A stretch of 64,000 bases of DNA from contig JBBIQY010000002.1 in NCBI GenBank assembly GCA_037442085.1, forward strand, positions 6,583-70,582, written 5' to 3'. The translations under genes and the position numbers were made by a program. The notes below the pieces were generated by a model that worked only from the letters and a program-made list of their open reading frames with translations, made no database searches and was not told the origin of the DNA. The DNA comes from Anaerolineae bacterium (GTDB lineage Bacteria; Chloroflexota; Anaerolineae; Anaerolineales; UBA6663). Below are positions 1-64,000 of this stretch, one piece after another; positions within the stretch are counted from its first letter, which is position 1, and each line of letters starts with the position of its first letter.

Positions 1-986
1 AGCGCGACGGCCTGGGCGGGACGCCCATCGCCGAAAGCTACGCCGCGCTCACGCACGGCTTCCGCGACGCGGAAGAAGCGCTGGGCGAGATGATCCGGGC
101 CGTCACCCAGAATCCCAACGTGCAGGTCCGCCTCGGGTCGGAGGTCGTCGCCGCCGAAGGCAGCGCGGGCGATTTTAAGGTCACCCTCACCAAAGGCGGC
201 AATGGCGCGGCCGAGGTCGTCAACGTGGGAGCCGTCATCATCGCCACCGGTTTCCAGCACTTCGACCCGGGACGCGAGACGCAGATGTACGGCTATTACG
301 AGTATGACGACGTGATCACGCTCGCCGATGCCGAGGCGATGCTCAAGCAGCGCAAATTCGTCAAGCCGTCTAACGGACAGACCCCCGAGCGCGTGTGTTT
401 CATCCAGTGCGTCGGCTCGCGCGACCGACAGATTGGGAACGAGTTCTGTTCCAAGGTGTGCTGCGGCATCTCGTCCAAGCAGGCCATCGAGGTGCGTCAG
501 CAGTTGCCGAACTGCAAGGTCTTTATCTTCTACATTGATATGCGCATGTACGGCTACTGGGAGAACGAAATTTACTGGCCGGCGCAGGAGCAGTATCACG
601 TCCAATACGTCAAGGGCATCATCACCGAGATCATCCGCAAGGGCGACCGGCTGCTAGTGCGCGGCGAGGACACGACGATGGGCCGCCCGATGGAAGTGCC
701 GATGGATGTGGTGGTGCTGGCGGTGGGGATGGAACCGAGCCGCGGCACGAAGGACGTCGCCAAAATCTTTGGGCTCAGGCAGAACAAGTACAACTTCATT
801 GACGTGCCGCACGAGTCGCTTGACCCTACGGCGACCTCGGTCCCCGGCATCTTCGTCGCGGGCGCGGCCGCCGGGCCGAAAGACCTTGACGACTCGCTGG
901 GGATGGCCGGCGCGGCGGCGGCCAAAGCGGTGGCGCTGGTACATAAACTTCGAACTCCAAACTCCAAATTACCAAACGCCGTTTGA
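1..986 (+). CDS. hdrA: Heterodisulfide reductase subunit A-like flavoprotein (sHdrA-like), 5'-truncated at window edge
   Basis: Frame open from nt 3 with no stop. Carries HdrA-type motifs FIQCVGSRDR, CSKVCCG and PGIFVAGAAAGPKD. Followed by Hdr/ETF partner genes. Confidence 0.85.
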   Translation, partial: RDGLGGTPIAESYAALTHGFRDAEEALGEMIRAVTQNPNVQVRLGSEVVAAEGSAGDFKVTLTKGGNGAAEVVNVGAVIIATGFQHFDPGRETQMYGYYEYDDVITLADAEAMLKQRKFVKPSNGQTPERVCFIQCVGSRDRQIGNEFCSKVCCGISSKQAIEVRQQLPNCKVFIFYIDMRMYGYWENEIYWPAQEQYHVQYVKGIITEIIRKGDRLLVRGEDTTMGRPMEVPMDVVVLAVGMEPSRGTKDVAKIFGLRQNKYNFIDVPHESLDPTATSVPGIFVAGAAAGPKDLDDSLGMAGAAAAKAVALVHKLRTPNSKLPNAV

Positions 987-1028
987 ATGTTGGGAATTTG
1001 AGATTTGGAGTTTGAGATTTGGAGTTCG
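947..1028 (+). repeat. Heptamer-array hairpin, family A (CCAAACT array / loop / AGTTTGG array), copy 1
   Basis: acttcgaactccaaactccaaatt ... atttggagtttgagatttggagttcg. The left arm encodes the last codons of hdrA, and the stop codon at 984-986 lies between the arms. Confidence 0.8.
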
Positions 1029-1077
1029 CAGCTTGCTCACAGGCCAGGTCGTAGATACAGAAACCGCCCGAGAGTTC

Positions 1078-1833
1078 ATGGCTCGGACGCTCGAAAAGGC
1101 GAGCCAGACCGAACTGGGCGACATCGTCAAGGAACTTGAACAAAAGAGCGCACGCTTTCGAGCGCGGCTTGCCCCGGAAGCGCTGACCGGGCTCGACCGC
1201 CCGCAACTGCGCGGCCTCCTGCGCTCCATCTTCGCCACGCGCCGCAAGGCCGACGTCCTGCTCGACGTGATGGGCGTGGAGGGCTTGCGGGAGGCCATCC
1301 ACGAACTCCTCCATGGCACCCCCTCGACCCAGGATCGCTTCCAGGCCTTTGTGGACACGCTCGCCGGCTACTGGGGCGACTTGCGCCTGGCGCGCAAGCC
1401 GCTGCCCGGCCAAGAGGCGGCCGACCTCCCTGAAAACGTCCTGTGCGACCTGGCCGCTGAGCTGCTCCACTTCACCAGCCCGGACGATCGTTGGTTGTGG
1501 ACGCGCTGGATGTGGGATCCGCGCGTGGGCACAGGCGCGCTCCCGCTGGTGACGATGGAAGCGTACGACCTGCACGGGCGAAATGCCGGCGAGACGTACC
1601 TGAAGGTCGGCGTAGCGGTGGCCTTCGTGCGGGCCACGGGCGAGGCCGCCGGGTTCGCCCGCTTCGGCGTGAATCAGAGTCCCTTTGGAATTGACGTCTT
1701 CCTGGCGTGCGTCTACGCCGTCTATATGTACACCACGCTGAGAATCCGAATGACGCAGGAATTCAACCGGGTCGTGCCCCAACTGCCGGAGTTGACGAGG
1801 CGGCTGTTGGGGGTTTGGAAAATGGAGATTTGA
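1078..1833 (+). CDS. Conserved hypothetical protein in the position of the hyp/sHdrH gene of sHdr clusters
   Basis: ATG at 1078 after the hairpin, with GC3-biased codon usage. The track ORF 706-1833 extends upstream only through repeat sequence. No motif recognised. Confidence 0.6.
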   Translation: MARTLEKASQTELGDIVKELEQKSARFRARLAPEALTGLDRPQLRGLLRSIFATRRKADVLLDVMGVEGLREAIHELLHGTPSTQDRFQAFVDTLAGYWGDLRLARKPLPGQEAADLPENVLCDLAAELLHFTSPDDRWLWTRWMWDPRVGTGALPLVTMEAYDLHGRNAGETYLKVGVAVAFVRATGEAAGFARFGVNQSPFGIDVFLACVYAVYMYTTLRIRMTQEFNRVVPQLPELTRRLLGVWKMEI

Positions 1834-1841
1834 ATCGCTAA

Positions 1842-1912
1842 AACGCTGAGAAGGCCGAGGGCGCCGAGAGAACATCCTTCAGCCGTACCAGCACCTCAGC
1901 GAGGCAAAACCC
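1842..1912 (+). repeat. Family B element (AACGCTGAG ... CCTCAGCGAG inverted ends)
   Basis: CGCTGAG at 1844-1850 is complementary to CTCAGCG near 1903-1909. It shares the CCTCAGCGAG end with the copy at 7271-7310. Confidence 0.5.
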
Positions 1913-1922
1913 TGGAGGCACA

Positions 1923-3209
1923 ATGGCAGTCGGTTTAGATAAGGTTCAACCCGAAAAGATCACCGAAGAAAAACAGCTCGTCGTCGAGGGGATGGATATC
2001 TCTGGCCACTGGAACCGGATGTTCGAGCAGCGGGTCATCTGGGATTACGGCGTTGACGCGCTCGAAAAAGTCGCGGCGCTCCCCGGCGGCGAGTCGCTCA
2101 TGTGGTGCTACGGCTGCGCCAAGTGCACCGCCGTCTGCCCGGTGGACATCGTCGGCGATTACTCGCCGCGCAAAATCCACCGCAAGACTCAGATGGGCAT
2201 TGACCTGTTCACCTCGCCCGACCTGTGGCTGTGCACCACCTGCATGAACTGCCTGCGCGTCTGCCCCAAAGAAGTCAACATGATCAAGATCATGCCGGCC
2301 GTGCGCGAACAGGCCGTGCTCGAGGGGACGACCGTGCCGCCCGAATTGCAGAAGGCGTTCGAGGATACGGCCAAGCACGGCAACCCGCTCGGCCAGCCTC
2401 AACGCAAACGCGCCGACTGGGTGAAGAAAGCGGGCGTCCCCGTGCCGATCCTGAAAGACCTGAAGCGCCCGGTGGACATCCTGTGGTACGTCGGCTCGTA
2501 TCCTTCGTATCACCCGCGCGGCATTGACGCGGCCTGCGCCGCCGCCCGCCTCTTCAACGCGCTCGGCATTGATTTCGGCATCCTGGGCATCGAGGAAAAG
2601 GACGACGGCGACTCGCAGCGCCTGGCGGGCGAAAAAGGCCTGTTCGAGATGCTGGCCGAATACAACATCGCCACATTCAGCAAATATCAGTTCAACCGCA
2701 TGGTCGTCACCGGGCCGCACGAGTTCAACGCCTTTAAGAACGAGTATCCGAAATACGGCGCGGACTTCAAGGTGGTGCATTACACGCGCTTCCTCGTCGA
2801 GTATCTGGACAAACTCAGGCCGCTGCTGAAGCAGCCGCTCAATCTGAAGGTGACCTTTCACGATCCATGCTATCTCGGACGGCACAACGGCGAGTACGAC
2901 GCGCCGCGCGAGCTGCTGCGCGCCATCCCCGGCCTCGAACTGGTGGAGATGGGCCGCTGCCGCGAGAACGGCTATTGCTGCGGCGGCGGGGGCGGCGGCA
3001 TGTGGCTCGACTCGTTCTCGAAAGAACACACCAAGATGCGCCTCTCCGAGCGCCGCGTGCGCGAGGCCGTCGAGTACGGCGCAGATGTTCTCGCCGTCTG
3101 CTGTCCCTTTGAAGTCTCGCGCTTCGAGGATGCCGCCAAGAGCACCGGCAACGACCAGTTGAAGGTGCGGGACATTCTGGAATTGCTGGACGAGTCGATG
3201 CGCAGATAA
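1923..3209 (+). CDS. HdrD-like Fe-S protein: HdrC-type ferredoxin domain fused to an HdrB-type double CCG domain (sHdrB3-like)
   Basis: Two CxxCxxCxxxCP motifs (CYGCAKCTAVCP, CTTCMNCLRVCP). CCG-domain motifs DPCYLGR, YCCGGGGG and CCPFE. GGAGG lies 6 nt before the ATG. Confidence 0.85.
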   Translation: MAVGLDKVQPEKITEEKQLVVEGMDISGHWNRMFEQRVIWDYGVDALEKVAALPGGESLMWCYGCAKCTAVCPVDIVGDYSPRKIHRKTQMGIDLFTSPDLWLCTTCMNCLRVCPKEVNMIKIMPAVREQAVLEGTTVPPELQKAFEDTAKHGNPLGQPQRKRADWVKKAGVPVPILKDLKRPVDILWYVGSYPSYHPRGIDAACAAARLFNALGIDFGILGIEEKDDGDSQRLAGEKGLFEMLAEYNIATFSKYQFNRMVVTGPHEFNAFKNEYPKYGADFKVVHYTRFLVEYLDKLRPLLKQPLNLKVTFHDPCYLGRHNGEYDAPRELLRAIPGLELVEMGRCRENGYCCGGGGGGMWLDSFSKEHTKMRLSERRVREAVEYGADVLAVCCPFEVSRFEDAAKSTGNDQLKVRDILELLDESMRR

Positions 3210-3210
3210 A

Positions 3211-3272
3211 TTCAAACTCCAAACTTCAAACTCCAAATCTCAATTGGAAGTTTGAATTTTGAAGTTGGGAGT
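3211..3272 (+). repeat. Heptamer-array hairpin, family A, copy 2
   Basis: ttcaaactccaaacttcaaactccaaatctcaa / ttggaagtttgaattttgaagttgggagtt. It starts 2 nt after the upstream stop, and the GGGAG in the right arm is 6 nt before the etfB ATG. Confidence 0.85.
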
Positions 3273-3276
3273 TACG

Positions 3277-4047
3277 ATGAACATCGTTGTTCCTATCAAA
3301 CAAATCCCCAATCTCACCGACGAACTGGAAATCAACGCCGAGGGCACGGGCCTCGATCACGACGCGCTCCAGTACGTGCTCAATGAGTGGGACGAACAGG
3401 CTCTCGAAGAGGCGGTGCTGGTCAAAGAGACCGCCGGGGGAACCGTCACCGTCATCGGCGTGGATACGACCGGCGAACTGAACGAGGCACTATATACTGC
3501 CCTCGCCAAGGGCGCGGACAAGGCCGCGAAGATCACGGGCGACTTCCCGCGCGGCACGGACTCGCATACCCAGGCCCAACTCTTCGCCGAGGCGATCAAG
3601 AGCCTGTCGCCCGACCTGGTGCTGACGGGCGTGCAGGCCGCCGATGACCGCGACGGCCAGATCGGCCCGATGATTGCCGCGCACCTGGGTTTGCCGTACG
3701 TGGGCGTGGTCACGGGCGTGGCGATCAAGGACGGCAAGGCAATTGTCCACAAGGAATATGCCGGCGGCGTGCTGGCCGAATTTGAAGTGACGCTCCCGGC
3801 AGTCATCGGTGTGCAGGCCGCTCACCAGCCGCCGCGCTACGCCCCCGTGAGCAGAATCCGGCAGATGGCCAAGACGGCGAAGATTGACGAGATCGCCGGA
3901 GGTGAGACGACAAGGGCCGGCTCCACCGTCCGCCGTATGTTCAAGCCCGAATCTGCCGGCCACGCCGAGATGTGGGACGGAAGCCCTGAAGAAGTGGCGG
4001 AGAAGATTTTGGGGCTGATTCGAGAGAAGGGACTCTTGAAGGGCTAA
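3277..4047 (+). CDS. etfB: Electron transfer flavoprotein beta subunit
   Basis: N-terminus MNIVVPIKQIPN is typical of EtfB, and the DLVLTGVQAADD motif is present. It is adjacent to etfA. ATG 3277 is preferred over TTG 3259. Confidence 0.9.
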   Translation: MNIVVPIKQIPNLTDELEINAEGTGLDHDALQYVLNEWDEQALEEAVLVKETAGGTVTVIGVDTTGELNEALYTALAKGADKAAKITGDFPRGTDSHTQAQLFAEAIKSLSPDLVLTGVQAADDRDGQIGPMIAAHLGLPYVGVVTGVAIKDGKAIVHKEYAGGVLAEFEVTLPAVIGVQAAHQPPRYAPVSRIRQMAKTAKIDEIAGGETTRAGSTVRRMFKPESAGHAEMWDGSPEEVAEKILGLIREKGLLKG

Positions 4048-4140
4048 CTTCAAAGTTCAAACTCCAAACTTCAAACTCCAAACTTCAAACTCCAAACTCC
4101 AAAATGCTGCTTTGAAGTTTGAGATTTGAAGTTTGAGGTT
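4047..4140 (+). repeat. Heptamer-array hairpin, family A, copy 3 (longest)
   Basis: About 7 CCAAACT/TCAAACT units, loop atgctgc, then tttgaagtttgagatttgaagtttgaggtt. It ends 9 nt before the etfA ATG. Confidence 0.85.
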
Positions 4141-4148
4141 ACTGAATT

Positions 4149-5108
4149 ATGGCAAACGACATCCTTATCCTCGCCGAACACCTCAACGGTAAACTCGCCG
4201 ACATCGCCTTTGAAATGACGGGCAAGGCAAAGCAGCTCGCCGCCGCGTTCGGGGGCAAGGCCATCGCCGTGCTGCTGGGCAGCGGCGCGAGATCGCTCGC
4301 CGGGTCCATCGGTGCGGACGCCGTGGTGTACGTGGACGACCCCGCACTGGGCGAGTTCAACCCTGAAGCCTATAGCCGCGTCCTGGCCGCCCTGATCAAA
4401 GGGCACGGCCCACGGCTGGTGATGCTGGGCAACACCTCGGTCGGGATGGACCTGGGCGCGGGGCTGTCGGTGACCACCGGACTTCCGCTGATTGCGTACG
4501 TCAACGGCCTCGCTGCCGAGGATGGGACGCTGGTGGCAACCTCGCAGATCTACGGCGGCAAGATCCAGGCCGAGGCCGTGCCCGACGGCGAAGCCTGTAT
4601 CGTCTCGTGCCTGGCGGGGGCGTTCCCTGCCGAGGCGGGGCGCGGCTCCGCCCCGGTCGAGCAGATCGCCTCACCCGTCCCGCTCGACGATTTGAAGGTG
4701 AAGTTCGTCAAACTCATCCAGCCGGAGGGCGGCGACGTGGACATTACGCAGCAGCCGATCCTCGTTTCCATCGGGCGCGGCATCGGCGGGCAGGAGAACA
4801 TCGAACTCGCGCAGGAACTCGCGGAGGCGCTCGGCTGCGCGGTCTCGGCCTCGCGCCCCATCACGGATGCGGGCTGGCTGCCGAAGACGCGGCAGGTGGG
4901 CAAATCGGGCCTCACCGTCAAGCCGAAGATGTATCTCGCGCTCGGCATCTCCGGCGCGCCGGAGCACCTCGAAGGCATGCGCGGCGCGGAGACGATCATC
5001 GCCATCAACACCGACCCCAAAGCGCCCATCTTCGACGTGGCGCACTACGGGGCGACGTGCGACCTGCTGGATTTGCTTCCGGCGCTGACGGAAAAAATCA
5101 AGGGCTAG
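4149..5108 (+). CDS. etfA: Electron transfer flavoprotein alpha subunit
   Basis: C-terminal FAD-binding region matches EtfA: SASRPITDAGWLPKTRQVGKSGLTVKPKMYLALGISGAPEHLEGM. Confidence 0.9.
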   Translation: MANDILILAEHLNGKLADIAFEMTGKAKQLAAAFGGKAIAVLLGSGARSLAGSIGADAVVYVDDPALGEFNPEAYSRVLAALIKGHGPRLVMLGNTSVGMDLGAGLSVTTGLPLIAYVNGLAAEDGTLVATSQIYGGKIQAEAVPDGEACIVSCLAGAFPAEAGRGSAPVEQIASPVPLDDLKVKFVKLIQPEGGDVDITQQPILVSIGRGIGGQENIELAQELAEALGCAVSASRPITDAGWLPKTRQVGKSGLTVKPKMYLALGISGAPEHLEGMRGAETIIAINTDPKAPIFDVAHYGATCDLLDLLPALTEKIKG

Positions 5109-5180
5109 TTTCAAAATTCAAACTCCAAACCTCAAAACTCAAATTGAAGTTTGAAGTTTGGAGTTCGGAGTTTGGAGTTC
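5109..5180 (+). repeat. Heptamer-array hairpin, family A, copy 4
   Basis: tttcaaaattcaaactccaaacctcaaaactcaaa / ttgaagtttgaagtttggagttcggagtttggagttc. It ends 6 nt before the GTG at 5186. Confidence 0.85.
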
Positions 5181-5185
5181 ATCTC

Positions 5186-7312
<2,127 letters not shown>

Positions 7313-7321
7313 CTCAACGGC

Positions 7322-7771
7322 ATGGCTCAAGGTCTCAACAACCTTTCCTCCGCCCTGGCGCTGCGCCTGCGCGACATCGCCCGGATGCTGGACCGGATTG
7401 ACCGGCTGGAGTCCGGCACGGGCGAGTGGCTGGCCGCGCAAGGTGAAAGCGCGCTGCGAGACGCCGCCACCGACATGACCCTGCGCGCCCTGCGCGTCGC
7501 CGCCGACCCGACGAACTTCGCTCTCCTCAACTTCCTCGCGACGCACGCTGCCACGCCCATGGCCGAGCTCGAGAAAGCCACCGGCCTCGGGCGGCTGGCG
7601 CTCGCGGAGCGGGTGAACGACCTGGTGCAGGTCGGGCTCGCCGGACGGAACATTGACACCGATCACGTGCAGTGCACGGCCGGCGGCGCGGCGCTGGTGG
7701 AATTGATTGACAGCATTGGCGCGACGACGGCGAAACGACTGGCAGAAGCGTTGCAGCCGATCACCCGCTAA
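7322..7771 (+). CDS. Putative winged-helix transcriptional regulator
   Basis: 149 aa with an HTH-like stretch TPMAELEKATGLGRLALAERVNDLVQVGLAGR. GC3-biased. No strong SD. Confidence 0.5.
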   Translation: MAQGLNNLSSALALRLRDIARMLDRIDRLESGTGEWLAAQGESALRDAATDMTLRALRVAADPTNFALLNFLATHAATPMAELEKATGLGRLALAERVNDLVQVGLAGRNIDTDHVQCTAGGAALVELIDSIGATTAKRLAEALQPITR

Positions 7772-7810
7772 GACGGCTAAAATCAACCGAAACATCGTGA
7801 GGAGGCCATC

Positions 7811-8641
7811 ATGTGTGTCCCAGTATGTCGGGCAAAGATCGCACAAAACATGAGCCGCCGCAGTTTCCTGAAGCTGGCCGGAGCGGCGACGGCAGCGACG
7901 GCGGCGGCCGCTTGCGCCCCGTCAACGCCGGCCCCTGCCGCCGAAGGCCCGAAATACTCGTTCAGTCGCGTGGTGGACCTGACCCACACCATCACGCCCG
8001 AGTTCCCGACCTACGGCGGCGAGAAGCAACTGGAATTCGAAACGCTCGTCACCCTGGCCGCGGACGGCTACAACATGTACAAATGGCTGCTGGTGGAGCA
8101 CACCGGCACCCATATGGACGCGCCCTTTCATTTCTCCGATCGGGATAGCGCCGATCTGATCCCGCTGGAAAATCTGATCGGCCCGCTGGCGGTGGTGGAC
8201 ATTCGCGCTAAAGCCGAGAACAACCCCGACGCGCAACTGACGACGGACGATCTGAAAACCTGGGAAAGCCAATATGGGCCGATCCCCACAGGGGGCATCG
8301 TGGCCATGTACAGCGGCTGGGACGCCCATACCCGGACCGGCAAATTCCGCAACGCCGACGCTAACGGGGTGATGCACTTCCCCGGCTTTCACATCGAGGC
8401 CATCGAGTTTCTGCTGGCCGAACGGGATGTGAAGGGGATCTTCGTAGATACACTGAGCCTGGACTACGGGCCCTCGACCGATTTTGTGGTGCACTACAAA
8501 TGGCTGCCGGCCAACCGCTGGGGGATGGAATGCGTCGCTAACCTGGGGCAACTGCCGGCCAAAGGCGCTATGGCAATCGTGGGCGGCCCGAAGATCGCCG
8601 GAGCGACCGGCGGGCCAGGCCGCGTGATCGCCCTGCTATGA
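7811..8641 (+). CDS. Cyclase / arylformamidase (kynurenine formamidase) family protein with a Tat-type signal and possible lipobox
   Basis: SRRSFLKLAGAATAATAAAACAP signal and the HTGTHMDAPFHF cyclase motif. GAGGAGG lies 6 nt before ATG 7811. Confidence 0.8.
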   Translation: MCVPVCRAKIAQNMSRRSFLKLAGAATAATAAAACAPSTPAPAAEGPKYSFSRVVDLTHTITPEFPTYGGEKQLEFETLVTLAADGYNMYKWLLVEHTGTHMDAPFHFSDRDSADLIPLENLIGPLAVVDIRAKAENNPDAQLTTDDLKTWESQYGPIPTGGIVAMYSGWDAHTRTGKFRNADANGVMHFPGFHIEAIEFLLAERDVKGIFVDTLSLDYGPSTDFVVHYKWLPANRWGMECVANLGQLPAKGAMAIVGGPKIAGATGGPGRVIALL

Positions 8642-8964
8642 AATGCCCGTACTGCGACTTTGCCGGCTCGCGCATGAAACTTCACCGGCATCTCGGCGAG
8701 GCGCACCTCGACCAGGTAACGACCAAGCACGACGCGGCGACGGGCAAGATGCGCTACGTCATCGGCTGTCCGGTATGCGGCCTGAAATACCAGCACGCCG
8801 TCAAGCCGCGCTACAGGGACGCGCGCTTCCTCGAAGAATACAGGGCCGAGATTGCGCTGGTGGCTTTCGACCAACTGCTTTACCATCTCGAAGAGAAACA
8901 CCCGGAACAAACTTCAAACTCAAAACTACGCCATTCAAACACCCCGCCTGAAGCTGCGGTTTGA
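8638..8964 (+). CDS. Small protein with two CxxC...HxxxxH (C2H2-like) zinc-finger motifs
   Basis: CPYCDF..HRHLGEAH and CPVCGL...YHLEEKH. ATGA overlap with the upstream stop. The C-terminal 15 aa are encoded by the hairpin left arm. Confidence 0.55.
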   Translation: MKCPYCDFAGSRMKLHRHLGEAHLDQVTTKHDAATGKMRYVIGCPVCGLKYQHAVKPRYRDARFLEEYRAEIALVAFDQLLYHLEEKHPEQTSNSKLRHSNTPPEAAV

Positions 8965-8972
8965 AGTTGAAA
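8908..8972 (+). repeat. Heptamer-array hairpin, family A, copy 5
   Basis: caaacttcaaactcaaaactacgccattcaaac ... ggtttgaagttgaaattt, straddling the stop at 8962-8964. Confidence 0.7.
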
Positions 8973-8991
8973 TTTTTCGCCAGAGGTGAAC

Positions 8992-9429
8992 ATGGCGCTC
9001 TGCAACAACTGCAACATCCCCGAGAACCTCTACTACTGGGTAGAGAAACACACCTGGTGCCGGCGCGAGTCGGATGGAACCGTCGTCGTCGGCATCACCG
9101 ACGTGGCCCAGCACCTCGCCAAATCCATCATCTCGGCCACGCCGAAAGAGGCGGGCAAGCCGATTAAGAAGGGCAAAAGCGCAGGCACGGTCGAGAGCGG
9201 CAAATGGGTCGGGCCGGTGACCGCGCCCGTAAATGGCACCATCACCGAAGTCAACGCCGCGCTCAAGACCAGGCCCGGCCTGTTGAATGCCGATCCCTAT
9301 GGCGAGGGCTGGTTCATCAAAATCAAACCCGACAACTGGGAGACGGACTCGGCCGATCTCGTCACGGGCGACGCCGGGATTGCGGCGTATCAGAAGTTCC
9401 TGGACGAGCAGGGCATCAAATGCGAATAA
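8992..9429 (+). CDS. lbpA: GcvH-like lipoate-binding protein (LbpA-like) 1
   Basis: GcvH fold motifs: VGITDVAQ, lipoyl-lysine context VESGKWVG, NADPYGEGWF. AGAGG lies 5 nt before ATG 8992. Confidence 0.85.
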   Translation: MALCNNCNIPENLYYWVEKHTWCRRESDGTVVVGITDVAQHLAKSIISATPKEAGKPIKKGKSAGTVESGKWVGPVTAPVNGTITEVNAALKTRPGLLNADPYGEGWFIKIKPDNWETDSADLVTGDAGIAAYQKFLDEQGIKCE

Positions 9430-9500
9430 CCCCAAACTCCCAAACCCAAAACTCAAATCGCAAACGATGGCTTGGGGTTTGGGGCTTGAAGTTTGCAGTT
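9429..9500 (+). repeat. Heptamer-array hairpin, family A variant, copy 6
   Basis: ccccaaactcccaaacccaaaactcaaa / cttggggtttggggcttgaagtttg. CCCCAAAC pairs with GTTTGGGG as a perfect 8 bp stem. It ends 3 nt before ATG 9503. Confidence 0.8.
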
Positions 9501-9502
9501 CA

Positions 9503-9952
9503 ATGATCTACTACGGCTGCGACATCCCCGAAGACCTGTTCTTCGACTTCGAGCGCGATCTGTGGGTGCGCTTCGAGGCCGACGGCGTGGCCACGCTGGG
9601 GATGACGGACACGGCTCAGACGCGCGGCGGAAAACTGGTGAACATCCAGTTCAAACGGGTCGGCAAACTGCTCAAACAAGGCCAGAGCGCCGCCATCATC
9701 GAGTCGGCCAAGTGGGTCGGGCCGTTCCCCATGCCGTTCAGCGGCGTGATCACCGCGACCAACGAAGCGACATTTCGCCGCGACATACTGATCGCCAACC
9801 GCGATCCTTACGGGGAAGGCTGGCTGGTCAAAGTGCAGCCGACGGCCATCGAAACCGAACGGGAGCATTTGATCACGGGCGAGGCCGCCGTCGCCAAATA
9901 CAAACACCGCATCGTCGAGCTGGGCCTGAAATGCTTTCGCTGCCTGGATTGA
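9503..9952 (+). CDS. lbpA: GcvH-like lipoate-binding protein (LbpA-like) 2
   Basis: LGMTDTAQ, IESAKWVG, NRDPYGEGWL. Paralog of the previous gene. Confidence 0.85.
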   Translation: MIYYGCDIPEDLFFDFERDLWVRFEADGVATLGMTDTAQTRGGKLVNIQFKRVGKLLKQGQSAAIIESAKWVGPFPMPFSGVITATNEATFRRDILIANRDPYGEGWLVKVQPTAIETEREHLITGEAAVAKYKHRIVELGLKCFRCLD

Positions 9953-9969
9953 ACCTCGAGGAGTCTTGA

Positions 9970-10410
9970 ATGTCCACCAACGGTCACGACGCTTTTCCAC
10001 CCGAGCTTTACTACGACCGCGTGACGCACGTTTGGGCGCGGGACGATGGCGCGACCGTGACCATCGGCCTCGACGCGCTCGGCCTGGAGTCGCTCGGCGA
10101 CATGGCCTACCTCAGTTTGCAGGCCAGCGGCGTTCCGGTGCGACGCGGCGAGGCCATCGGCAGCTTGGAGGCCGCGAAGATGGTAGGGGATCTGATCGCG
10201 CCCGTCAGCGGCGTCATCGCCGCGCGCAACGAGGAGGTACTGCGCGACCCCGGCCTCATCAACCGCGACCCCTACCGCGCGGGCTGGCTCGTCCAGATTA
10301 CGCCTTCCGATTGGGCGCGTGAGTCCGCCGAACTGGTGCACGGCGCGGCTTTGACAGCCTGGGTGAAAGCGGAAGTCGAGCGGTATCGGATGCAGGGATG
10401 GATTAAGTGA
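9970..10410 (+). CDS. lbpA: GcvH-like lipoate-binding protein (LbpA-like) 3
   Basis: IGLDALG, LEAAKMVG, NRDPYRAGWL. Lacks the terminal cysteines of copies 1 and 2. Confidence 0.8.
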   Translation: MSTNGHDAFPPELYYDRVTHVWARDDGATVTIGLDALGLESLGDMAYLSLQASGVPVRRGEAIGSLEAAKMVGDLIAPVSGVIAARNEEVLRDPGLINRDPYRAGWLVQITPSDWARESAELVHGAALTAWVKAEVERYRMQGWIK

Positions 10411-10488
10411 ACTCCCAACTTCAAAACTCCCAACTTCAAAACTCAGACTTCAAAGCGGCAAACCTCTGCACTTTCGAGTTTGAAGTTA
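10410..10488 (+). repeat. Heptamer-array hairpin, family A, copy 7
   Basis: aactcccaacttcaaaactcccaacttcaaaactcagacttcaaa ... ctttcgagtttgaagttaactc. It ends 6 nt before ATG 10494. Confidence 0.75.
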
Positions 10489-10493
10489 ACTCA

Positions 10494-11702
10494 ATGACAA
10501 CTTGGCGACTCATTACAGACGACAATGTCACCGCCTCCTTCGGCCTCGCCGCCGACGAGTGCCTGGCCAGGCGCGTGGGCGCGGGCCAGAGCCAGCCGAC
10601 TCTGCGGCTGTACACGTATCGCTCGCACTGCGCGCTCGTCGGACGCTTCCAGAATCTCGACAACGAAATTCAACGCGACTACTGCGAGGCGCACGGCGTC
10701 GCCCTCAACCGCCGGCCCACCGGCGGCGGCGCGATCCTCATGGGCCAGGACCAACTCGGCGTGGCGCTGACCCTCCCCGCGAGCGGCGACGACGCCTACA
10801 GCCGCGCCCGTGAACTCATGGGGCAATTCTCAGCCGGCATCGTCCACGCCCTCGAGGCGCTCGGCATAAGGGCCAACTTTCGGCGCAAGAACGATATCGA
10901 AGTCGGCGGCAAAAAGATCGTGGGGTTGGGAATCTACCGGGCGCACGGCCTCCCGCGACCCGATTCAGCGCCCTCAGAACCGTCGGCGACTCAGCGATCC
11001 GGCCTGCTCTTCCATGCTTCCCTGCTCGTCGGCCTCGACATCCCGCTGATGCTGCGCGTGCTCAAAACGCCGTTCGAGAAAATTTCGGACAAAGCGATCG
11101 CCACCGTCGCCGAGCGCGTTACGACGGTGCGCCGTGAAATCGGACGCGAGATTGAACTAAACGAAGTCCGCGCGCGAGTCGTCGAGGGTTATGCGGCCGC
11201 TTTCGGAGCCTCGCTCACTCCCGGCACATTCACCGGCGATGAGAGTCTCGCCATCTCCGATCTCCAATCTCAGAAGTACGACTCCCACGAGTGGGTGCAC
11301 CAAATCACTGCCGTCCCCGACGCGCTCGGCTCGGCCACCGTCAAAACGCCCGGCGGCCTGCTCGACGTCCGCGTGACCTTGGCGGGCAACACCATTAAAG
11401 CGGTATTCGTCGGCGGAGACTTCTTTGCCGCCGAGGGCGCGATCGCCGACCTCGAGGCCAGTCTGCGCTGGCACGCCGCCGAGCCGCGCGCCGTGGCCGC
11501 GACCCTCGCTCAGGCATACGCGAAACGCGCCAGCGATCTCGCCATGCTGCCGCTCGACTCGCTCACCCAGGCGATTCAACAAGCGGTTCGCCGCGCCCAA
11601 GTAGCCGAGTCTGCCGCGCGCGCCGACCCGTACGGGTGCTTTGTGAATCCCGATCCCCAACCGCAAACCTCGAAGGAGTTACACCCGAGGGTCGCGCTTT
11701 GA
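10494..11702 (+). CDS. Lipoate-protein ligase, two-domain sLpl(AB)-like
   Basis: BPL/LplA/LipB core motifs NRRPTGGGAILMGQDQL and GGKKIVGLG, plus an LplA C-terminal-like domain. Adjacent to the LbpA and LipS genes. Confidence 0.8.
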   Translation: MTTWRLITDDNVTASFGLAADECLARRVGAGQSQPTLRLYTYRSHCALVGRFQNLDNEIQRDYCEAHGVALNRRPTGGGAILMGQDQLGVALTLPASGDDAYSRARELMGQFSAGIVHALEALGIRANFRRKNDIEVGGKKIVGLGIYRAHGLPRPDSAPSEPSATQRSGLLFHASLLVGLDIPLMLRVLKTPFEKISDKAIATVAERVTTVRREIGREIELNEVRARVVEGYAAAFGASLTPGTFTGDESLAISDLQSQKYDSHEWVHQITAVPDALGSATVKTPGGLLDVRVTLAGNTIKAVFVGGDFFAAEGAIADLEASLRWHAAEPRAVAATLAQAYAKRASDLAMLPLDSLTQAIQQAVRRAQVAESAARADPYGCFVNPDPQPQTSKELHPRVAL

Positions 11703-11718
11703 AGTTTGGAGTTCGAGC
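11655..11718 (+). repeat. Degenerate family A hairpin, copy 8 (clear right arm only)
   Basis: The right arm tttgaagtttggagttcgag (11697-11718) is clear. The left partner ccccaaccgcaaacctcgaa is weak. Confidence 0.4.
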
Positions 11719-11728
11719 TTGCTCTGAT

Positions 11729-12622
11729 ATGCCTGAAATCACGTTTCACGCGCCCGGCCTCAAACGCTTCAAGACGACCGAGTACGCCGAACAGGAGGCG
11801 ACCCGTTTCGTGTCCATCAGCGTGACGGGGACTGAGTGCGCCCTGGCGTGTGAGCATTGCAAGACACATGTTCTCGAGGGCATGACGGCCCTGCCCCGTT
11901 TCGATGGCACGCTGTTCGATTTATGCTGCGAGCTGGCGGAACGCGGCGCGCGCGGGGTGCTGGTCTCCGGCGGCTGCGACAGGCGCGGGCGTGTCCCGCT
12001 CCTCCGCCACCTCCCGGATTTGATCCGCGTCCGCCGCGAACTTGGCTTCCTCATCCGCGTCCACCCCGGCCTGCCCGACGAGGAAACCGTCGCGGGCCTG
12101 GCCGAGGTTGGGATTGACGGCGCGATGGTGGACATCATCGGCGACGACGCGACCATCCGTGAGGTTTATCATCTCGACGCGACCATCGCCGAATATGAGG
12201 CTGTGCTGGAGCGGCTGGAACGCTACCAGGTGCCTGCCGTGCCACACATCATTCTGGGGTTACACTTCGGGCAGATGCGCGGCGAGTGGACGGCGCTCGA
12301 CATGATCACGCGCCACGCCCGGAAATTCCTTGTGCTTGTGATCCTCATGCCGCTCACCGGGACGCCCATGGTCGGCGTGACGCCGCCGCCCGTCTCGGAG
12401 ATTGCCCGGTTCTTCGCCCTTGCGCGCCGTGCCTTGCCCGCTACGCCGGTCATGCTCGGCTGTGCGCGCCCGCTCGGCAAAATCAAAATCGAGATTGATC
12501 GCGCCGCCGTGGACGCCGGGCTGAACGGCATTGCGTATCCGGCGGAAGGCATTATCGCCTACGCCCGCACGCGCGGCCTGACGCCAAAATTTGTGGATGC
12601 GTGTTGTGGAGTGCAGTGGTAG
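11729..12622 (+). CDS. Radical SAM protein, LipS1/LipS2-type lipoyl synthase candidate (which of the two is not resolved)
   Basis: CALACEHC is a CxxxCxxC motif. ~297 aa. Sits between the ligase and the second radical SAM gene. Confidence 0.7.
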   Translation: MPEITFHAPGLKRFKTTEYAEQEATRFVSISVTGTECALACEHCKTHVLEGMTALPRFDGTLFDLCCELAERGARGVLVSGGCDRRGRVPLLRHLPDLIRVRRELGFLIRVHPGLPDEETVAGLAEVGIDGAMVDIIGDDATIREVYHLDATIAEYEAVLERLERYQVPAVPHIILGLHFGQMRGEWTALDMITRHARKFLVLVILMPLTGTPMVGVTPPPVSEIARFFALARRALPATPVMLGCARPLGKIKIEIDRAAVDAGLNGIAYPAEGIIAYARTRGLTPKFVDACCGVQW

Positions 12623-12683
12623 CGAACAGTAGAGAGCGAGTGGCGGGTAGCCGATAGCCATCCGTCATCAGCCGAAGGAGTCT

Positions 12684-13766
12684 ATGGCGAAAGTCACGCT
12701 TTCCTCCAAAGAACAGGCCGAGCAGTTGCAGATCAGCCCGGAGTATGTTCGCATTTCGATGGCCGCCGCGATCGAGCTGGGCCTCAAGCCGGGGCGTATG
12801 TTCCGCGATGTTCACTGTGGCTGCATCAATCTGCTGCAAAACTATCCCGAAGGATGCTACGCCAACTGCTCGTATTGCGGGCTGGCCCGCGAACGGCCCG
12901 GCGCGCCGGAAGACAACACCTTCATCCGCGTGGCGTGGCCTCTTTTCCCGACCGACCTCGTCGCGGAAAAGATCGCCGAGCGCGAGGCGTGCATCGGGCG
13001 GGTGTGCATCGCTCAGGTGCAGGACCATCGCGCCTACGAGGATTTGATTGACATGATCGGGCGCGTGCGCCGATTGAGCGCCGTGCCCATCTCGGCGCTG
13101 GTCTCGGCGACCACGCTGAACGAAGAGCGGTTGAGCTGCCTCAAGGACGCGGGCGCAGACATTATTGGCGTCGGGCTGGACGCGGCCTCCGAAGCCGTGT
13201 TCTACAACACCCGCGGGCGGGGCGTCAGAGGGCCGCACGACTGGGTTCATCACTGGCAGATTGTCCGAGCCGCACGCCGCTTGTTCGGGCCGCTGAAAGT
13301 CAATTGCCACATCATCGTCGGCCTCGGCGAGACCGACCGCGACCTGGTCAATCTCTTCTACCAGCTCAAGTCGGAACAGATTGCCGGCTACCTGTTCTCG
13401 TTCAACCCGGAACCCGGCACGGCCATGCAGGCCACGCCGCGCGCGCCCATTCACCGCTGGCGACGGATTCAACTCACGAAACATCTCATCGAGCATCACG
13501 ACCTGTCGCCCGAGGCGATTGAATTCGACGCCGAAGGGAACATCGTCCGTCTCAACGCGCCCCAGCTGATGGTGGAGGTCGCCGTGAACACCGGTCTGCC
13601 GTTTATGACCAACGGCTGCCCCGACCGCAACGGCGTGATGGCCTGCAACCGCCCCTACGGCTCATACCGCCCCGGCGAAGAATTCCGCGACTATCCATTT
13701 TTGCCAAACGCCGATGATTTGATCGTCATCCGCCAGCAGATGCGATTGGAAGAAATCTGGCAGTGA
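12684..13766 (+). CDS. Radical SAM protein, BioB/LipS-type, second lipoyl synthase candidate
   Basis: CYANCSYCGL is a CxxxCxxC motif. C-terminal Cys-rich NGCPDRNGVMACNRP. GAAGGAG precedes the ATG. Confidence 0.7.
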   Translation: MAKVTLSSKEQAEQLQISPEYVRISMAAAIELGLKPGRMFRDVHCGCINLLQNYPEGCYANCSYCGLARERPGAPEDNTFIRVAWPLFPTDLVAEKIAEREACIGRVCIAQVQDHRAYEDLIDMIGRVRRLSAVPISALVSATTLNEERLSCLKDAGADIIGVGLDAASEAVFYNTRGRGVRGPHDWVHHWQIVRAARRLFGPLKVNCHIIVGLGETDRDLVNLFYQLKSEQIAGYLFSFNPEPGTAMQATPRAPIHRWRRIQLTKHLIEHHDLSPEAIEFDAEGNIVRLNAPQLMVEVAVNTGLPFMTNGCPDRNGVMACNRPYGSYRPGEEFRDYPFLPNADDLIVIRQQMRLEEIWQ

Positions 13767-13815
13767 TGTATTGCGAATTCCATGCGGCGAATGCCGCGCA
13801 GACGGAACACGCGCG

Positions 13816-14826
13816 ATGCCCTCCCCGATTCGTCTCCTGAGCCTCGGCGCTATCCACTGGCTCCGCACCCAGTCGGTCTATCACGCCCTGGCCGAGACGA
13901 TGACGGCGGGGTCGCCCGACACGATTGTGCTGACGCGGCCGGCGCAGCCCTATCTGTGCCTCGGCTACCATCAGGAATTGGAGGCGGTGCTCGATCGCGC
14001 GGCGTGCGCGGCGCTGGGCCTGCCCATCGTGCGGCGCAGGGTAGGCGGCGGCGCGACGTATCTTGACTCGGATCAACTTTTTTATCAGTGCCTGTTTCAT
14101 CACACGCGCGTCCCGGCGACCGTTAGCGGCGTATATGCGCAACTGCTGGCCGCGCCGGTGGCGACGCTGCGGGCGCTGGGCCTGAGCGTCGAGTTGCGGG
14201 GCGAGAACGAGATCGAGGTGGGGGGCGATCGCGATGGTCATCGCGCCGGGAAACGAATTGCCGGGATCGGCGGCGGCAGGATTGGGGAGGCAGCGGTGGT
14301 CGTCGGCAATATCCTGTTCGATTTTGACTATGAAGCGATGGCGCGCGCCTGGCGCGTCCCCTCGGAGTCGTTCCGCCGGTTGGCCGCCGAGGCCCTGCGC
14401 GAGTGCGTCACGACTCTGAGGCGCGAATTGCCGCGCCCCGTCCCGCCCGATGACGTTCAGGCCGTCCTGATTTACGAATTCGCCCGCGCCCTCGGCCGTC
14501 CGGTGAAGCCCGGCGAGCTGACGCCGCAGGAGGCGCGCAAAATTGGCGAGCTCGACCGGCGCCTCGTCTCCACAAAATGGCTGAACCTGCAGGCCAACGG
14601 CGCGAAGCCGATGACGGCGCTCAAAATCTCGCGCGGCGTCTTCATCCACGCCGCCGAAGCGAAGATCGCAAACTACAAAGTGCGCGCGGCCTTTCGCGTT
14701 CGCGACGACGTGATCGAGCGGACGATGCTGGAAAGCGAACCGGAGCGCGACTGGCGAGAGGCAGCAGAAAACTTGAGGGGGACGAAAGTGAGAGAATGGG
14801 TGCGGGGGGTGGAGGCGCAAATATGA
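13816..14826 (+). CDS. LplA/LipB-superfamily paralog 2 (two-domain, motifs intact)
   Basis: VRRRVGGGATYLDSDQLFY and GKRIAGIGGG, plus a C-terminal domain resembling the LplA C-domain. Confidence 0.7.
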   Translation: MPSPIRLLSLGAIHWLRTQSVYHALAETMTAGSPDTIVLTRPAQPYLCLGYHQELEAVLDRAACAALGLPIVRRRVGGGATYLDSDQLFYQCLFHHTRVPATVSGVYAQLLAAPVATLRALGLSVELRGENEIEVGGDRDGHRAGKRIAGIGGGRIGEAAVVVGNILFDFDYEAMARAWRVPSESFRRLAAEALRECVTTLRRELPRPVPPDDVQAVLIYEFARALGRPVKPGELTPQEARKIGELDRRLVSTKWLNLQANGAKPMTALKISRGVFIHAAEAKIANYKVRAAFRVRDDVIERTMLESEPERDWREAAENLRGTKVREWVRGVEAQI

Positions 14827-15572
14827 TCGCCCCCGGCGCCCTGCGCCTGCTCAACCTCGGCCCCACCGCGTGGGCGCGGACGCAATCCGTGTACCGCGCC
14901 ACCGCCGAATTGTTTCCAGCCGACGGCCGGGGCGCAGTAATCTTCGCTCAATCGCTGCACCCCTATCTCACGCACGGCGTCCAGCAGTCTGCCTCGGAGA
15001 CGTTCGACCTGGCGGCGTGTGAGCGCCTGGGCCTGCCGGTGGTGCGCCGACCGTTCCCCGGCAGCGCCGAATACTGTGACGTGAACCAATTGCTGTTTCA
15101 GTGGATTCTGCCGCCCCCCGTCGGGGCGAGGCACGCGACGTTCCTGCGGGTGGCCACGGCAGTGCTGGCCGCGTTGCAGGCGTTCGGCCTCGCCGCCGAT
15201 TACGACGGGGCGGGACGGTTTGCGGTGAAAGGCGCGCGTCTGGGAACGCTTGCAGGTGGGCGATATGGGGCGGCGCTGGTGTGCCTTGGGGCGGTGTATC
15301 TGGGATATGACCCGCAGCGCCTGGCCCAGCTCGAGCGCGCGCCGCGCCTCGAGAGAACCACATCGTTGTGGGCCGAGGCCCCGCGCCCGCTCTCGCCCGA
15401 GATGGTGCAGGCGGCCCTCCTCGAGCACTTCGCGCGCACGCTGGGTCGGCCCATCGTGCGCGATACGCCGCGCGTGCCGGAGACGCAGGCGGCGAAACGC
15501 CTCGAAGCCGAGCTGCTTGGCGTAGAATTGGGAGACCTGCCGCCGGCAGAGGCCGGGCTGGACGGTGATTGA
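14823..15572 (+). CDS. LplA/LipB-superfamily paralog 3, N-domain only, glycine motif degenerate
   Basis: Aligns to paralog 2 (LRLLNLGP.., LGLPVVRRP..), but GGG is replaced by PGS in VRRPFPGSAEYCDVNQL. ATGA overlap with paralog 2. Confidence 0.6.
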   Translation: MIAPGALRLLNLGPTAWARTQSVYRATAELFPADGRGAVIFAQSLHPYLTHGVQQSASETFDLAACERLGLPVVRRPFPGSAEYCDVNQLLFQWILPPPVGARHATFLRVATAVLAALQAFGLAADYDGAGRFAVKGARLGTLAGGRYGAALVCLGAVYLGYDPQRLAQLERAPRLERTTSLWAEAPRPLSPEMVQAALLEHFARTLGRPIVRDTPRVPETQAAKRLEAELLGVELGDLPPAEAGLDGD

Positions 15573-15593
15573 AAACAACGGCCACAAAAAAGA

Positions 15594-15611
15594 GGTGCGC
15601 GAAAGCGCACC
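15594..15611 (-). terminator. GC stem with GAAA tetraloop; the T-tract is on the minus strand only
   Basis: ggtgcgc-gaaa-gcgcacc is preceded on the plus strand by aaaaaaga, so the minus strand reads stem + TCTTTTTT. Confidence 0.45.
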
Positions 15612-15685
15612 GCTTCCAAGTCGGCTGACGGCGACCTCCCGAGCGATTGCCGCATGATTAGATCGGCGACAGAAAGCGAAACCAC

Positions 15686-16777
15686 ATGCCCTCCCAAGAC
15701 GAAATCCTGAAAGCCCTCTCGCGGGTGCAAGAACCCGAGCTCCATCGTGACCTCGTCTCGCTCAACATGATCCGCGATCTGAAAATCACCGACGGGTCGG
15801 TGCAGTTCACGGTCATGCTCACTACGCCCGCCTGCCCGCTGCGAGGCCGCATCGAGCGTGAGTGCCGCGAGGCGGTGCTGGCCGTCCCCGGCGTGAAGGA
15901 AGTCGCGATCAGGTTCGACGCGAACGTGGTGCGCGACGCCCGAATCGGGAGGGGCGGCCCCGAAGGCCGGCCTCTGCCGTTTCGCAACACCATCGCCGTC
16001 GCCTCCGGCAAAGGCGGCGTGGGTAAGACCACGGTCGCAGTCAACCTCGCCATCGCCCTCGACCGCCTCGGCGCGCGCGTCGGCCTGCTCGATGCGGACA
16101 TCTACGGCCCCAACGCGCCGATAATGTTGGGAGCGCAAGGCAGCCCGCGCGTCGCCAACAACCGTCTCCTGCCGCTCAACGCCTACGGCTTGAAAGTCAT
16201 GAGCATGGGCTTTCTGGTCAAGCCGGAGCAGGCCGTGGTGTGGCGCGGGCCGATGTTGCACTCCGCGCTCAGCCAGTTCCTCGGCGACGTGGAATGGGGC
16301 GACCTTGACTATCTGGTGATTGACCTCCCGCCGGGCACGGGCGACGTGCCACTCTCGCTTGCCCAGCTCCTGCCGCTCACCGGGGCCGTCATCGTCACCA
16401 CCCCCCAGGACGTGGCGCTGGCCGACGTGCGCAAAGGGATGACGGCGTTCAACCAGCTCAACGTCCCGCTCCTCGGCGTGATCGAGAACATGAGTTATTT
16501 CGTCTGCCCGCACTGCGGCGAGCGCACCGACATCTTCTCGCATGGCGGCGGGCGGCATGCAGCGGAGGAACTCGGCCTGCCGTTCCTCGGCGAGGTGGCC
16601 CTTGACCCGGCCATCCGCTCCGGCGGCGATGACGGCCAGCCCATCGTTGCCGTCGCCCCCCACTCGCCGCAGGCCCAATCCATCACCGCCATCGCAGGCG
16701 CGCTCGCAGCCAGGATCAGCGTGCTCAACCTGCAGCGCGAACAGGAAGGGCTGATTCAAATCACGGAGATTGGGTGA
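15686..16777 (+). CDS. apbC: Mrp/ApbC/NBP35-family Fe-S cluster carrier ATPase with N-terminal DUF59-like domain
   Basis: Deviant Walker A VASGKGGVGKTT, CPHCG cluster-ligand motif, N-terminal VQEPELHRDLVSLNMI. Confidence 0.9.
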   Translation: MPSQDEILKALSRVQEPELHRDLVSLNMIRDLKITDGSVQFTVMLTTPACPLRGRIERECREAVLAVPGVKEVAIRFDANVVRDARIGRGGPEGRPLPFRNTIAVASGKGGVGKTTVAVNLAIALDRLGARVGLLDADIYGPNAPIMLGAQGSPRVANNRLLPLNAYGLKVMSMGFLVKPEQAVVWRGPMLHSALSQFLGDVEWGDLDYLVIDLPPGTGDVPLSLAQLLPLTGAVIVTTPQDVALADVRKGMTAFNQLNVPLLGVIENMSYFVCPHCGERTDIFSHGGGRHAAEELGLPFLGEVALDPAIRSGGDDGQPIVAVAPHSPQAQSITAIAGALAARISVLNLQREQEGLIQITEIG

Positions 16778-16804
16778 AGGAGAGTGGAGCTTGAGGAGCG
16801 CCCC

Positions 16805-18352
16805 ATGAACTACGGTTTCGTCATTGACAACCGCAAGTGCATCGGCTGTCATGCCTGCTCGACCGCCTGCAAATCCGAGAATGAAGTGCCGCTCGGCGTC
16901 AATCGCACGTGGGTGAAGTACACGGAGAAAGGCGTCTTCCCTAACACGCGCCGCTACTTCCAGGTGACGCGCTGCAATCATTGCGCCAACCCGCCGTGCG
17001 TGCACATCTGCCCGGTCACGGCCATGTACCAGCGCACGGACGGCATCGTCGAGTTCGACCCAGCGCGCTGCATCGGCTGCAAAGCCTGCATGCAGGCCTG
17101 CCCCTACGACGCCATCTACATTGACCCCGACTCGCACACGGCGGCGAAATGCCACTACTGCGCGCATCGAACCGACGTCGGCCTCGAGCCGGCCTGCGTG
17201 ATTGTGTGCCCGGAACATGCGATCATCGCCGGCGACATGGACGATCCCCAATCCGAAATTGCTCGCGTGCTGGCGACGCAACAGGTGCGCACGCGCAAGC
17301 CGGAGCAGGGCACACGCCCCAAACTCTTCTACATTGACGCCGAGGAATCCTCCATCGTCCCGACGCTCGCGACGCAGGAGGGCGGGATGTTGTGGGCCGC
17401 ATGGCCCGATCACAGCGCCGGCCACTGGCGCGGGCCGATCCACTTCAGCGAGGGCAACATGGCAAGCGCGCTCGTCAACGCCGCCGCCGCGCCGCGCGAG
17501 ACATACAACGTCCCGCACAAGATCCCGTGGCACTGGCAGGTGCCGGCGTATCTCGTCGCCAAATCCATCGGCGCCGGGGCGTTCATCGTCGCCGGCCTCG
17601 GCCTCGCGCTCGGTTTGCTTCCGGCCACGCTATTCTTCACCACCATCGCAACGTTTCTCTCGCTTCTTTTCATCGGCCTCAATACCGGCCTCCTGGTCTG
17701 GGACCTGGATCGCCCCGACCGCTTCTGGACGATCCTGATCCGCCCGCAATGGAAGTCGTGGCTGGCGCGCGGGGCATTCATCCTCGTCGGCTTCTCCGGC
17801 GTCGGCGGCCTGTTCTTCCTCGGTCAATTGCTCAATCTCCAATTCTCGAATCTGCTGTTGTGGCCCGGCGTCGTCCTCGCCGTCCTCTCGGCGACGTACA
17901 CGGCGTTTCTCTTCACACAGGCCGAGGGTCGCGACCTGTGGCAGAGCACGCTCCTGCCGTGGCACATGTTCGTGCAGGCGATGATGGCCGGAGCGGCAGC
18001 GTTGTTGATCGCCGGCCTGTTCTTCGATCTGGCGCCCGAAGCGACGCGTGTTCTGGCGTGGACGTTCGGCCTGAGCCTGCTCGTCAACCTTGCCCTCACG
18101 CTGGGGGGCGAGTTCGCCGTGCCACACGCGAGCGCCGTGGCGGCCGCCGCTGCGCATCTGATCACGCGCGGGCGTTACCGGAATCACTACCGGGGCAGCC
18201 TCGTCTTCGGATTGGGTCTGCCGCTGGCTCTCGTCGCCCTGGCGAGCGACTCGCCTGCCGCCTTAGCCATTGCCGGCGCCCTGTCGCTTGTTGGGCTGTT
18301 CGCTTACGAATGGGCGTTCGTGATGGCGCCGCAGGAAGTGCCGAACAATTGA
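16805..18352 (+). CDS. Fusion of a 4x[4Fe-4S] PsrB/DmsB/NrfC-like subunit with a NrfD/PsrC-like integral membrane subunit
   Basis: CIGCHACSTAC, CNHCANPPCVHICP, CIGCKACMQACP and CHYC...CVIVCP, followed by ~300 aa with about 8 hydrophobic helices. No signal peptide. GAGGAG lies 6 nt before ATG 16805. Confidence 0.8.
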   Translation: MNYGFVIDNRKCIGCHACSTACKSENEVPLGVNRTWVKYTEKGVFPNTRRYFQVTRCNHCANPPCVHICPVTAMYQRTDGIVEFDPARCIGCKACMQACPYDAIYIDPDSHTAAKCHYCAHRTDVGLEPACVIVCPEHAIIAGDMDDPQSEIARVLATQQVRTRKPEQGTRPKLFYIDAEESSIVPTLATQEGGMLWAAWPDHSAGHWRGPIHFSEGNMASALVNAAAAPRETYNVPHKIPWHWQVPAYLVAKSIGAGAFIVAGLGLALGLLPATLFFTTIATFLSLLFIGLNTGLLVWDLDRPDRFWTILIRPQWKSWLARGAFILVGFSGVGGLFFLGQLLNLQFSNLLLWPGVVLAVLSATYTAFLFTQAEGRDLWQSTLLPWHMFVQAMMAGAAALLIAGLFFDLAPEATRVLAWTFGLSLLVNLALTLGGEFAVPHASAVAAAAAHLITRGRYRNHYRGSLVFGLGLPLALVALASDSPAALAIAGALSLVGLFAYEWAFVMAPQEVPNN

Positions 18353-18402
18353 ATCGCTCAAACGCTGACGACGCTGATGACGCTGAAAACCAGTGCTTCA
18401 GT

Positions 18403-18780
18403 GTGCTCGGGTATCCGCACTCGGAACTCTCGGCCCGGATCATCGCCGTCGCGCAGGAAGTGCATCGCACGCTCGGCCCCGGTTTCAAGGAGGTCTTCTA
18501 CCAGCGGGCGAGGTCGAAGGAATTGCAGGCCGATGGATAGGGACACGCCCGCGAAGTCTGGATTGACGTCTACTACAAAGGCGAAAAGTTGGGCCGCAAG
18601 GGCGTGGATTTTGTGGTTGATGTCTGCCTGGTCGAAACGAAAGCCAAAGCCGCATTGGAAGACGCAGATTACATCCAGACACTCTCCTATCTCAAAGCTT
18701 CGGGCTTCGAGGTGGGGCTGCTCATCAACTTCGGCGGCCCCAAACTGGAAGTCAGGCGCTTGATTAACCAGAAACGCTGA
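18403..18780 (+). pseudogene. GxxExxY-family (PD-(D/E)XK-like) small protein gene interrupted by an in-frame TAG
   Basis: HRTLGPGFKEVFY (GxxExxY) ...LQADG-TAG(18538-18540)-GHAREVWIDVYYKGEKLG...VETKA...LLINFG all lie in one frame. No ATG; GTG at 18403. Confidence 0.65.
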
Positions 18781-18830
18781 TTGCCTCTCCACTCTCAGCG
18801 TCCTCAGCATAATCAGCGCCTCAACGATAT
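18773..18830 (+). repeat. Family B element (AACGCTGATT-loop-TCAGCGTCCTCAGC-ataaTCAGCG)
   Basis: aacgctgattgcctctccactctcagcgtcctcagcataatcagcgcc shares both ends with 7271-7310. Confidence 0.6.
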
Positions 18831-18843
18831 CAAAGGACCCGGC

Positions 18844-21732
18844 ATGACAGACACAATCACCCGCCTCCCCCTCCAACTCACCGACGCCGGCGAGCGCCTG
18901 CAACAATACCCGCCGCCTGAAAAATGGGATGACTGGGTAGAGTGGGATCACAAGCTGTGGCCGAAGAAGGTTCCGAAGCATTACATGCTCGTGCCGACGG
19001 TGTGCTTCAACTGCGAGTCGGCTTGCGGGTTGTTGGGCTGGGTGGACAAAGAGACGCTACAGGTGCGCAAGTTCGAGGGCAACCCGGTGCATGCCGGCAG
19101 CCGGGGCCGCAACTGCGCCAAGGGGCCGGCGACGATCAACCAGGTCAACGACCCCGACCGCATCCTGTATCCGCTCAAGCGCGCCGGCAAGCGCGGCGAG
19201 GGCAAATGGGTGCGGGTGACGTGGGCCGAGGCGCTGAAGGACATTGGCGGCCGAATCCGCACAGCGTTTCAGGAAGGACGACACAACGAGATCATGTATC
19301 ACGTTGGCCGGCCCGGCCACGACGGCGTGATGGAGTGGGTGCTTTTGGCATGGGGCATTGACGGCCACAACTCGCACACCAACATCTGCTCGTCGAGCGC
19401 GCGGACGGGCTACGCCTTCTGGATGGGCTTCGACCGCCCCAGCCCCGATCACGCAAACGCCAACGTCATCCTGCTCATCAGCAGCCACCTCGAGACCGGG
19501 CACTACTTCAACCCGCATGCCCAGCGCATCATCGAGGGCAAGATGCGCGGCGCGAAGTTGATCGTGATGGACACGCGCCTCTCCAACACCGCCTCGCTGG
19601 CCGATACGTGGATCGCGCCCTGGCCCGGCTCGGAGCCCGCCATCCTGCTTGCCATCGCCAACCACCTCATCACCACCGGCCGGTACAACCGCGAGTTCGT
19701 GAGGCGGTGGGTCAACTGGGAGGAATATCTCAACTTCAGAATTCAAACTTCAAGCCCCCAATCTCCCGTCTCCAACCTCCCGATTTCTTTCGAAGCCTTT
19801 GAGGCCGCGTTGAAAGAACGCTATGCCAAATATACGTTCGAATACGCAGCCAAAGAGTCGGGCGTGGAGGCAGACATTCTGCGCCGCATTGCGGAGGAGG
19901 TCGCCAATTGTGGCGGGAAGCTGGCCACGCATAACTGGCGCAGCGCCGCGGCGGGCAACCTGGGCGGGTGGCAGGTGGCGCGTTGCCTGTTCTTCCTGAA
20001 CGTGCTCACCGGCAGCATCGGCGTGGAGGGCGGCACCTCGGCCAACGCCTGGGACAAATGGGTGCCGCGCCCGCACAAGTTTCCGCCGCACAGCAAACGC
20101 TGGAACGAGCTGTCGTGGCCGCGTGAGTATCCGCTGTCGTACTTCGAGATGAGCTTCCTGCTGCCGCATTTCCTCAAGGAAGGGCGCGGCAAACTCGACG
20201 TGTACTTCACCCGCGTCTACAACCCACTGTGGACGAACCCCGACGGCTTCACCTGGCTCGAGGCGCTGCGCGACGAGTCGAAGATCGGCTGTCACGTGGC
20301 GCTCACGCCGACGTGGAGCGAGTCGGCCTGGTGGGCCGATTATGTGCTGCCGATGGGCCACGGCTCCGAGCGGCACGATCTGATGAGCCAGGAAACGCAC
20401 GCCGGGCAGTGGCTCGCCTTCCGCCAGCCGGTGAGGCGCGTGGCGCTGGAGCGCCTGGGCAGGAAAGTGAATCGCACCTACGAGGCCAACCCCGGGCAGG
20501 TGTGGGAAGAAACCGAGTTCTGGATTGATCTGAGTTGGGAGATTGACCCCGACGGCACGCTGGGCATCCGCCAATACTTCGAGTCGCCCTATCGCCCCGG
20601 CGAGCGCCTGACCGTGGACGAATACTACGGCTGGATGTTCGAGAACACCGTCCCCGGTCTGCCGGAGGCCGCGGCCAAAGAGGGGCTGACGCCCCTGGCA
20701 TACATGCGCAAGTACGGCGTGTTCGAGATTCGCAAAGGGGCGCTGGCCGAATACGAGCGCGCGTTGACCGCCGAAGAAATGGCCGGCGCGCAGGTGGACG
20801 CGGCGACCGGCATCATCTACACCCAGGCGCCCGCCGCGCCGCCTCAAAACATCGTGCCAACCCCCGCCCCCGTCTCGACGGACAGGGGGCGGCCCATCGG
20901 CGTGATGGTGGACGGCCAACCCCGGTTCGGCTTCCGCACCCCCTCGCGCAAACTCGAATTCTTCTCTTCGACTCTGCACCAGTGGGGCTGGCCCGAATAT
21001 GCCTTGCCCGATTACATCGAAAGCCATGTGCATCCCAGTCGGCTCAACCGCGAGGCCAACGAGTTCGTCCTGCTTTCGACCTATCGCCTCCCGACCCTGA
21101 TTCATACCCGCAGCGCGAACGCCAAGTGGCTCGTCGAAATCTCGCACTCCAACCCGACCTGGATTCACACTTCGGACGCGGAGCGGCTCGGCGTGCGCAC
21201 CGGCGACCTGGTGCGCGTTCAAACCGAGATCGGCTATTTCGTGGATAAAGTCTGGGTCACCGAGGGCATCCGCCCCGGCGTCGTCGCCTGCTCCCATCAC
21301 CTCGGGCGCTGGCGGCTGGCCGAGGGCGACGGCACCAACCGGATCGCGTCCGCGCTCGTCCAACTAAACGAGTCGGACGGCGAATGGAATCTGCAGCAGG
21401 TCCACGGCGTCCAGCCGTACAAGTCCAGCGACCCCGACACCGAACGCATCTGGTGGAGCGATGCGGGCGTGCACCAGAATCTCACCTTTCCCGTTCAGCC
21501 CGATCCAATCAGCGGGATGCACTGCTGGCATCAGAAGGTGACGGTGACACGCGCCCAGGCCGGCGACCGCTACGGCGACGTGCACGTGGACACGCACAAG
21601 GCGCACGCGGTCTACAAACGCTGGCTGGCCATGACCCGCCCGCCGACCGGCGAATGGCGGCGACCCCATTGGATGCTGAGGCCGTTCCGGCCGGATGCGA
21701 GCGCCTACCGAATTATGAATTATGAAGGCTGA
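18844..21732 (+). CDS. Molybdopterin (bis-MGD) oxidoreductase catalytic subunit without Tat signal, PsrA/SoeA-like
   Basis: N-terminal [4Fe-4S] motif CFNCESACGLL...C and the NCAKG motif. 962 aa, the size of a DMSO-reductase-family enzyme. No RRxF signal peptide. Confidence 0.8.
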   Translation: MTDTITRLPLQLTDAGERLQQYPPPEKWDDWVEWDHKLWPKKVPKHYMLVPTVCFNCESACGLLGWVDKETLQVRKFEGNPVHAGSRGRNCAKGPATINQVNDPDRILYPLKRAGKRGEGKWVRVTWAEALKDIGGRIRTAFQEGRHNEIMYHVGRPGHDGVMEWVLLAWGIDGHNSHTNICSSSARTGYAFWMGFDRPSPDHANANVILLISSHLETGHYFNPHAQRIIEGKMRGAKLIVMDTRLSNTASLADTWIAPWPGSEPAILLAIANHLITTGRYNREFVRRWVNWEEYLNFRIQTSSPQSPVSNLPISFEAFEAALKERYAKYTFEYAAKESGVEADILRRIAEEVANCGGKLATHNWRSAAAGNLGGWQVARCLFFLNVLTGSIGVEGGTSANAWDKWVPRPHKFPPHSKRWNELSWPREYPLSYFEMSFLLPHFLKEGRGKLDVYFTRVYNPLWTNPDGFTWLEALRDESKIGCHVALTPTWSESAWWADYVLPMGHGSERHDLMSQETHAGQWLAFRQPVRRVALERLGRKVNRTYEANPGQVWEETEFWIDLSWEIDPDGTLGIRQYFESPYRPGERLTVDEYYGWMFENTVPGLPEAAAKEGLTPLAYMRKYGVFEIRKGALAEYERALTAEEMAGAQVDAATGIIYTQAPAAPPQNIVPTPAPVSTDRGRPIGVMVDGQPRFGFRTPSRKLEFFSSTLHQWGWPEYALPDYIESHVHPSRLNREANEFVLLSTYRLPTLIHTRSANAKWLVEISHSNPTWIHTSDAERLGVRTGDLVRVQTEIGYFVDKVWVTEGIRPGVVACSHHLGRWRLAEGDGTNRIASALVQLNESDGEWNLQQVHGVQPYKSSDPDTERIWWSDAGVHQNLTFPVQPDPISGMHCWHQKVTVTRAQAGDRYGDVHVDTHKAHAVYKRWLAMTRPPTGEWRRPHWMLRPFRPDASAYRIMNYEG
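19731..19790 (+). repeat. In-CDS heptamer tract inside the molybdoenzyme gene
   Basis: caacttcagaattcaaacttcaagcccccaatctcccgtctccaacctcccgatttcttt encodes NFRIQTSSPQSPVSNLPISF. Confidence 0.6.
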
Positions 21733-21780
21733 AGGAAGAAGGAAGCAATGGAGATTCAGCCTTCATCCTTCAGCCTTCAT
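21722..21780 (+). repeat. Perfect 15-bp inverted repeat (ATGAAGGCTGAAGGA / TCCTTCAGCCTTCAT) bracketing a gene junction
   Basis: The left arm (21722-21736) contains the upstream TGA. The loop holds a purine-rich SD and ATG 21748. The right arm (21766-21780) lies in codons 7-11 of the next gene and is half-duplicated at 21755-21766. Confidence 0.85.
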
Positions 21781-22716
21781 CCTTTGCTTTCCTACCTCTG
21801 GCTTCACGAACCTGATGCCGAGACCATTGTCCGCGCTGTGAATGAGCTGGGCCTGCCCGCAGCCGCGCCCGCCGAGCTTGCCTCGGCCTACACCGATGTC
21901 TTTGTGCTCAACGTCCCGCCTTACGGCACGGTGTTCACGGGCCCCGATGGCGAGATGAACGGCCCGGAGGCGCAGCAACTGGCGGCGTTGTTCGAGTTGC
22001 ACGCCTATTCTCCACCCGAACTGAACGAGGTTGGTGCGCCCGACCATGTGGGTGTGTGCCTTGGCTTTCTGGCGCATTTGGAGGAAAGGGGATTGGAGAT
22101 GAGAGATTGGAGATTGGAGGTTGGAGATTGGGGCTTCGATTGGATCCCGCCAGCGTGTCTCGCTATAGAACGCGAACCAACCGCACATGCCTTCTACCGC
22201 GCCCTGGCGGCCACTACTCGACAACACCTGTTTGTGAGGCTGAACGAAGCCAGGCCCTCCGGGGCTGAGGCCCCTTCGGCAAGCTCATGGCAGGCGCCGC
22301 GCTTCGCTCAGGATAACGGCGATCATCCGCACTCTGAAATCTACAATCTGCAATCCGAGGACGAAGTCCGCCTGCACCACATCATCCGCTTCTTCCTCGC
22401 CCCCGCCCGGTGCGGCATGTTCCTTTCGCGCTCGCAGATGGGGCGGATGGCCGCAGAGTTGGGGCTGCGCCTCCCGTTCGGCTCGCGGTTCGAAGTGGCC
22501 GAGAGGCTGTTTGCGTCTGCGGGGGAGACGGATCAGGTTGAGCAGCTGATCGCGGCGCTGGAAGCCGAGATTAGTGATTGGAGAATGGCATATCGCGCCT
22601 GGGCGGAGAAGTGCGCGGCGTGGCGGCCATACGCCGAAGCCTGGCTGGCACGGACGGCGCAGGCGCAGCGTACGCTGGCCGAGATGCAGCAAATAGTGAC
22701 GACGACGCTCACCTGA
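21748..22716 (+). CDS. TorD/DmsD/NarJ-like redox-enzyme maturation chaperone with an extra C-terminal domain
   Basis: YTDVFVLNVPPYGTVF...PDHVGVCLGFLAHL matches the TorD-family pattern. Residues ~150-322 are unrecognised. Confidence 0.6.
   Translation: MEIQPSSFSLHPLLSYLWLHEPDAETIVRAVNELGLPAAAPAELASAYTDVFVLNVPPYGTVFTGPDGEMNGPEAQQLAALFELHAYSPPELNEVGAPDHVGVCLGFLAHLEERGLEMRDWRLEVGDWGFDWIPPACLAIEREPTAHAFYRALAATTRQHLFVRLNEARPSGAEAPSASSWQAPRFAQDNGDHPHSEIYNLQSEDEVRLHHIIRFFLAPARCGMFLSRSQMGRMAAELGLRLPFGSRFEVAERLFASAGETDQVEQLIAALEAEISDWRMAYRAWAEKCAAWRPYAEAWLARTAQAQRTLAEMQQIVTTTLT
22090..22143 (+). repeat. In-CDS heptamer tract (complement orientation, GATTGGA x ~6) inside the TorD-like gene
   Basis: ggattggagatgagagattggagattggaggttggagattggggcttcgattgg encodes GLEMRDWRLEVGDWGFDW. 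Confidence 0.65.
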
Positions 22717-22855
22717 CGCCGACCCTCGCCGAGCCTCGCACCCGCCGCAATAAGCACGGTGGGTCGCCGTGTTCCGGGCACCCAGGGCAAAGCTTAGAAA
22801 TAACTCTGCGCCGCCATACGTCCGGGTTAGCAGCCCGTGTCCCCCTGCGGGTACA

Positions 22856-24001
22856 ATGCCGCGCATGGCTTTCATCAAACGCGACTTCTCGCACCTCACG
22901 CGCTTCCCTGGCACGCACGGCAATGACTTCGACGTGGTCCTGCAATGGGCCGATAAGCTGGAGAAGCTGCCGGCCCTGCCGTTTGCTCTGCTGCTGCTGG
23001 CGCTGGCCGGCCTGGGCGCGCTGGGCAGCCCGACCTGGGCCGGCGCGCTGTGGCTGTTCCTGCTCGGCGATTGGGCGCTGCTGGAGGCGCTGCCACGCGC
23101 GGGCAAATCCTTCGGGCCGGCCAAGCCGCCGACGCTGGCCCTGGCGCTGGCGCGCCTGCCGTTCGCGCTGCTACCCCAGCCGCTGGCGCTGATCGCCCAA
23201 CTCATCGGCACCGCGCTCGTGGTGTACGGCTTCTGGATCGAGCCCCACCGCCTGACGGTCACCCGGCAGCGCCTGCGCTCGCCCAGGCTCAACCCGAACG
23301 CCCTACCCCTGCGCCTGCTCCATCTCGGCGATTTGCACATCGAACGCGTCACACAGCGCGAGCGCGACCTCAACCGCCTGATCACCGAGCTTCAGCCCGA
23401 CGTCATCGTCTTCAGCGGCGACTTCCTCAACCTCTCCAACATCCACGACCGGGAGGCCTGGGAGCACTGCCGCTCCATCCTCAGAGAGTGGCGCGCGCCG
23501 CTGGGCGTCTACGCCGTCACCGGCAGCCCGGCGGTGGACCAGGACGCCGTCGTGCCGCAGGTGTTGGAGGGGATGCCGCTGCGCTGGCTGCGCGAAGAAA
23601 AGGTGACGCTCACCCACCACGGGCAGACGGTGGACCTCGTCGGCCTGCCCTGCACGCACAAGCCCTTCGCGGATCGCCCGAGCCTCGACCGCCTCCTGAA
23701 CGGGCAGCCGCGGAACTTCACCGTGCTGCTGTACCACTCGCCGGACCTGGCGCCGGAGGCAGCCGAGGCCGGCGTGGATCTGCAACTCTCCGGCCACACG
23801 CACGGCGGCCAGGTACGCCTGCCGTTCTTCGGCGCACTTTATGCCGGGTCGTTATACGGCAAGCAGTTGGAGTGCGGGCGCTACGATGTAAACGGGCTGA
23901 CGCTGTATGTCACGCGCGGGCTGGGGCTGGAGGGCAAAGGCGCGCCGCGCGTGCGCTTCCTCTGCCCGCCGGAGATCATCCTGTGGGAGTTGAGCGGATA
24001 A
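22856..24001 (+). CDS. Membrane-anchored metallophosphoesterase (YaeI/YkuE-like)
   Basis: N-terminal TM helices, then LGDLHIE, SGDFLN and SGHTHGGQVRLP motifs. Confidence 0.8.
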   Translation: MPRMAFIKRDFSHLTRFPGTHGNDFDVVLQWADKLEKLPALPFALLLLALAGLGALGSPTWAGALWLFLLGDWALLEALPRAGKSFGPAKPPTLALALARLPFALLPQPLALIAQLIGTALVVYGFWIEPHRLTVTRQRLRSPRLNPNALPLRLLHLGDLHIERVTQRERDLNRLITELQPDVIVFSGDFLNLSNIHDREAWEHCRSILREWRAPLGVYAVTGSPAVDQDAVVPQVLEGMPLRWLREEKVTLTHHGQTVDLVGLPCTHKPFADRPSLDRLLNGQPRNFTVLLYHSPDLAPEAAEAGVDLQLSGHTHGGQVRLPFFGALYAGSLYGKQLECGRYDVNGLTLYVTRGLGLEGKGAPRVRFLCPPEIILWELSG

Positions 24002-24051
24002 AAGGGACGGCTGCTCCAGAGCGGCCCGGGGCGGGAGGGGCCTGGAACTGA

Positions 24052-24198
24052 TCAAATGCCGCTGACGATGTTGCTGTACATGTTGCCTACGCTGGGGCCA
24101 AGTAGCACGAGCACGACGATCACGACAATAGCAACGAACACTAAAATCAACGCATATTCCACCAACCCCTGTCCACGGTCCGTCTTCCATGTCAACAT
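24052..24198 (-). CDS. flp: Flp/Fap-family type IVb pilin
   Basis: 48 aa MLTWKTDRGQGLVEYALILVFVAIVVIVVLVLLG... with the G/xxEY processing motif. GGAGG is upstream. Confidence 0.75.
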   Translation of the reverse strand: MLTWKTDRGQGLVEYALILVFVAIVVIVVLVLLGPSVGNMYSNIVSGI

Positions 24199-24328
24199 AT
24201 GGGAAACTGCCTCCATCCAGTCACCCACTCCCGCCAGGTAAAGTTTAGCGAAAACCGCGCCGGCGAAGTTAGACTTGGTTGGCGCAAGTTTGTGCGCCGC
24301 ACTGAAAACGGCGCTCAAAGAGCGGCGC

Positions 24329-25039
24329 TCAAAGGGCGGGTTTGCGGGCCGAGTGGATCGCCATCGTGCCCAGCATCCACCACTCCACACGCACCGAGAC
24401 GAAACCGGCGGTTTGCAGGCGCTCAGCCAACGCTTCCGCCGAGAGGAAGCCCTCCGTCGACTCCGGCAGATAGGTGTAGGCCTCCGCCTGTCCGGCGATC
24501 AGCCGCCCCAGCGTGGGGATGACGGTGTGCAGGTGGAAGTCCACGAAGGGGCGCAGCCAGTTGTGCGGCGGCGGGGTCGTATCCAGGCAGACCAGGCGCC
24601 CGCCCGGCTTGAGCACACGCCATTGTTCCGCACAGGCGCGGTCCACGTCGCCCACGTTGCGCATCAGGTAGGCCGAGACCACCGCATCGAACGTGGCTTC
24701 AGGGAAGGGCAGGTTGAGGGCATCGGCGCCCGACCAGCGCGGTTGCCGCCCACCGGGCCGGCGCTGCCCGACGCGCATCATCGCCAGGGTGAAGTCGCCG
24801 CCCACCACACGCAGGCCGGGTGTGCGCGCCAGCGCAGCCAGCGCCAGGTCGCCGGTGCCGGTCCCGAGATCGAGCAGGGCCTGGCCGGGGCCAAGCGCGG
24901 CCAGCTCCAGGACGCGCGCCCGCCAGCGCCTGTCCTGGCCGAACGTCATCAGCCGGTTCATCAAGTCATAGCGCCCGGCGATGCGGGTAAAGACGCCGCG
25001 GACGTATTCGGCCCGGGCGCTGCCCCTCAAATGCGCCAT
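24329..25039 (-). CDS. ubiE: Demethylmenaquinone/ubiquinone C-methyltransferase
   Basis: VFTRIAGRYDLMNRLMTFG and the LDLGTGTGD SAM motif. Its ATG overlaps the menA-like stop (TAATG). Confidence 0.85.
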   Translation of the reverse strand: MAHLRGSARAEYVRGVFTRIAGRYDLMNRLMTFGQDRRWRARVLELAALGPGQALLDLGTGTGDLALAALARTPGLRVVGGDFTLAMMRVGQRRPGGRQPRWSGADALNLPFPEATFDAVVSAYLMRNVGDVDRACAEQWRVLKPGGRLVCLDTTPPPHNWLRPFVDFHLHTVIPTLGRLIAGQAEAYTYLPESTEGFLSAEALAERLQTAGFVSVRVEWWMLGTMAIHSARKPAL

Positions 25040-26052
25040 TAGAGAATGTGCCACGCGCGCAGTAGCAGATCGCCGATGAGGCCGAGCAGGAACAACAGGC
25101 CGAAGCGCCGGTTGTGCTGGAAGGCGAAGGCGACGAACCAGAGCGGCCAGATGCCTTTGGGGAAGAAGTCCGGCGGCGCTGCCGGCTTGGGCTGGCGATA
25201 GACGCGGCTGACGAGCAGGAAGGTGGACGTCGCCAGGAAGACGATCAGCAGCGCCGGCGTGAAGAAGCCGGTCAACACCTGATACACCACGACGACGTAC
25301 TGCAGCGCCATCATCCCGAGCACGGTATAGCGCGAGGTCTGTTCGCCCAGCAGCACCGGCAGCGTGCGGATGCCCTTCGATTTATCCACGGCATACTTGT
25401 CAATATGCTTGCCGAAGATCACGCCCGTGACGCCCAGGGCGTAGGGCAAGCCCGCCAGCACCACGTTCCAATCCCACCGACCGGTGACCATGAAGTAAGT
25501 GCCGCCGATCATCAACGGCCCCCAGACCACGATCACGGCGATCTCGCCCAGGCCGATGTACTTGAGCGGGAAGGTATAGAAGAGAACGAAGAACGCGCCC
25601 GCGCCAAGCAGGCTCCAGGCTAACACCGGCTCGGACGCGGTGAACATCAGGTACAAGCCAATGATGAGCGCTGCGCCGCCGGTGACGGCGACATAGGCCA
25701 GCACCTGGCGCAGAGTCATCAGGTTGTGCGCCAGTGGGTGCGGGCCGTACTGGACGCGGAAGTAGTTGTTCTTGTCCACACCCTTCCAGTAGTCGGTCAG
25801 GTCGTTGAGCAGGTTGTTGGTGGCGTGGGCCAGCATCAGGCCGAGCGTCACCAGCGTCCATTGCACGCCGTCGAAGAGGCCGGCCCGCAGAGCCAACAGC
25901 CCGCCGATGGCTGCCGAGATAAAGGTCATGATGAGCACCTGGGCGCGCGTGGCGATCAGCCACTTGGCGACGACGTCGAGGCCGTTCCATTCCTCGGGCT
26001 CCATGCGCGCCACTACGCCGCGCAACGCTTTGCTCCACATCGTTGGGTTCAT
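25039..26052 (-). CDS. menA: UbiA-family prenyltransferase, MenA-like (1,4-dihydroxy-2-naphthoate prenyltransferase)
   Basis: Polytopic protein with Asp-rich NNLLNDLTDYWKGVD and GKHIDKYAVD. The track N-terminal extension overlaps the kinase gene, so ATG 26052 is used. Confidence 0.75.
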   Translation of the reverse strand: MNPTMWSKALRGVVARMEPEEWNGLDVVAKWLIATRAQVLIMTFISAAIGGLLALRAGLFDGVQWTLVTLGLMLAHATNNLLNDLTDYWKGVDKNNYFRVQYGPHPLAHNLMTLRQVLAYVAVTGGAALIIGLYLMFTASEPVLAWSLLGAGAFFVLFYTFPLKYIGLGEIAVIVVWGPLMIGGTYFMVTGRWDWNVVLAGLPYALGVTGVIFGKHIDKYAVDKSKGIRTLPVLLGEQTSRYTVLGMMALQYVVVVYQVLTGFFTPALLIVFLATSTFLLVSRVYRQPKPAAPPDFFPKGIWPLWFVAFAFQHNRRFGLLFLLGLIGDLLLRAWHIL

Positions 26053-26089
26053 GGTGTTTTCTCCCGGTTGCGAACGCCCGAAGATTCTA

Positions 26090-29000
26090 TCATTCAGTGG
26101 GCGAGCCGCCGCCTGCCGTCGGGTTGCCCGTCGCCGGCGGTTCACCCGCCGCCGTGAGCGGCAACCAGACGGTAAAGGTGGTGCCCGTCTCCGGCGTGCT
26201 CTCGACACGGATCAGGCCGGCATGTCGCTCGACGATCTCCTGGACGATGGCCAGCCCCAGGCCGGTGCCCGGCTCGCCGGACTCCTGTGCATTCCGACCG
26301 CGGAAGAACCGGGTGAATAGGTGCGGCAAATCTTCGGGCGGGATGGGCGGGCCGTCGTTGTGCACGAAGATGGCCAGGCCTTCCTGCTCATTCTGGAACT
26401 CGCGCCGGGCGCCAACAGACACACGTCCGCCGCGCGTCGTGTAGGCGACGGCATTGCCGATCAGGTTGTTGAACAACTGCATCATTTGGGACACATCCAC
26501 CGATACGAGCGGCAGGTCGGCCCTGGCTTCGTGGTGGAGTACGACCTGGCGCTCTTCGGCGCGCGAGCTTTGCAGGGCCAACACGTCGGCCAGCAACAGT
26601 TCGATCGAATGCGGCTCGCGGTTGAGCGGCCGGGCCTGGCTGTGCAACCGCGATAGATCGAGCAGGTCTTCGATCAGACGGTGCAGGCGCTGGGTCTCGC
26701 GCTGCAGAATGGGCAGGTAACGCGGCAGCAAGTCCGCGCCGCGCCGCTCCAGCAGGCCCAGGTGCAGTTTGATGGCGGTGAGCGGGGTGCGCAGCTCGTG
26801 TGAGACGTTGGACACGAAGCGGTCCTTGAGCCGGTCCAGTTCCTTGAGGCGTTCGTTGGCCTCGGCCAGTTCACGGGTGCGCGCCGCCACGCGCTGCTCC
26901 AGCGTCTCCAGGAGGCGCGCCCGCTGGAGGGCATTGCCGCCGACCTCGGCAATGGTGGTCAGCAGGCGCAGGTTGGCTTCGGTGAAGACGCGGGGCGCGG
27001 GCGCATACACGGCCAGCACCCCCGTCAGCGCATCGCCCAGACGCAGCGGCGCATACATGGCGCAGCGCGCGCGCGGATCGGGCCAGGGCCAGGCCGCGGC
27101 GTCCGTCGAGGTAATTTCGGCCAGGCGGGATGTTCCGGAAGCGATCACTTGATCGAGGAGAGTCTCGTCGAGGGCCTGGCCACCCGGTTCATGACCGTCC
27201 ATCAGGCCGATCTGGCTGACGACGACGAGCCGGCCGGCCCCTTCCGCAGGCGCGATGACGCACACGGCCTCCGCGCCGATGACGCGCTGGCTGCGCTCCA
27301 ACAGAAAGTGGAGCACATCGGACGTACTTTCCGCCGAGCGCAGGGCGGCGGAGACATCGGTCAGCGCCTCCAGCTCGGCGGTACGCCGGAGCGTCTCGTC
27401 CAGCAGGCGTTCTTTTTGCACCGCCAGGGCCAGGGCGTCTGCAATCTGACCGAGCAGGTTCGTGTTCAGGCGCGCGTAGCCGTTTGGCGCCGGCCAGAAC
27501 AGGCAGAGCAGGCCGGTCACCTGCGCGCTGTCGCGCAACGGCCAGATCAGGCAGGAGGTGTAGGTATTCTGCCACAGGGTTGAGTCCAACAAAGGTGGCG
27601 ACGCGCTCAGATCGGGCACGAACAGAGGCTGGCCGGATAACACCGAGGCCGGCACCCGATCTTCACTGAGGGGCAGGTGCAATACGCTCTCGCCGTTCAG
27701 CGGAGTCTGATCCATGCCCACCAGGTCGAGACGCCGACGGTCCGCGCTCAGCGAGAACATGCAGACGCAGACGCATTGCGTCAGTTGTTTGAGATCGGCA
27801 GCGATGGCAGGGAAATCCTGCAAGACGCGCGGCGTGACGCTCAGCGTGCGGAGCAAATCGCTGGCCACGGCTAGTTCGTCGGCATTGCGGCGGGTCTGAT
27901 GGAACAGGCGCGTGCGCGCGATGGCCAGCGCGACCTGACGGGCGGCCTGTTCATTGTGCTGACGCTCGTGCGGCTGAAAGGGATGAGGGAAGGGGTAGAC
28001 GATGAGCGCTGCGCCCAGCTTCTGATCGCCGGCCAGCAACGGCAGGGCCAACACGGTGGAGCGCGGCAAATCCGAGGTCGCGGGCGACTCAAAGTAGGAC
28101 GAGGCCCACGTATCTTCGACGATGAGTGTGTAGCCGGTGCGCAACACCGCCTGGCTCAGCGCCAGGAAGCCGGCGGCCTCTGCCCGACGCGCGGCGCCGT
28201 ACGCAGCTGCCGGCACAGGTTGTTGGCGCTGTTCATCCCACAGGTCGAGGTAACAACCGGCGGCGCCGGCCAATTCGCCCAACCGCTCCGCGAGAGTTTG
28301 CACCAGGTCCGGCAAGCTCTCGATGGTGACGGCGGCCTGCGTGATTTCGTTGAGCAGGGTGAGGTGATAGACCTGGCTGGCCTCGGTTTCGAACAGGCGC
28401 GCGTTCTGCAGGGCGAGCGCCACCGACACACTGGCCGCGCGCAGCAGGGGGATTTGCTCCTCCGGCAGGAAGTGGGGCCGGTCACTCATCAGGCTTAACA
28501 CGCCGACCAGCTCGTCACCGGCCAAAAGCGGCAGCGCCAGGCCGGCGCAGATGCCATCATCCAGGATGGGCAGGTGAACCCAGTGAGGATCCTGGGTGAC
28601 GTCTCCGGCCAGCACGGGCTGACGGATCTGCGCCGCGTAGCCACAGATGCCCTGACCACGCAGGAGGCGGATGCCGGCTAATTGCTCCGGCGGGATGTCG
28701 GCGTAGCCGTACAGGCGCACGGGTCGCAGGTCGCCGCTTTCCAAATCAGCGGTGAAGACGGCGGCCCTGATCGCGCCGGTGGTAGCGCACATGAGGGCCA
28801 TGGCCCGGTACGCCACTTCCTGTGGGTTGAGGGTGGAGGCCAGGCTTTGGCTGAGGTTCAAGAGCAGTTCAAGCCGGCTTTTCTCCTTGCCCACGGCACC
28901 CAGCAGGCGCACATTCTCAATTGCAATCGCTGCCCGGTCGGCAAACAGGTGAAGGATATCCACGTCCGCTTCGCTGAAGCGCTGCGGCCGCTCATCCAGC

Positions 29001-32000
29001 AGGACGAGCACGCTCAACAACTGGGCGTGCCACTTGATGGGCAGGCCCAGGGCCGAACGCGGCGCCGGCGTCAGCCTGCCTTCCGGGCCGTCGCGCAGGC
29101 GGACATCGTCGTGCCAGACCAGGGTCTGACGGGTAGCCACAACTTCGCCGGCCAGCCCGGCCCCCCTCCCTCCTTCGGCGGATAGGGGGTAGGTTCGCCC
29201 CAGCTCCCAGGCCGGCAGGCCATACGTGGCCGACAGGACCAGGTAAGAGGTTTCTGCCTGATAGGTGTACAACGCGCCCGAATGAATATCGAGCAGACGG
29301 GCCGCGCTCGAGAGCAACAACGGCAGCAGCTCCGGCAATGTTAGCTGCGCGCTCAACTCCAGGCTGAGAGCGTGCAATTCGGTCAGGGCAGCCACGCGGC
29401 GGCGCTCGGTCTGATAGAGCTGGGCGTTCTGCAGCGCCAGCGCGGCCTGCCCCGCGAAGGCGGCCAGGCGCTCGGCGTGTTTGGGCTGATAGAAATTCGG
29501 CTCGGCCTTGTCGAGCTGGAAAAAGGCGACGACGCGGCCCTGCGCGATGACCGGCGCGCCGGCGAACGATCGCACATGAGCCAGCGGCTCGATGAGGATC
29601 CAGCCGGGATAATCCTGCGTATTCGAGATGACGAGGGGCTGCCCGCTCTCGGCCATGTGGTGAAGCGTTGGCGTCGTGTTCAGGTCGAAGCTAAGATTGC
29701 GCATCGCTTCCACCGCCGCAACGCCGAGCTTCTCGTAACCGCGCTGTCGCGCCGGCCAGGCGCGCCCCTGCGCCGCATCCACCAGGAACACGCTGGCCGA
29801 GTCGAACGGCAACACGCCGGCGATCTGATCGAGAAAACGGTCGAGGACGGCGTCGAAATCGAGGTTGGCGCTGAGGGTGAGGGCGGCTTGGCGCAGGGCC
29901 TCGGCCAGTTCGCGCTGTTCGCGTTCGGCCTGAAACAGTCGGCCATTTTCGATGGCAACGGCAGCCTGGTCGGCGATGGCGCGCAACAGGCGCAGATCGC
30001 TGTCCGAAAACTGGCGCTGCGATGCATTGAGATACACTTCGAGCAAGCCCACCGTGCGTCCGCCCACCCGCGCCGCCAGCATCAGGAGCGAGGCGTAGTT
30101 CAGGCGCCGCAACAGGGCGATTTCAGCCGCGTCGGCGGTCGCCTCCGCCACGTTGACGCGCACGATCTCGTCACCTTCGACGACCCGAGCAGTCAGCGGG
30201 TAGTCGGCTAGCGGAAAGGTGGTCTCCGGGTGGTACGCACCTTTTGGCCGGCCCGCAGCGTAATTACCCAGGGTGGTGACGGTGTGCTCCACCGGATCGT
30301 AGCTTGAGAGCGCACAGGCCTCGACCTCGAAGGCCTGGGTGACGGCGAGCGCGACTTCGTCCATGACAGATCGTAATTCGAGGCTCGATGACACCATCCG
30401 GGCGACGTTGAGCAGGATGGTCAGCTCGCGTTCGCGCTGACGCGTCTCCTCCAAGAGACGCAAACGCTCCAGCGTAGCCGCCGCCTGATTGGCGAACGCC
30501 ATTATCGAGGCAGCGTCGGCAGACGAAAACTGGCCGGCCAGCTCGCCATCCACATTCAGAATGCCGGCGACCTGGTCGCGGATCATGATCGGAGCGCCGA
30601 TCCAGCAGCGGATATACTCGGTGCCCGCCACCGGCCGCCAGAGCGGATGCTCCGAGGCCCGATCCAGGATAAGCGGCCGGCGGTTGCGCAGCACCGTGGC
30701 GATGGTGGGCCAATCGTCCGGCTGTAAAGGGGAAAACTGTTGCGCCGCCGTGCGGAAGCCGCGCTGCGCGACCAGGTGCAATCGGCCGCCCTGTAGCAGC
30801 ATGACGGAGGCGCTGGCAAACGGCATCAGGTCGTGCAGTAGTTCGAGCAGGCGCTCTAACAGCGTGTCACGATCCAGCGTGACGTTAGCCAGGTTGGCGA
30901 CTTCACGCAGAGTCTCGGCTTGCCGGCGTGCGGCGCGTTCGGCCTCCAGCAGTCGCGCCTTCTCAAAGGCCAGCGCCAACTGGCCGGCCACCGTGGTCAG
31001 CAGCCGCTCATCGCGCTCGCTGAAGGCGTTCAACCGGTCGCTTGCCACATCCAGCACGCCGATCAAGCGATCGCCGCTTCTCAGCGGCACGCACAACTCG
31101 GAACGGATAGAGGGATGCCCCAGCCGATAGTCGGGGTCGTGGCTGACGTCCCCAACGCGCGCCGCCAGGCCGGTGCTCGCGACCCGGCCCGCGATCCCCG
31201 CACCGACCGGCACGCTGTAATTCATGTCTGTCTTCAGTCCACGGTAGGAGGGGTGTGGGTTCAATCGCACGCCGGCTGCATCGAGCAGCATCACACCATA
31301 GAGGCGAGCCGGGATAGCCTGACCGATGAGTCCGGTAGTGCGGGCAATCAATTCGTCGGAGGTCAGGCTTTCGGTCCCGGCCACGGCCACCGAATGCAGC
31401 AGGGTCAATTCTTCCAGTTGCGAGCGCACGGCATCGAACAGGCTGGCGTTTTCGATGGCGGCGGCCGCCTGTTCGCCCAACAGGCGGAGAATGCGCAACT
31501 CGGCCTCGGTCGCCTGGCGCGGCTCGGCGTACAAGATAACCATCACGCCCACAACGCGCTTTCCATACTTGAGCGGCAGGCCGATCACCGCCCCGCTCCA
31601 GGCCGGCTGAACATCGGCAAACAAGGGGTGTGAGCGGGTATCGGAGACGATCAACGCTTCGCCCGAACGGGCGACGGTGTACGTGACCCCACGGGGCCGC
31701 GGCGGCGGCAACTCAATGGCCCGGCCGGCGCTATCCAGGGCCGCGCCGAAGTCCAGGCGTCCGTGGTCGTACAGATAAATGCTCGTTCGCTGCAGACCAG
31801 GCAGCAGGCGGAGGGTCCCTTCGAGAATGGCGTTGAGGACGACCGGGAGGTCGAGGCTGGAAGTCAGGCTAAGGCTGGCGGCGCGAACGGCCTCCAGCTC
31901 GGCGGCGCGGCGCTCGGCGGCTTGGAACAGACCGACGTTGCGCAGAGCCAGCGCCATATGGCCGGCAAAGGCCGCCAGCCAGCGCGCATGCTGCGGTTGA

Positions 32001-33958
32001 TAAAAGCCCGGCTGCCCATGCTCCACGGAGAGGAATGCCACACACGCGCCCTGCACCATTACCGGCGCGCCGGCCCAGGCGCGCAGATAGGCGCTGGCGG
32101 CGGTAGGCTGCCAGTCAGGATCGGCGGCCACATCGCCGATGACCAGCGGCTGGCCGGTCTCTGCCATCCGCCGCAGATTCGCGGTGCGTTCGACCTCCAG
32201 TCGCACCGCACGCACCTGCTCCGCCACCCCCGGGCCGAGCTGCTCATAGCCGCGCAGTCCGGCCAGGCGCGCGACGCCACTTTCCACCAACAGCGCGCAG
32301 GCGGCGTGGTAGGGCACGACGCGCGCTACATGGCTCAGCAGCCGATCCAGCACGACCTCGATGTCGGCATCCACGGCTAGCGCCAGGCCCACATCGCGCA
32401 GCGCCTCGGCCAGCGCACGCTGCTCACGCTCGATTTCGAGGGCGCGCTGCTTTTCGATGGCCATGGCCAACTGGGCCGCCACCGTCGTCAGCAGACGTTC
32501 GTCAGCGGGGCTGAAGGCGTTCAGCCGCGGGCTTTCCATGTTGAGCACGCCGATGACTCGCTCGCCGATCTTCATCGGCACCGCCAGCTCCGAGCGCGTG
32601 GTGGGGCTCAGTTCGAAGTAGTCCGGGGATTTGGAAACGTCGCCTAAGCGGCGCGGCTGTCCGGTGGCGGCCACATTGCCCACAAGGCCCTTGCCGAGCG
32701 GCAGGATGAAATTGCCCTGTTCTGACACGCTTTGCTTCGGGTACAGGTTCAGGGTTTGCGTCTCCGCGTCCAGCAACATGATACCCAGCCCCTGCGTCTC
32801 GAACATCGGGTTGATGATCTCCATCACCCTCTCGGTCAGCTCGTCAATCGAGGCAGACTGGGTGGCAACCAGCGAGACGGCGTTGAGCAGCATCAGCTCG
32901 CGCAACTGGCGTTGAGAAGTTTCGAAAAGCTGCTGCCGTTGAATGGCGGTGGCCAGCTGATCAGCGAGCGCTTCAGCGAGCTGTAGGGTGAGCGGCGCGA
33001 AGGGCCTCCCGGAGCGCGCGTTATCCAGCGCGAGCACGCCGATCAGCGTCGTCTCCGACCAGATCGGCACGAGCAGCGTTTCGCTGGGCGCGAGGGCGGT
33101 CAGCCAGTGCTCGGGCAGCGCTTCTAGGATTTGGGTGACCGTGAGGCGGAGCGGCTGGCGGTGATGACGGATTTGTTGGGCGAACGGCGCGGTTGCCGCA
33201 TCGAGAGGGCCGAGAGACTCAAAAAACACCCGGTCGGCGGCCTGTGAAAACGCCACGGGACGAAAGGCGTCGAGATCCGGATCGTGGAGGAAGAGCGCGC
33301 AGCGGTCGCATTGCATCCACCCTGGCAACTGGCTGACCAGCGTCTGCGCCAGATCGGCCACACGGTTGGTGGACTGCGCCACGCGGGCCACCTCCAGTAA
33401 TATGCGTCGCGCCTCGGCGTCGCGCTTCTGCGCTTCATACAGTTGAGCGTTGATGAGCGCGGTCGCCGCCTGGTCGGCAAACGTGCTCAACAGCTCCAGA
33501 TCGCTCTGCCCGAACTGTACATGACGGGTCTTGCTATCTACATACAAGACGCCCAGCGGCCGGCCCTGGCGGTGCAGCGGCACGGCCATGATCGAGCGGA
33601 GCAGATAGTTGATCACCGACGCTTTGCTGGTGAAGCGCGGGTCCTTCTGGGCGTCGAAGGTGACCACGGGCTGGCCGGTGCGGATCACCTCCTGCACCAC
33701 CGAGCGGCTGATTTCAGAGGCCTCCTCGGTCAGCGTCTCGCCCTGAACACTGCGCGCCACGCGGAAATGGAACTCGCCCGACGGCTCATCGAGCAGCATG
33801 AGGAAACCGCGCTCCGCCCTGCTCAGGCGAATCGCCGAGTCAATGACGATGATCAGCGCCTCTTCCAACTCCAGCGAGGAGTTGAGCACGCGGGAGACTT
33901 CGTATAAAGCGGCTAGCCGATCACGGGCCGCGGGTTGGGCCGCCTCGCGCAACGACAT
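26090..33958 (-). CDS. Giant cytoplasmic sensor histidine kinase with ~14 tandem GAF-like modules + HisKA + HATPase_c
   Basis: 14 recurrences of the GAF-terminal helix pattern F(S/T)xxDxxLLxxxAxQxAxAIENAxL. FVSNVSHELRTPL (H-box). N/G boxes NLIGNAV and GTGLGLAIV. ATG 33958 has GAGG upstream, and the TTG 33997 alternative would overlap the tRNA promoter. Confidence 0.85.
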   Translation of the reverse strand: MSLREAAQPAARDRLAALYEVSRVLNSSLELEEALIIVIDSAIRLSRAERGFLMLLDEPSGEFHFRVARSVQGETLTEEASEISRSVVQEVIRTGQPVVTFDAQKDPRFTSKASVINYLLRSIMAVPLHRQGRPLGVLYVDSKTRHVQFGQSDLELLSTFADQAATALINAQLYEAQKRDAEARRILLEVARVAQSTNRVADLAQTLVSQLPGWMQCDRCALFLHDPDLDAFRPVAFSQAADRVFFESLGPLDAATAPFAQQIRHHRQPLRLTVTQILEALPEHWLTALAPSETLLVPIWSETTLIGVLALDNARSGRPFAPLTLQLAEALADQLATAIQRQQLFETSQRQLRELMLLNAVSLVATQSASIDELTERVMEIINPMFETQGLGIMLLDAETQTLNLYPKQSVSEQGNFILPLGKGLVGNVAATGQPRRLGDVSKSPDYFELSPTTRSELAVPMKIGERVIGVLNMESPRLNAFSPADERLLTTVAAQLAMAIEKQRALEIEREQRALAEALRDVGLALAVDADIEVVLDRLLSHVARVVPYHAACALLVESGVARLAGLRGYEQLGPGVAEQVRAVRLEVERTANLRRMAETGQPLVIGDVAADPDWQPTAASAYLRAWAGAPVMVQGACVAFLSVEHGQPGFYQPQHARWLAAFAGHMALALRNVGLFQAAERRAAELEAVRAASLSLTSSLDLPVVLNAILEGTLRLLPGLQRTSIYLYDHGRLDFGAALDSAGRAIELPPPRPRGVTYTVARSGEALIVSDTRSHPLFADVQPAWSGAVIGLPLKYGKRVVGVMVILYAEPRQATEAELRILRLLGEQAAAAIENASLFDAVRSQLEELTLLHSVAVAGTESLTSDELIARTTGLIGQAIPARLYGVMLLDAAGVRLNPHPSYRGLKTDMNYSVPVGAGIAGRVASTGLAARVGDVSHDPDYRLGHPSIRSELCVPLRSGDRLIGVLDVASDRLNAFSERDERLLTTVAGQLALAFEKARLLEAERAARRQAETLREVANLANVTLDRDTLLERLLELLHDLMPFASASVMLLQGGRLHLVAQRGFRTAAQQFSPLQPDDWPTIATVLRNRRPLILDRASEHPLWRPVAGTEYIRCWIGAPIMIRDQVAGILNVDGELAGQFSSADAASIMAFANQAAATLERLRLLEETRQRERELTILLNVARMVSSSLELRSVMDEVALAVTQAFEVEACALSSYDPVEHTVTTLGNYAAGRPKGAYHPETTFPLADYPLTARVVEGDEIVRVNVAEATADAAEIALLRRLNYASLLMLAARVGGRTVGLLEVYLNASQRQFSDSDLRLLRAIADQAAVAIENGRLFQAEREQRELAEALRQAALTLSANLDFDAVLDRFLDQIAGVLPFDSASVFLVDAAQGRAWPARQRGYEKLGVAAVEAMRNLSFDLNTTPTLHHMAESGQPLVISNTQDYPGWILIEPLAHVRSFAGAPVIAQGRVVAFFQLDKAEPNFYQPKHAERLAAFAGQAALALQNAQLYQTERRRVAALTELHALSLELSAQLTLPELLPLLLSSAARLLDIHSGALYTYQAETSYLVLSATYGLPAWELGRTYPLSAEGGRGAGLAGEVVATRQTLVWHDDVRLRDGPEGRLTPAPRSALGLPIKWHAQLLSVLVLLDERPQRFSEADVDILHLFADRAAIAIENVRLLGAVGKEKSRLELLLNLSQSLASTLNPQEVAYRAMALMCATTGAIRAAVFTADLESGDLRPVRLYGYADIPPEQLAGIRLLRGQGICGYAAQIRQPVLAGDVTQDPHWVHLPILDDGICAGLALPLLAGDELVGVLSLMSDRPHFLPEEQIPLLRAASVSVALALQNARLFETEASQVYHLTLLNEITQAAVTIESLPDLVQTLAERLGELAGAAGCYLDLWDEQRQQPVPAAAYGAARRAEAAGFLALSQAVLRTGYTLIVEDTWASSYFESPATSDLPRSTVLALPLLAGDQKLGAALIVYPFPHPFQPHERQHNEQAARQVALAIARTRLFHQTRRNADELAVASDLLRTLSVTPRVLQDFPAIAADLKQLTQCVCVCMFSLSADRRRLDLVGMDQTPLNGESVLHLPLSEDRVPASVLSGQPLFVPDLSASPPLLDSTLWQNTYTSCLIWPLRDSAQVTGLLCLFWPAPNGYARLNTNLLGQIADALALAVQKERLLDETLRRTAELEALTDVSAALRSAESTSDVLHFLLERSQRVIGAEAVCVIAPAEGAGRLVVVSQIGLMDGHEPGGQALDETLLDQVIASGTSRLAEITSTDAAAWPWPDPRARCAMYAPLRLGDALTGVLAVYAPAPRVFTEANLRLLTTIAEVGGNALQRARLLETLEQRVAARTRELAEANERLKELDRLKDRFVSNVSHELRTPLTAIKLHLGLLERRGADLLPRYLPILQRETQRLHRLIEDLLDLSRLHSQARPLNREPHSIELLLADVLALQSSRAEERQVVLHHEARADLPLVSVDVSQMMQLFNNLIGNAVAYTTRGGRVSVGARREFQNEQEGLAIFVHNDGPPIPPEDLPHLFTRFFRGRNAQESGEPGTGLGLAIVQEIVERHAGLIRVESTPETGTTFTVWLPLTAAGEPPATGNPTAGGGSPTE

Positions 33959-33984
33959 AGAGACCTCTACGCCCAATAGATTTC

Positions 33985-34013
33985 TTGACCGAGCCAAGCG
34001 TATACGCTAGAAT
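33985..34013 (+). promoter_or_regulatory. Near-consensus sigma-70 promoter for tRNA-Gly
   Basis: TTGACC (33985-33990), 17 nt spacer, TAGAAT (34008-34013). The mature tRNA 5' end is 13 nt downstream. Confidence 0.7.
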
Positions 34014-34025
34014 GCCTGCCGCACC

Positions 34026-34097
34026 GCGGGTGTAGTTCAGTGGTAGAACGCTTGCTTCCCAAGCAAGATATCGTGGGTTCGAATCCCATCACCCGCT
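34026..34097 (+). tRNA. tRNA-Gly (anticodon CCC)
   Basis: Manual cloverleaf: acceptor gcgggtg/cacccgc, D stem gttc/gaac, anticodon stem cttgc/gcaag with loop ttCCCaa, T arm gtggg-ttcgaat-cccat. 72 nt, CCA not encoded. Confidence 0.9.
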
Positions 34098-34140
34098 TAT
34101 TGTATCAGCCGGGCGGGTTCGCCAGTACCCGCTGGACGGA

Positions 34141-34174
34141 CGCCCTCGTAACCCCTCGAGGGCGATTACATTTT
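34141..34174 (+). terminator. Putative intrinsic terminator after the tRNA
   Basis: CGCCCTCG-taacccct-CGAGGGCG (8 bp GC stem) followed by attacatttt. Confidence 0.5.
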
Positions 34175-34239
34175 CGGCAAGTTCCAACCGTTTTCACACA
34201 CTGGTGCCGGCCCATAACCTGCCGCCGGACGGGGGTTCT

Positions 34240-34248
34240 TGTTAGAAT
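34240..34248 (+). promoter_or_regulatory. Possible extended -10 promoter (TGtTAGAAT) for the receiver/GAF operon
   Basis: tgttagaat lies ~85 nt upstream of ATG 34332. No good -35. Confidence 0.3.
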
Positions 34249-34331
34249 CGTCTCGCTCCCAACCAGGCGCGCAAGCTGCGCCGTTGGGCCTGACCGCCCC
34301 GCTCCATGGGCGTGCAACGGTTGATTGCAAT

Positions 34332-34718
34332 ATGCCGGAGACCCATATCTTGTACATTGAAGACAATGCCGACAACCGCACCCTGGTCAAGCGCGTGCTG
34401 GAAGCTGCCGGCTACCGGGTCAGCCTGGCTGCGGAAGCACAATCCGGGCTGGCCGAGGCGGTGCGCAGCCGGCCGCAGATCATCCTGCTGGACATCAACC
34501 TGCCGGAAGTGGATGGCTATACGTTGACCACACGCCTGCGCGCCACGGCCGGGCTGGAGAACACGTGCATTATTGCCCTGACCGCGAATGTCATGAAAGG
34601 CGACCGTGAGCGTACGCTAACCGCCGGGTGTAACGGTTACATTCAGAAGCCGATTGACGTGGATGCGCTGCCCGATCAGGTCGCGCGTTATCTGGCCCAG
34701 CACCGCAAAGCAACCTGA
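34332..34718 (+). CDS. Single-domain response regulator (CheY-like receiver)
   Basis: ILYIEDN...IILLDINLPEVDG...ALTANVMKGD...GYIQKPI. Confidence 0.85.
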   Translation: MPETHILYIEDNADNRTLVKRVLEAAGYRVSLAAEAQSGLAEAVRSRPQIILLDINLPEVDGYTLTTRLRATAGLENTCIIALTANVMKGDRERTLTAGCNGYIQKPIDVDALPDQVARYLAQHRKAT

Positions 34719-34739
34719 GGGCGCGCCAACCTCACCACA

Positions 34740-35180
34740 ATGAAACTCATGCCAACTCCGCCTCACACTCGCGAACCCGTCAACCCCAAAGACGCGACCG
34801 TGCTGATCGTCGAAGACAACGTCTCCAACTTTGTGCTGATGGCCCGCATGTTGGCGTATATGGGCGTGCCGCGCTGTGAATGGAAGACCTCGGGCTGGCA
34901 GGTGGTGGAATTCGCCGACACCCTGCCGCGCATTGACCTGATCATCATGGACATCCGGCTGCCCTACGAAGACGGCTACGCGGCACTCTCTAAAGTGCGC
35001 GCCACCCCCAAGCTCAAGGAGACGATCGTCGTGGCCGTGACCGCCGAAGCCACTCTGGAGCAGTTGAACCGGGCGCGCGCTGCCGGCTTCGACGGCTTCC
35101 TGGGCAAACCCCTTGACCCAGATCGCTTCCCCGACCAGATCCGGCGTTTGCTGCGCGGCGAGCCGGTCTGGGAACAGTGA
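34740..35180 (+). CDS. Single-domain response regulator (receiver), second copy
   Basis: VLIVEDN...LIIMDIRLPYEDG...AVTAEA...GFLGKPL. Confidence 0.8.
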   Translation: MKLMPTPPHTREPVNPKDATVLIVEDNVSNFVLMARMLAYMGVPRCEWKTSGWQVVEFADTLPRIDLIIMDIRLPYEDGYAALSKVRATPKLKETIVVAVTAEATLEQLNRARAAGFDGFLGKPLDPDRFPDQIRRLLRGEPVWEQ

Positions 35181-35198
35181 GCATGGGAGGAGGCGCGC

Positions 35199-37025
35199 AT
35201 GACCAGTCAGCCGCCCCTGTCCCCCCGGCCTACAGCCAGCGGCGGGTTGGCGCGCAGTCTGCTCTGGCTGGTGCTGCCGCTCACTCTCGCGCCGCTTCTG
35301 GTCGCAGCCTATGGCTTCTATCGTCAGGCGGAAGCCGAGCTTGACCGCCGCCTCACCACACAACTCGATACGCTGGTCAACGCCAAACTAGCGCAAATTC
35401 GACAATGGACGGACCAGCAGGTCACGGTCCTTGACGTGCTGGCGCGCGACATCGCGCGGGAGACAATCACCCCGGAAACAGCCGCCGCTCTGCGCCCGCA
35501 ACTGGCCGCGTTCCTCGATGCAAACCCGGCTTATAAGTGCCTCCTCATCGTTGGCGTCACCGATGGCGCCGTCTGGCTCAATGAGGGCGCTGCGCCAGCA
35601 GCGGCGATGTCCTTCTCCGAGAGCTTTCTCCAGCAAGTAAAGTATGAACCGCAGTTCCTGACGCCGCGCTTCTGGCCGGAGCTGGACGCGCAGGTCGTCA
35701 GCCTGGTCGCCACTACGCCCATCGCACCAGCCGAGCAGAGTGCGGTGGCGATCCTGGTCGGCGTGCTACGCCATGAGCCGCTGCTGCGAATCGTCGCGCC
35801 GGCGCCCGGCCTGGGAGCGACCGGCCAGGCCTACCTGGTCAGTGAAGACGGTTACCGCGTCGGCGTCCAGATCATGTCGCCGCGCGCCCGTCCGCGAAGC
35901 GAGACGATACGCCGCGTGCTCGATCAGGCCAGCAGCGGCGGAGGCTTCTACGCCAACCCGGAAGGGGCGACCGTCGTCGGGCGTTACGCCTGGCTGAACG
36001 AACAGCGGCTGGCGCTGTTCGTGGAGCAAGAGTGGGCCGAAGCTGCAGCGCCGCTCGAAAACACGCTGTGGATACTGGGGGCGGTGACCCTGAGCAGTAG
36101 TGTGCTGGTGGTTGTGGTGAGTACGTTCTTCACCCGGCGTCTGACCCGACCCATCCGCGCCTTGACTAACAGCGCCGCGCGCATCGCCGCCGGCGATCTG
36201 ACAGCTCAAGTGGAGATCGAACGCAGCGACGAACTGGGCCTGCTGGCGCAAGCCTTCAACCGCATGAGCGAAGACCTGCGGATTTCCTACCGGACGCTTC
36301 AAACCACCGCTGAGTGGCGCGCCCGACAATTGACGATCACAGCGGAGATGAGCCGCGTCGCCGCTGCCCATCGCAGCCTGGCCCAATTGCTGCCAGAAGT
36401 GACGGCCCTCATCCAGCATCATTTTGGTTACCATGGCGTGCTGGTTTTCCTGACCGATGAGACAGGTCAGTCGTTGCGGCTGCACACCGAACACTATGCG
36501 TCGGTGGCCAGCGGCCGTCCAGCAGGACCAAAGGCCCATCCCCTCACCATCGAGATCGAGTCTGGCTCATTGCCGGGCCACGTTGCGCGCAGCCGTTCGG
36601 CGCGCACAGCCGCTCAGGTGGAAGCCCCGCCCCTGCACCGGCTAGACCCGCGCCTGGCCGAATTCCAATCGGAGGCAGCCCTGCCCTTGACCGTCGGCGA
36701 GCGCCTCATCGGCGTCCTGGTCTGCCTCAGCCGCGAGCCCGACGCCTTCTCAGGCGCAGACTTCGACATCCTGCAAACGCTGACCGATCAGGCCGCCGTG
36801 GCGATCGAGAACTGCCAGCTCTTCGAGCGCCAGCAGAGCCTCTTACGCCTGGAGGAACTGGTACTCACGCTCTCGACGAAAGCGCACCGCTCCCTGAAAG
36901 CCGAGACCATCCTCGAAAGCACCGCTGTGGAGCTGGGCCGAGCGTTGGGCGCGCGCCGGGCCATCGTGCGCCTACAGGGCGGCAGCCCAGGTAACGGCCA
37001 GACGCTGGAGACGGACCCGAAATGA
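35199..37025 (+). CDS. Membrane sensor protein: TM - extracytoplasmic (Cache-like) domain - TM - HAMP - GAF, no output domain
   Basis: HAMP motif RPIRALTNSAARIAAGDLTAQVEIERSDELGLLAQAFNRM. GAF end FSGADFDILQTLTDQAAVAIENCQLF. GGAGGAGG SD. Confidence 0.8.
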   Translation: MTSQPPLSPRPTASGGLARSLLWLVLPLTLAPLLVAAYGFYRQAEAELDRRLTTQLDTLVNAKLAQIRQWTDQQVTVLDVLARDIARETITPETAAALRPQLAAFLDANPAYKCLLIVGVTDGAVWLNEGAAPAAAMSFSESFLQQVKYEPQFLTPRFWPELDAQVVSLVATTPIAPAEQSAVAILVGVLRHEPLLRIVAPAPGLGATGQAYLVSEDGYRVGVQIMSPRARPRSETIRRVLDQASSGGGFYANPEGATVVGRYAWLNEQRLALFVEQEWAEAAAPLENTLWILGAVTLSSSVLVVVVSTFFTRRLTRPIRALTNSAARIAAGDLTAQVEIERSDELGLLAQAFNRMSEDLRISYRTLQTTAEWRARQLTITAEMSRVAAAHRSLAQLLPEVTALIQHHFGYHGVLVFLTDETGQSLRLHTEHYASVASGRPAGPKAHPLTIEIESGSLPGHVARSRSARTAAQVEAPPLHRLDPRLAEFQSEAALPLTVGERLIGVLVCLSREPDAFSGADFDILQTLTDQAAVAIENCQLFERQQSLLRLEELVLTLSTKAHRSLKAETILESTAVELGRALGARRAIVRLQGGSPGNGQTLETDPK

Positions 37026-39901
37026 CACCGCCGTCCGAATCGCGCCCCCATGCGCAGCGCAATGTGCGCCGGATCGGGCGTCTGTTGCTGGTCATCGCCG
37101 CCCTGATTGCCGGAGTGGCCCTCGTCCTGTATCTGGGCGAGGGCGGGCCAGCCGCAGCGCTCCCCGTGCTAGCTGCAGCCGGCGTCGCGATCATGACGGC
37201 GCTGATCAGTCTGAGTCTCAACGCCGCCAGTCGAACCCGCAGCGCCGCCTGGTTGCTGGCCATCTTCGTGATGCTGGCAGCGCCGGGCGCAGTCGCTCTG
37301 TTTGCCAACATCGGCGTGCCCAGCAGCATCCTGCTCCTGATCGCCGTCGGCGCGATCGCCAGCCTGAGCCTGGCCGGGTCCGAGGCGCGCACCATGATCC
37401 TGGCCGGCGTGGCCGTCAGCGTGACGACCCTGAGCCTGGATCTGCTCCTCGAGTCGAATGCGCTCTGGCCACGCCTGACGCTGCCCGACTGGTTTCAGAA
37501 CGGCGCCCTGCCCGTCTTCACGACCGGCGTAATCGCGTTGTTTGGGGTTTTGCTCTGGCGCCAGTTTCCGCGCTACCGCCTGAGCAGCAAACTGTTGTTG
37601 GGCTTCCTCTTTGTGGCGCTGGCGCCGCTCATCCTCACGAGTTGGCGCACCGACCAGGCCCTGCGCGCCAGCCTGACCCGTACCGTCAACCAATCGCTGG
37701 TGGTCGCTGCCTCGCGCACCGCCGCCGACCTCGACAGTTTCCTCACCGCCAACCGTCTCGCCATCTCCGGGCAGGCGCGCCTGCCGCTGTTGAGCGAGTA
37801 CCTGCGCCTGCCCGCCTCCGAGCGTTCGGCCAGCCCCCTGACGCAGCAAACGCGTGACCTGCTCCTCTCCCTGCTGACCGCGCCCGGCCAAGGCGCCCTG
37901 GCCACGGGCCAGACGCGCAACACCTCAGCCTACTTCCTGTTCGATGCCAGCGGCGACCTGGTGTTGAGCACGACCTCCGGCGCGGCCCTTGAGCCGGCCC
38001 AGGCGGAGGCCATCTTCCGAACGCCGTTGGAGACCGGAGAGGCTTACCTCTCGCCCGTCTACTATCGCGGCTCGACCGGCGCTTTTTACCTGGCTGTGCC
38101 TGTTGCCGAACCGGGGGGTACGCCCCTCGGCGTGCTGGCGGCCGAGGTCAACTCGGCCTGGCTCCAGCGCCTCATCCAACTCAACCGGGAGCCGCTCGGG
38201 CCGGGCAGCGAATCGGTGGCAGCCCTGTTCAACGAGGACGGCCTGCGGCTGGCCGACAGCGCCGCCGCCGGCACCAATGCATTGCGGTTCGCCGCGCTGC
38301 CGGCAGCGCCGGACTTGAACAACTTACTGACCCTGGGACGCGCGCCGGCGCGCACGCCGGCCGAGCTGGACGCGCAATTACCGGCGCTGGCGGCGCGGCT
38401 GGCGGACGCCCGGCAGACCGACCAACCGACTTTCTTCGAAGGCCTCATCCACTATGCCGACGACCCTGCCGAGCCGGAGCCGCGCCACTTTGCCGTATTA
38501 CTACCGCTACGCAATGCGCCGTGGATCGTCCTGACATCGCAACCGGAACCGGTGGCCCTGGCTCCGGTGCGCGCTCAGACCCGTACAACGATCCTGCTGG
38601 CGCTGGTCGCCGCCCTGGCTGTGACAGGCCTGTCGGCGATCGCTTCGCGCAACCTGACCCAGCCCATCGTCAGCCTGACCCGGGCGGCAGAGCAGGTGCG
38701 CAGCGGCGACCTTTCCGCGCGCGCGACGCCCGCCGGCGACGATGAGATCACCCAACTCATCAAGACGTTCAACGCCATGACGAGCCAACTGCAAGACACC
38801 CTGAACCGGTCGGAGCAGTTGGTGGCGGAACGCACGGCGCAGCTCCAGGCCACCGCCGACATCAGCCGCGCCACCGCCGGCATCCGCAACCTGAACGACC
38901 TGCTTGAGCTGGCGCTGGAGATGATCCGGGGCCGGTTCGGGTTTTATCACGCTTCGGTCTTTTTACTGGACGACGCCGGCGAATATGCCGTGCTGCGCGA
39001 ATCCACCGGCGAAGTGGGCGCACAGCTAAAAGCGCAAGGGCACCGGCTGGCGATCGGCTCGCGCTCGCTGGTAGGCTGGGTGACGCAGAACCGGCGGCCG
39101 CGCATCGCCCGCGACGTGGCCGACGACCCGTTCCACTTCAAGAACCCGCTGCTGCCCGAGACACGCTCCGAATGCTGCCTGCCGTTGCTGGTCGGCGACC
39201 GCCTGCTGGGGGCGCTCGACGTGCAGAGCCGCGAGCGCGACGACTTCAACGAGAACGACCTGCAGGCGCTGCAGGTGCTGGCCGACCAGTTGAGCATCGC
39301 CATCGAAAACGCCTCCCTCTTCCAGCGCACGCAGGCCGCGCTCGCGGAAGCCCAATCGCTCTACCAGCAGACCCTCAACACCAGTTGGCGCAACACGGCC
39401 ATCGAGCAGAACCTGCTCCCGCGCACCCTGGTCTACGATCTGGAGCCGGGCGGCGCCGAGAGCGACAACCCGATTCAGGTGCCGCTACGCCTGCGCGGCC
39501 AGCTCATCGGCGTGATCGAACTGCATGGGCGGCCCGAGGAGCGGCCGCTCAATGCGCAGGAGCAGGCCGTGCTCGAAACCATCGCCGCGCAAATCGCCTC
39601 GGCGCTGGAGAGCGCGGCGCTCTTGCAGGAAAGCCAGGCCCGCAGCCGGCGCGACCAGCTCATCACCGCCATCACCGACGAGATGCGCTCGTCCCTGAAC
39701 CCGGCCTTCATCGTGCAAAGCGGCATCCGCCAGCTGGGCCGTGCGCTCGGCGCAACCGAGGTCACCCTGCGGCTGCAACCCAAGCCCATCGCCAAAGACT
39801 CGCCCGACATCACACTGCCCAGCGGCGATGGAGAAGCGGGTAGCGCTCCTTCGCAGCCAGCTCCGCTGGCGCCGCCAGCTTCGCTTGCGCATGGGTCATG
39901 A
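37022..39901 (+). CDS. Polytopic membrane sensor: multi-TM - extracytoplasmic domain - HAMP - 2 GAF, no output domain
   Basis: ATGA overlap with the upstream gene. HAMP motif QPIVSLTRAAEQVRSGDLSARA..DEITQLIKTFNAM. GAF ends FNENDLQALQVLADQLSIAIENASLF and LNAQEQAVLETIAAQIASALESAALL. Confidence 0.8.
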   Translation: MTPPSESRPHAQRNVRRIGRLLLVIAALIAGVALVLYLGEGGPAAALPVLAAAGVAIMTALISLSLNAASRTRSAAWLLAIFVMLAAPGAVALFANIGVPSSILLLIAVGAIASLSLAGSEARTMILAGVAVSVTTLSLDLLLESNALWPRLTLPDWFQNGALPVFTTGVIALFGVLLWRQFPRYRLSSKLLLGFLFVALAPLILTSWRTDQALRASLTRTVNQSLVVAASRTAADLDSFLTANRLAISGQARLPLLSEYLRLPASERSASPLTQQTRDLLLSLLTAPGQGALATGQTRNTSAYFLFDASGDLVLSTTSGAALEPAQAEAIFRTPLETGEAYLSPVYYRGSTGAFYLAVPVAEPGGTPLGVLAAEVNSAWLQRLIQLNREPLGPGSESVAALFNEDGLRLADSAAAGTNALRFAALPAAPDLNNLLTLGRAPARTPAELDAQLPALAARLADARQTDQPTFFEGLIHYADDPAEPEPRHFAVLLPLRNAPWIVLTSQPEPVALAPVRAQTRTTILLALVAALAVTGLSAIASRNLTQPIVSLTRAAEQVRSGDLSARATPAGDDEITQLIKTFNAMTSQLQDTLNRSEQLVAERTAQLQATADISRATAGIRNLNDLLELALEMIRGRFGFYHASVFLLDDAGEYAVLRESTGEVGAQLKAQGHRLAIGSRSLVGWVTQNRRPRIARDVADDPFHFKNPLLPETRSECCLPLLVGDRLLGALDVQSRERDDFNENDLQALQVLADQLSIAIENASLFQRTQAALAEAQSLYQQTLNTSWRNTAIEQNLLPRTLVYDLEPGGAESDNPIQVPLRLRGQLIGVIELHGRPEERPLNAQEQAVLETIAAQIASALESAALLQESQARSRRDQLITAITDEMRSSLNPAFIVQSGIRQLGRALGATEVTLRLQPKPIAKDSPDITLPSGDGEAGSAPSQPAPLAPPASLAHGS

Positions 39902-42900
39902 ACTTGAAGGAACGCGACAGCGGCATCTTCCCGCGTGAGCATTTGACGCCCGAGCTGCGCCTCGCCCTGCGCAACGCCCGCGCCGAGGTGCTCGATCAAT
40001 TGCTGCGCGGCGTGCGCTGGGTAGCGCTGCTGGCGCTGGCCACCTCGGCGCTGAGTGCGGCCTTCACCGGCATGTGGGCGCCGACCCTCATCTATGCCGT
40101 CATCTTCCTGGCCGTTCTAGCGTTATCACTGGCGCGCACCTGGCCGCTGACCAGGCGCGGCGGCCTCTTCCTCGGATTGGTGTACGTGCTGGGGGTGGTC
40201 AGCCTATTCAGCTCCGGCCTGGAAGGCTCCGGCCGGGTGATCCTGCTGGGCTTCGCCGTGTTAACCACAGTCCTGTTCGGCGCGCGGGCCGGGCTGAGCG
40301 CCTTGCTGGCTGTCCTGCTGACGTGGGCGCTCCTGGGCTTCGTGGTCACGACGGGCCTGTGGCAACCCCTGGACCCGGCCAGTTCTCTGGTCTGGCAGGA
40401 TTGGCTGGTTGCCGGGGCGACCCTGGCGCTGTTTATCGTGGCGCTCATCATCCCGCAACGCCAGTTCCTGGAGACACAGGCCTTTGCGCTGGCGACTTCC
40501 GAACAAAAACGCGAGCTGGAAAAAACGCGCGAGGCTCTGCTGCAGCGGACAGCCGAGCTCGAGGCGGCTACACAGGCGCTCAGCCTGACCAATGAGGAAT
40601 TGCTGGCGCAGTCGCGGGTGCTGGAGCGTCGCGCCTCACAGTTGGCCGTCAGCGCCGAGGTGGCGCGCGCCGCCGCCACCCTGCATGATTTACCCACGCT
40701 GCTCGATGGCGCTGTCCGCCTCATCAGCGAGAAGTTCGGGTTTTATCACGCTGGGATTTTCCTGCTGGACGAAGACGGGGAGTGGGCGGTGCTGCGAGCG
40801 GCCAGCAGCGCCGGCGGGCAGCGGATGCTCGCTCGCCGCCACCGCTTGCGCGCAGCGAAGGTCGCCGGTGGGCAGCAGGGCATCGTCGGTTTCGTCGCCG
40901 CCTCCGGTCAGCCGCGCATCGCCCTCAATGTCGGCGAGGACGCCGTGCACTTCCGCAACCCCGATCTGCCGGACACACAGTCCGAGATGGCGCTGCCGCT
41001 GCGCGGCAGCGCCGGTGTGATCGGCGCGCTCGACGTGCAATCCACGCAGCTCAACGCCTTCAGCGACGACGACATCGTCGCCCTGCAATCGCTGGCCGAC
41101 CAATTGGCGGTCGCCATCGAAAACGCGCGGCTGCTGGCCGAACAGGAACGCAACCTGGAGGCGCTGCGGCAGTTGCAAAGACAGGCGCGCGAACAGGGCG
41201 GCGGCATGCCGGTCTCGGCGCTGCCACAAGCGTATCGCTATGACGGCGTGGACACGGCGCCGCTGCCCATCGAGGACGCCGCCACCGAGCCGGGCGCGCT
41301 GGAGATCCCCATTCGCGCCGGCGACCTGACGCTGGGCACCATTGCCATCAAGCGGGAGCAGCAGGTCTGGTCCGACAACGAGCTCCAACTGATCGAAGCC
41401 ATCGCCGAGCGCATGGGGCTGGCGCTGGAAAACGCCCACCTGTACTTCGATGCCCGCACCAATGCCCAGCGCATGGCGGCACTGTCGGAAGCGGCGCTGG
41501 AGCTGACCGGCCCGCAATTCAGCCGCGCCGAGCTGCTGCAGCTCATTGCGCGCCGCGCCCGCGCCCTGCTGCGCGCCGATAGCGCCGACCTGTGGCTGCC
41601 CGTGCCGGATTCCGACGAAATCGAACTGGCCGTGACCCATCCCACCGTCTCCTATTCGCTACTGGGCCGCCGCCTGAAAATCGGCGAAGGGTTGGCAGGC
41701 AGGGCGCTGGCCACCGGCGGGCCGGTGACGTTGGACGATTACCAGACTCAGCCCGGCCAGATGAGCGCCCTGGCCGTGCCCATGATCTGGCAGACGGAGA
41801 CGCTGGGCGTGCTGGCCGTCAACCGGCTGCAGCCGGACTGGCGCTACTCCGCCGAGGATGAGACCGTAGCCCGGCTGTTCGCTGCCGCCGCCGCCTCGGC
41901 CCTCTCCAATGCCCGCCTGCTGGAGGAGACGCGTCGCCGCCTGGTCGAACTGCAAACCATCAACAGTATCAGCGCCATCCTCAGCTCGCAGGCTAACCTG
42001 GAGGTGATGCTGCGCCAGGTGGGCGACAAGATCATGGAGATCTTCGGCGTCCAGACCGGCTACATCGCCCTGTTCGACCCGGCCCGCCGGCAACTGGGGT
42101 TTCCATACAGCCTGGAAAAGGGCCAGCCGGTATCCACGCCGCCCATCCCGCTTGGGCACGGCCCAACGTCGCTCGTCTTTCAGACGCGCCAGCCGTTGCT
42201 GATCAACCAGGATGCCCCGCTCCGCCTGCAGGAATTGGGCGCCTACCTCGGGAGCGAGCCGGCGCTCTCGTACCTGAGCGTGCCCATCATCGTCGGCGAC
42301 GAAGTCACCGGCATCCTCAACGTGCAGAGCACGACTCAGGCCGGGTTGTTCTCCGAGAACGACATCCAGCTGCTGAGCACTATTGCCGCCAATATCGGCG
42401 TCGCCATCGAAAACGTGCGCTTGTTCAAACAAACGCAGAGCGCACTGGCCGAGACGGAGGCCCTCTACCGTGCCAGCGCCGAGCTGAACACGGCCCAGGG
42501 CTTCAATGAGGTGCTCGCCGTGCTACGCCGCCAGACGGTGCTGCGGCGTGCCCATACGCTGCAACTGCACTACTTCGAGCGCCCCTGGACGGCGCGCGAG
42601 GTGCCGGGCCGCAGCGAAATCATCGCGCACTGGAGCATCGTCCAGCCCGAGGCCCTCGACCAACTCTTCCCTGTCGCGGCCTGGATGGCGCGCAATCTGC
42701 GGCCGGATGAGGCGCTGCTCATCGAGAATCTGCAGCACGATCCGCGTCTGGATGAGATCAGCCGCAACACGTACCGGCTACGCTACAGCGCGCAGGCTGC
42801 GCTGTTCACGCCGTTGGTGGTCGGCGGCGAGTGGGTGGGCTACCTGGCCGGCTTCATCGGGGAGGCCACGACGTTCAGCGAGGCGGAACGGCTGCGGCTG

Positions 42901-45687
42901 GTGAACCTGGGCCAGCAGGCAGCGGCGTTGATCGAGAACCTGCGCAGCATCGCCGTCATCGAGCGCCGCGCCGAGCAGTTGGGCGCGCTCAACCGCCTGG
43001 CCGAGGCCGCCGTCTCCAATCTCGACCTGGACGTCATGCTGACCTCCGTCTGCCGCGAAATCGCTCAGGCATTCCAGGCGCACAGCGTCAACATCGCGCT
43101 GCTCAACGCCGAGCGCGATGCGCTGGTTGTGGCCGCGGATTACAGCGTGGCTGCTGATCACAGCATGGCCGCCGAGCAGGCGCAAGAGAACAGCACGGCC
43201 GGGGTCGTCATCCCAATCGCCAGTAATCCTTCCCTCCGGCGCGTGGTCGAAACCCATCGTTCGCTGGTCCTCACCGATGTGCAGACCCGTTCGTTGGGCG
43301 CGTTCAGCGCGCCGAGCGAGACGCGGCACGATCGGATGCACGAGCGCCAAGCCGAAAGCCTGCTGCTCACGCCGCTGGTTGCGCGCGGCGAGGTCATCGG
43401 CGTCATCGGCATTGATAGCGACCAGCCGCGGCGCACCTTCACCGACGCCGAAGTCTCGCTGGCCGAGACCATGGCGGGCCAGATTTCCAACGCGATCGAG
43501 AACAGCCGCCTGTACCAGCAGGCGCAGCGGCGAGCGCAGCAACTCATCACCGCCGCCGAGGTCAGCCGCGCCGCCACCACGCTGCTCGACGAGCGCGAAC
43601 TATTACAGCGCGCGGTCGAGCTGATCCATGAGCGCTTCAATCTGTACTACGTCGGCTTGTTCCTGCTGGACGAACACGGTCACTGGGCCGTGTTGCGCCA
43701 CGCCGTCGGCGGCGCTCCGGAAGGCGCGGCGTTGCTGCTGCGCCAGGGCCACCAACTGGAGGTCGGCGGACAATCCATGGTGGGCTGGGCCATCGCCCAC
43801 CGCGCTGCGCGAATCTCGTCGGACGTGGCCGAAGAGACGGTGCGCTACCCCAACCCGCTGACGCCGGACACGCGCTCGGAGATGGCGCTGCCGCTGATCG
43901 TTGGGCCAAGCGTGCTCGGCGCCATCAGCGTGCAATCCACCCAGCGTAACGCCTTCACCGAGGCCGACGTCGCCGTGCTACAAACGATGGCCGATCAGAT
44001 CGCGGCTTCCCTGCAAAATGCCCGCCTCTTCCGCCGCGTCAAGGCGCAAGAGCGTTCGGCCAGCGCCCTGGCCCGCATCGCACAATCCGTCTCCGGCAAA
44101 CTGGAAGAGCAGGAGGTGTGGGCCACCCTCGCCGCCGAGCTGTTGGACACCTTCCAGGCCGACGGCGTCGTCATCTATGGTTGGAACGCGGCGGACGAGA
44201 CGGTGCTGCCGCGGGTGGTGCTGTGCGAGCCGGAGGCCGCCGACGCGCTGCGCTGGCCGACGCCCGGCCAGCCCACGCCGGTGAGCGCGCATCCGGAACT
44301 GGCGCAGGCCATCACGGCGGAGACACGCCAGGTGCAGCGACTTGCCTCGAGCATGTTCGGCGAGCCGCGTGAGAGCGTCATCGTCCCGCTACACATCATG
44401 GGCCAGCTCGACAGCCTGGTGGCGCTGGTGCATTCCACCGGCTCTGCCGGCGCCGATCACCTGACGACGGACGACTTCAACCTGCTGGAGGCTGCCGTCC
44501 GCAGCGCCGAGGCCGCGGTGCAGATTGCGCGCCTGTACGCCCTGCAACGCGAGACCGCCGAGCGTCTGCAGGAAGTTGACCGGCTCAAGACCCAGTTCCT
44601 GGCCAACATGAGCCACGAGCTGCGCACACCGCTCAACTCCATCATCGGCTTCTCACGCGTCATCCTCAAGGGCATTGACGGCCCGCTCACCGAAATGCAG
44701 CAGCAGGACCTGACCTCGATCTACAACTCCGGCCAGCATCTGCTCGGCCTGATCAACGATATCCTCGACCTGTCGCGCATTGAGGCCGGCAAGATCGAGC
44801 TATCTTTCGACCGGGTATACCTGGGCGACATCTTCGAAGGCGTGCTGGCCACCACGCGCGGCCTGGTGCGCGACAAATCCATCGAACTGCACAAGAACGT
44901 GCCGGCAGATCTGCCGCCGGTGCGGGCCGACGCCACGCGCGTGCGGCAGGTGCTGCTCAACCTGTGCTCCAACGCTGCCAAGTTCACCGAACGTGGCGCG
45001 ATCACCCTCAGCGCCAGTGTCCTCCCCACCGAGTCGGTCGTGCAGATTAGCGTCACGGACACCGGGCAGGGCATCCCGGCCCATGAAATGGACAAGCTGT
45101 TCGAGCGCTTCTCGCAGTTGGATGGATCGCCAACGCGGCGCGCGGGCGGCACCGGCCTGGGCTTGAACATCAGCCGCCATCTGGTCGAACTGCACGGCGG
45201 GCGCATCTGGGCCGAGAGCGCCGGCGTGCCGGGCCGAGGCTCCACCTTCAGCTTCACGCTGCCGATCTGGGTTCCCGAGCCGGAACCTGAGCCGGGCGGC
45301 CCGCCGCTCATCCTCGTCATCGAGGATGACCGCGGCGTCTCCATGCTTTATCGCCGCTACCTGGAGCCGAACGGCTACCAGTTGCTGACCGTCTCGCGAA
45401 GCGAGGAAGCGGTGACGCGCGCCATAGCGGCGCGGCCGGCGGCCATCCTGCTCGATGTGCTTATGCCCAACAAGGACGGCTGGCAGGTGCTGACCGAGTT
45501 GAAGCGCAATCCGGCCACGAGCGCCATCCCTGTCATCGTCTGCACCGTCACCGACGAGCGGGAGCGCGCGCTGCAACTGGGGGCCGATGAACACCTGCTC
45601 AAGCCGATTCTCGAAAGCGACCTGACGCGCGCGCTCAATCGGCTGCCCGGCCTGAGCCGTAACAACGGCGCGACGCAGCACCGCTGA
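39898..45687 (+). CDS. Hybrid sensor histidine kinase: N-terminal TM block, ~8 GAF modules, HisKA, HATPase_c, C-terminal receiver
   Basis: ATGA overlap with the upstream gene. 8 GAF-terminal helices. FLANMSHELRTPL, GTGLGLNISR, and receiver ILVIEDD...ILLDVLMPNKDG. Confidence 0.85.
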   Translation: MNLKERDSGIFPREHLTPELRLALRNARAEVLDQLLRGVRWVALLALATSALSAAFTGMWAPTLIYAVIFLAVLALSLARTWPLTRRGGLFLGLVYVLGVVSLFSSGLEGSGRVILLGFAVLTTVLFGARAGLSALLAVLLTWALLGFVVTTGLWQPLDPASSLVWQDWLVAGATLALFIVALIIPQRQFLETQAFALATSEQKRELEKTREALLQRTAELEAATQALSLTNEELLAQSRVLERRASQLAVSAEVARAAATLHDLPTLLDGAVRLISEKFGFYHAGIFLLDEDGEWAVLRAASSAGGQRMLARRHRLRAAKVAGGQQGIVGFVAASGQPRIALNVGEDAVHFRNPDLPDTQSEMALPLRGSAGVIGALDVQSTQLNAFSDDDIVALQSLADQLAVAIENARLLAEQERNLEALRQLQRQAREQGGGMPVSALPQAYRYDGVDTAPLPIEDAATEPGALEIPIRAGDLTLGTIAIKREQQVWSDNELQLIEAIAERMGLALENAHLYFDARTNAQRMAALSEAALELTGPQFSRAELLQLIARRARALLRADSADLWLPVPDSDEIELAVTHPTVSYSLLGRRLKIGEGLAGRALATGGPVTLDDYQTQPGQMSALAVPMIWQTETLGVLAVNRLQPDWRYSAEDETVARLFAAAAASALSNARLLEETRRRLVELQTINSISAILSSQANLEVMLRQVGDKIMEIFGVQTGYIALFDPARRQLGFPYSLEKGQPVSTPPIPLGHGPTSLVFQTRQPLLINQDAPLRLQELGAYLGSEPALSYLSVPIIVGDEVTGILNVQSTTQAGLFSENDIQLLSTIAANIGVAIENVRLFKQTQSALAETEALYRASAELNTAQGFNEVLAVLRRQTVLRRAHTLQLHYFERPWTAREVPGRSEIIAHWSIVQPEALDQLFPVAAWMARNLRPDEALLIENLQHDPRLDEISRNTYRLRYSAQAALFTPLVVGGEWVGYLAGFIGEATTFSEAERLRLVNLGQQAAALIENLRSIAVIERRAEQLGALNRLAEAAVSNLDLDVMLTSVCREIAQAFQAHSVNIALLNAERDALVVAADYSVAADHSMAAEQAQENSTAGVVIPIASNPSLRRVVETHRSLVLTDVQTRSLGAFSAPSETRHDRMHERQAESLLLTPLVARGEVIGVIGIDSDQPRRTFTDAEVSLAETMAGQISNAIENSRLYQQAQRRAQQLITAAEVSRAATTLLDERELLQRAVELIHERFNLYYVGLFLLDEHGHWAVLRHAVGGAPEGAALLLRQGHQLEVGGQSMVGWAIAHRAARISSDVAEETVRYPNPLTPDTRSEMALPLIVGPSVLGAISVQSTQRNAFTEADVAVLQTMADQIAASLQNARLFRRVKAQERSASALARIAQSVSGKLEEQEVWATLAAELLDTFQADGVVIYGWNAADETVLPRVVLCEPEAADALRWPTPGQPTPVSAHPELAQAITAETRQVQRLASSMFGEPRESVIVPLHIMGQLDSLVALVHSTGSAGADHLTTDDFNLLEAAVRSAEAAVQIARLYALQRETAERLQEVDRLKTQFLANMSHELRTPLNSIIGFSRVILKGIDGPLTEMQQQDLTSIYNSGQHLLGLINDILDLSRIEAGKIELSFDRVYLGDIFEGVLATTRGLVRDKSIELHKNVPADLPPVRADATRVRQVLLNLCSNAAKFTERGAITLSASVLPTESVVQISVTDTGQGIPAHEMDKLFERFSQLDGSPTRRAGGTGLGLNISRHLVELHGGRIWAESAGVPGRGSTFSFTLPIWVPEPEPEPGGPPLILVIEDDRGVSMLYRRYLEPNGYQLLTVSRSEEAVTRAIAARPAAILLDVLMPNKDGWQVLTELKRNPATSAIPVIVCTVTDERERALQLGADEHLLKPILESDLTRALNRLPGLSRNNGATQHR

Positions 45688-45717
45688 GCGCTGCTGTCAT
45701 CAGCGGCCTCCGCCAGC

Positions 45718-47385
45718 ATGCCCACTACGGTCGAGATGGTTTGCATGGATTGTGGCGCACGTGCGCCGTTTGCGCCGATGCCGATGGCATGCGTGCGCTG
45801 CGGCAGCGACTGGTTCGAAGCCCGCTACGACTACGCCGCCGTCGCGGCCAGCTTTGCCGCGCCCACCTCCGGCGCCCACATGCGCCGTAACCCCGGCTTA
45901 TGGCGCTATCACGAGCTGCTGCCGCTGCGTGACCCGGCGCACGCCATCACGCTGGGCGAGGGCAACACGCCCCTCGTGCCGGCCACCAACCTGGGGCTGA
46001 TGCTCGGCTGCTCCAACCTCTTCATCAAGGATGAGCGGCAGAACCCGAGCGGCTCGTTCAAGGATCGGCAGGCCGCGCTGGCCGTCTCGGTGATGAAGGA
46101 AGCCGGCATCCGCGACGCGGTGGTGGCCTCCACCGGCAATGTTGCCATCTCCTACGCCGCCTACGGCGCGCGCGCCGGCATCAAAGTCTATGCCTTCCTC
46201 ACCTCGCTCGTGCCTCCCGAGAAGATGCGCGAGTGTGCGCTCTATGGCGCCCAGGTCATCAAAGTCACCGCCACCTATGATCAGTCGAAGGAGCTGGCGC
46301 AGGCCTTCGCCCGCCAGCGCGGCATGTATTACGACCGGGGCCTGCGCAGCATCGCCTCCGTCGAGAGCATGAAGACGCTGGCGTATGAGGTCGCCGAGCA
46401 GCTTGCATGGCAGGGGCCGGAGCCGGCCACGCCCTGGCGTGCCCCCGACTGGTATCTCCAATCCATCAGCGGCGGGCTGGGGCCGGTCGGCGCGATGAAG
46501 GGCTTCCGCGAATTGCAGGCCATGGGCCTGATTGACCGGATGCCGCGCCTGGCCTGCTTCCAGGTGGAGGGCTGCGCGCCGATGGTGACCGCCTACAAAC
46601 GCGGCAGCGCAACGCCGGATGTGGTCGCCTCGCCGCGCACCCGCATCGGCACGCTGGCGACGGGCAACCCGGGCCGCGCCTACAATTTTCTGCGTGACTA
46701 CCTGCTCCAGCACGGCGGCGTTCTGGAGTCCGTCAGCGACGACGAGACCTTCCGCGCCATGCACGTGATGGCAAAGATCGAGGGCTTCAGCATGGAGCCG
46801 GGCGCAGCGGCGGCCTTTGCCGGTCTGTTCAAGCTGGTGCAGCGCGGCCTCATCCAGCCGGACGAAACGGTGGTGGTGAACTGCACCGGCCACACCTTCC
46901 CGGTGGAGAGCGAAGTGTTGGGCGACGGCTGGGCGCAGGAGTTAGGCGAAGCACCGGCGACCACACCGGAGCCGGAGGGCGTGCTGGCCGCTTTGCAACG
47001 GTTGGACGCGCGCGTACGCTCGATTGCCATCATTGATGATACGCCGGACGCGGTGCGGCTGCTGCGCCGCATCCTACAGGCCCACGGCGATTACGCTATC
47101 CACGAGGCCGATAACGGGCGCGCCGGCCTGGCCCTGATCCGCGAGCGCCGGCCCGACCTCGTCATCCTGGACTTGATGATGCCCGAGGTGGACGGCTTCG
47201 CCGTGTTGGACGCCCTGCGAGCCGACGAGGCCACGCGCGATATCCCCGTCATCGTCGTCACCGCCAAAACCCTGACCCCGGAGGAGCGTGAGCGACTAGA
47301 CGGCCAGGCCAGCTCACTGTTTCAGAAAGGCGAGTTCATGGACGACGCGCTATTCGATGATGTGCGCAAGGCATTGCCGGAGTGA
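45718..47385 (+). CDS. Threonine-synthase-like fold-type II PLP enzyme fused to a C-terminal receiver domain
   Basis: N-terminal Zn ribbon CMDCG...CVRCG, GEGNTPLV, PLP-lysine motif NPSGSFKDRQA. C-terminal IAIIDDT...VILDLMMPEVDG...VVTAKT. Confidence 0.8.
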   Translation: MPTTVEMVCMDCGARAPFAPMPMACVRCGSDWFEARYDYAAVAASFAAPTSGAHMRRNPGLWRYHELLPLRDPAHAITLGEGNTPLVPATNLGLMLGCSNLFIKDERQNPSGSFKDRQAALAVSVMKEAGIRDAVVASTGNVAISYAAYGARAGIKVYAFLTSLVPPEKMRECALYGAQVIKVTATYDQSKELAQAFARQRGMYYDRGLRSIASVESMKTLAYEVAEQLAWQGPEPATPWRAPDWYLQSISGGLGPVGAMKGFRELQAMGLIDRMPRLACFQVEGCAPMVTAYKRGSATPDVVASPRTRIGTLATGNPGRAYNFLRDYLLQHGGVLESVSDDETFRAMHVMAKIEGFSMEPGAAAAFAGLFKLVQRGLIQPDETVVVNCTGHTFPVESEVLGDGWAQELGEAPATTPEPEGVLAALQRLDARVRSIAIIDDTPDAVRLLRRILQAHGDYAIHEADNGRAGLALIRERRPDLVILDLMMPEVDGFAVLDALRADEATRDIPVIVVTAKTLTPEERERLDGQASSLFQKGEFMDDALFDDVRKALPE

Positions 47386-47393
47386 AGTGATCG

Positions 47394-48410
47394 GTGGCAG
47401 CGCGCTGGAACTCAACCCAGGTCACCGGCGTGGCGGCGGCGTTGCTCTCGGCGCTGGCCTCGGGCTTCGTGCCCATCTTCGGCAAACAGGCCTATGAGGC
47501 GGGGCTGGAGCCGTTTACGGTGGTGATGCTGCGGACGGTGGGCGCGGCCGGCCTGCTCTGGTTCTTCTACCTGGTCTTCGCACGCAAGAGCATCTTCATC
47601 TACCCCTTCGCCTTCTGGGCCTGCGTAATCGCAGGCGCGGTCAACGGCCTGGGGTCGCTGCTGTTCTATACCAGCCTGAAGGATTTGAATGCCTCCCTCA
47701 GCCAGCTGCTCTTCACCCTCTACCCGCTCTTCCTCACGTTATTCTCGTGGCTCGACGGCTATCGCCTGTCGCGGCTGACGCTGGTGCGGCTCGGGCTGGC
47801 GCTGCTGGCCGTCTTTCTGCTCAAGTGGTCGGACCCTGCCGGCGCGAACTGGAGCGCAGCGCTGTTGATGATCGCCTCAGGCGCGCTGTATGCGTTGCAC
47901 ATCGCCCTCAACCAGCACACACTTTACGACGTCCCCTCGCCAACGGTGACGCTGTACACACTGAGCGGCATGGCCGGCACGGTCTTCATCGCCTACCTCA
48001 TCGGCGGGAGGCCGGCCCTGCCGGCCAGCGCAACGGCCTGGCAGCCGGTGCTGTTGCTCACGCTCGTCACGGTCACTGCGCGGTTGACGCTGTTTGTCGG
48101 CGTCAAGCACCTGGGCGGGATGCAGACGATCCTGCTCAACCTGAGCGAAGCTCTCGTCACCATCGTGGCGGCCAGCCTGCTGTTGAACGAGATGCTTACG
48201 CCGTTGCAGTGGTTGGGCGCGGGCCTGTTGGCCGTCTCGCTGCTGCTGGTGACGCGTGAGCAAGCGCTGGGCGCGATCCCGCAACCCAAGCCCTGGTTGC
48301 TGATCTTCACCGCATGGTTTGAAGCGGTGCGGCCTCAGTTGCCGCATCCGCGCCGCTCTCCTGCCCTCCGGAAACCCATTGCCCCGCCGCCAGCCGCCGA
48401 TGACGAGTAA
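47394..48410 (+). CDS. EamA/DMT-family transporter
   Basis: ~10 hydrophobic helices in two repeated halves, typical of EamA. GTG start 8 nt after the upstream stop. Confidence 0.7.
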   Translation: MAARWNSTQVTGVAAALLSALASGFVPIFGKQAYEAGLEPFTVVMLRTVGAAGLLWFFYLVFARKSIFIYPFAFWACVIAGAVNGLGSLLFYTSLKDLNASLSQLLFTLYPLFLTLFSWLDGYRLSRLTLVRLGLALLAVFLLKWSDPAGANWSAALLMIASGALYALHIALNQHTLYDVPSPTVTLYTLSGMAGTVFIAYLIGGRPALPASATAWQPVLLLTLVTVTARLTLFVGVKHLGGMQTILLNLSEALVTIVAASLLLNEMLTPLQWLGAGLLAVSLLLVTREQALGAIPQPKPWLLIFTAWFEAVRPQLPHPRRSPALRKPIAPPPAADDE

Positions 48411-48517
48411 GCACGACCGCGGTCGGAAATCCATGCCGCGGTCAATCGCCTCACAGCTTTGCCCAAATTCATCTCAAGGAAAATTGAACACGCCGCACGA
48501 CTTCAACGCAAGCCGGA

Positions 48518-48526
48518 TGTTATAAT
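48518..48526 (+). promoter_or_regulatory. Extended -10 promoter (TGtTATAAT) upstream of pyk
   Basis: tgttataat lies 60 nt before ATG 48587. No clear -35. Confidence 0.4.
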
Positions 48527-48586
48527 CGCCGCGGTCAGCCGCTCTCCTTTCACTTGGCCAACGCACCCAGCGGCACAGGAAACCGT

Positions 48587-50020
48587 ATGCGGTTCACGAA
48601 GATCGTTTGCACCATCGGGCCGGCGTGTAATACCGAGGACAAAATCGCCCAGCTCATCGAAGCGGGCATGAACGTCGCCCGGCTTAATTTTTCTCACGGG
48701 ACACACGCCGAGCACGCGGCCACCATCGGTAAACTCCGCCGCGTCGCCAATCGCCTCAACCGGCCCCTGGCGATCCTGCAAGATTTACAAGGCCCGAAGA
48801 TCCGCACCGGTTGGCTCCAGGACCACAAACCGGTGGAGTTGAAAGACGGCGCGGAGTTCATCATCACCACCCGCAACGTCCCCGGCGACGCACGCCAGGT
48901 CTCCACCACTTATGACGGGCTGCCCGGCGATGTGAAGGCCGGCGACCGCATCCTGCTGGACGACGGGATGATGAAACTCAAGGTCGAACGCATAGCCGGA
49001 GGCACGGATGTACACACTCGCGTCATCCATGGCGGCCTGCTCAAGGAGCATAAGGGCATTAATTTGCCGGGTGTGCTGGTCAACGCTCCCTCGCTCACCG
49101 AGAAGGACCGCGAAGACCTGGCCTTTGGCCTGGAGCAGCAGGTGGATTATGTGGCGCTCAGCTTCGTGCGTCGCGCCGAGGATGTGGCCCTCATCAAGCG
49201 CGCACTGGTGGAGCTGAATCCCAAAGCCGCTAAGACCCCCATCATCGCCAAGCTGGAAAAGCCCTCGGCGCTGGACAACCTCGAGTCCATCGTGGACATC
49301 GCCGACGGCGTGATGGTGGCCCGCGGCGACCTGGGCGTGGAGTTGTCGCCGCAGCAGGTTCCCACCGCCCAGAAGCGCATCATCGAAGCCGCCAACCGCC
49401 ACCGCAAAATCGTCATCACCGCCACGCAAATGCTCGAGTCCATGATCCACAACCCGCTGCCCACGCGGGCCGAGGTCTCCGACGTGGCTAACGCCATCTT
49501 CGACGGCACCGACGCCGTGATGCTCTCCGGCGAGACGGCGACCGGCCAGTATCCCATCGAGGCCGTGAAAATGATGGCCGCGATTGCCGAGGAAGCCGAG
49601 TCCAACGGCGCCAAGTACAGCCGCTGGCAGGTGCCGAACGAAGTGACGACCGAGGATGCCATTGCGCTGGCGCGCGCCGCCCGCGAGCTGGCCCACGACC
49701 GCGCCGTGCAGGCCATCGCCGTGTTCTCGCTCACCGGCCGCAACGCCCGCCTCCTCTCCAAGGCCCGCCCGGACGTGCCCATCCTTGGCTTCACGCCCGA
49801 CCCCAAGACTTACGCCCGCATGAGCCTGCTGTGGGGCGTGATGCCCTACCTGGTGCCCCACGCCGACAGTGTGGAGACGATGCTGGCGCACGTCGAGGCC
49901 GCTATGCTGCTCAACTCGCCGGTGCGCCCCGGCCAGCAAGTCATTCTAATGGCCGGCATCCCGCCCACCAAGCTCGCCCCGGCCAACTTCATCTTCCTGC
50001 ACACCGTGGGCCGCAATTAG
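48587..50020 (+). CDS. pyk: Pyruvate kinase
   Basis: MRFTKIVCTIGPA, NVARLNFSHG, MVARGDLGVE, and a C-terminal regulatory domain. Confidence 0.95.
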   Translation: MRFTKIVCTIGPACNTEDKIAQLIEAGMNVARLNFSHGTHAEHAATIGKLRRVANRLNRPLAILQDLQGPKIRTGWLQDHKPVELKDGAEFIITTRNVPGDARQVSTTYDGLPGDVKAGDRILLDDGMMKLKVERIAGGTDVHTRVIHGGLLKEHKGINLPGVLVNAPSLTEKDREDLAFGLEQQVDYVALSFVRRAEDVALIKRALVELNPKAAKTPIIAKLEKPSALDNLESIVDIADGVMVARGDLGVELSPQQVPTAQKRIIEAANRHRKIVITATQMLESMIHNPLPTRAEVSDVANAIFDGTDAVMLSGETATGQYPIEAVKMMAAIAEEAESNGAKYSRWQVPNEVTTEDAIALARAARELAHDRAVQAIAVFSLTGRNARLLSKARPDVPILGFTPDPKTYARMSLLWGVMPYLVPHADSVETMLAHVEAAMLLNSPVRPGQQVILMAGIPPTKLAPANFIFLHTVGRN

Positions 50021-50025
50021 CTAGC

Positions 50026-51255
50026 GTGATCCACCTGCTTGGAGATCGGCGGCGCGCGCGCCTCGGGCCGACGGCGCTGGCGAGCGCTTACTATTTCTTC
50101 TATTTCGGCGCGGTCGGCGCGTACTTTCCCTTCATCGGGCTGTTTTATCAAGGGCTTGGACTGAGCGGCCTACAGATCGGCCTGCTTGCCAGCATCGGGC
50201 CGCTCTGCAATCTGACGACGGGCACGCTCTGGAGCAGCCTGGCCGACCGCTTTCGCCTGCATCGTCCGCTACTCGTGGCGCTCTCCTTCGCGCCGCTTCT
50301 GCCCGCGCTCCTTACGCCGCTCCTAGCCGCACACGTACCGGCAGCGTATGAGTCGTGGAAGTTCGGCGCAATGGTCGTGCTGGCGGTGATGGCAAACATC
50401 TTCGCCTCCGGCCTCGGCCCGTTGATTGACAGCGCCACGCTCGAACTGGTCGAGGGCACGGCGCGGTCCTACGGCGACATCCGGCTGTGGGGTACGCTCG
50501 GTTACATTTCCCATGTCCTGCTGGTCGGCTGGGCGGTGCAAAACCTCGGGCTGGAGTGGCTGTTCTATTCGTATGCCGCCAGCCTGGCTCTGGCCGGTTT
50601 GGTCGCGTTGGGCCTGCCCGATCGGCAACGCCTCCTGCGTACTACATTCAGCGCCGGGTTTCGCCAGTTGCTGGTTCAGCCCTCATTCAGCCTGTTTCTG
50701 GTCGGCAGCCTGGTGAGCGGCGCGGCAGTATATGGGGCCTTTTCGTTTTACTCCCTCCACTTGCAGATGCTGGGGGGAACGGCCACCCTGGTTGGCTATG
50801 CCAATGCCCTGTCGGCCCTGAGCGAATTGCCCGTGCTGCGTTACTCGCGGAAGCTTTTGCGCTGGCTCGGCGCGTGGGGGAGTATGATGCTGGGTGGGGT
50901 GACCTATGCCGGGCGCTGGGCGCTGGTCGCCGTAGCCGGACAACCGTTGGCCGTGCTCTGGACTCAAGCCCTGCATGGCCCCTCGTTCGGTGCCTTCCTG
51001 GTGGGCAGCGTGGCCTACGCCGACGAGCGCGCACCGGTCGGCCTGAATGCGACCGCGCAGGCGCTGCTCACCGCGGCCTCCTTCGGGCTGGGCGCAGCCC
51101 TCGGCGCCGGCGTGGGCGGCTGGGTGTTCGATGCCCTGGGCGCGAGCGGTTTCTTCCTCGCCGTCGCCGCCACCAACCTGGCCGGTCTGCTGTTCCTCGT
51201 TGCCGCGCGCCGCAGCGAAAGTCATCTATCATCAATCATGACCGATGACCGATGA
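50026..51255 (+). CDS. MFS transporter
   Basis: ~12 TM segments with N-terminus YYFFYFGAVGAYFPFIGLFY. GTG 50026 lies just after the pyk stop. Confidence 0.65.
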   Translation: MIHLLGDRRRARLGPTALASAYYFFYFGAVGAYFPFIGLFYQGLGLSGLQIGLLASIGPLCNLTTGTLWSSLADRFRLHRPLLVALSFAPLLPALLTPLLAAHVPAAYESWKFGAMVVLAVMANIFASGLGPLIDSATLELVEGTARSYGDIRLWGTLGYISHVLLVGWAVQNLGLEWLFYSYAASLALAGLVALGLPDRQRLLRTTFSAGFRQLLVQPSFSLFLVGSLVSGAAVYGAFSFYSLHLQMLGGTATLVGYANALSALSELPVLRYSRKLLRWLGAWGSMMLGGVTYAGRWALVAVAGQPLAVLWTQALHGPSFGAFLVGSVAYADERAPVGLNATAQALLTAASFGLGAALGAGVGGWVFDALGASGFFLAVAATNLAGLLFLVAARRSESHLSSIMTDDR

Positions 51256-51262
51256 CTGACGT

Positions 51263-51268
51263 TATAAT
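51263..51268 (+). promoter_or_regulatory. TATAAT box 8 nt upstream of ATG 51277 (possible leaderless transcript)
   Basis: gttataatcgcccctgATG. Shares the gttataatcgcc motif with the pyk promoter. No SD is possible in the 8-nt gap. Confidence 0.4.
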
Positions 51269-51276
51269 CGCCCCTG

Positions 51277-52104
51277 ATGAATGCGCCTGCTCAAGCCTCT
51301 GCCCCGCTGCCCGCCGTCCACCTGCGCTGCACGCAATGCGGCACGGAGCTGCATCCCGAAGAAAGCCAACGCTTCATCACCTGCCCCAACTGCAACAGCA
51401 CCATCTACCTCGACAAGTCGCGCGTGGTCTTGCACTACGCCCTGGCGCCGACCGTAGATGACCGGAAGGCGCGCGGCCTGTTGGCGCAGTGGATGGCCGG
51501 CAATGAGACCGTGAAAGACCTGGACCGGAAGGCGCAGGTCGTCGCGCAGACCTTCGAGTATTTTCCGCTCTGGTATTTCAAATGGCGCGTCCAGGGCAAG
51601 GAAGAGATCATGTTGGAGCCGGCCGCCGCAACTTCGGTCAGCGAACTGCGGCGGCTGAACCTGCCTGCCGGCGACCTTCGGCGGTACGATCCGAGCCTGG
51701 ACGGCCAGGCCCACCCCCCAACCGTCCCCCTGCAGACAGCGCTCGGCTGGTTACAGGGGCGCGGCCTCAATGTCGCCAATATCGCCGAAACGGCGCTGGT
51801 GCACGTGCCGCTGTACACCTTCAAGTACACCTTCAACAACAAGACCTACACGGCGCTGGTGGAGGCCGCTACGGGCAAGGTCTTCGCCAACGTCTTCCCA
51901 CCCAAAGCCGAGGCCCCGTACCTGTTGGCCGGCTGCGCGTCCGCGCTGGTCTTCTTCGTCCTGGCATGGATTCCGCTCATCGGCGCGGCGACCGTCGGCG
52001 ATGAGAGCGGCTACTTCGGCGGGCTGGCGGTTTGCGCAGGCCTGGGCTGTCTGACGGCGCCGGTGTTGTTTGCCATCGCAGCCTGGGTAGCGGCGAAGGT
52101 GTGA
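51277..52104 (+). CDS. Zinc-ribbon membrane protein, triad member A (unknown function)
   Basis: CTQCG...CPNC ribbon, YFPLWYF and VPLYTFKY..ATGKVF motifs, 2 C-terminal TM helices. Paralogous to the next gene. Confidence 0.7.
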   Translation: MNAPAQASAPLPAVHLRCTQCGTELHPEESQRFITCPNCNSTIYLDKSRVVLHYALAPTVDDRKARGLLAQWMAGNETVKDLDRKAQVVAQTFEYFPLWYFKWRVQGKEEIMLEPAAATSVSELRRLNLPAGDLRRYDPSLDGQAHPPTVPLQTALGWLQGRGLNVANIAETALVHVPLYTFKYTFNNKTYTALVEAATGKVFANVFPPKAEAPYLLAGCASALVFFVLAWIPLIGAATVGDESGYFGGLAVCAGLGCLTAPVLFAIAAWVAAKV

Positions 52105-52163
52105 CTCCCCGAACGCACCCCGGCATGCGGCGTTACTGAAAGTCGCTTCGCTTTCTCACGAAC

Positions 52164-53222
52164 ATGTCGGTCGAGAAAACACTTTACGGTCTGAACTGCC
52201 CACGCTGCGGCGGCATGGTTCCCATCCCGGAGGGACAAGCGATCGTCATCTGTCCGTACTGCGATTTGCGCGCCCTGGTGCAAGCGCCGCAGACTGACGG
52301 CGAGCGCGGCGTGCGGCGCTATCAGGCCCCATGCCGCATCAATCAGGCCGCCGCCGGCCAGAAGCTCAAGGATTTTCTCGACAGTCATTGGGCCATCGCC
52401 CGGAACGCAAAGCGTCAGGCGCAACTCAGCGAGCTGTTCCTGGCCTACATCCCGTTCTGGACGATGTGGGCGCGCGTGCTGGCCTGGGTGTTCGGGCAGG
52501 AGCGCGTCGGCAGCGGCAAGAGCAAGCGCTGGGTGGCGCGCGAGCGCAAGATCACCGAGGACATGAGCTGGAACGGCGCGGCCTGCGATGTGGCGGAGTT
52601 CGGCGTGAACCGGGTGCCGTTGAGGCTGACGACAGGCGAGCTGGAAGCCTTCGACCCCGACCGGCTGCACGCGCAGGGCCTGGTCTTCGAGCCGATCACT
52701 TCGATGAGCGAGGCCCGGAATGCAGCCGAGGCCGAGTTCACCCGCCGCGTGCAGAGGCAATCCAACCTGGGCCGAATCTCACAGGCGTTTACGCGCTTCA
52801 TCAACCAGCGTTTCGGGCTGGTCTATTATCCACTCTGGGTGCTGCGCTATCTCCATCGCGGGCGGGCGTACCAGGTGGTGGTGGACGGCCACTCCGGCGA
52901 GATTTTGTACGGGCGCGCGCCGGGCAACACCTGGTATCGCGCCGGAATGCTGATCGCCGGCATGGCCGCCGGCGCATTCGTAGCCGTCAACGGCCCGCTG
53001 CTCTCGCTATGGTTCATGGGTAACGCCAGCGGCGACGACGGCGAGGGCCTGCTCGCCGCTGCCCTGGTCACCTTTCTCATCGGCGTCGGGCTGATGCTGA
53101 CAGGTTACAACGCTTTCCGCTACGGCGAGATCTATGAGTTTCAGAAGTACGCGGCCGAACAGCCCAATGCCTTCACCGCCGCAATGGCGCGGGTGAAACA
53201 ATGGACTCGGTCGTCCGACTGA
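52164..53222 (+). CDS. Zinc-ribbon membrane protein, triad member B (unknown function)
   Basis: CPRCG...CPYC, YIPFWTMW, YYPLWVLRY..HSGEILYG, C-terminal TM helices. Confidence 0.7.
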   Translation: MSVEKTLYGLNCPRCGGMVPIPEGQAIVICPYCDLRALVQAPQTDGERGVRRYQAPCRINQAAAGQKLKDFLDSHWAIARNAKRQAQLSELFLAYIPFWTMWARVLAWVFGQERVGSGKSKRWVARERKITEDMSWNGAACDVAEFGVNRVPLRLTTGELEAFDPDRLHAQGLVFEPITSMSEARNAAEAEFTRRVQRQSNLGRISQAFTRFINQRFGLVYYPLWVLRYLHRGRAYQVVVDGHSGEILYGRAPGNTWYRAGMLIAGMAAGAFVAVNGPLLSLWFMGNASGDDGEGLLAAALVTFLIGVGLMLTGYNAFRYGEIYEFQKYAAEQPNAFTAAMARVKQWTRSSD

Positions 53223-53740
53223 CCCCCCTGCTCTGCGCTCACTGCCAGACGCAACTGCCGGCCCAGCCGGACGAGACGGCATGGCGCTGCGCACAGTGCG
53301 GCGCCGGCTGGGCGCTGGACACGGTCAACGACGTGCTTCAGCCCATCGCCCTGCACTTCAGCCGCCGGCTCGACCCGCGCACGCCGGGCCGCCCGTTCTG
53401 GGTGGCGATCGGCACGGTCACGCTGCAGCGCGGCACGTACAGCGGCGACCAGACGCACGCCGCCGAGGCCTTTTGGAGCCAGCCGCGCCGCTTCTTCCTA
53501 CCGGCCTTCACCTGTTCGCTGGATCTGCTGCTGGAGTTGAGCCGCGAGCTATTGCTCAAGCCTCCGGATTTGCAGGACGGCGCCCCGGCGCCGTTCATCG
53601 CCGTCACCGTCTCCGCCTATGACCTGCAGCCGCTGGCCGAGTTCGTCGTCTTCAGCTTCGAGGCCGAGCGCAAGGATCAGCTCAGGGAGTTGCAGGTGCG
53701 CGTCCAGCTGCAACGACCGGAAATTTGGGTGTTGCCCTGA
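53201..53740 (+). CDS. Zinc-ribbon protein, triad member C (soluble, unknown function)
   Basis: CAHCQ...CAQCG ribbon and the GRPFWVAIG motif. 22-nt overlap with member B. Confidence 0.6.
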   Translation: MDSVVRLTPLLCAHCQTQLPAQPDETAWRCAQCGAGWALDTVNDVLQPIALHFSRRLDPRTPGRPFWVAIGTVTLQRGTYSGDQTHAAEAFWSQPRRFFLPAFTCSLDLLLELSRELLLKPPDLQDGAPAPFIAVTVSAYDLQPLAEFVVFSFEAERKDQLRELQVRVQLQRPEIWVLP

Positions 53741-53776
53741 AGGAGGAACCCTCTGCAGGAGATGGGGGTCGGGTCA

Positions 53777-55237
53777 CTACACGCGCAGCGTCTGCCACTT
53801 GCCGCCCCGGAAGCGCAGGTAAAACATCGTCGAACGAAAAACGAAGTCGCACCAGATGGCGAGCCAGGCGCCGAACAGCCCCCAGCCCAGGACGACGCCG
53901 AACACGTAAGCCAACGCCAGCCGCAGCCCCCAGATGGAAGTGATGGTGATGAGCATGGTGGTGCGCGTGTCGCCCGCGCCGCGCAGCGCGCCCGAGAACA
54001 CGAAGGAGGCGGCCAGCACCGGTTGTTGCAGCGCGGACATGCGGATGACGATCGCGCCCGCTTCCAGCACCGCCGAATCGCTGGTGAAGACACGCAGGAT
54101 GGGTGCTTCAAAGGTGAACAACACGGCGCCCATCGCGAACATCACGGCAAACGCCATCCAGAATGCAGCGTAAGCCGACTGCCGTGCGCGCTCCGGGCGG
54201 CGCGCGCCCAACTCCTGCCCGACCAGCGTCGTCGCCGCGATGCTGAAACCCCAGCCCGGCAGAAACGAGAGCGCCGAAATCCGCAGGCCCACGCTATGTG
54301 CAGCGTAGGCCGCCGTGCCGAACGTCGAGATAATTCCTGCTAGGTTGAGCAGGGCCAGCTGCAACATCACCTGCTCTGCGCCTGCCGGCAGGCCGATGTT
54401 GAGGATACGGCGCAGCCGAGCAAAGTCCGGCGCGGCCAGCTTCAGGCCAAGTTGGAGCGGCCCGCGCCCGCGCGCCAGCAGCGCCAACACCATCAGCCCG
54501 CCAAAGATCTGCCCGGAGGCTGCGCCCAGGCCGGAGCCAACCACCCCCAGCGCCGGCAGGCCGAACGCGCCGCGCGTCAGCGGCCAGGCGACCGCGACGT
54601 TGATGACGTTGACCACCAGCATCACCAGCAGCGGCGAACGCGTATCGCCCGCGCCGCGCAGGGCCGCATTGCCCACCAGCAAAACGCCAATGAGGGCGAA
54701 GGAGGACGCCACGGTTTGCAACCAGGCCGTGCCCGTCACGACGACCTCGGGCGCCGCGCCCAACAGGCGGATGATAGGCTCGGCCAGCAGCCAGCCGGCC
54801 AGCGCAACGGCTGCGCCTAACACCAACGCCAGCAACAGCGCCTGTCGCAACAGCCGGTTCGCTTCGCCCGGCTCCTGCGCGCCAATGCTGCGCGCCACCA
54901 GCGCCGTCGTCCCTACGCCAATTGCGCCGAACAGCGCCGCCACCAGGTTGAGCACCTGCCCACCCAGGCCTACGCCGGCCAGCGCTGCCGCGCCCAGATG
55001 ACCGACGATGTAAATGTCCACCAGGCCGATCAACGTCAGCAGCGATTGCTCGATGACCGACGGCCAGGCCAGAGTCCATACGCCCCGTCCGACCGAACCG
55101 GCGGCCAGGCGGGCCTTGAGCCGATAGGGTATAAAGTGCAGCAGGGTCTGCGGAAAGGTCGCCAGCGACAGGCCGGGGTGGCGGATATGCAGTTCGGGTT
55201 CAAGGGTCTCTTCGTCAATCGTTTCGTTGGTTTTCAT
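53777..55237 (-). CDS. MATE-family efflux transporter
   Basis: 486 aa, ~12 TM in two homologous halves, with recurring LRGAGDTR motifs typical of NorM/DinF. Confidence 0.75.
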   Translation of the reverse strand: MKTNETIDEETLEPELHIRHPGLSLATFPQTLLHFIPYRLKARLAAGSVGRGVWTLAWPSVIEQSLLTLIGLVDIYIVGHLGAAALAGVGLGGQVLNLVAALFGAIGVGTTALVARSIGAQEPGEANRLLRQALLLALVLGAAVALAGWLLAEPIIRLLGAAPEVVVTGTAWLQTVASSFALIGVLLVGNAALRGAGDTRSPLLVMLVVNVINVAVAWPLTRGAFGLPALGVVGSGLGAASGQIFGGLMVLALLARGRGPLQLGLKLAAPDFARLRRILNIGLPAGAEQVMLQLALLNLAGIISTFGTAAYAAHSVGLRISALSFLPGWGFSIAATTLVGQELGARRPERARQSAYAAFWMAFAVMFAMGAVLFTFEAPILRVFTSDSAVLEAGAIVIRMSALQQPVLAASFVFSGALRGAGDTRTTMLITITSIWGLRLALAYVFGVVLGWGLFGAWLAIWCDFVFRSTMFYLRFRGGKWQTLRV

Positions 55238-55255
55238 CGAGTCAGGGTCAACCGT

Positions 55256-55864
55256 TCATCGGCTGTGTTCTGCCAGATGGATCTGCGCCAGGCCCCACGC
55301 CGCCGCGCAGCCGATGCCGGACATCTGTCCGCTGTACAGGAGCGGCAGCACCTCGCGGCGGTGGACGAGGTGATGAGTCAACATCTCCGAGTCATCCAGA
55401 CGTTGAGCCGCGACCTGCGTCAGACCTTGCGCCAGGTACAAATGCGCGGCGGTCGCCGAGCGATTGGTGTCAAGATGATAGGCCCCGAGGCGCGTCCAAT
55501 GACAAGCCGCATAGCCGGTCTCCTCAAGCAGCTCGCGCTGCGCGGCAGCCAGCGGGTCTTCATCCGGCGTTTCCAGGTAGCCGGCGGGGAAATCGTAAAC
55601 GATGCGCCTCGGGCCGTGCTTGTACTGTCTCACCAGCAGCACTTGCTCGTCGTCCGTCAGGGCGACCACCAGGCTATAGTCTCGTCCGGGCGTCAACACG
55701 TAATCATGAATATGTGGCCGTTGGGCAACTGCACCGTCTGCCGCAGAACGCGCAGCCAGGGGGAATAGTCCAGCAGTTGCTCGGAGGCCAGCACTTGCCA
55801 GGGGTGAAGGCCGGTCATCTCGGCGTTGATTGGCTACTCTGAGACACGCCAGGGCATAGGGCAA
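55256..55864 (-). CDS. NUDIX hydrolase (ADP-ribose pyrophosphatase-like)
   Basis: Nudix box GYLETPDEDPLAAAQRELLEETGY. Start uncertain. Confidence 0.8.
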   Translation of the reverse strand: MPYALACLRVANQRRDDRPSPLASAGLRATAGLFPLAARSAADGAVAQRPHIHDYVLTPGRDYSLVVALTDDEQVLLVRQYKHGPRRIVYDFPAGYLETPDEDPLAAAQRELLEETGYAACHWTRLGAYHLDTNRSATAAHLYLAQGLTQVAAQRLDDSEMLTHHLVHRREVLPLLYSGQMSGIGCAAAWGLAQIHLAEHSR

Positions 55865-55921
55865 ACTTCACGCTTGCCGTGGCGAACGCAGCCGCGTCTT
55901 GTATGGTGGCGATGCAACCTT

Positions 55922-56305
55922 TCAGTAAGGCGGCTGGAGGGTAAACGGGACGACGCGTTCGTCCACCAGCTGCTTTTCGTCGGGACGATCGTCGTCGGCA
56001 GGATAGTAGAGCGCCACATGCAACGTGTGGTCGCCCTGAGGCTCCGGTCCGCGCAGATGCAGCGTGAACTCGAAATCCTGCTCTATCGCCTCGATCAGGC
56101 TCAAGCTGGCCACAACATGACCGGTGGCATTGGTGACCCAGGCGTCCACACTGGGGCGCTCTACAAACGGCAGAAACCTGAGCAGCAGTCTGACGCGCCG
56201 CCCATCGGCGTAGGGTAACACCCGCACCTCGGCAAAGCGCATCTCGCTGCGCGTCAGGGGAACGGGGATGTCTTCCGGACTCTCGTAGAGGGGGAGGTTA
56301 GCCAT
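55922..56305 (-). CDS. Hypothetical protein (127 aa)
   Basis: ATG 56305 (MANLPLYESPEDIP...). GC3-biased. No motif recognised. Confidence 0.5.
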   Translation of the reverse strand: MANLPLYESPEDIPVPLTRSEMRFAEVRVLPYADGRRVRLLLRFLPFVERPSVDAWVTNATGHVVASLSLIEAIEQDFEFTLHLRGPEPQGDHTLHVALYYPADDDRPDEKQLVDERVVPFTLQPPY

Positions 56306-56344
56306 GCACAAGATTATACCTTTCGATCGTTGTCGTTGATTGCT

Positions 56345-56369
56345 GATTTTCGATTTCTGGTCGAAAATC
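56345..56369. promoter_or_regulatory. Perfect 9-bp palindrome GATTTTCGA-n7-TCGAAAATC in a divergent promoter region
   Basis: Lies 37 nt upstream of ATG 56406, in an AT-richer patch between divergent genes. Confidence 0.4.
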
Positions 56370-56405
56370 AGGGACCCTTGTTTCACAAACATCAAGCCTC
56401 AATCC

Positions 56406-57560
56406 ATGACCACCAACCCTCATCGCTTTGAGACCCTCGCCATCCACGCCGGGCAAACGCCGGACCCGACGACCGGCGCCGTGATGACGCCGATTTATCA
56501 GACCTCGACTTACGCGCAGGCCGGGGTCGGCGAGCATAAAGGGTATGAATACGCACGCACCGGCAACCCGACGCGCAGCGCGCTGGAGGCCTGCCTGGCC
56601 GCGCTCGAGGGCGCGCCGTTCGGGCTGGCATTTGCCTCGGGCATGGCGGCCATTGATACGCTCTGTAAACTGCTCAACCCCGGCGACCATGTGCTGGCGA
56701 GCAATGACGTCTACGGCGGCACGTTTCGTCTGTTCGATAGGCAGTACAGAAAATACGGGATCGAGTTCTCGTACGCCGAGCTGACCGATCTTCAAGCCGT
56801 CAGGGAGGCCTTGCGGCCCAACACCCGCTGGGTGTGGATCGAGACACCGACCAACCCACGCCTGAAGGTGGTGGACATCCGCGCCGTCGCCGAGATCGCG
56901 CACGCCCATGACCCACAAATCAAAGTCGTGGTGGACAACACCTTTGCCACGCCCTACCTGCAACAGCCGCTGGCGCTGGGCGCGGAGGTGGTGATCCACA
57001 GCACGACGAAGTACCTGGGTGGTCACTCGGACGTGGTGGGCGGCGCGCTGTTGACTCGCGATGAGGCCCTCTACGAGCAGATGAAGTTTTTGCAGAACGC
57101 GGCGGGCGCGGTGCCGGGGCCGATGGACTGCTTCCTGGTGCTGCGCGGCCTCAAGACTCTGCCCGTGCGCATGGAGCGGCACGGCGAAAATGCGCTGGCC
57201 ATCGCACAATTTCTGGCCGATCACCCTAAAGTGGCCGAGGTCATCTACCCCGGCCTGGACACGCACCCACAGCACGCTGTGGCGCGGCGACAGATGCGCA
57301 ACGCCGGCGGCATGGTCTCGTTTTTTATCAGAGGCGATGCCGAAGCGACGCGGGCGCTGGTGGCGCGCACCAACCTGTTCGCGCTGGCCGAATCGTTGGG
57401 CGGGGTCGAGTCGCTCATCGAGCTGCCGGCGGCGATGACGCACGGCTCGACTCGCGGCTCGCCGCTGGAGGTGGGGCCGGGCCTGATCCGGCTCTCGGTG
57501 GGGCTGGAGCACAAGCAGGACTTGATTGACGACCTGGCGCAGGCGCTGGCGCAAGTGTAG
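56406..57560 (+). CDS. Cys/Met-metabolism PLP enzyme (cystathionine gamma-synthase / beta-lyase / gamma-lyase family)
   Basis: FETLAIHAGQ, YARTGNPT, and PLP-lysine motif STTKYLGGHSDVVGG. Confidence 0.9.
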   Translation: MTTNPHRFETLAIHAGQTPDPTTGAVMTPIYQTSTYAQAGVGEHKGYEYARTGNPTRSALEACLAALEGAPFGLAFASGMAAIDTLCKLLNPGDHVLASNDVYGGTFRLFDRQYRKYGIEFSYAELTDLQAVREALRPNTRWVWIETPTNPRLKVVDIRAVAEIAHAHDPQIKVVVDNTFATPYLQQPLALGAEVVIHSTTKYLGGHSDVVGGALLTRDEALYEQMKFLQNAAGAVPGPMDCFLVLRGLKTLPVRMERHGENALAIAQFLADHPKVAEVIYPGLDTHPQHAVARRQMRNAGGMVSFFIRGDAEATRALVARTNLFALAESLGGVESLIELPAAMTHGSTRGSPLEVGPGLIRLSVGLEHKQDLIDDLAQALAQV

Positions 57561-57563
57561 ACC

Positions 57564-57821
57564 ATGCCCCTCTCCCTCAACTGTCCCACCTGCGGCGCGC
57601 CGCTCCAAGGGCCGCGCGGCGCCGGCGAGATCTGGATGCGCTCCAACACGTTGAACGACAACCGGTTCTTCGGCCTGGTTGAGGGCACCGGGATACTCGA
57701 CGCGGTGTTGACGACGCCCGATGAGGCCGTATGCCGAAAATTGTGTAATTCGGCCTGTAGGCGCGGGTCTGAGAGCCGCGCCTACGAAATTACACACAAA
57801 TCGGCAAACCGCCCCCGATGA
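57564..57821 (+). CDS. Doubtful small ORF (N-terminal CPTCG half-ribbon); its 3' half is the long hairpin
   Basis: ATG lies 4 nt after the upstream stop. No full motif. Codons 57-81 are the palindromic element. Confidence 0.25.
   Translation: MPLSLNCPTCGAPLQGPRGAGEIWMRSNTLNDNRFFGLVEGTGILDAVLTTPDEAVCRKLCNSACRRGSESRAYEITHKSANRPR
57733..57805. repeat. Long two-segment imperfect palindrome
   Basis: Inner perfect 10-bp stem GTAGGCGCGG (57757-57766) / CCGCGCCTAC (57776-57785). Outer 9-bp stem TGTGTAATT / AATTACACA. Flanks GCCGA / TCGGC. Confidence 0.7.
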
Positions 57822-57886
57822 CGAGAAGATCGTGCTTGGGCCGAAGAGTGACGATTGATACTCGATGATTCACCCATCAGTTTTCC

Positions 57887-59068
57887 GTGCTCCGCCTGAT
57901 CCCTTTCCTCCTCGCGCTCTTCCTCATCGCCGCACTGTTGCGGGTAGATTTCTTCTTCACGCTGGCCTATCTGTTCTTCGGGGTGTACGTGCTCTCGCGG
58001 TTAGGGGGCCAGCGCGCTCTGCCGCAGCTTGCCATCAGGCGTGAGTTTGTGCGCCGCGCCTTCCACGGCGACGAGGTATCCGTGACCGTGACGGTGCACA
58101 ACAACGGCCGCCTGCCGCTGACCTGGGTGCATGTGCGCGAGTCGCTGCCGGTGGAGCTGGGCGTGCCCGCTCGCCAGAACCACGTTCTCAGCCTCAACCC
58201 GCGCGAGGCGCGCCATCTGAGCTACACCCTGCACTGCCGCAAGCGCGGCGTGTATGCGCTCGGCCCGCTCCAGGTGCGCACCGGCGACCTGTTCGGCCTG
58301 ACGCCGCCGGCCAGCGCCGAAGCGCCGCCTGACCGCCTCATCGTCTACCCGCGCGTCGTGCCGCTGGAGAAGTTGGGCCTGCCCACCCGCTCGCCGCTGG
58401 CCGCCATCCCGGCGCGAACGCCGCTATTCGAAGACCCGGCCCGCGTCACCGGCGTGCGTGATTACGTCCCCGGCGACTCGCTGCGCCGCATCCACTGGAC
58501 GGCCACCGCCAGCGCCGGGCGACTGCTCGTGAAGAACTACCGGCCCGCCATCGCGCGCGAGACCGTCATCTGCCTGGACCTGAACGCGGAGAGTTACGAC
58601 ATCCGCGGACGCTACGACGCGATCGAACTCGCCATCACGGCGGCGGCCTCGGTGGCCAACCACGTGATTGTGCGCGAGCGCCAGCCAGCCGGCCTGGTAA
58701 CCGAAGCGCGCGACAAGCTGACCGACGTCACTGCACGCTTCGTGCTGCCGGCGCAGGCCGGGCGCGCGCACCTGATGAACGTGCTGGAGGCGTTGGCCCG
58801 CGCGCAGTTCACACAGGGCTGCTGGTTCCCGCAATTGGTGCGGAAGGAAAGCATGCATCTGGCCTGGGGCACGACCCTCGTCATCATCACCGGCCACGAA
58901 GCCTCGCTCCTCGAGACGCTGGCCCAATTGCGGCAGGCGGGCTTCCCGGTGGCGCTGATCCTCGTCCAATCGGCCCGCCCCTCCGCTGCTACCCGTCAGC
59001 GCGCCGCGTTGCTCCATATTCCCGTCTACCTGCTCTGGCGCGAGCGCGACCTGGAGAGTCTGGCGTGA
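57887..59068 (+). CDS. DUF58-family protein (vWA-like, usually MoxR-associated)
   Basis: N-terminal TM, signature VRDYVPGDSLRRIHW. GTG start. Confidence 0.8.
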   Translation: MLRLIPFLLALFLIAALLRVDFFFTLAYLFFGVYVLSRLGGQRALPQLAIRREFVRRAFHGDEVSVTVTVHNNGRLPLTWVHVRESLPVELGVPARQNHVLSLNPREARHLSYTLHCRKRGVYALGPLQVRTGDLFGLTPPASAEAPPDRLIVYPRVVPLEKLGLPTRSPLAAIPARTPLFEDPARVTGVRDYVPGDSLRRIHWTATASAGRLLVKNYRPAIARETVICLDLNAESYDIRGRYDAIELAITAAASVANHVIVRERQPAGLVTEARDKLTDVTARFVLPAQAGRAHLMNVLEALARAQFTQGCWFPQLVRKESMHLAWGTTLVIITGHEASLLETLAQLRQAGFPVALILVQSARPSAATRQRAALLHIPVYLLWRERDLESLA

Positions 59069-60630
59069 AGGACGGCCGGCTTAACGATCTCGCTCACCCC
59101 CTGTTGCTCGCCCTTATGGCGGGCTGTGTGGCGTGGTCCGTGACCGAGCTGTTGCAGCTTTTCTTCCCGTTCTGGAACCAGTCGTGGACGGTGGCCGCCT
59201 GCGTCATCGCCGCGCTGGAGGCCAGCCTCTCCTACCAGATACTGCGCAGCCGGCAGATTTTTCTCAACGACCGCTGGAAGTTACGCGCGGTGGAATTAGC
59301 CTTCCTGTTTGTCATTATCAAGCTAGGCCGTTACTTGGGCCAGCCGCTCGACGTTTTTCTGGCCGAGCTGCAACAGTGGCCGCGCGATTGGTGGCGCATC
59401 CTCGACCCCGAGACGGTCGTCAACTTCTTGCTGGCGCTGGGCGCGCTCTTCCTCGTCAACGACACGCTGGCCGACCTCGACGAGCTGCGCGACCCAGAGC
59501 GCGTCTTCTCACCCATCTCGCCGCGTGACTCCATCATCAGCCGCTTTTTCTACGGCGGCTTGATTCTGTTGATCGCTTCCGGCGTCGCGCGGCTCGGGAT
59601 CATGGAGCTGCTGGATTTTGGACGGCCGGCTGTGTCGGGCCTCATTCTGAACGCTCTCCTCTATTTCCTGCTGGGCCTGGCGCTGCTGGCACAGGCCAAT
59701 TACGCGCACTGGTCGGCGGTTTGGCAGAGCGAGGGCGCAGCGGTCAGCAGCCAATTGGCCGGGCGCTGGCTGCGGCATTCCCTCCTCTTCGTCCTGCTCG
59801 TCGCCGCCATTGCGTTTTCCCTACCCACGTTCTACGGCGAAGGCGTGCTAGGCATCATCGCCGCACTAATCTCGGGCCTGGTCTTTGGCCTGTACATTGT
59901 GTCCGTTCTGATTGCGAGCCTGATCGCCGCGCTGCTCACCTGGCTCGCGCCGCCCGCTCCGGACCTGCCGCCGCCAACCGCTCCGCTCCCGACCCCGGCT
60001 CCCACCGCCGCGCCGACGCCCCCGCCCGGCCCCATCCCGCCGCCGCTGACCATTCCCGGCATTGACCTGGAATTGCTGCGTTCTCTAGCCTTCTGGCTCG
60101 TCGTCGCGGCGATGGTGGGCTACATCGTCTTCGCCTATTTGCGCGAGCGGCCCGAACTGGTGCAGGCCATCAAGAACGCGCGGTTGTTCCGCGCCCTGCG
60201 CCGGCTGGTGGATCTCCTGCTGCGGCAAACAGGCCACTGGGCTGAGGCCGTGCGCGCGCTGCACCCCCTCGAACGGCTGCGCGAATTGTTCACGCGCCTG
60301 CCCGTGCCCGCGCCCCGCTTCTTCCGGCTGGGCGGTGCGACGCCGCGCGAGCAGGTGTTGTACTTTTACCTGAGCACGTTACGCCGCGCCGGGCAACTGG
60401 GCTTTCCGCGTCAGCCACCGCAGACGCCGGATGAGTACGACCCGGTGCTCGAACGCAAGCTGGAGGAAGCGCAGGCCGAGGTGCGCGCACTGACCGAGGC
60501 CTTCGACCAGGCGCGTTACAGCGCTGCGCCGGTGGAGAAAGAAAAGGCTAGGGAAACGAAAGCCGCCTGGGAAAGGGTGCGCGCGGCGCTGCAGCGGTTG
60601 AAGAACACGAGACGTCAGGACACGCCGTAA
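59065..60630 (+). CDS. Polytopic membrane protein with Pro-rich linker and C-terminal DUF4129-like domain
   Basis: GTGA overlap with the DUF58 gene. C-terminus QTPDEYDPVLE...AFDQARYSAAP matches the DUF4129 pattern. Confidence 0.7.
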   Translation: MKDGRLNDLAHPLLLALMAGCVAWSVTELLQLFFPFWNQSWTVAACVIAALEASLSYQILRSRQIFLNDRWKLRAVELAFLFVIIKLGRYLGQPLDVFLAELQQWPRDWWRILDPETVVNFLLALGALFLVNDTLADLDELRDPERVFSPISPRDSIISRFFYGGLILLIASGVARLGIMELLDFGRPAVSGLILNALLYFLLGLALLAQANYAHWSAVWQSEGAAVSSQLAGRWLRHSLLFVLLVAAIAFSLPTFYGEGVLGIIAALISGLVFGLYIVSVLIASLIAALLTWLAPPAPDLPPPTAPLPTPAPTAAPTPPPGPIPPPLTIPGIDLELLRSLAFWLVVAAMVGYIVFAYLRERPELVQAIKNARLFRALRRLVDLLLRQTGHWAEAVRALHPLERLRELFTRLPVPAPRFFRLGGATPREQVLYFYLSTLRRAGQLGFPRQPPQTPDEYDPVLERKLEEAQAEVRALTEAFDQARYSAAPVEKEKARETKAAWERVRAALQRLKNTRRQDTP

Positions 60631-60676
60631 ACGGTGAAACCGCCCCCGGCAGCCGGGAGCACCTCAACTGTGCCCT

Positions 60677-60985
60677 TCAGGATGGTCGTAGCATGACCCC
60701 TCGCCAGCCTTTCGAGCTTCGCTCACGGCACACATTTGCCCGGCAGGAATATGCTGGCGCTACGCGCTTCGACCGGCCGCGACCGTAGGAGAGCAACATT
60801 TCATCGCGCCCAGCAAACACGTTCAGCTTGCCAGCCGACAATTGCAACACACCGGCGAAGTCTGCCAGATCATCATCAGTGAACTTGATGCCGCGCAGAT
60901 TAGGGATCTGCTCGCAAGCCAGCGGGAGGAACGCGGCCATTTGCAGATGGACGCCCGTCAATATAGGGATGTGATAATAATTCAT
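60677..60985 (-). pseudogene. Remnant of a DHDPS/N-acetylneuraminate lyase-family gene
   Basis: YYHIPILTGVHL....IPNLRGIKFTDDDL....VFAGRDEMLL matches the middle of the family. The N-terminal ~100 aa are missing, the frame is lost after DEMLLS, and GC is visibly lower. Confidence 0.5.
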
Positions 60986-61022
60986 AAACTACTCTCACTC
61001 AATTCTCGATCTTCGGAGTTCG

Positions 61023-61874
61023 ATGCAAACGAAAACCTCATTTCTCTTCGGCACCGTCGGCGCTCCGCTCTCCACCGCCAAAAAACCGGGCGGCACGGTC
61101 GGCGGGATTGCGCGCACCGCCGAGCTGGGCCTGAGCGCGCTGGAGCTGGCCTGGGTTCAGAGCGTGCGCGTCACCGAGGCCAAATGCGCGGAGATCAAAG
61201 CCGCCGGCACGGAGCACCAAGTCGCTCTCTCCGTTCACGCGCCCTACTTCATCAACCTCAACGCCACCCGCGACGAATGGCCCAAGAGCCGCAAACGCCT
61301 GATGGACGCCGCGCACTATGGTCACCTGGCCGGCGCGACGGACGTGATCTTCCACCCCGGCTCGTACTTTGGCCGCGATCCCAAAGAAGTGCTGCAAGTG
61401 GCCGTGCCGCGCCTGCGCGAGTGTGTCAGGGAGTTGCGCGACGCAGGCAATCCCATCACGTTACGCCCGGAGACGATGGGCAAGAGCGCCATGCTCGGCT
61501 CGCTGGAGGATACGGTCGTCATGGCGGAAGAGATCGAGGGCGTGTTGCCGTGTATTGACTTCGCCCACCTGCACGCGCGCACCGGCGATGGCGCGGCCAA
61601 CAGCTACCCGGAATGGGCGGCGATGTTGACGCTGATGAAAAAGCGCCTGGGCGCGAGCGCGCTCAAGCACCTGCACATCCACCTCTCCGGCATCGCCTAC
61701 GGCCCCAAAGGTGAGAAACACCACCTGATGCTGGCCGAAGCCGATTTGAAGTACAAAGACCTGTTCAAGGCTTTACACGATTTCAAGTGCGCGGGCCGCA
61801 TCTTGTGTGAAAGCCCGATCATGGAGGACGACGCGCTGGTGATGCAGCGGGCATGGTCGAGGGTTGCCGGTTGA
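61023..61874 (+). CDS. Endonuclease IV / xylose-isomerase-like TIM-barrel protein
   Basis: VHAPYFINL, IFHPGS, LRPETMG, CIDFAHLHA and HIHLSG resemble the Nfo metal-ligand motifs. Confidence 0.65.
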   Translation: MQTKTSFLFGTVGAPLSTAKKPGGTVGGIARTAELGLSALELAWVQSVRVTEAKCAEIKAAGTEHQVALSVHAPYFINLNATRDEWPKSRKRLMDAAHYGHLAGATDVIFHPGSYFGRDPKEVLQVAVPRLRECVRELRDAGNPITLRPETMGKSAMLGSLEDTVVMAEEIEGVLPCIDFAHLHARTGDGAANSYPEWAAMLTLMKKRLGASALKHLHIHLSGIAYGPKGEKHHLMLAEADLKYKDLFKALHDFKCAGRILCESPIMEDDALVMQRAWSRVAG

Positions 61875-61961
61875 AAGTTACAGGCACATCATTCAACCTT
61901 CAACTCTTAACCCAGCCTTCATTTCCATACCAACACATACCAACCTACTCAACGGACTTGC

Positions 61962-62741
61962 TTGAATGATATCGAATGGAACGTGATTACGCCACTGTTG
62001 CCCCAGCCGACGGAAGGCCGTCCCCGGGCCTGGCCGCTGCGGGAAATCTTGAACGCCCTCTTTTATGTGGTGCAGGCGGGCTGTGCCTGGTGGCTGTTGC
62101 CGCACGAATTTCCGCCGTGGAAGACGGTGTATTCGCACTTCTGGCGCTGGCGCAAAGCGGGGATCTGGGAACAACTCAATGCCGCCCTGGTGGAAATCGT
62201 TCGCCAGCGGGCCGGGCGTGACCCGCACCCCAGTGCGGCCGTGATTGACAGCCAGAGCGTGAAAAGCGCCGCAGGCGGCACAGAGTTGGGCGTGGATGTG
62301 GATAAGCAAAGGCATGGGCGCAAGCGCCATATTGTGGTGGATCCCTTGGGCTTGCTCTTACTCGTTGTCGTGCATAGCGCCGGAACCCCGGACGGGAACG
62401 GCGGCAAACAGACCTTGCAAGCGTTGTTTGACCGGATCAAGCGCAGCGTCCACAACCGCTGGTGCCGCTTGAAGAAAATCTGGGCCGACGGCGCCTACGC
62501 AGACATCGTCGCCTTCGTCCGGAAAACCTTTGGGTGGACGCTCGAAATCGTGCGCCGCCCGGATGGAGCCAAAGGCTTTGTCGTCCTCGCCCGCCGTCGG
62601 GTCGTGGAACGCACTTTCGCTTGGCTCACGCGCTCCCGCCGACTCGCCCGCGATTATGAACGCCGCCCGGCCACCCACGAAGCGATGGTGTACATCGCCA
62701 GCATTCGCCGGAGGCTCAGACTTTGTAAGGCATCCGCCTAG
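61962..62741 (+). mobile_element. IS5-family (IS4/IS5 DDE) transposase ORF; element ends not identified
   Basis: N-terminus WNVITPLLP..GRPRAWPLREILNALFYVVQAGCAWWLLP..FPPWKTVYSHFWRW. DDE residues in AVIDSQSVKS, IWADGAY and VVERTFAWL. Only a TTG start. No convincing terminal inverted repeats. Confidence 0.8.
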
Positions 62742-62984
62742 TTTGAGGACGCTCTCTTAGGTAGAGGCAGCCGTGGGGAGCACGACGACGAGCGTAGCAA
62801 CAGGCGCTGCGACCGTAGGCGGTGTTGCCGACAGGCTCGGCCGGAAGACAAACACAGCTAGCAACAAGCCGAGGTTGAGTGAGAGCAAGGCCCAGAGTGC
62901 GGTTTCGAAGCGGCGGCGCATGGCGAATGTGACTATAACATCGGCAGAGCCGCCCTCCAAATTCGATTACAATTCTGCCCCAGC

Positions 62985-64000
62985 ATGCCTTTCCAAATCG
63001 CGCAGCGCGTCGCCTCGTTCGGCGTCACCATTTTCAGCGAGATGTCACGCCTGGCCGGCGAGCACGGGGCCGTCAACCTCGGCCAGGGCTTCCCCGATTT
63101 CGACGGGCCGGAGGCGGCCAAGGAGGCCGCAATCGCCGCACTGCGCGCCGGCGAGAACCAGTACGCGCCCACCACCGGCACGCCGCCGCTGCGCCGCGCC
63201 ATCGCCGCCCACGCCCGGCGCTTTTACGGGCAGGCCGTTGACCCCGACACGGAGGTGACGGTGACCAGCGGCGCGACCGAGGCCATGTTCGCCGCCCTGC
63301 TCGGTCTGCTCAATCCCGGCGATGAGGTCGTCTTCTTCGAGCCTTACTTCGACACGTACATGCCGCACTGCGCTATGCTGGGCCTCGTCCCGCGCTGCAT
63401 CCCCCTGCGCGCAAACGCTCTGCGTTCGACCACCGCGCCCGGCGCGACCTGGTCGTTCAACCCCGCCGAACTGGCCGCGGCTTTCAACCCGCGCACGCGC
63501 CTGCTGCTGCTCAACACGCCGCACAACCCCACCGGCAAAGTCTTCACCGCTGATGAGCTGGCCCTGATCGCCGAACTGTGTGTGAGGTGGAACGTCATCG
63601 CGCTCAGCGACGAAGTCTACGAGCATCTCGTCTACGACGGCGCGCGGCACATCCGCCTGGCAACATTGCCCGGCATGGCCGAGCGCACCATCACCGTCGA
63701 GAGTAGCGGCAAGATGTTCAACTTCACCGGCTGGAAGATCGGCTGGGCGATTGCGCCGCCGGCGCTCACTGCCGGCCTACGGCGCGTGCACCAGTACATC
63801 ACGTTCTGCTCGGCGACGCCGCTCCAGGCCGCCGTCGCCGCGGCGCTCGAATCCGACGACGACTACTTTCGGACGCTGGCCGCGGACTATCAGGATAAGC
63901 GCGACTATCTCACGCGCGCCCTGACGGAGGTCGGCTTTCGCGTCAGCGGGTCGCAGGGCACCTACTTTCTCATGGCCGACTACTCGACGCTCGATCCGGC
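62985..64000 (+). CDS. Class I/II aminotransferase (methionine/kynurenine aminotransferase-like), 3'-truncated at window edge
   Basis: Read by hand and not in the track because there is no stop: NLGQGFPDF, NQYAPTTG, NTPHNPTGKVF, PLP-lysine motif SSGKMFNFTGWKIGW. Confidence 0.85.
   Translation, partial: MPFQIAQRVASFGVTIFSEMSRLAGEHGAVNLGQGFPDFDGPEAAKEAAIAALRAGENQYAPTTGTPPLRRAIAAHARRFYGQAVDPDTEVTVTSGATEAMFAALLGLLNPGDEVVFFEPYFDTYMPHCAMLGLVPRCIPLRANALRSTTAPGATWSFNPAELAAAFNPRTRLLLLNTPHNPTGKVFTADELALIAELCVRWNVIALSDEVYEHLVYDGARHIRLATLPGMAERTITVESSGKMFNFTGWKIGWAIAPPALTAGLRRVHQYITFCSATPLQAAVAAALESDDDYFRTLAADYQDKRDYLTRALTEVGFRVSGSQGTYFLMADYSTLDP

Follow-up and report, generated by a model that had tools for sequence, protein, structure and literature searches.

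[quoted passage not shown] There, YdjI/SamI needs the membrane proteins YdjG and YdjH to reach the membrane, and SamG and SamH recruit this anchorless SPFH protein, which in turn recruits PspA (PMC8581546; bioRxiv 10.64898/2026.02.06.704340). YdjG is composed of two N-terminal zinc ribbons, a transmembrane (TM) segment and a YpeB/PepSY-related NTF2-like domain (PMC8581546; PMC11237479), and it has been proposed that SamGH signal when unrestrained by SamI (bioRxiv 10.64898/2026.02.06.704340). A second arrangement is found in the SPFH-NfeD operons (FloT-YuaF/NfeD2, QmcA-YbbJ, YqiK-YqiJ), in which the gene of the SPFH scaffold stands together with that of a small membrane protein bearing a soluble beta-rich domain. 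Some of these operons also hold genes for an ATPase and a PLD (HKD) hydrolase (PMC11237479). In haloarchaea, the zinc-ribbon protein CdpC is the membrane anchor of FtsZ1 (bioRxiv 10.64898/2026.07.16.738847).

The three genes considered here, A, B and C, lie in a 64-kb stretch of Anaerolineales DNA (the window). Outside Anaerolineales, their counterparts resemble PspA-SamGHI in that zinc-ribbon membrane proteins are encoded next to an anchorless SPFH protein of the same type. [quoted passage not shown] The differences are nonetheless considerable. The triad comprises three partners, one of them soluble, whereas SamGH are two membrane partners; A, B and C each have a single ribbon, to which A and B add a C-terminal TM hairpin, whereas YdjG has two ribbons; and we also count as a difference from SamGHI the predicted cytoplasmic location of the soluble parts of A and B. 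YdjH has a TPM_phosphatase domain, which Pfam did not match in A, B, C or 65 of their relatives, nor did these proteins give TcaA/NTF2-type Pfam matches of the kind expected for YdjG, which was compared by description only. The PspA-SamGHI operon includes pspA, whereas no pspA (PspA_IM30) gene was seen in the annotated triad loci, and the SPFH adjacency is missing from the window and from all Anaerolineales loci examined. While the PLD and ATPase genes of some SPFH-NfeD operons echo the neighbours of the triad in Anaerolineales, the NfeD domain (PF01957) gave no match at E <= 1 in A, B, C or the 65 relatives; NfeD carries its OB-fold domain C-terminal to the TM segment, whereas A and B carry a soluble domain of unmatched fold N-terminal to the hairpin, and the SPFH-NfeD operons have no counterpart to the ribbons or to the third, soluble subunit. 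The likeness of A-B-C to YdjG and YdjH (by domain description) and to NfeD thus appears to be one of logic and not of family. CdpC is similar in that it, too, has a zinc ribbon and holds a soluble protein, of cytoskeletal or scaffold type, at the membrane; we considered kinship with it and rejected this, as CdpC has neither TM hairpins nor the beta domain and there is no evidence of homology.

Organization and distribution of the module

Genes A (51277..52104, 275 aa), B (52164..53222, 352 aa) and C (53201..53740, 179 aa) are all on the plus strand, as are the features described below, and the open reading frame listing agrees with the coordinates given in an earlier reading made from the sequence only (the sequence-only reading). 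The 22-nt overlap of B and C that it reported, at 53201..53222, is likewise present, and the identical overlap occurs in distant Anaerolineales loci (L001 and L004); it likely couples translation of C to that of B. A, B and C are real genes, and they constitute a hitherto undescribed module in many bacteria and some archaea: a literature search, which included Band_7_1/PF13421, found no published description of it. A profile of A and B collects 4231 protein clusters (at 50 % identity), and the module occurs in Bacteria and in the archaeal Methanocorpusculum. In loci with enough sequence, A, B and C always follow one another in that order: 99 complete triads are collinear and none of 171 loci is rearranged, and the gene junctions are overlapping or nearly abutting. 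Fusions of B and C (P0293, P0337 and L171) recur in independent lineages, with C following either directly on the tail of B or after two further hydrophobic, TM-like stretches, and C would therefore be on the ribbon side of the membrane. The suggestion of the sequence-only reading that two anchored paralogues and one soluble protein form a membrane complex is favoured, albeit not proven, by this order, tight packing and fusion, and we regard such a complex of A, B and C as well supported by the comparison of genes.

The conservation and chromosomal context of the triad suggest a housekeeping character. Across Anaerolineales, A and B are 48-73 % identical, which is comparable to a neighbouring THUMP methyltransferase, and the surroundings are syntenic, beside housekeeping genes; the triad adjoins xseA/dxs in locus L088 and RNA polymerase genes in Methanocorpusculum.

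The gene products and their relationships

All three proteins begin with a ribbon, for which a spacing of CxxC-x(13-19)-CxxC had been given; the ribbon is present in each, although the spacing is exactly x14 in all three, as it also is in 115 of 121 A, 147 of 164 B and 111 of 111 C proteins of related loci. The cysteines concerned are C18/C21/C36/C39 of A (51328..51393), invariant among A proteins (alignment A4), C12/C15/C30/C33 of B (52197..52262), invariant or nearly so among B proteins (alignment A1), and C12/C15/C30/C33 of C (53234..53299), likewise invariant or nearly so in the alignment of C proteins. By their conserved CxxC-x14-CxxC these are C4 zinc ribbons, with putative metal binding, and that of A gives sub-threshold matches to many Zn-ribbon Pfam models.

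The proposal that the three are paralogues stands for A and B and not for C. The A/B relationship survives statistical alignment (BLASTP E 3e-10; hhalign probability 98.9 %, E 1.7e-17 over 223 columns) and spans the whole soluble part. The hhalign matches of C (84 % with A, 56 % with B) are confined to 41-45 ribbon columns and fall to 0.1-0.7 % when the ribbon is removed; since only the ribbon matches, C is not a full paralogue. Nor does a common (Y/R)xP(F/L)W motif hold up, as it can be aligned between C and A/B but with a probability of 3.5 %, which is not significant. Neither an internal duplication of a helix plus P-F/L-W hairpin unit in A and B nor homology of the RPFW hairpin of C to that unit is supported (hhalign 0.1-12 %, with 2-9 % for a repeat inside A/B); the best value between units is 28 %, for A unit 2 against B unit 1.

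Protein A has 1146 homologues, the best 120 of which are 60-87 % identical, with the organism-named relatives among these 120 being Anaerolineales/Chloroflexota metagenome-assembled genomes; its alignment (A4) has 76 invariant columns. After the zinc ribbon it is predicted to have a beta-rich domain in the cytoplasm and to end in a TM hairpin (51907..52101; residues ~211-242 and 246-275). The two hydrophobic segments (211-242 and 246-275) found on Kyte-Doolittle analysis bear out the C-terminal TM helices noted previously, are in keeping with the conservation in A4, and end in a conserved C-terminal WVAAKV. Directly before the hairpin is a PepSY-like beta unit, VHVPLYTFKY...VEAATGKVFAN (51799..51891), which aligns with the corresponding unit of B and of which residues 177-202 match PF03413 weakly, at 12.7 bits and E 0.16 (Pfam gathering threshold 24 bits).

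Protein B, with 830 homologues, is a paralogue of A that has insertions and a conserved tail predicted to be cytoplasmic. Its AlphaFold2 model (pLDDT 80.8) has the ribbon and a beta sheet of long strands that continues without a break into two TM helices; a further helix lies at the C-terminus. The TM hairpin (52929..53123) is formed by model helices 256-287 and 293-320, with hydrophobic segments at 262-282 and 292-318, again as anticipated, and at the predicted cytoplasmic exit of TM2 is a FRYGE motif (53115..53129) of which F318, R319, G321 and E322 are invariant in A1, R319 being nearly so throughout the superfamily. The PepSY-like unit of B, LVYYPLWVLRYLHRGRAYQVVVDGHSGEILYGRAPG (52818..52925), is conserved across bacteria and archaea and is the most conserved signature of the superfamily; P223, Y229, D241 and P253 are invariant even between bacteria and archaea, and the motif used as a search pattern retrieves 483 related metagenome stretches. 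The predicted secondary structure of the modelled protein (helix 181-199, strands 204-231, 234-241 and 247-254) is compatible with PepSY.

PepSY domains consist of a helix and a four-stranded sheet and are mostly extracytoplasmic. The beta-hairpin signature of PF03413 proteins (YpeB, M4 propeptides, PepSY_TM) resembles the pattern YYPLWxxRYxYxGRxYxxxVDGxTGxxL of the A/B unit, although the latter lies on the zinc-ribbon side of the hairpin, which is predicted to be cytoplasmic. Matches to PepSY recur among A/B members (10 of 65 with E < 1, best E 0.0016), every one of them below the Pfam cut-off, and those to no other non-ribbon family of named fold do so; SHLD2_C also recurs (13 of 65, best E 0.016).

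Protein C has 28 close homologues and no hydrophobic segment, in accordance with its having been called soluble, and from its AlphaFold2 model (pLDDT 92.3) it would be a soluble protein in which the zinc ribbon is joined to an alpha/beta body whose fold has no match. The ribbon superimposes on LysW-type ribbons with an rmsd of 2.2-3.3 A (Foldseek), and in Foldseek searches of PDB and BFVD the match of the model was limited to this ribbon of ~41 residues.

That the proteins belong to no characterized family, as the sequence-only reading had it, agrees with searches of Pfam, NCBIfam and PADLOC, which give sub-threshold zinc-ribbon matches only. Profile and sequence searches of PDB with the triad proteins, and Foldseek comparison of the B and C models with PDB, found nothing beyond the ribbon, in the latter case at E < 0.1. 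Together with x184, described below, the module defines at least three families (A/B, C and x184) without a Pfam model or PDB fold match.

Neighbourhoods and a possible membrane platform

Analysis of gene neighbourhoods and phyletic distribution, as proposed in the earlier reading, gives linkage to SPFH genes outside Anaerolineales and to PLD and HerA genes within. In the former loci a new helical protein of ~175 aa, which we call x184, is usually encoded 5' of the SPFH gene; the order is permuted to A-B-C-x184-SPFH in one locus, other flanking genes vary, and the adjacent SPFH gene is missing from two archaeal and two bacterial loci. We considered x184 as a PspA/ESCRT-III protein, and this has no Pfam or PDB support, the matches being those of generic coiled coils. 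Around the 65 Anaerolineales-type loci, neither an SPFH nor an x184 gene was found within 10 kb, and the whole window has none. Downstream of the triad in Anaerolineales there is instead a PLD-family hydrolase (42 of 62 loci) and a HerA-like ATPase (27 of 57), neither of which is seen in non-Anaerolineales loci (0 of 48 and 0 of 29, respectively) or in the sub-clade to which the window belongs.

We tentatively propose, at somewhat less than even confidence, that A, B and C are the subunits of one heteromeric complex, seated on the cytoplasmic side of the membrane, that receives SPFH-type scaffolds. In A and B, the N-terminal C4 zinc ribbon would be followed by a beta-rich domain, the last unit of which is PepSY-like, and then by the two-helix hairpin. 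No hydrophobic segment lies between ribbon and hairpin, and because the beta domain runs directly into the hairpin both ends and the soluble part would be cytoplasmic and held against the membrane. C would be a soluble cytoplasmic protein that docks on B. In the organism of the window the mRNA of the triad would be leaderless and start from a promoter with a -10 element only, and translation of C would be coupled to that of B. The complex would then act as a receptor or platform for soluble, anchorless partners, which in most lineages may be the YdjI/SamI-type SPFH protein with its double zinc ribbon, plus x184, and its role would parallel that of SamG and SamH in B. subtilis in tethering an SPFH scaffold that organizes or protects the membrane. 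Their place would be taken in Anaerolineales by the PLD-family (HKD) hydrolase and a HerA/FtsK-type ATPase encoded nearby, and the sub-clade of the window would have the bare platform. Such a module would provide the missing membrane partner for a large and phylogenetically wide set of SPFH proteins. Against this platform, SPFH and x184 are absent near the Anaerolineales-type loci and from the window, the PLD and HerA neighbours could signify nucleic-acid rather than membrane chemistry, and the PepSY-like assignment is sub-threshold. For our host the SPFH link is an extrapolation, since neither SPFH nor x184 is nearby in Anaerolineales and the B proteins of the relatives are 23-39 % identical. 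A more doubtful extension is that x184, the SPFH-double-zinc-ribbon protein, A, B and C form an ancient five-component membrane-maintenance machine of Bacteria and Archaea, in which A-B-C is a universal docking platform of novel fold with an exchangeable client, an SPFH cage or a PLD lipid hydrolase with HerA-type ATPase; if true, this machine would be a functional counterpart of the PspBC or SamGH receptors made of entirely different proteins.

The Anaerolineales neighbours could also be read as the catalytic part, PLD nuclease and HerA ATPase, of an anti-phage or other conflict system in which the triad would serve at the membrane as sensor or effector. The best models for the PLD protein are nucleases of the NucT, DrmC and DpdK types, the ATPase (837 aa) matches HerA and mad8 defence models, in Methanofollis four tandem B-like paralogues have a ParE toxin and an N6 methyltransferase as neighbours, and L171 has a paralogue expansion with duplicated sets. 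The PLD and ATPase scores are, however, all far below the family cut-offs, and both genes are confined to Anaerolineales loci other than that of the window; PADLOC-DB 2.0 gave no family for A, B or C at E <= 0.01, so that we rejected a known anti-phage defence system, and the syntenic, housekeeping context and matching conservation described above also argue against a role in defence, which we consider improbable. The same neighbours might instead point to a role of the triad in the handling of DNA or in the division of filamentous Anaerolineae, as a membrane platform to which a translocase of the HerA/FtsK type would be recruited together with a nuclease, for example for septal DNA clearance or DNA uptake. 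The best NCBIfam matches of the ATPase are to the DNA-translocating CedD and CedB and the coupling protein TraD, a ComEC gene is near the triad in L001, and archaeal zinc-ribbon membrane anchors for division proteins, such as CdpC, are known (bioRxiv 10.64898/2026.07.16.738847). These ATPase matches are nevertheless weak, far below cut-offs and restricted to the P-loop region, the architecture of CdpC differs, and most lineages, like the window, carry the module without such an ATPase; since Methanomicrobiales and low-GC lineages also carry it, filamentous growth is not established as a common trait, and we think this role quite improbable.

Finally, A and B could be transmembrane signalling proteins, of the anti-sigma type or stress sensors like SamGH, whose main output is transcriptional and not structural. 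A cytoplasmic N-terminal zinc-binding domain with a membrane anchor is a common anti-sigma layout, which that of A and B resembles, and a sigma-70/ECF-type gene lies within a few kb in 15 loci; the signalling proposed for SamGH would also fit (bioRxiv 10.64898/2026.02.06.704340). Yet the sigma gene is never adjacent, with MutS between or the gene downstream, and is missing from most loci, including that of the window; there is no HxxxCxxC anti-sigma motif, and with a loop of only about 10 residues joining the two TM helices on the outside, the proteins would have almost no extracellular part to sense with. Of the explanations weighed here we hold signalling to be the least probable, and the platform remains the one that we prefer.

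The promoter of gene A

The -10 hexamer TATAAT noted 8 nt before the ATG of A (51277) is present at 51263..51268 and marks the putative leaderless start of the gene. Its geometry is that of leaderless genes, including those of Chloroflexi (PMC3160421), in which a -10 box (TANNNT/TATAAT) abuts the start codon, so placed that transcripts begin at this codon or beside it and lack an SD, as does that of A with its 8-nt spacer in the window. Among 77 unique orthologous loci, an exact TATAAT is found 5' of A in 67, and 63 of these have a spacer of 5-8 nt before the start codon (6 nt in 36, 7 nt in 13 and 8 nt in 12); of the loci outside these 63, six more have near-consensus boxes (TACAAT or TAAAAT) by eye. 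The commonest form of the box is TGCTATAAT, and a TGC (extended -10) precedes TATAAT in 46. This retention of box and spacer bears out the leaderless mRNA previously raised as a possibility, which is strongly supported by the comparison of loci, and makes this operon a clean example, validated by comparison, of a leaderless promoter in Chloroflexota. Consensus scans of the region found neither a -35 partner for the box nor any sigma-70 -35/-10 pair; they gave no intrinsic terminator either, and there was no Rfam match to a structured RNA. TATAAT occurs only three times in the whole window, the box of A included, and its TAA (51265-51267) is an in-frame stop. We also note that database gene calls for A sometimes run 5' through the promoter.

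Anatomy and relationships of the A, B and C proteins

Genes A (51277-52104, +), B (52164-53222, +) and C (53201-53740, +) lie consecutively on one strand and comprise ORFs of 275, 352 and 179 aa, with B and C overlapping by 22 nt. An MFS transporter gene ends upstream of A at 51255, a convergent MATE transporter gene follows C, and farther neighbours in the window encode pyruvate kinase, an EamA transporter, a NUDIX protein and a cystathionine-type PLP enzyme. An Rfam search of this region matched none of its families, and a consensus scan detected neither a paired -35/-10 promoter nor an intrinsic terminator. Each protein carries four cysteines near its N-terminus in the spacing CxxC-x14-CxxC, which is kept in 115 of 121 A, 147 of 164 B and all 111 C proteins. 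Two hydrophobic C-terminal segments are present in A (211-242 and 246-275) and two in B (262-282 and 292-318); C has none. The sequence-only reading had described this anatomy correctly as regards ORF positions, ribbons, C-terminal transmembrane (TM) segments in A and B, soluble C and the 22-nt overlap, but had allowed a ribbon spacer of 13-19 residues where each window protein has 14.

The same reading had taken all three proteins as paralogues, which stands for A and B under statistical alignment and is overstated for C. A matches B at a BLASTP E of 3e-10 and, in profile-profile comparison, with a probability of 98.9 % (E 1.7e-17, 223 columns); judged by these alignments, the two are paralogues across the whole soluble part plus the first TM helix. 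Profile matches of C to A and to B cover the ribbon columns only (41-45; probabilities 84 % and 56 % respectively), and with the ribbon removed no residual similarity is found (0.1-0.7 %). The P(F/L)W motif, proposed as common to all three, is aligned by hhalign yet falls short of significance (3.5 %). An internal duplication inside A or B was also considered, and is unsupported in profile comparison.

The suggestion that these proteins belong to no characterized family is well founded. Searches of Pfam, NCBIfam and PADLOC with A, B and C returned nothing but sub-threshold zinc-ribbon matches, as they did for 65 diverse relatives. Among the latter the recurrent non-ribbon signals are PepSY (PF03413; 10/65 members, best E 0.0016, every match below cut-off) and, weakly, SHLD2_C (13/65, best E 0.016), with the PepSY matches falling on YYPLWxxRYxYxGRxYxxxVDGxTGxxL, the unit before the membrane hairpin. 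AlphaFold2 gave good-quality models, with pLDDT values of 80.8 for B and 92.3 for C. Beyond the ribbon, the B model has helices and a sheet with unusually long strands, the last of which (247-254) is predicted to continue directly into TM helix 256-287; the second TM helix leads to FRYGE, a motif that is invariant, and then to a terminal helix. PDB sequence-profile searches were empty, Foldseek comparison of both models with the PDB gave no match with E < 0.2, and in BFVD the C model matched nothing but LysW-like ribbons.

Conservation of the gene order and of the A promoter

Anaerolineales MAGs are rich in homologues of A, B and C; these are also present in Anaerolinea thermophila and A. thermolimosa, and their typical identities to the window proteins are 51-73, 48-70 and 38-56 % respectively. 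A neighbouring THUMP methyltransferase is comparably conserved (48-68 %) and a phosphoribosyltransferase somewhat more so (67-80 %). In an exhaustive search, the A+B alignment profile matched 4231 clusters (at 50 % identity) with E <= 1e-3, of which 1259 reach E <= 1e-10, including archaeal proteins of Methanofollis and Methanocorpusculum. With HMMs of A, B and C we scored the ORFs of 171 loci that came from GTDB genomes, metagenomes and look-ups: the complete A>B>C order occurs in 99, nearly all of those short of it are interrupted by contig ends, and no other order was found. Five loci (L030, L038, L051, L085, L086) have extra or tandem A/B-type copies. The order is kept in both Bacteria and Archaea, distant triads being confirmed in Methanocorpusculum (HMM E-values 1.7e-42, 2e-49 and 7.9e-11 for A, B and C), in an unclassified bacterium (L088) and in L172.

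Junctions between the triad genes are overlapping or near-abutting, and B and C are fused in P0293, P0337 and two copies in L171. As seen in sequence, C in these fusions follows the cytoplasmic tail of B either directly or after two extra hydrophobic TM-like stretches, which places it on the ribbon side. From collinearity, tight junctions, fusions and largely constant ribbon spacing, the most economical inference is that A, B and C physically associate in a complex.

In an Anaerolineae MAG (GCA_016926595.1; L171:797-8847), A and a B-C fusion (604 and 606 aa) occur twice in tandem, and after them comes a 389-aa protein in which several zinc ribbons accompany a DUF3592 domain. In Methanofollis sp. 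W23 (L085:6681-11430), the place of A-B-C is taken by four B-like paralogues in tandem, of which the last two have no called ribbon; these adjoin a ParE toxin/antitoxin pair and an N6 DNA methyltransferase.

A perfect TATAAT hexamer (51263-51268) stands 8 nt 5' of A, and its TAA is an in-frame stop, so that A cannot start farther upstream. The earlier idea of a leaderless A mRNA gains strong support from comparison of 77 non-identical loci: 67 have an exact TATAAT 5' of A, 63 of them with a spacer to the start codon of 5-8 nt (6 nt in 36, 7 in 13 and 8 in 12), and in 46 TGC precedes the hexamer, giving an extended -10. By eye, TACAAT or TAAAAT occupies the equivalent position in six of the remaining ten. 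Coding constraint is excluded by the variable spacer and by the in-frame stop in the window. The geometry is that described for bacterial leaderless genes, which make up an estimated 5 % or so of the genes of those Chloroflexi genomes where they were detected, with the signal TAtaaT (PMC3160421). Three exact TATAAT hexamers occur in the whole 64-kb window, two of them 7-8 nt before long ORFs, and leaderless-type starts seem recurrent in the source genome. Some database gene calls of A homologues run through the promoter, translating TGCTATAAT as 'CYN'; over-extended examples are P0184 and P0265 and those in L012, L043 and L065, where 'ICYN' is ATC-TGC-TAT-AAT translated.

Neighbourhoods and a proposed role at the membrane

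When all neighbouring ORFs were clustered and the cluster representatives annotated, triad neighbourhoods fell cleanly into two types, that of the Anaerolineales and that of other lineages. In the latter, B is 23-39 % identical to window B and GC ranges from 28 to 72 %. Of the 41 such loci with sufficient upstream sequence, 37 have, directly 5' of A and in the same orientation, a gene for an SPFH protein with Band_7_1 (PF13421) and a C-terminal double zinc ribbon. Usually 5' of this SPFH gene, and directly upstream of it wherever present (26 loci, e.g. L144:7539-8069, L092:7611-8120 and L089:8830-9345, plus 23 more), is a gene for a helical protein of about 175 aa, x184, which has the invariant motifs P-G-[YF]-x-G-Y, R..D..R and A..G-Y and no match in Pfam or the PDB. 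Since the flanks vary and the order is permuted to A-B-C-x184-SPFH in one locus, the five genes form the conserved unit. No SPFH gene occurs within 10 kb of the triad in 65 Anaerolineales-type loci. Among loci of this type, 42 of 62 have a tandem-HKD PLD-family protein after C, and 27 of 57 have an 837-aa HerA/FtsK-like P-loop ATPase downstream; outside this type the counts are 0/48 and 0/29, and neither partner lies near the triad in the window or in the loci most closely related to it (L005, L007, L008, L010). Upstream of and divergent from the Methanocorpusculum triad are two small zinc-ribbon proteins (L090:5903-6927, -), one of which, with a coiled coil and a C-terminal double ribbon and without an SPFH domain, recalls the tail of the bacterial SPFH protein.

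A precedent is provided by Bacillus subtilis YdjI/SamI, an anchorless SPFH protein consisting of SPFH, low-complexity region and zinc finger, whose membrane localization requires the membrane proteins YdjG and YdjH and which then recruits PspA (PMC8581546; bioRxiv 10.64898/2026.02.06.704340). YdjG is described as combining zinc ribbons, a YpeB-related domain and a TM segment, and some SPFH operons also include an ATPase and an HKD phospholipase (PMC11237479), a theme that the Anaerolineales neighbours would fit by analogy. The triad resembles the SamGH and NfeD systems in its presumed working mode as an SPFH partner, yet belongs to neither: it lacks TPM, NfeD and NTF2-type domains, its folds are unmatched, and it has a third, soluble subunit. 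We found no description of the A-B-C module in the searchable literature, and propose that it partners SPFH scaffolds at the membrane; the protein families that make it up number at least three and have no Pfam model.

A and B would be inserted in the membrane through their C-terminal hairpins, with ribbon and beta domains on its cytoplasmic surface; C may bind B, and the resulting platform could tether soluble clients, in most lineages probably the anchorless SPFH double-ribbon protein plus x184. That the window triad itself tethers SPFH-type clients we suggest tentatively, by analogy, and at somewhat less than an even chance; a heteromeric complex at the cytoplasmic face, the narrower claim, is considerably more probable. 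The resemblance of the PLD protein to nucleases and of the ATPase to HerA, together with the gene context in Methanofollis, might instead indicate a conflict or defence system, but this is unlikely given vertical inheritance, housekeeping synteny, the absence of PADLOC matches and the confinement of PLD and HerA to one order. Slightly less probable still is a platform for DNA translocation or division, for which the case consists of weak P-loop similarities, and we think it quite improbable that A and B are anti-sigma or signalling proteins, since the external loop has about 10 residues and sigma genes are not adjacent.

Other genes in the window

A 127-aa ORF without a Pfam match (55922-56305, -) has TATAAT 7 nt before its ATG, and a Metallophos phosphoesterase gene (22865-24001, +) has TACAAT 7 nt before its ATG at 22865. 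At 37022-45687 (+), a 959-aa dCache-HAMP-GAF protein gene overlaps by 4 nt that of a 1929-aa hybrid histidine kinase with MASE11, five GAF, HisKA/HATPase and receiver domains, and the gene at 45718-47385 (+) encodes a fusion of a PLP-dependent (PALP) enzyme with a response-regulator receiver domain at the C-terminus.
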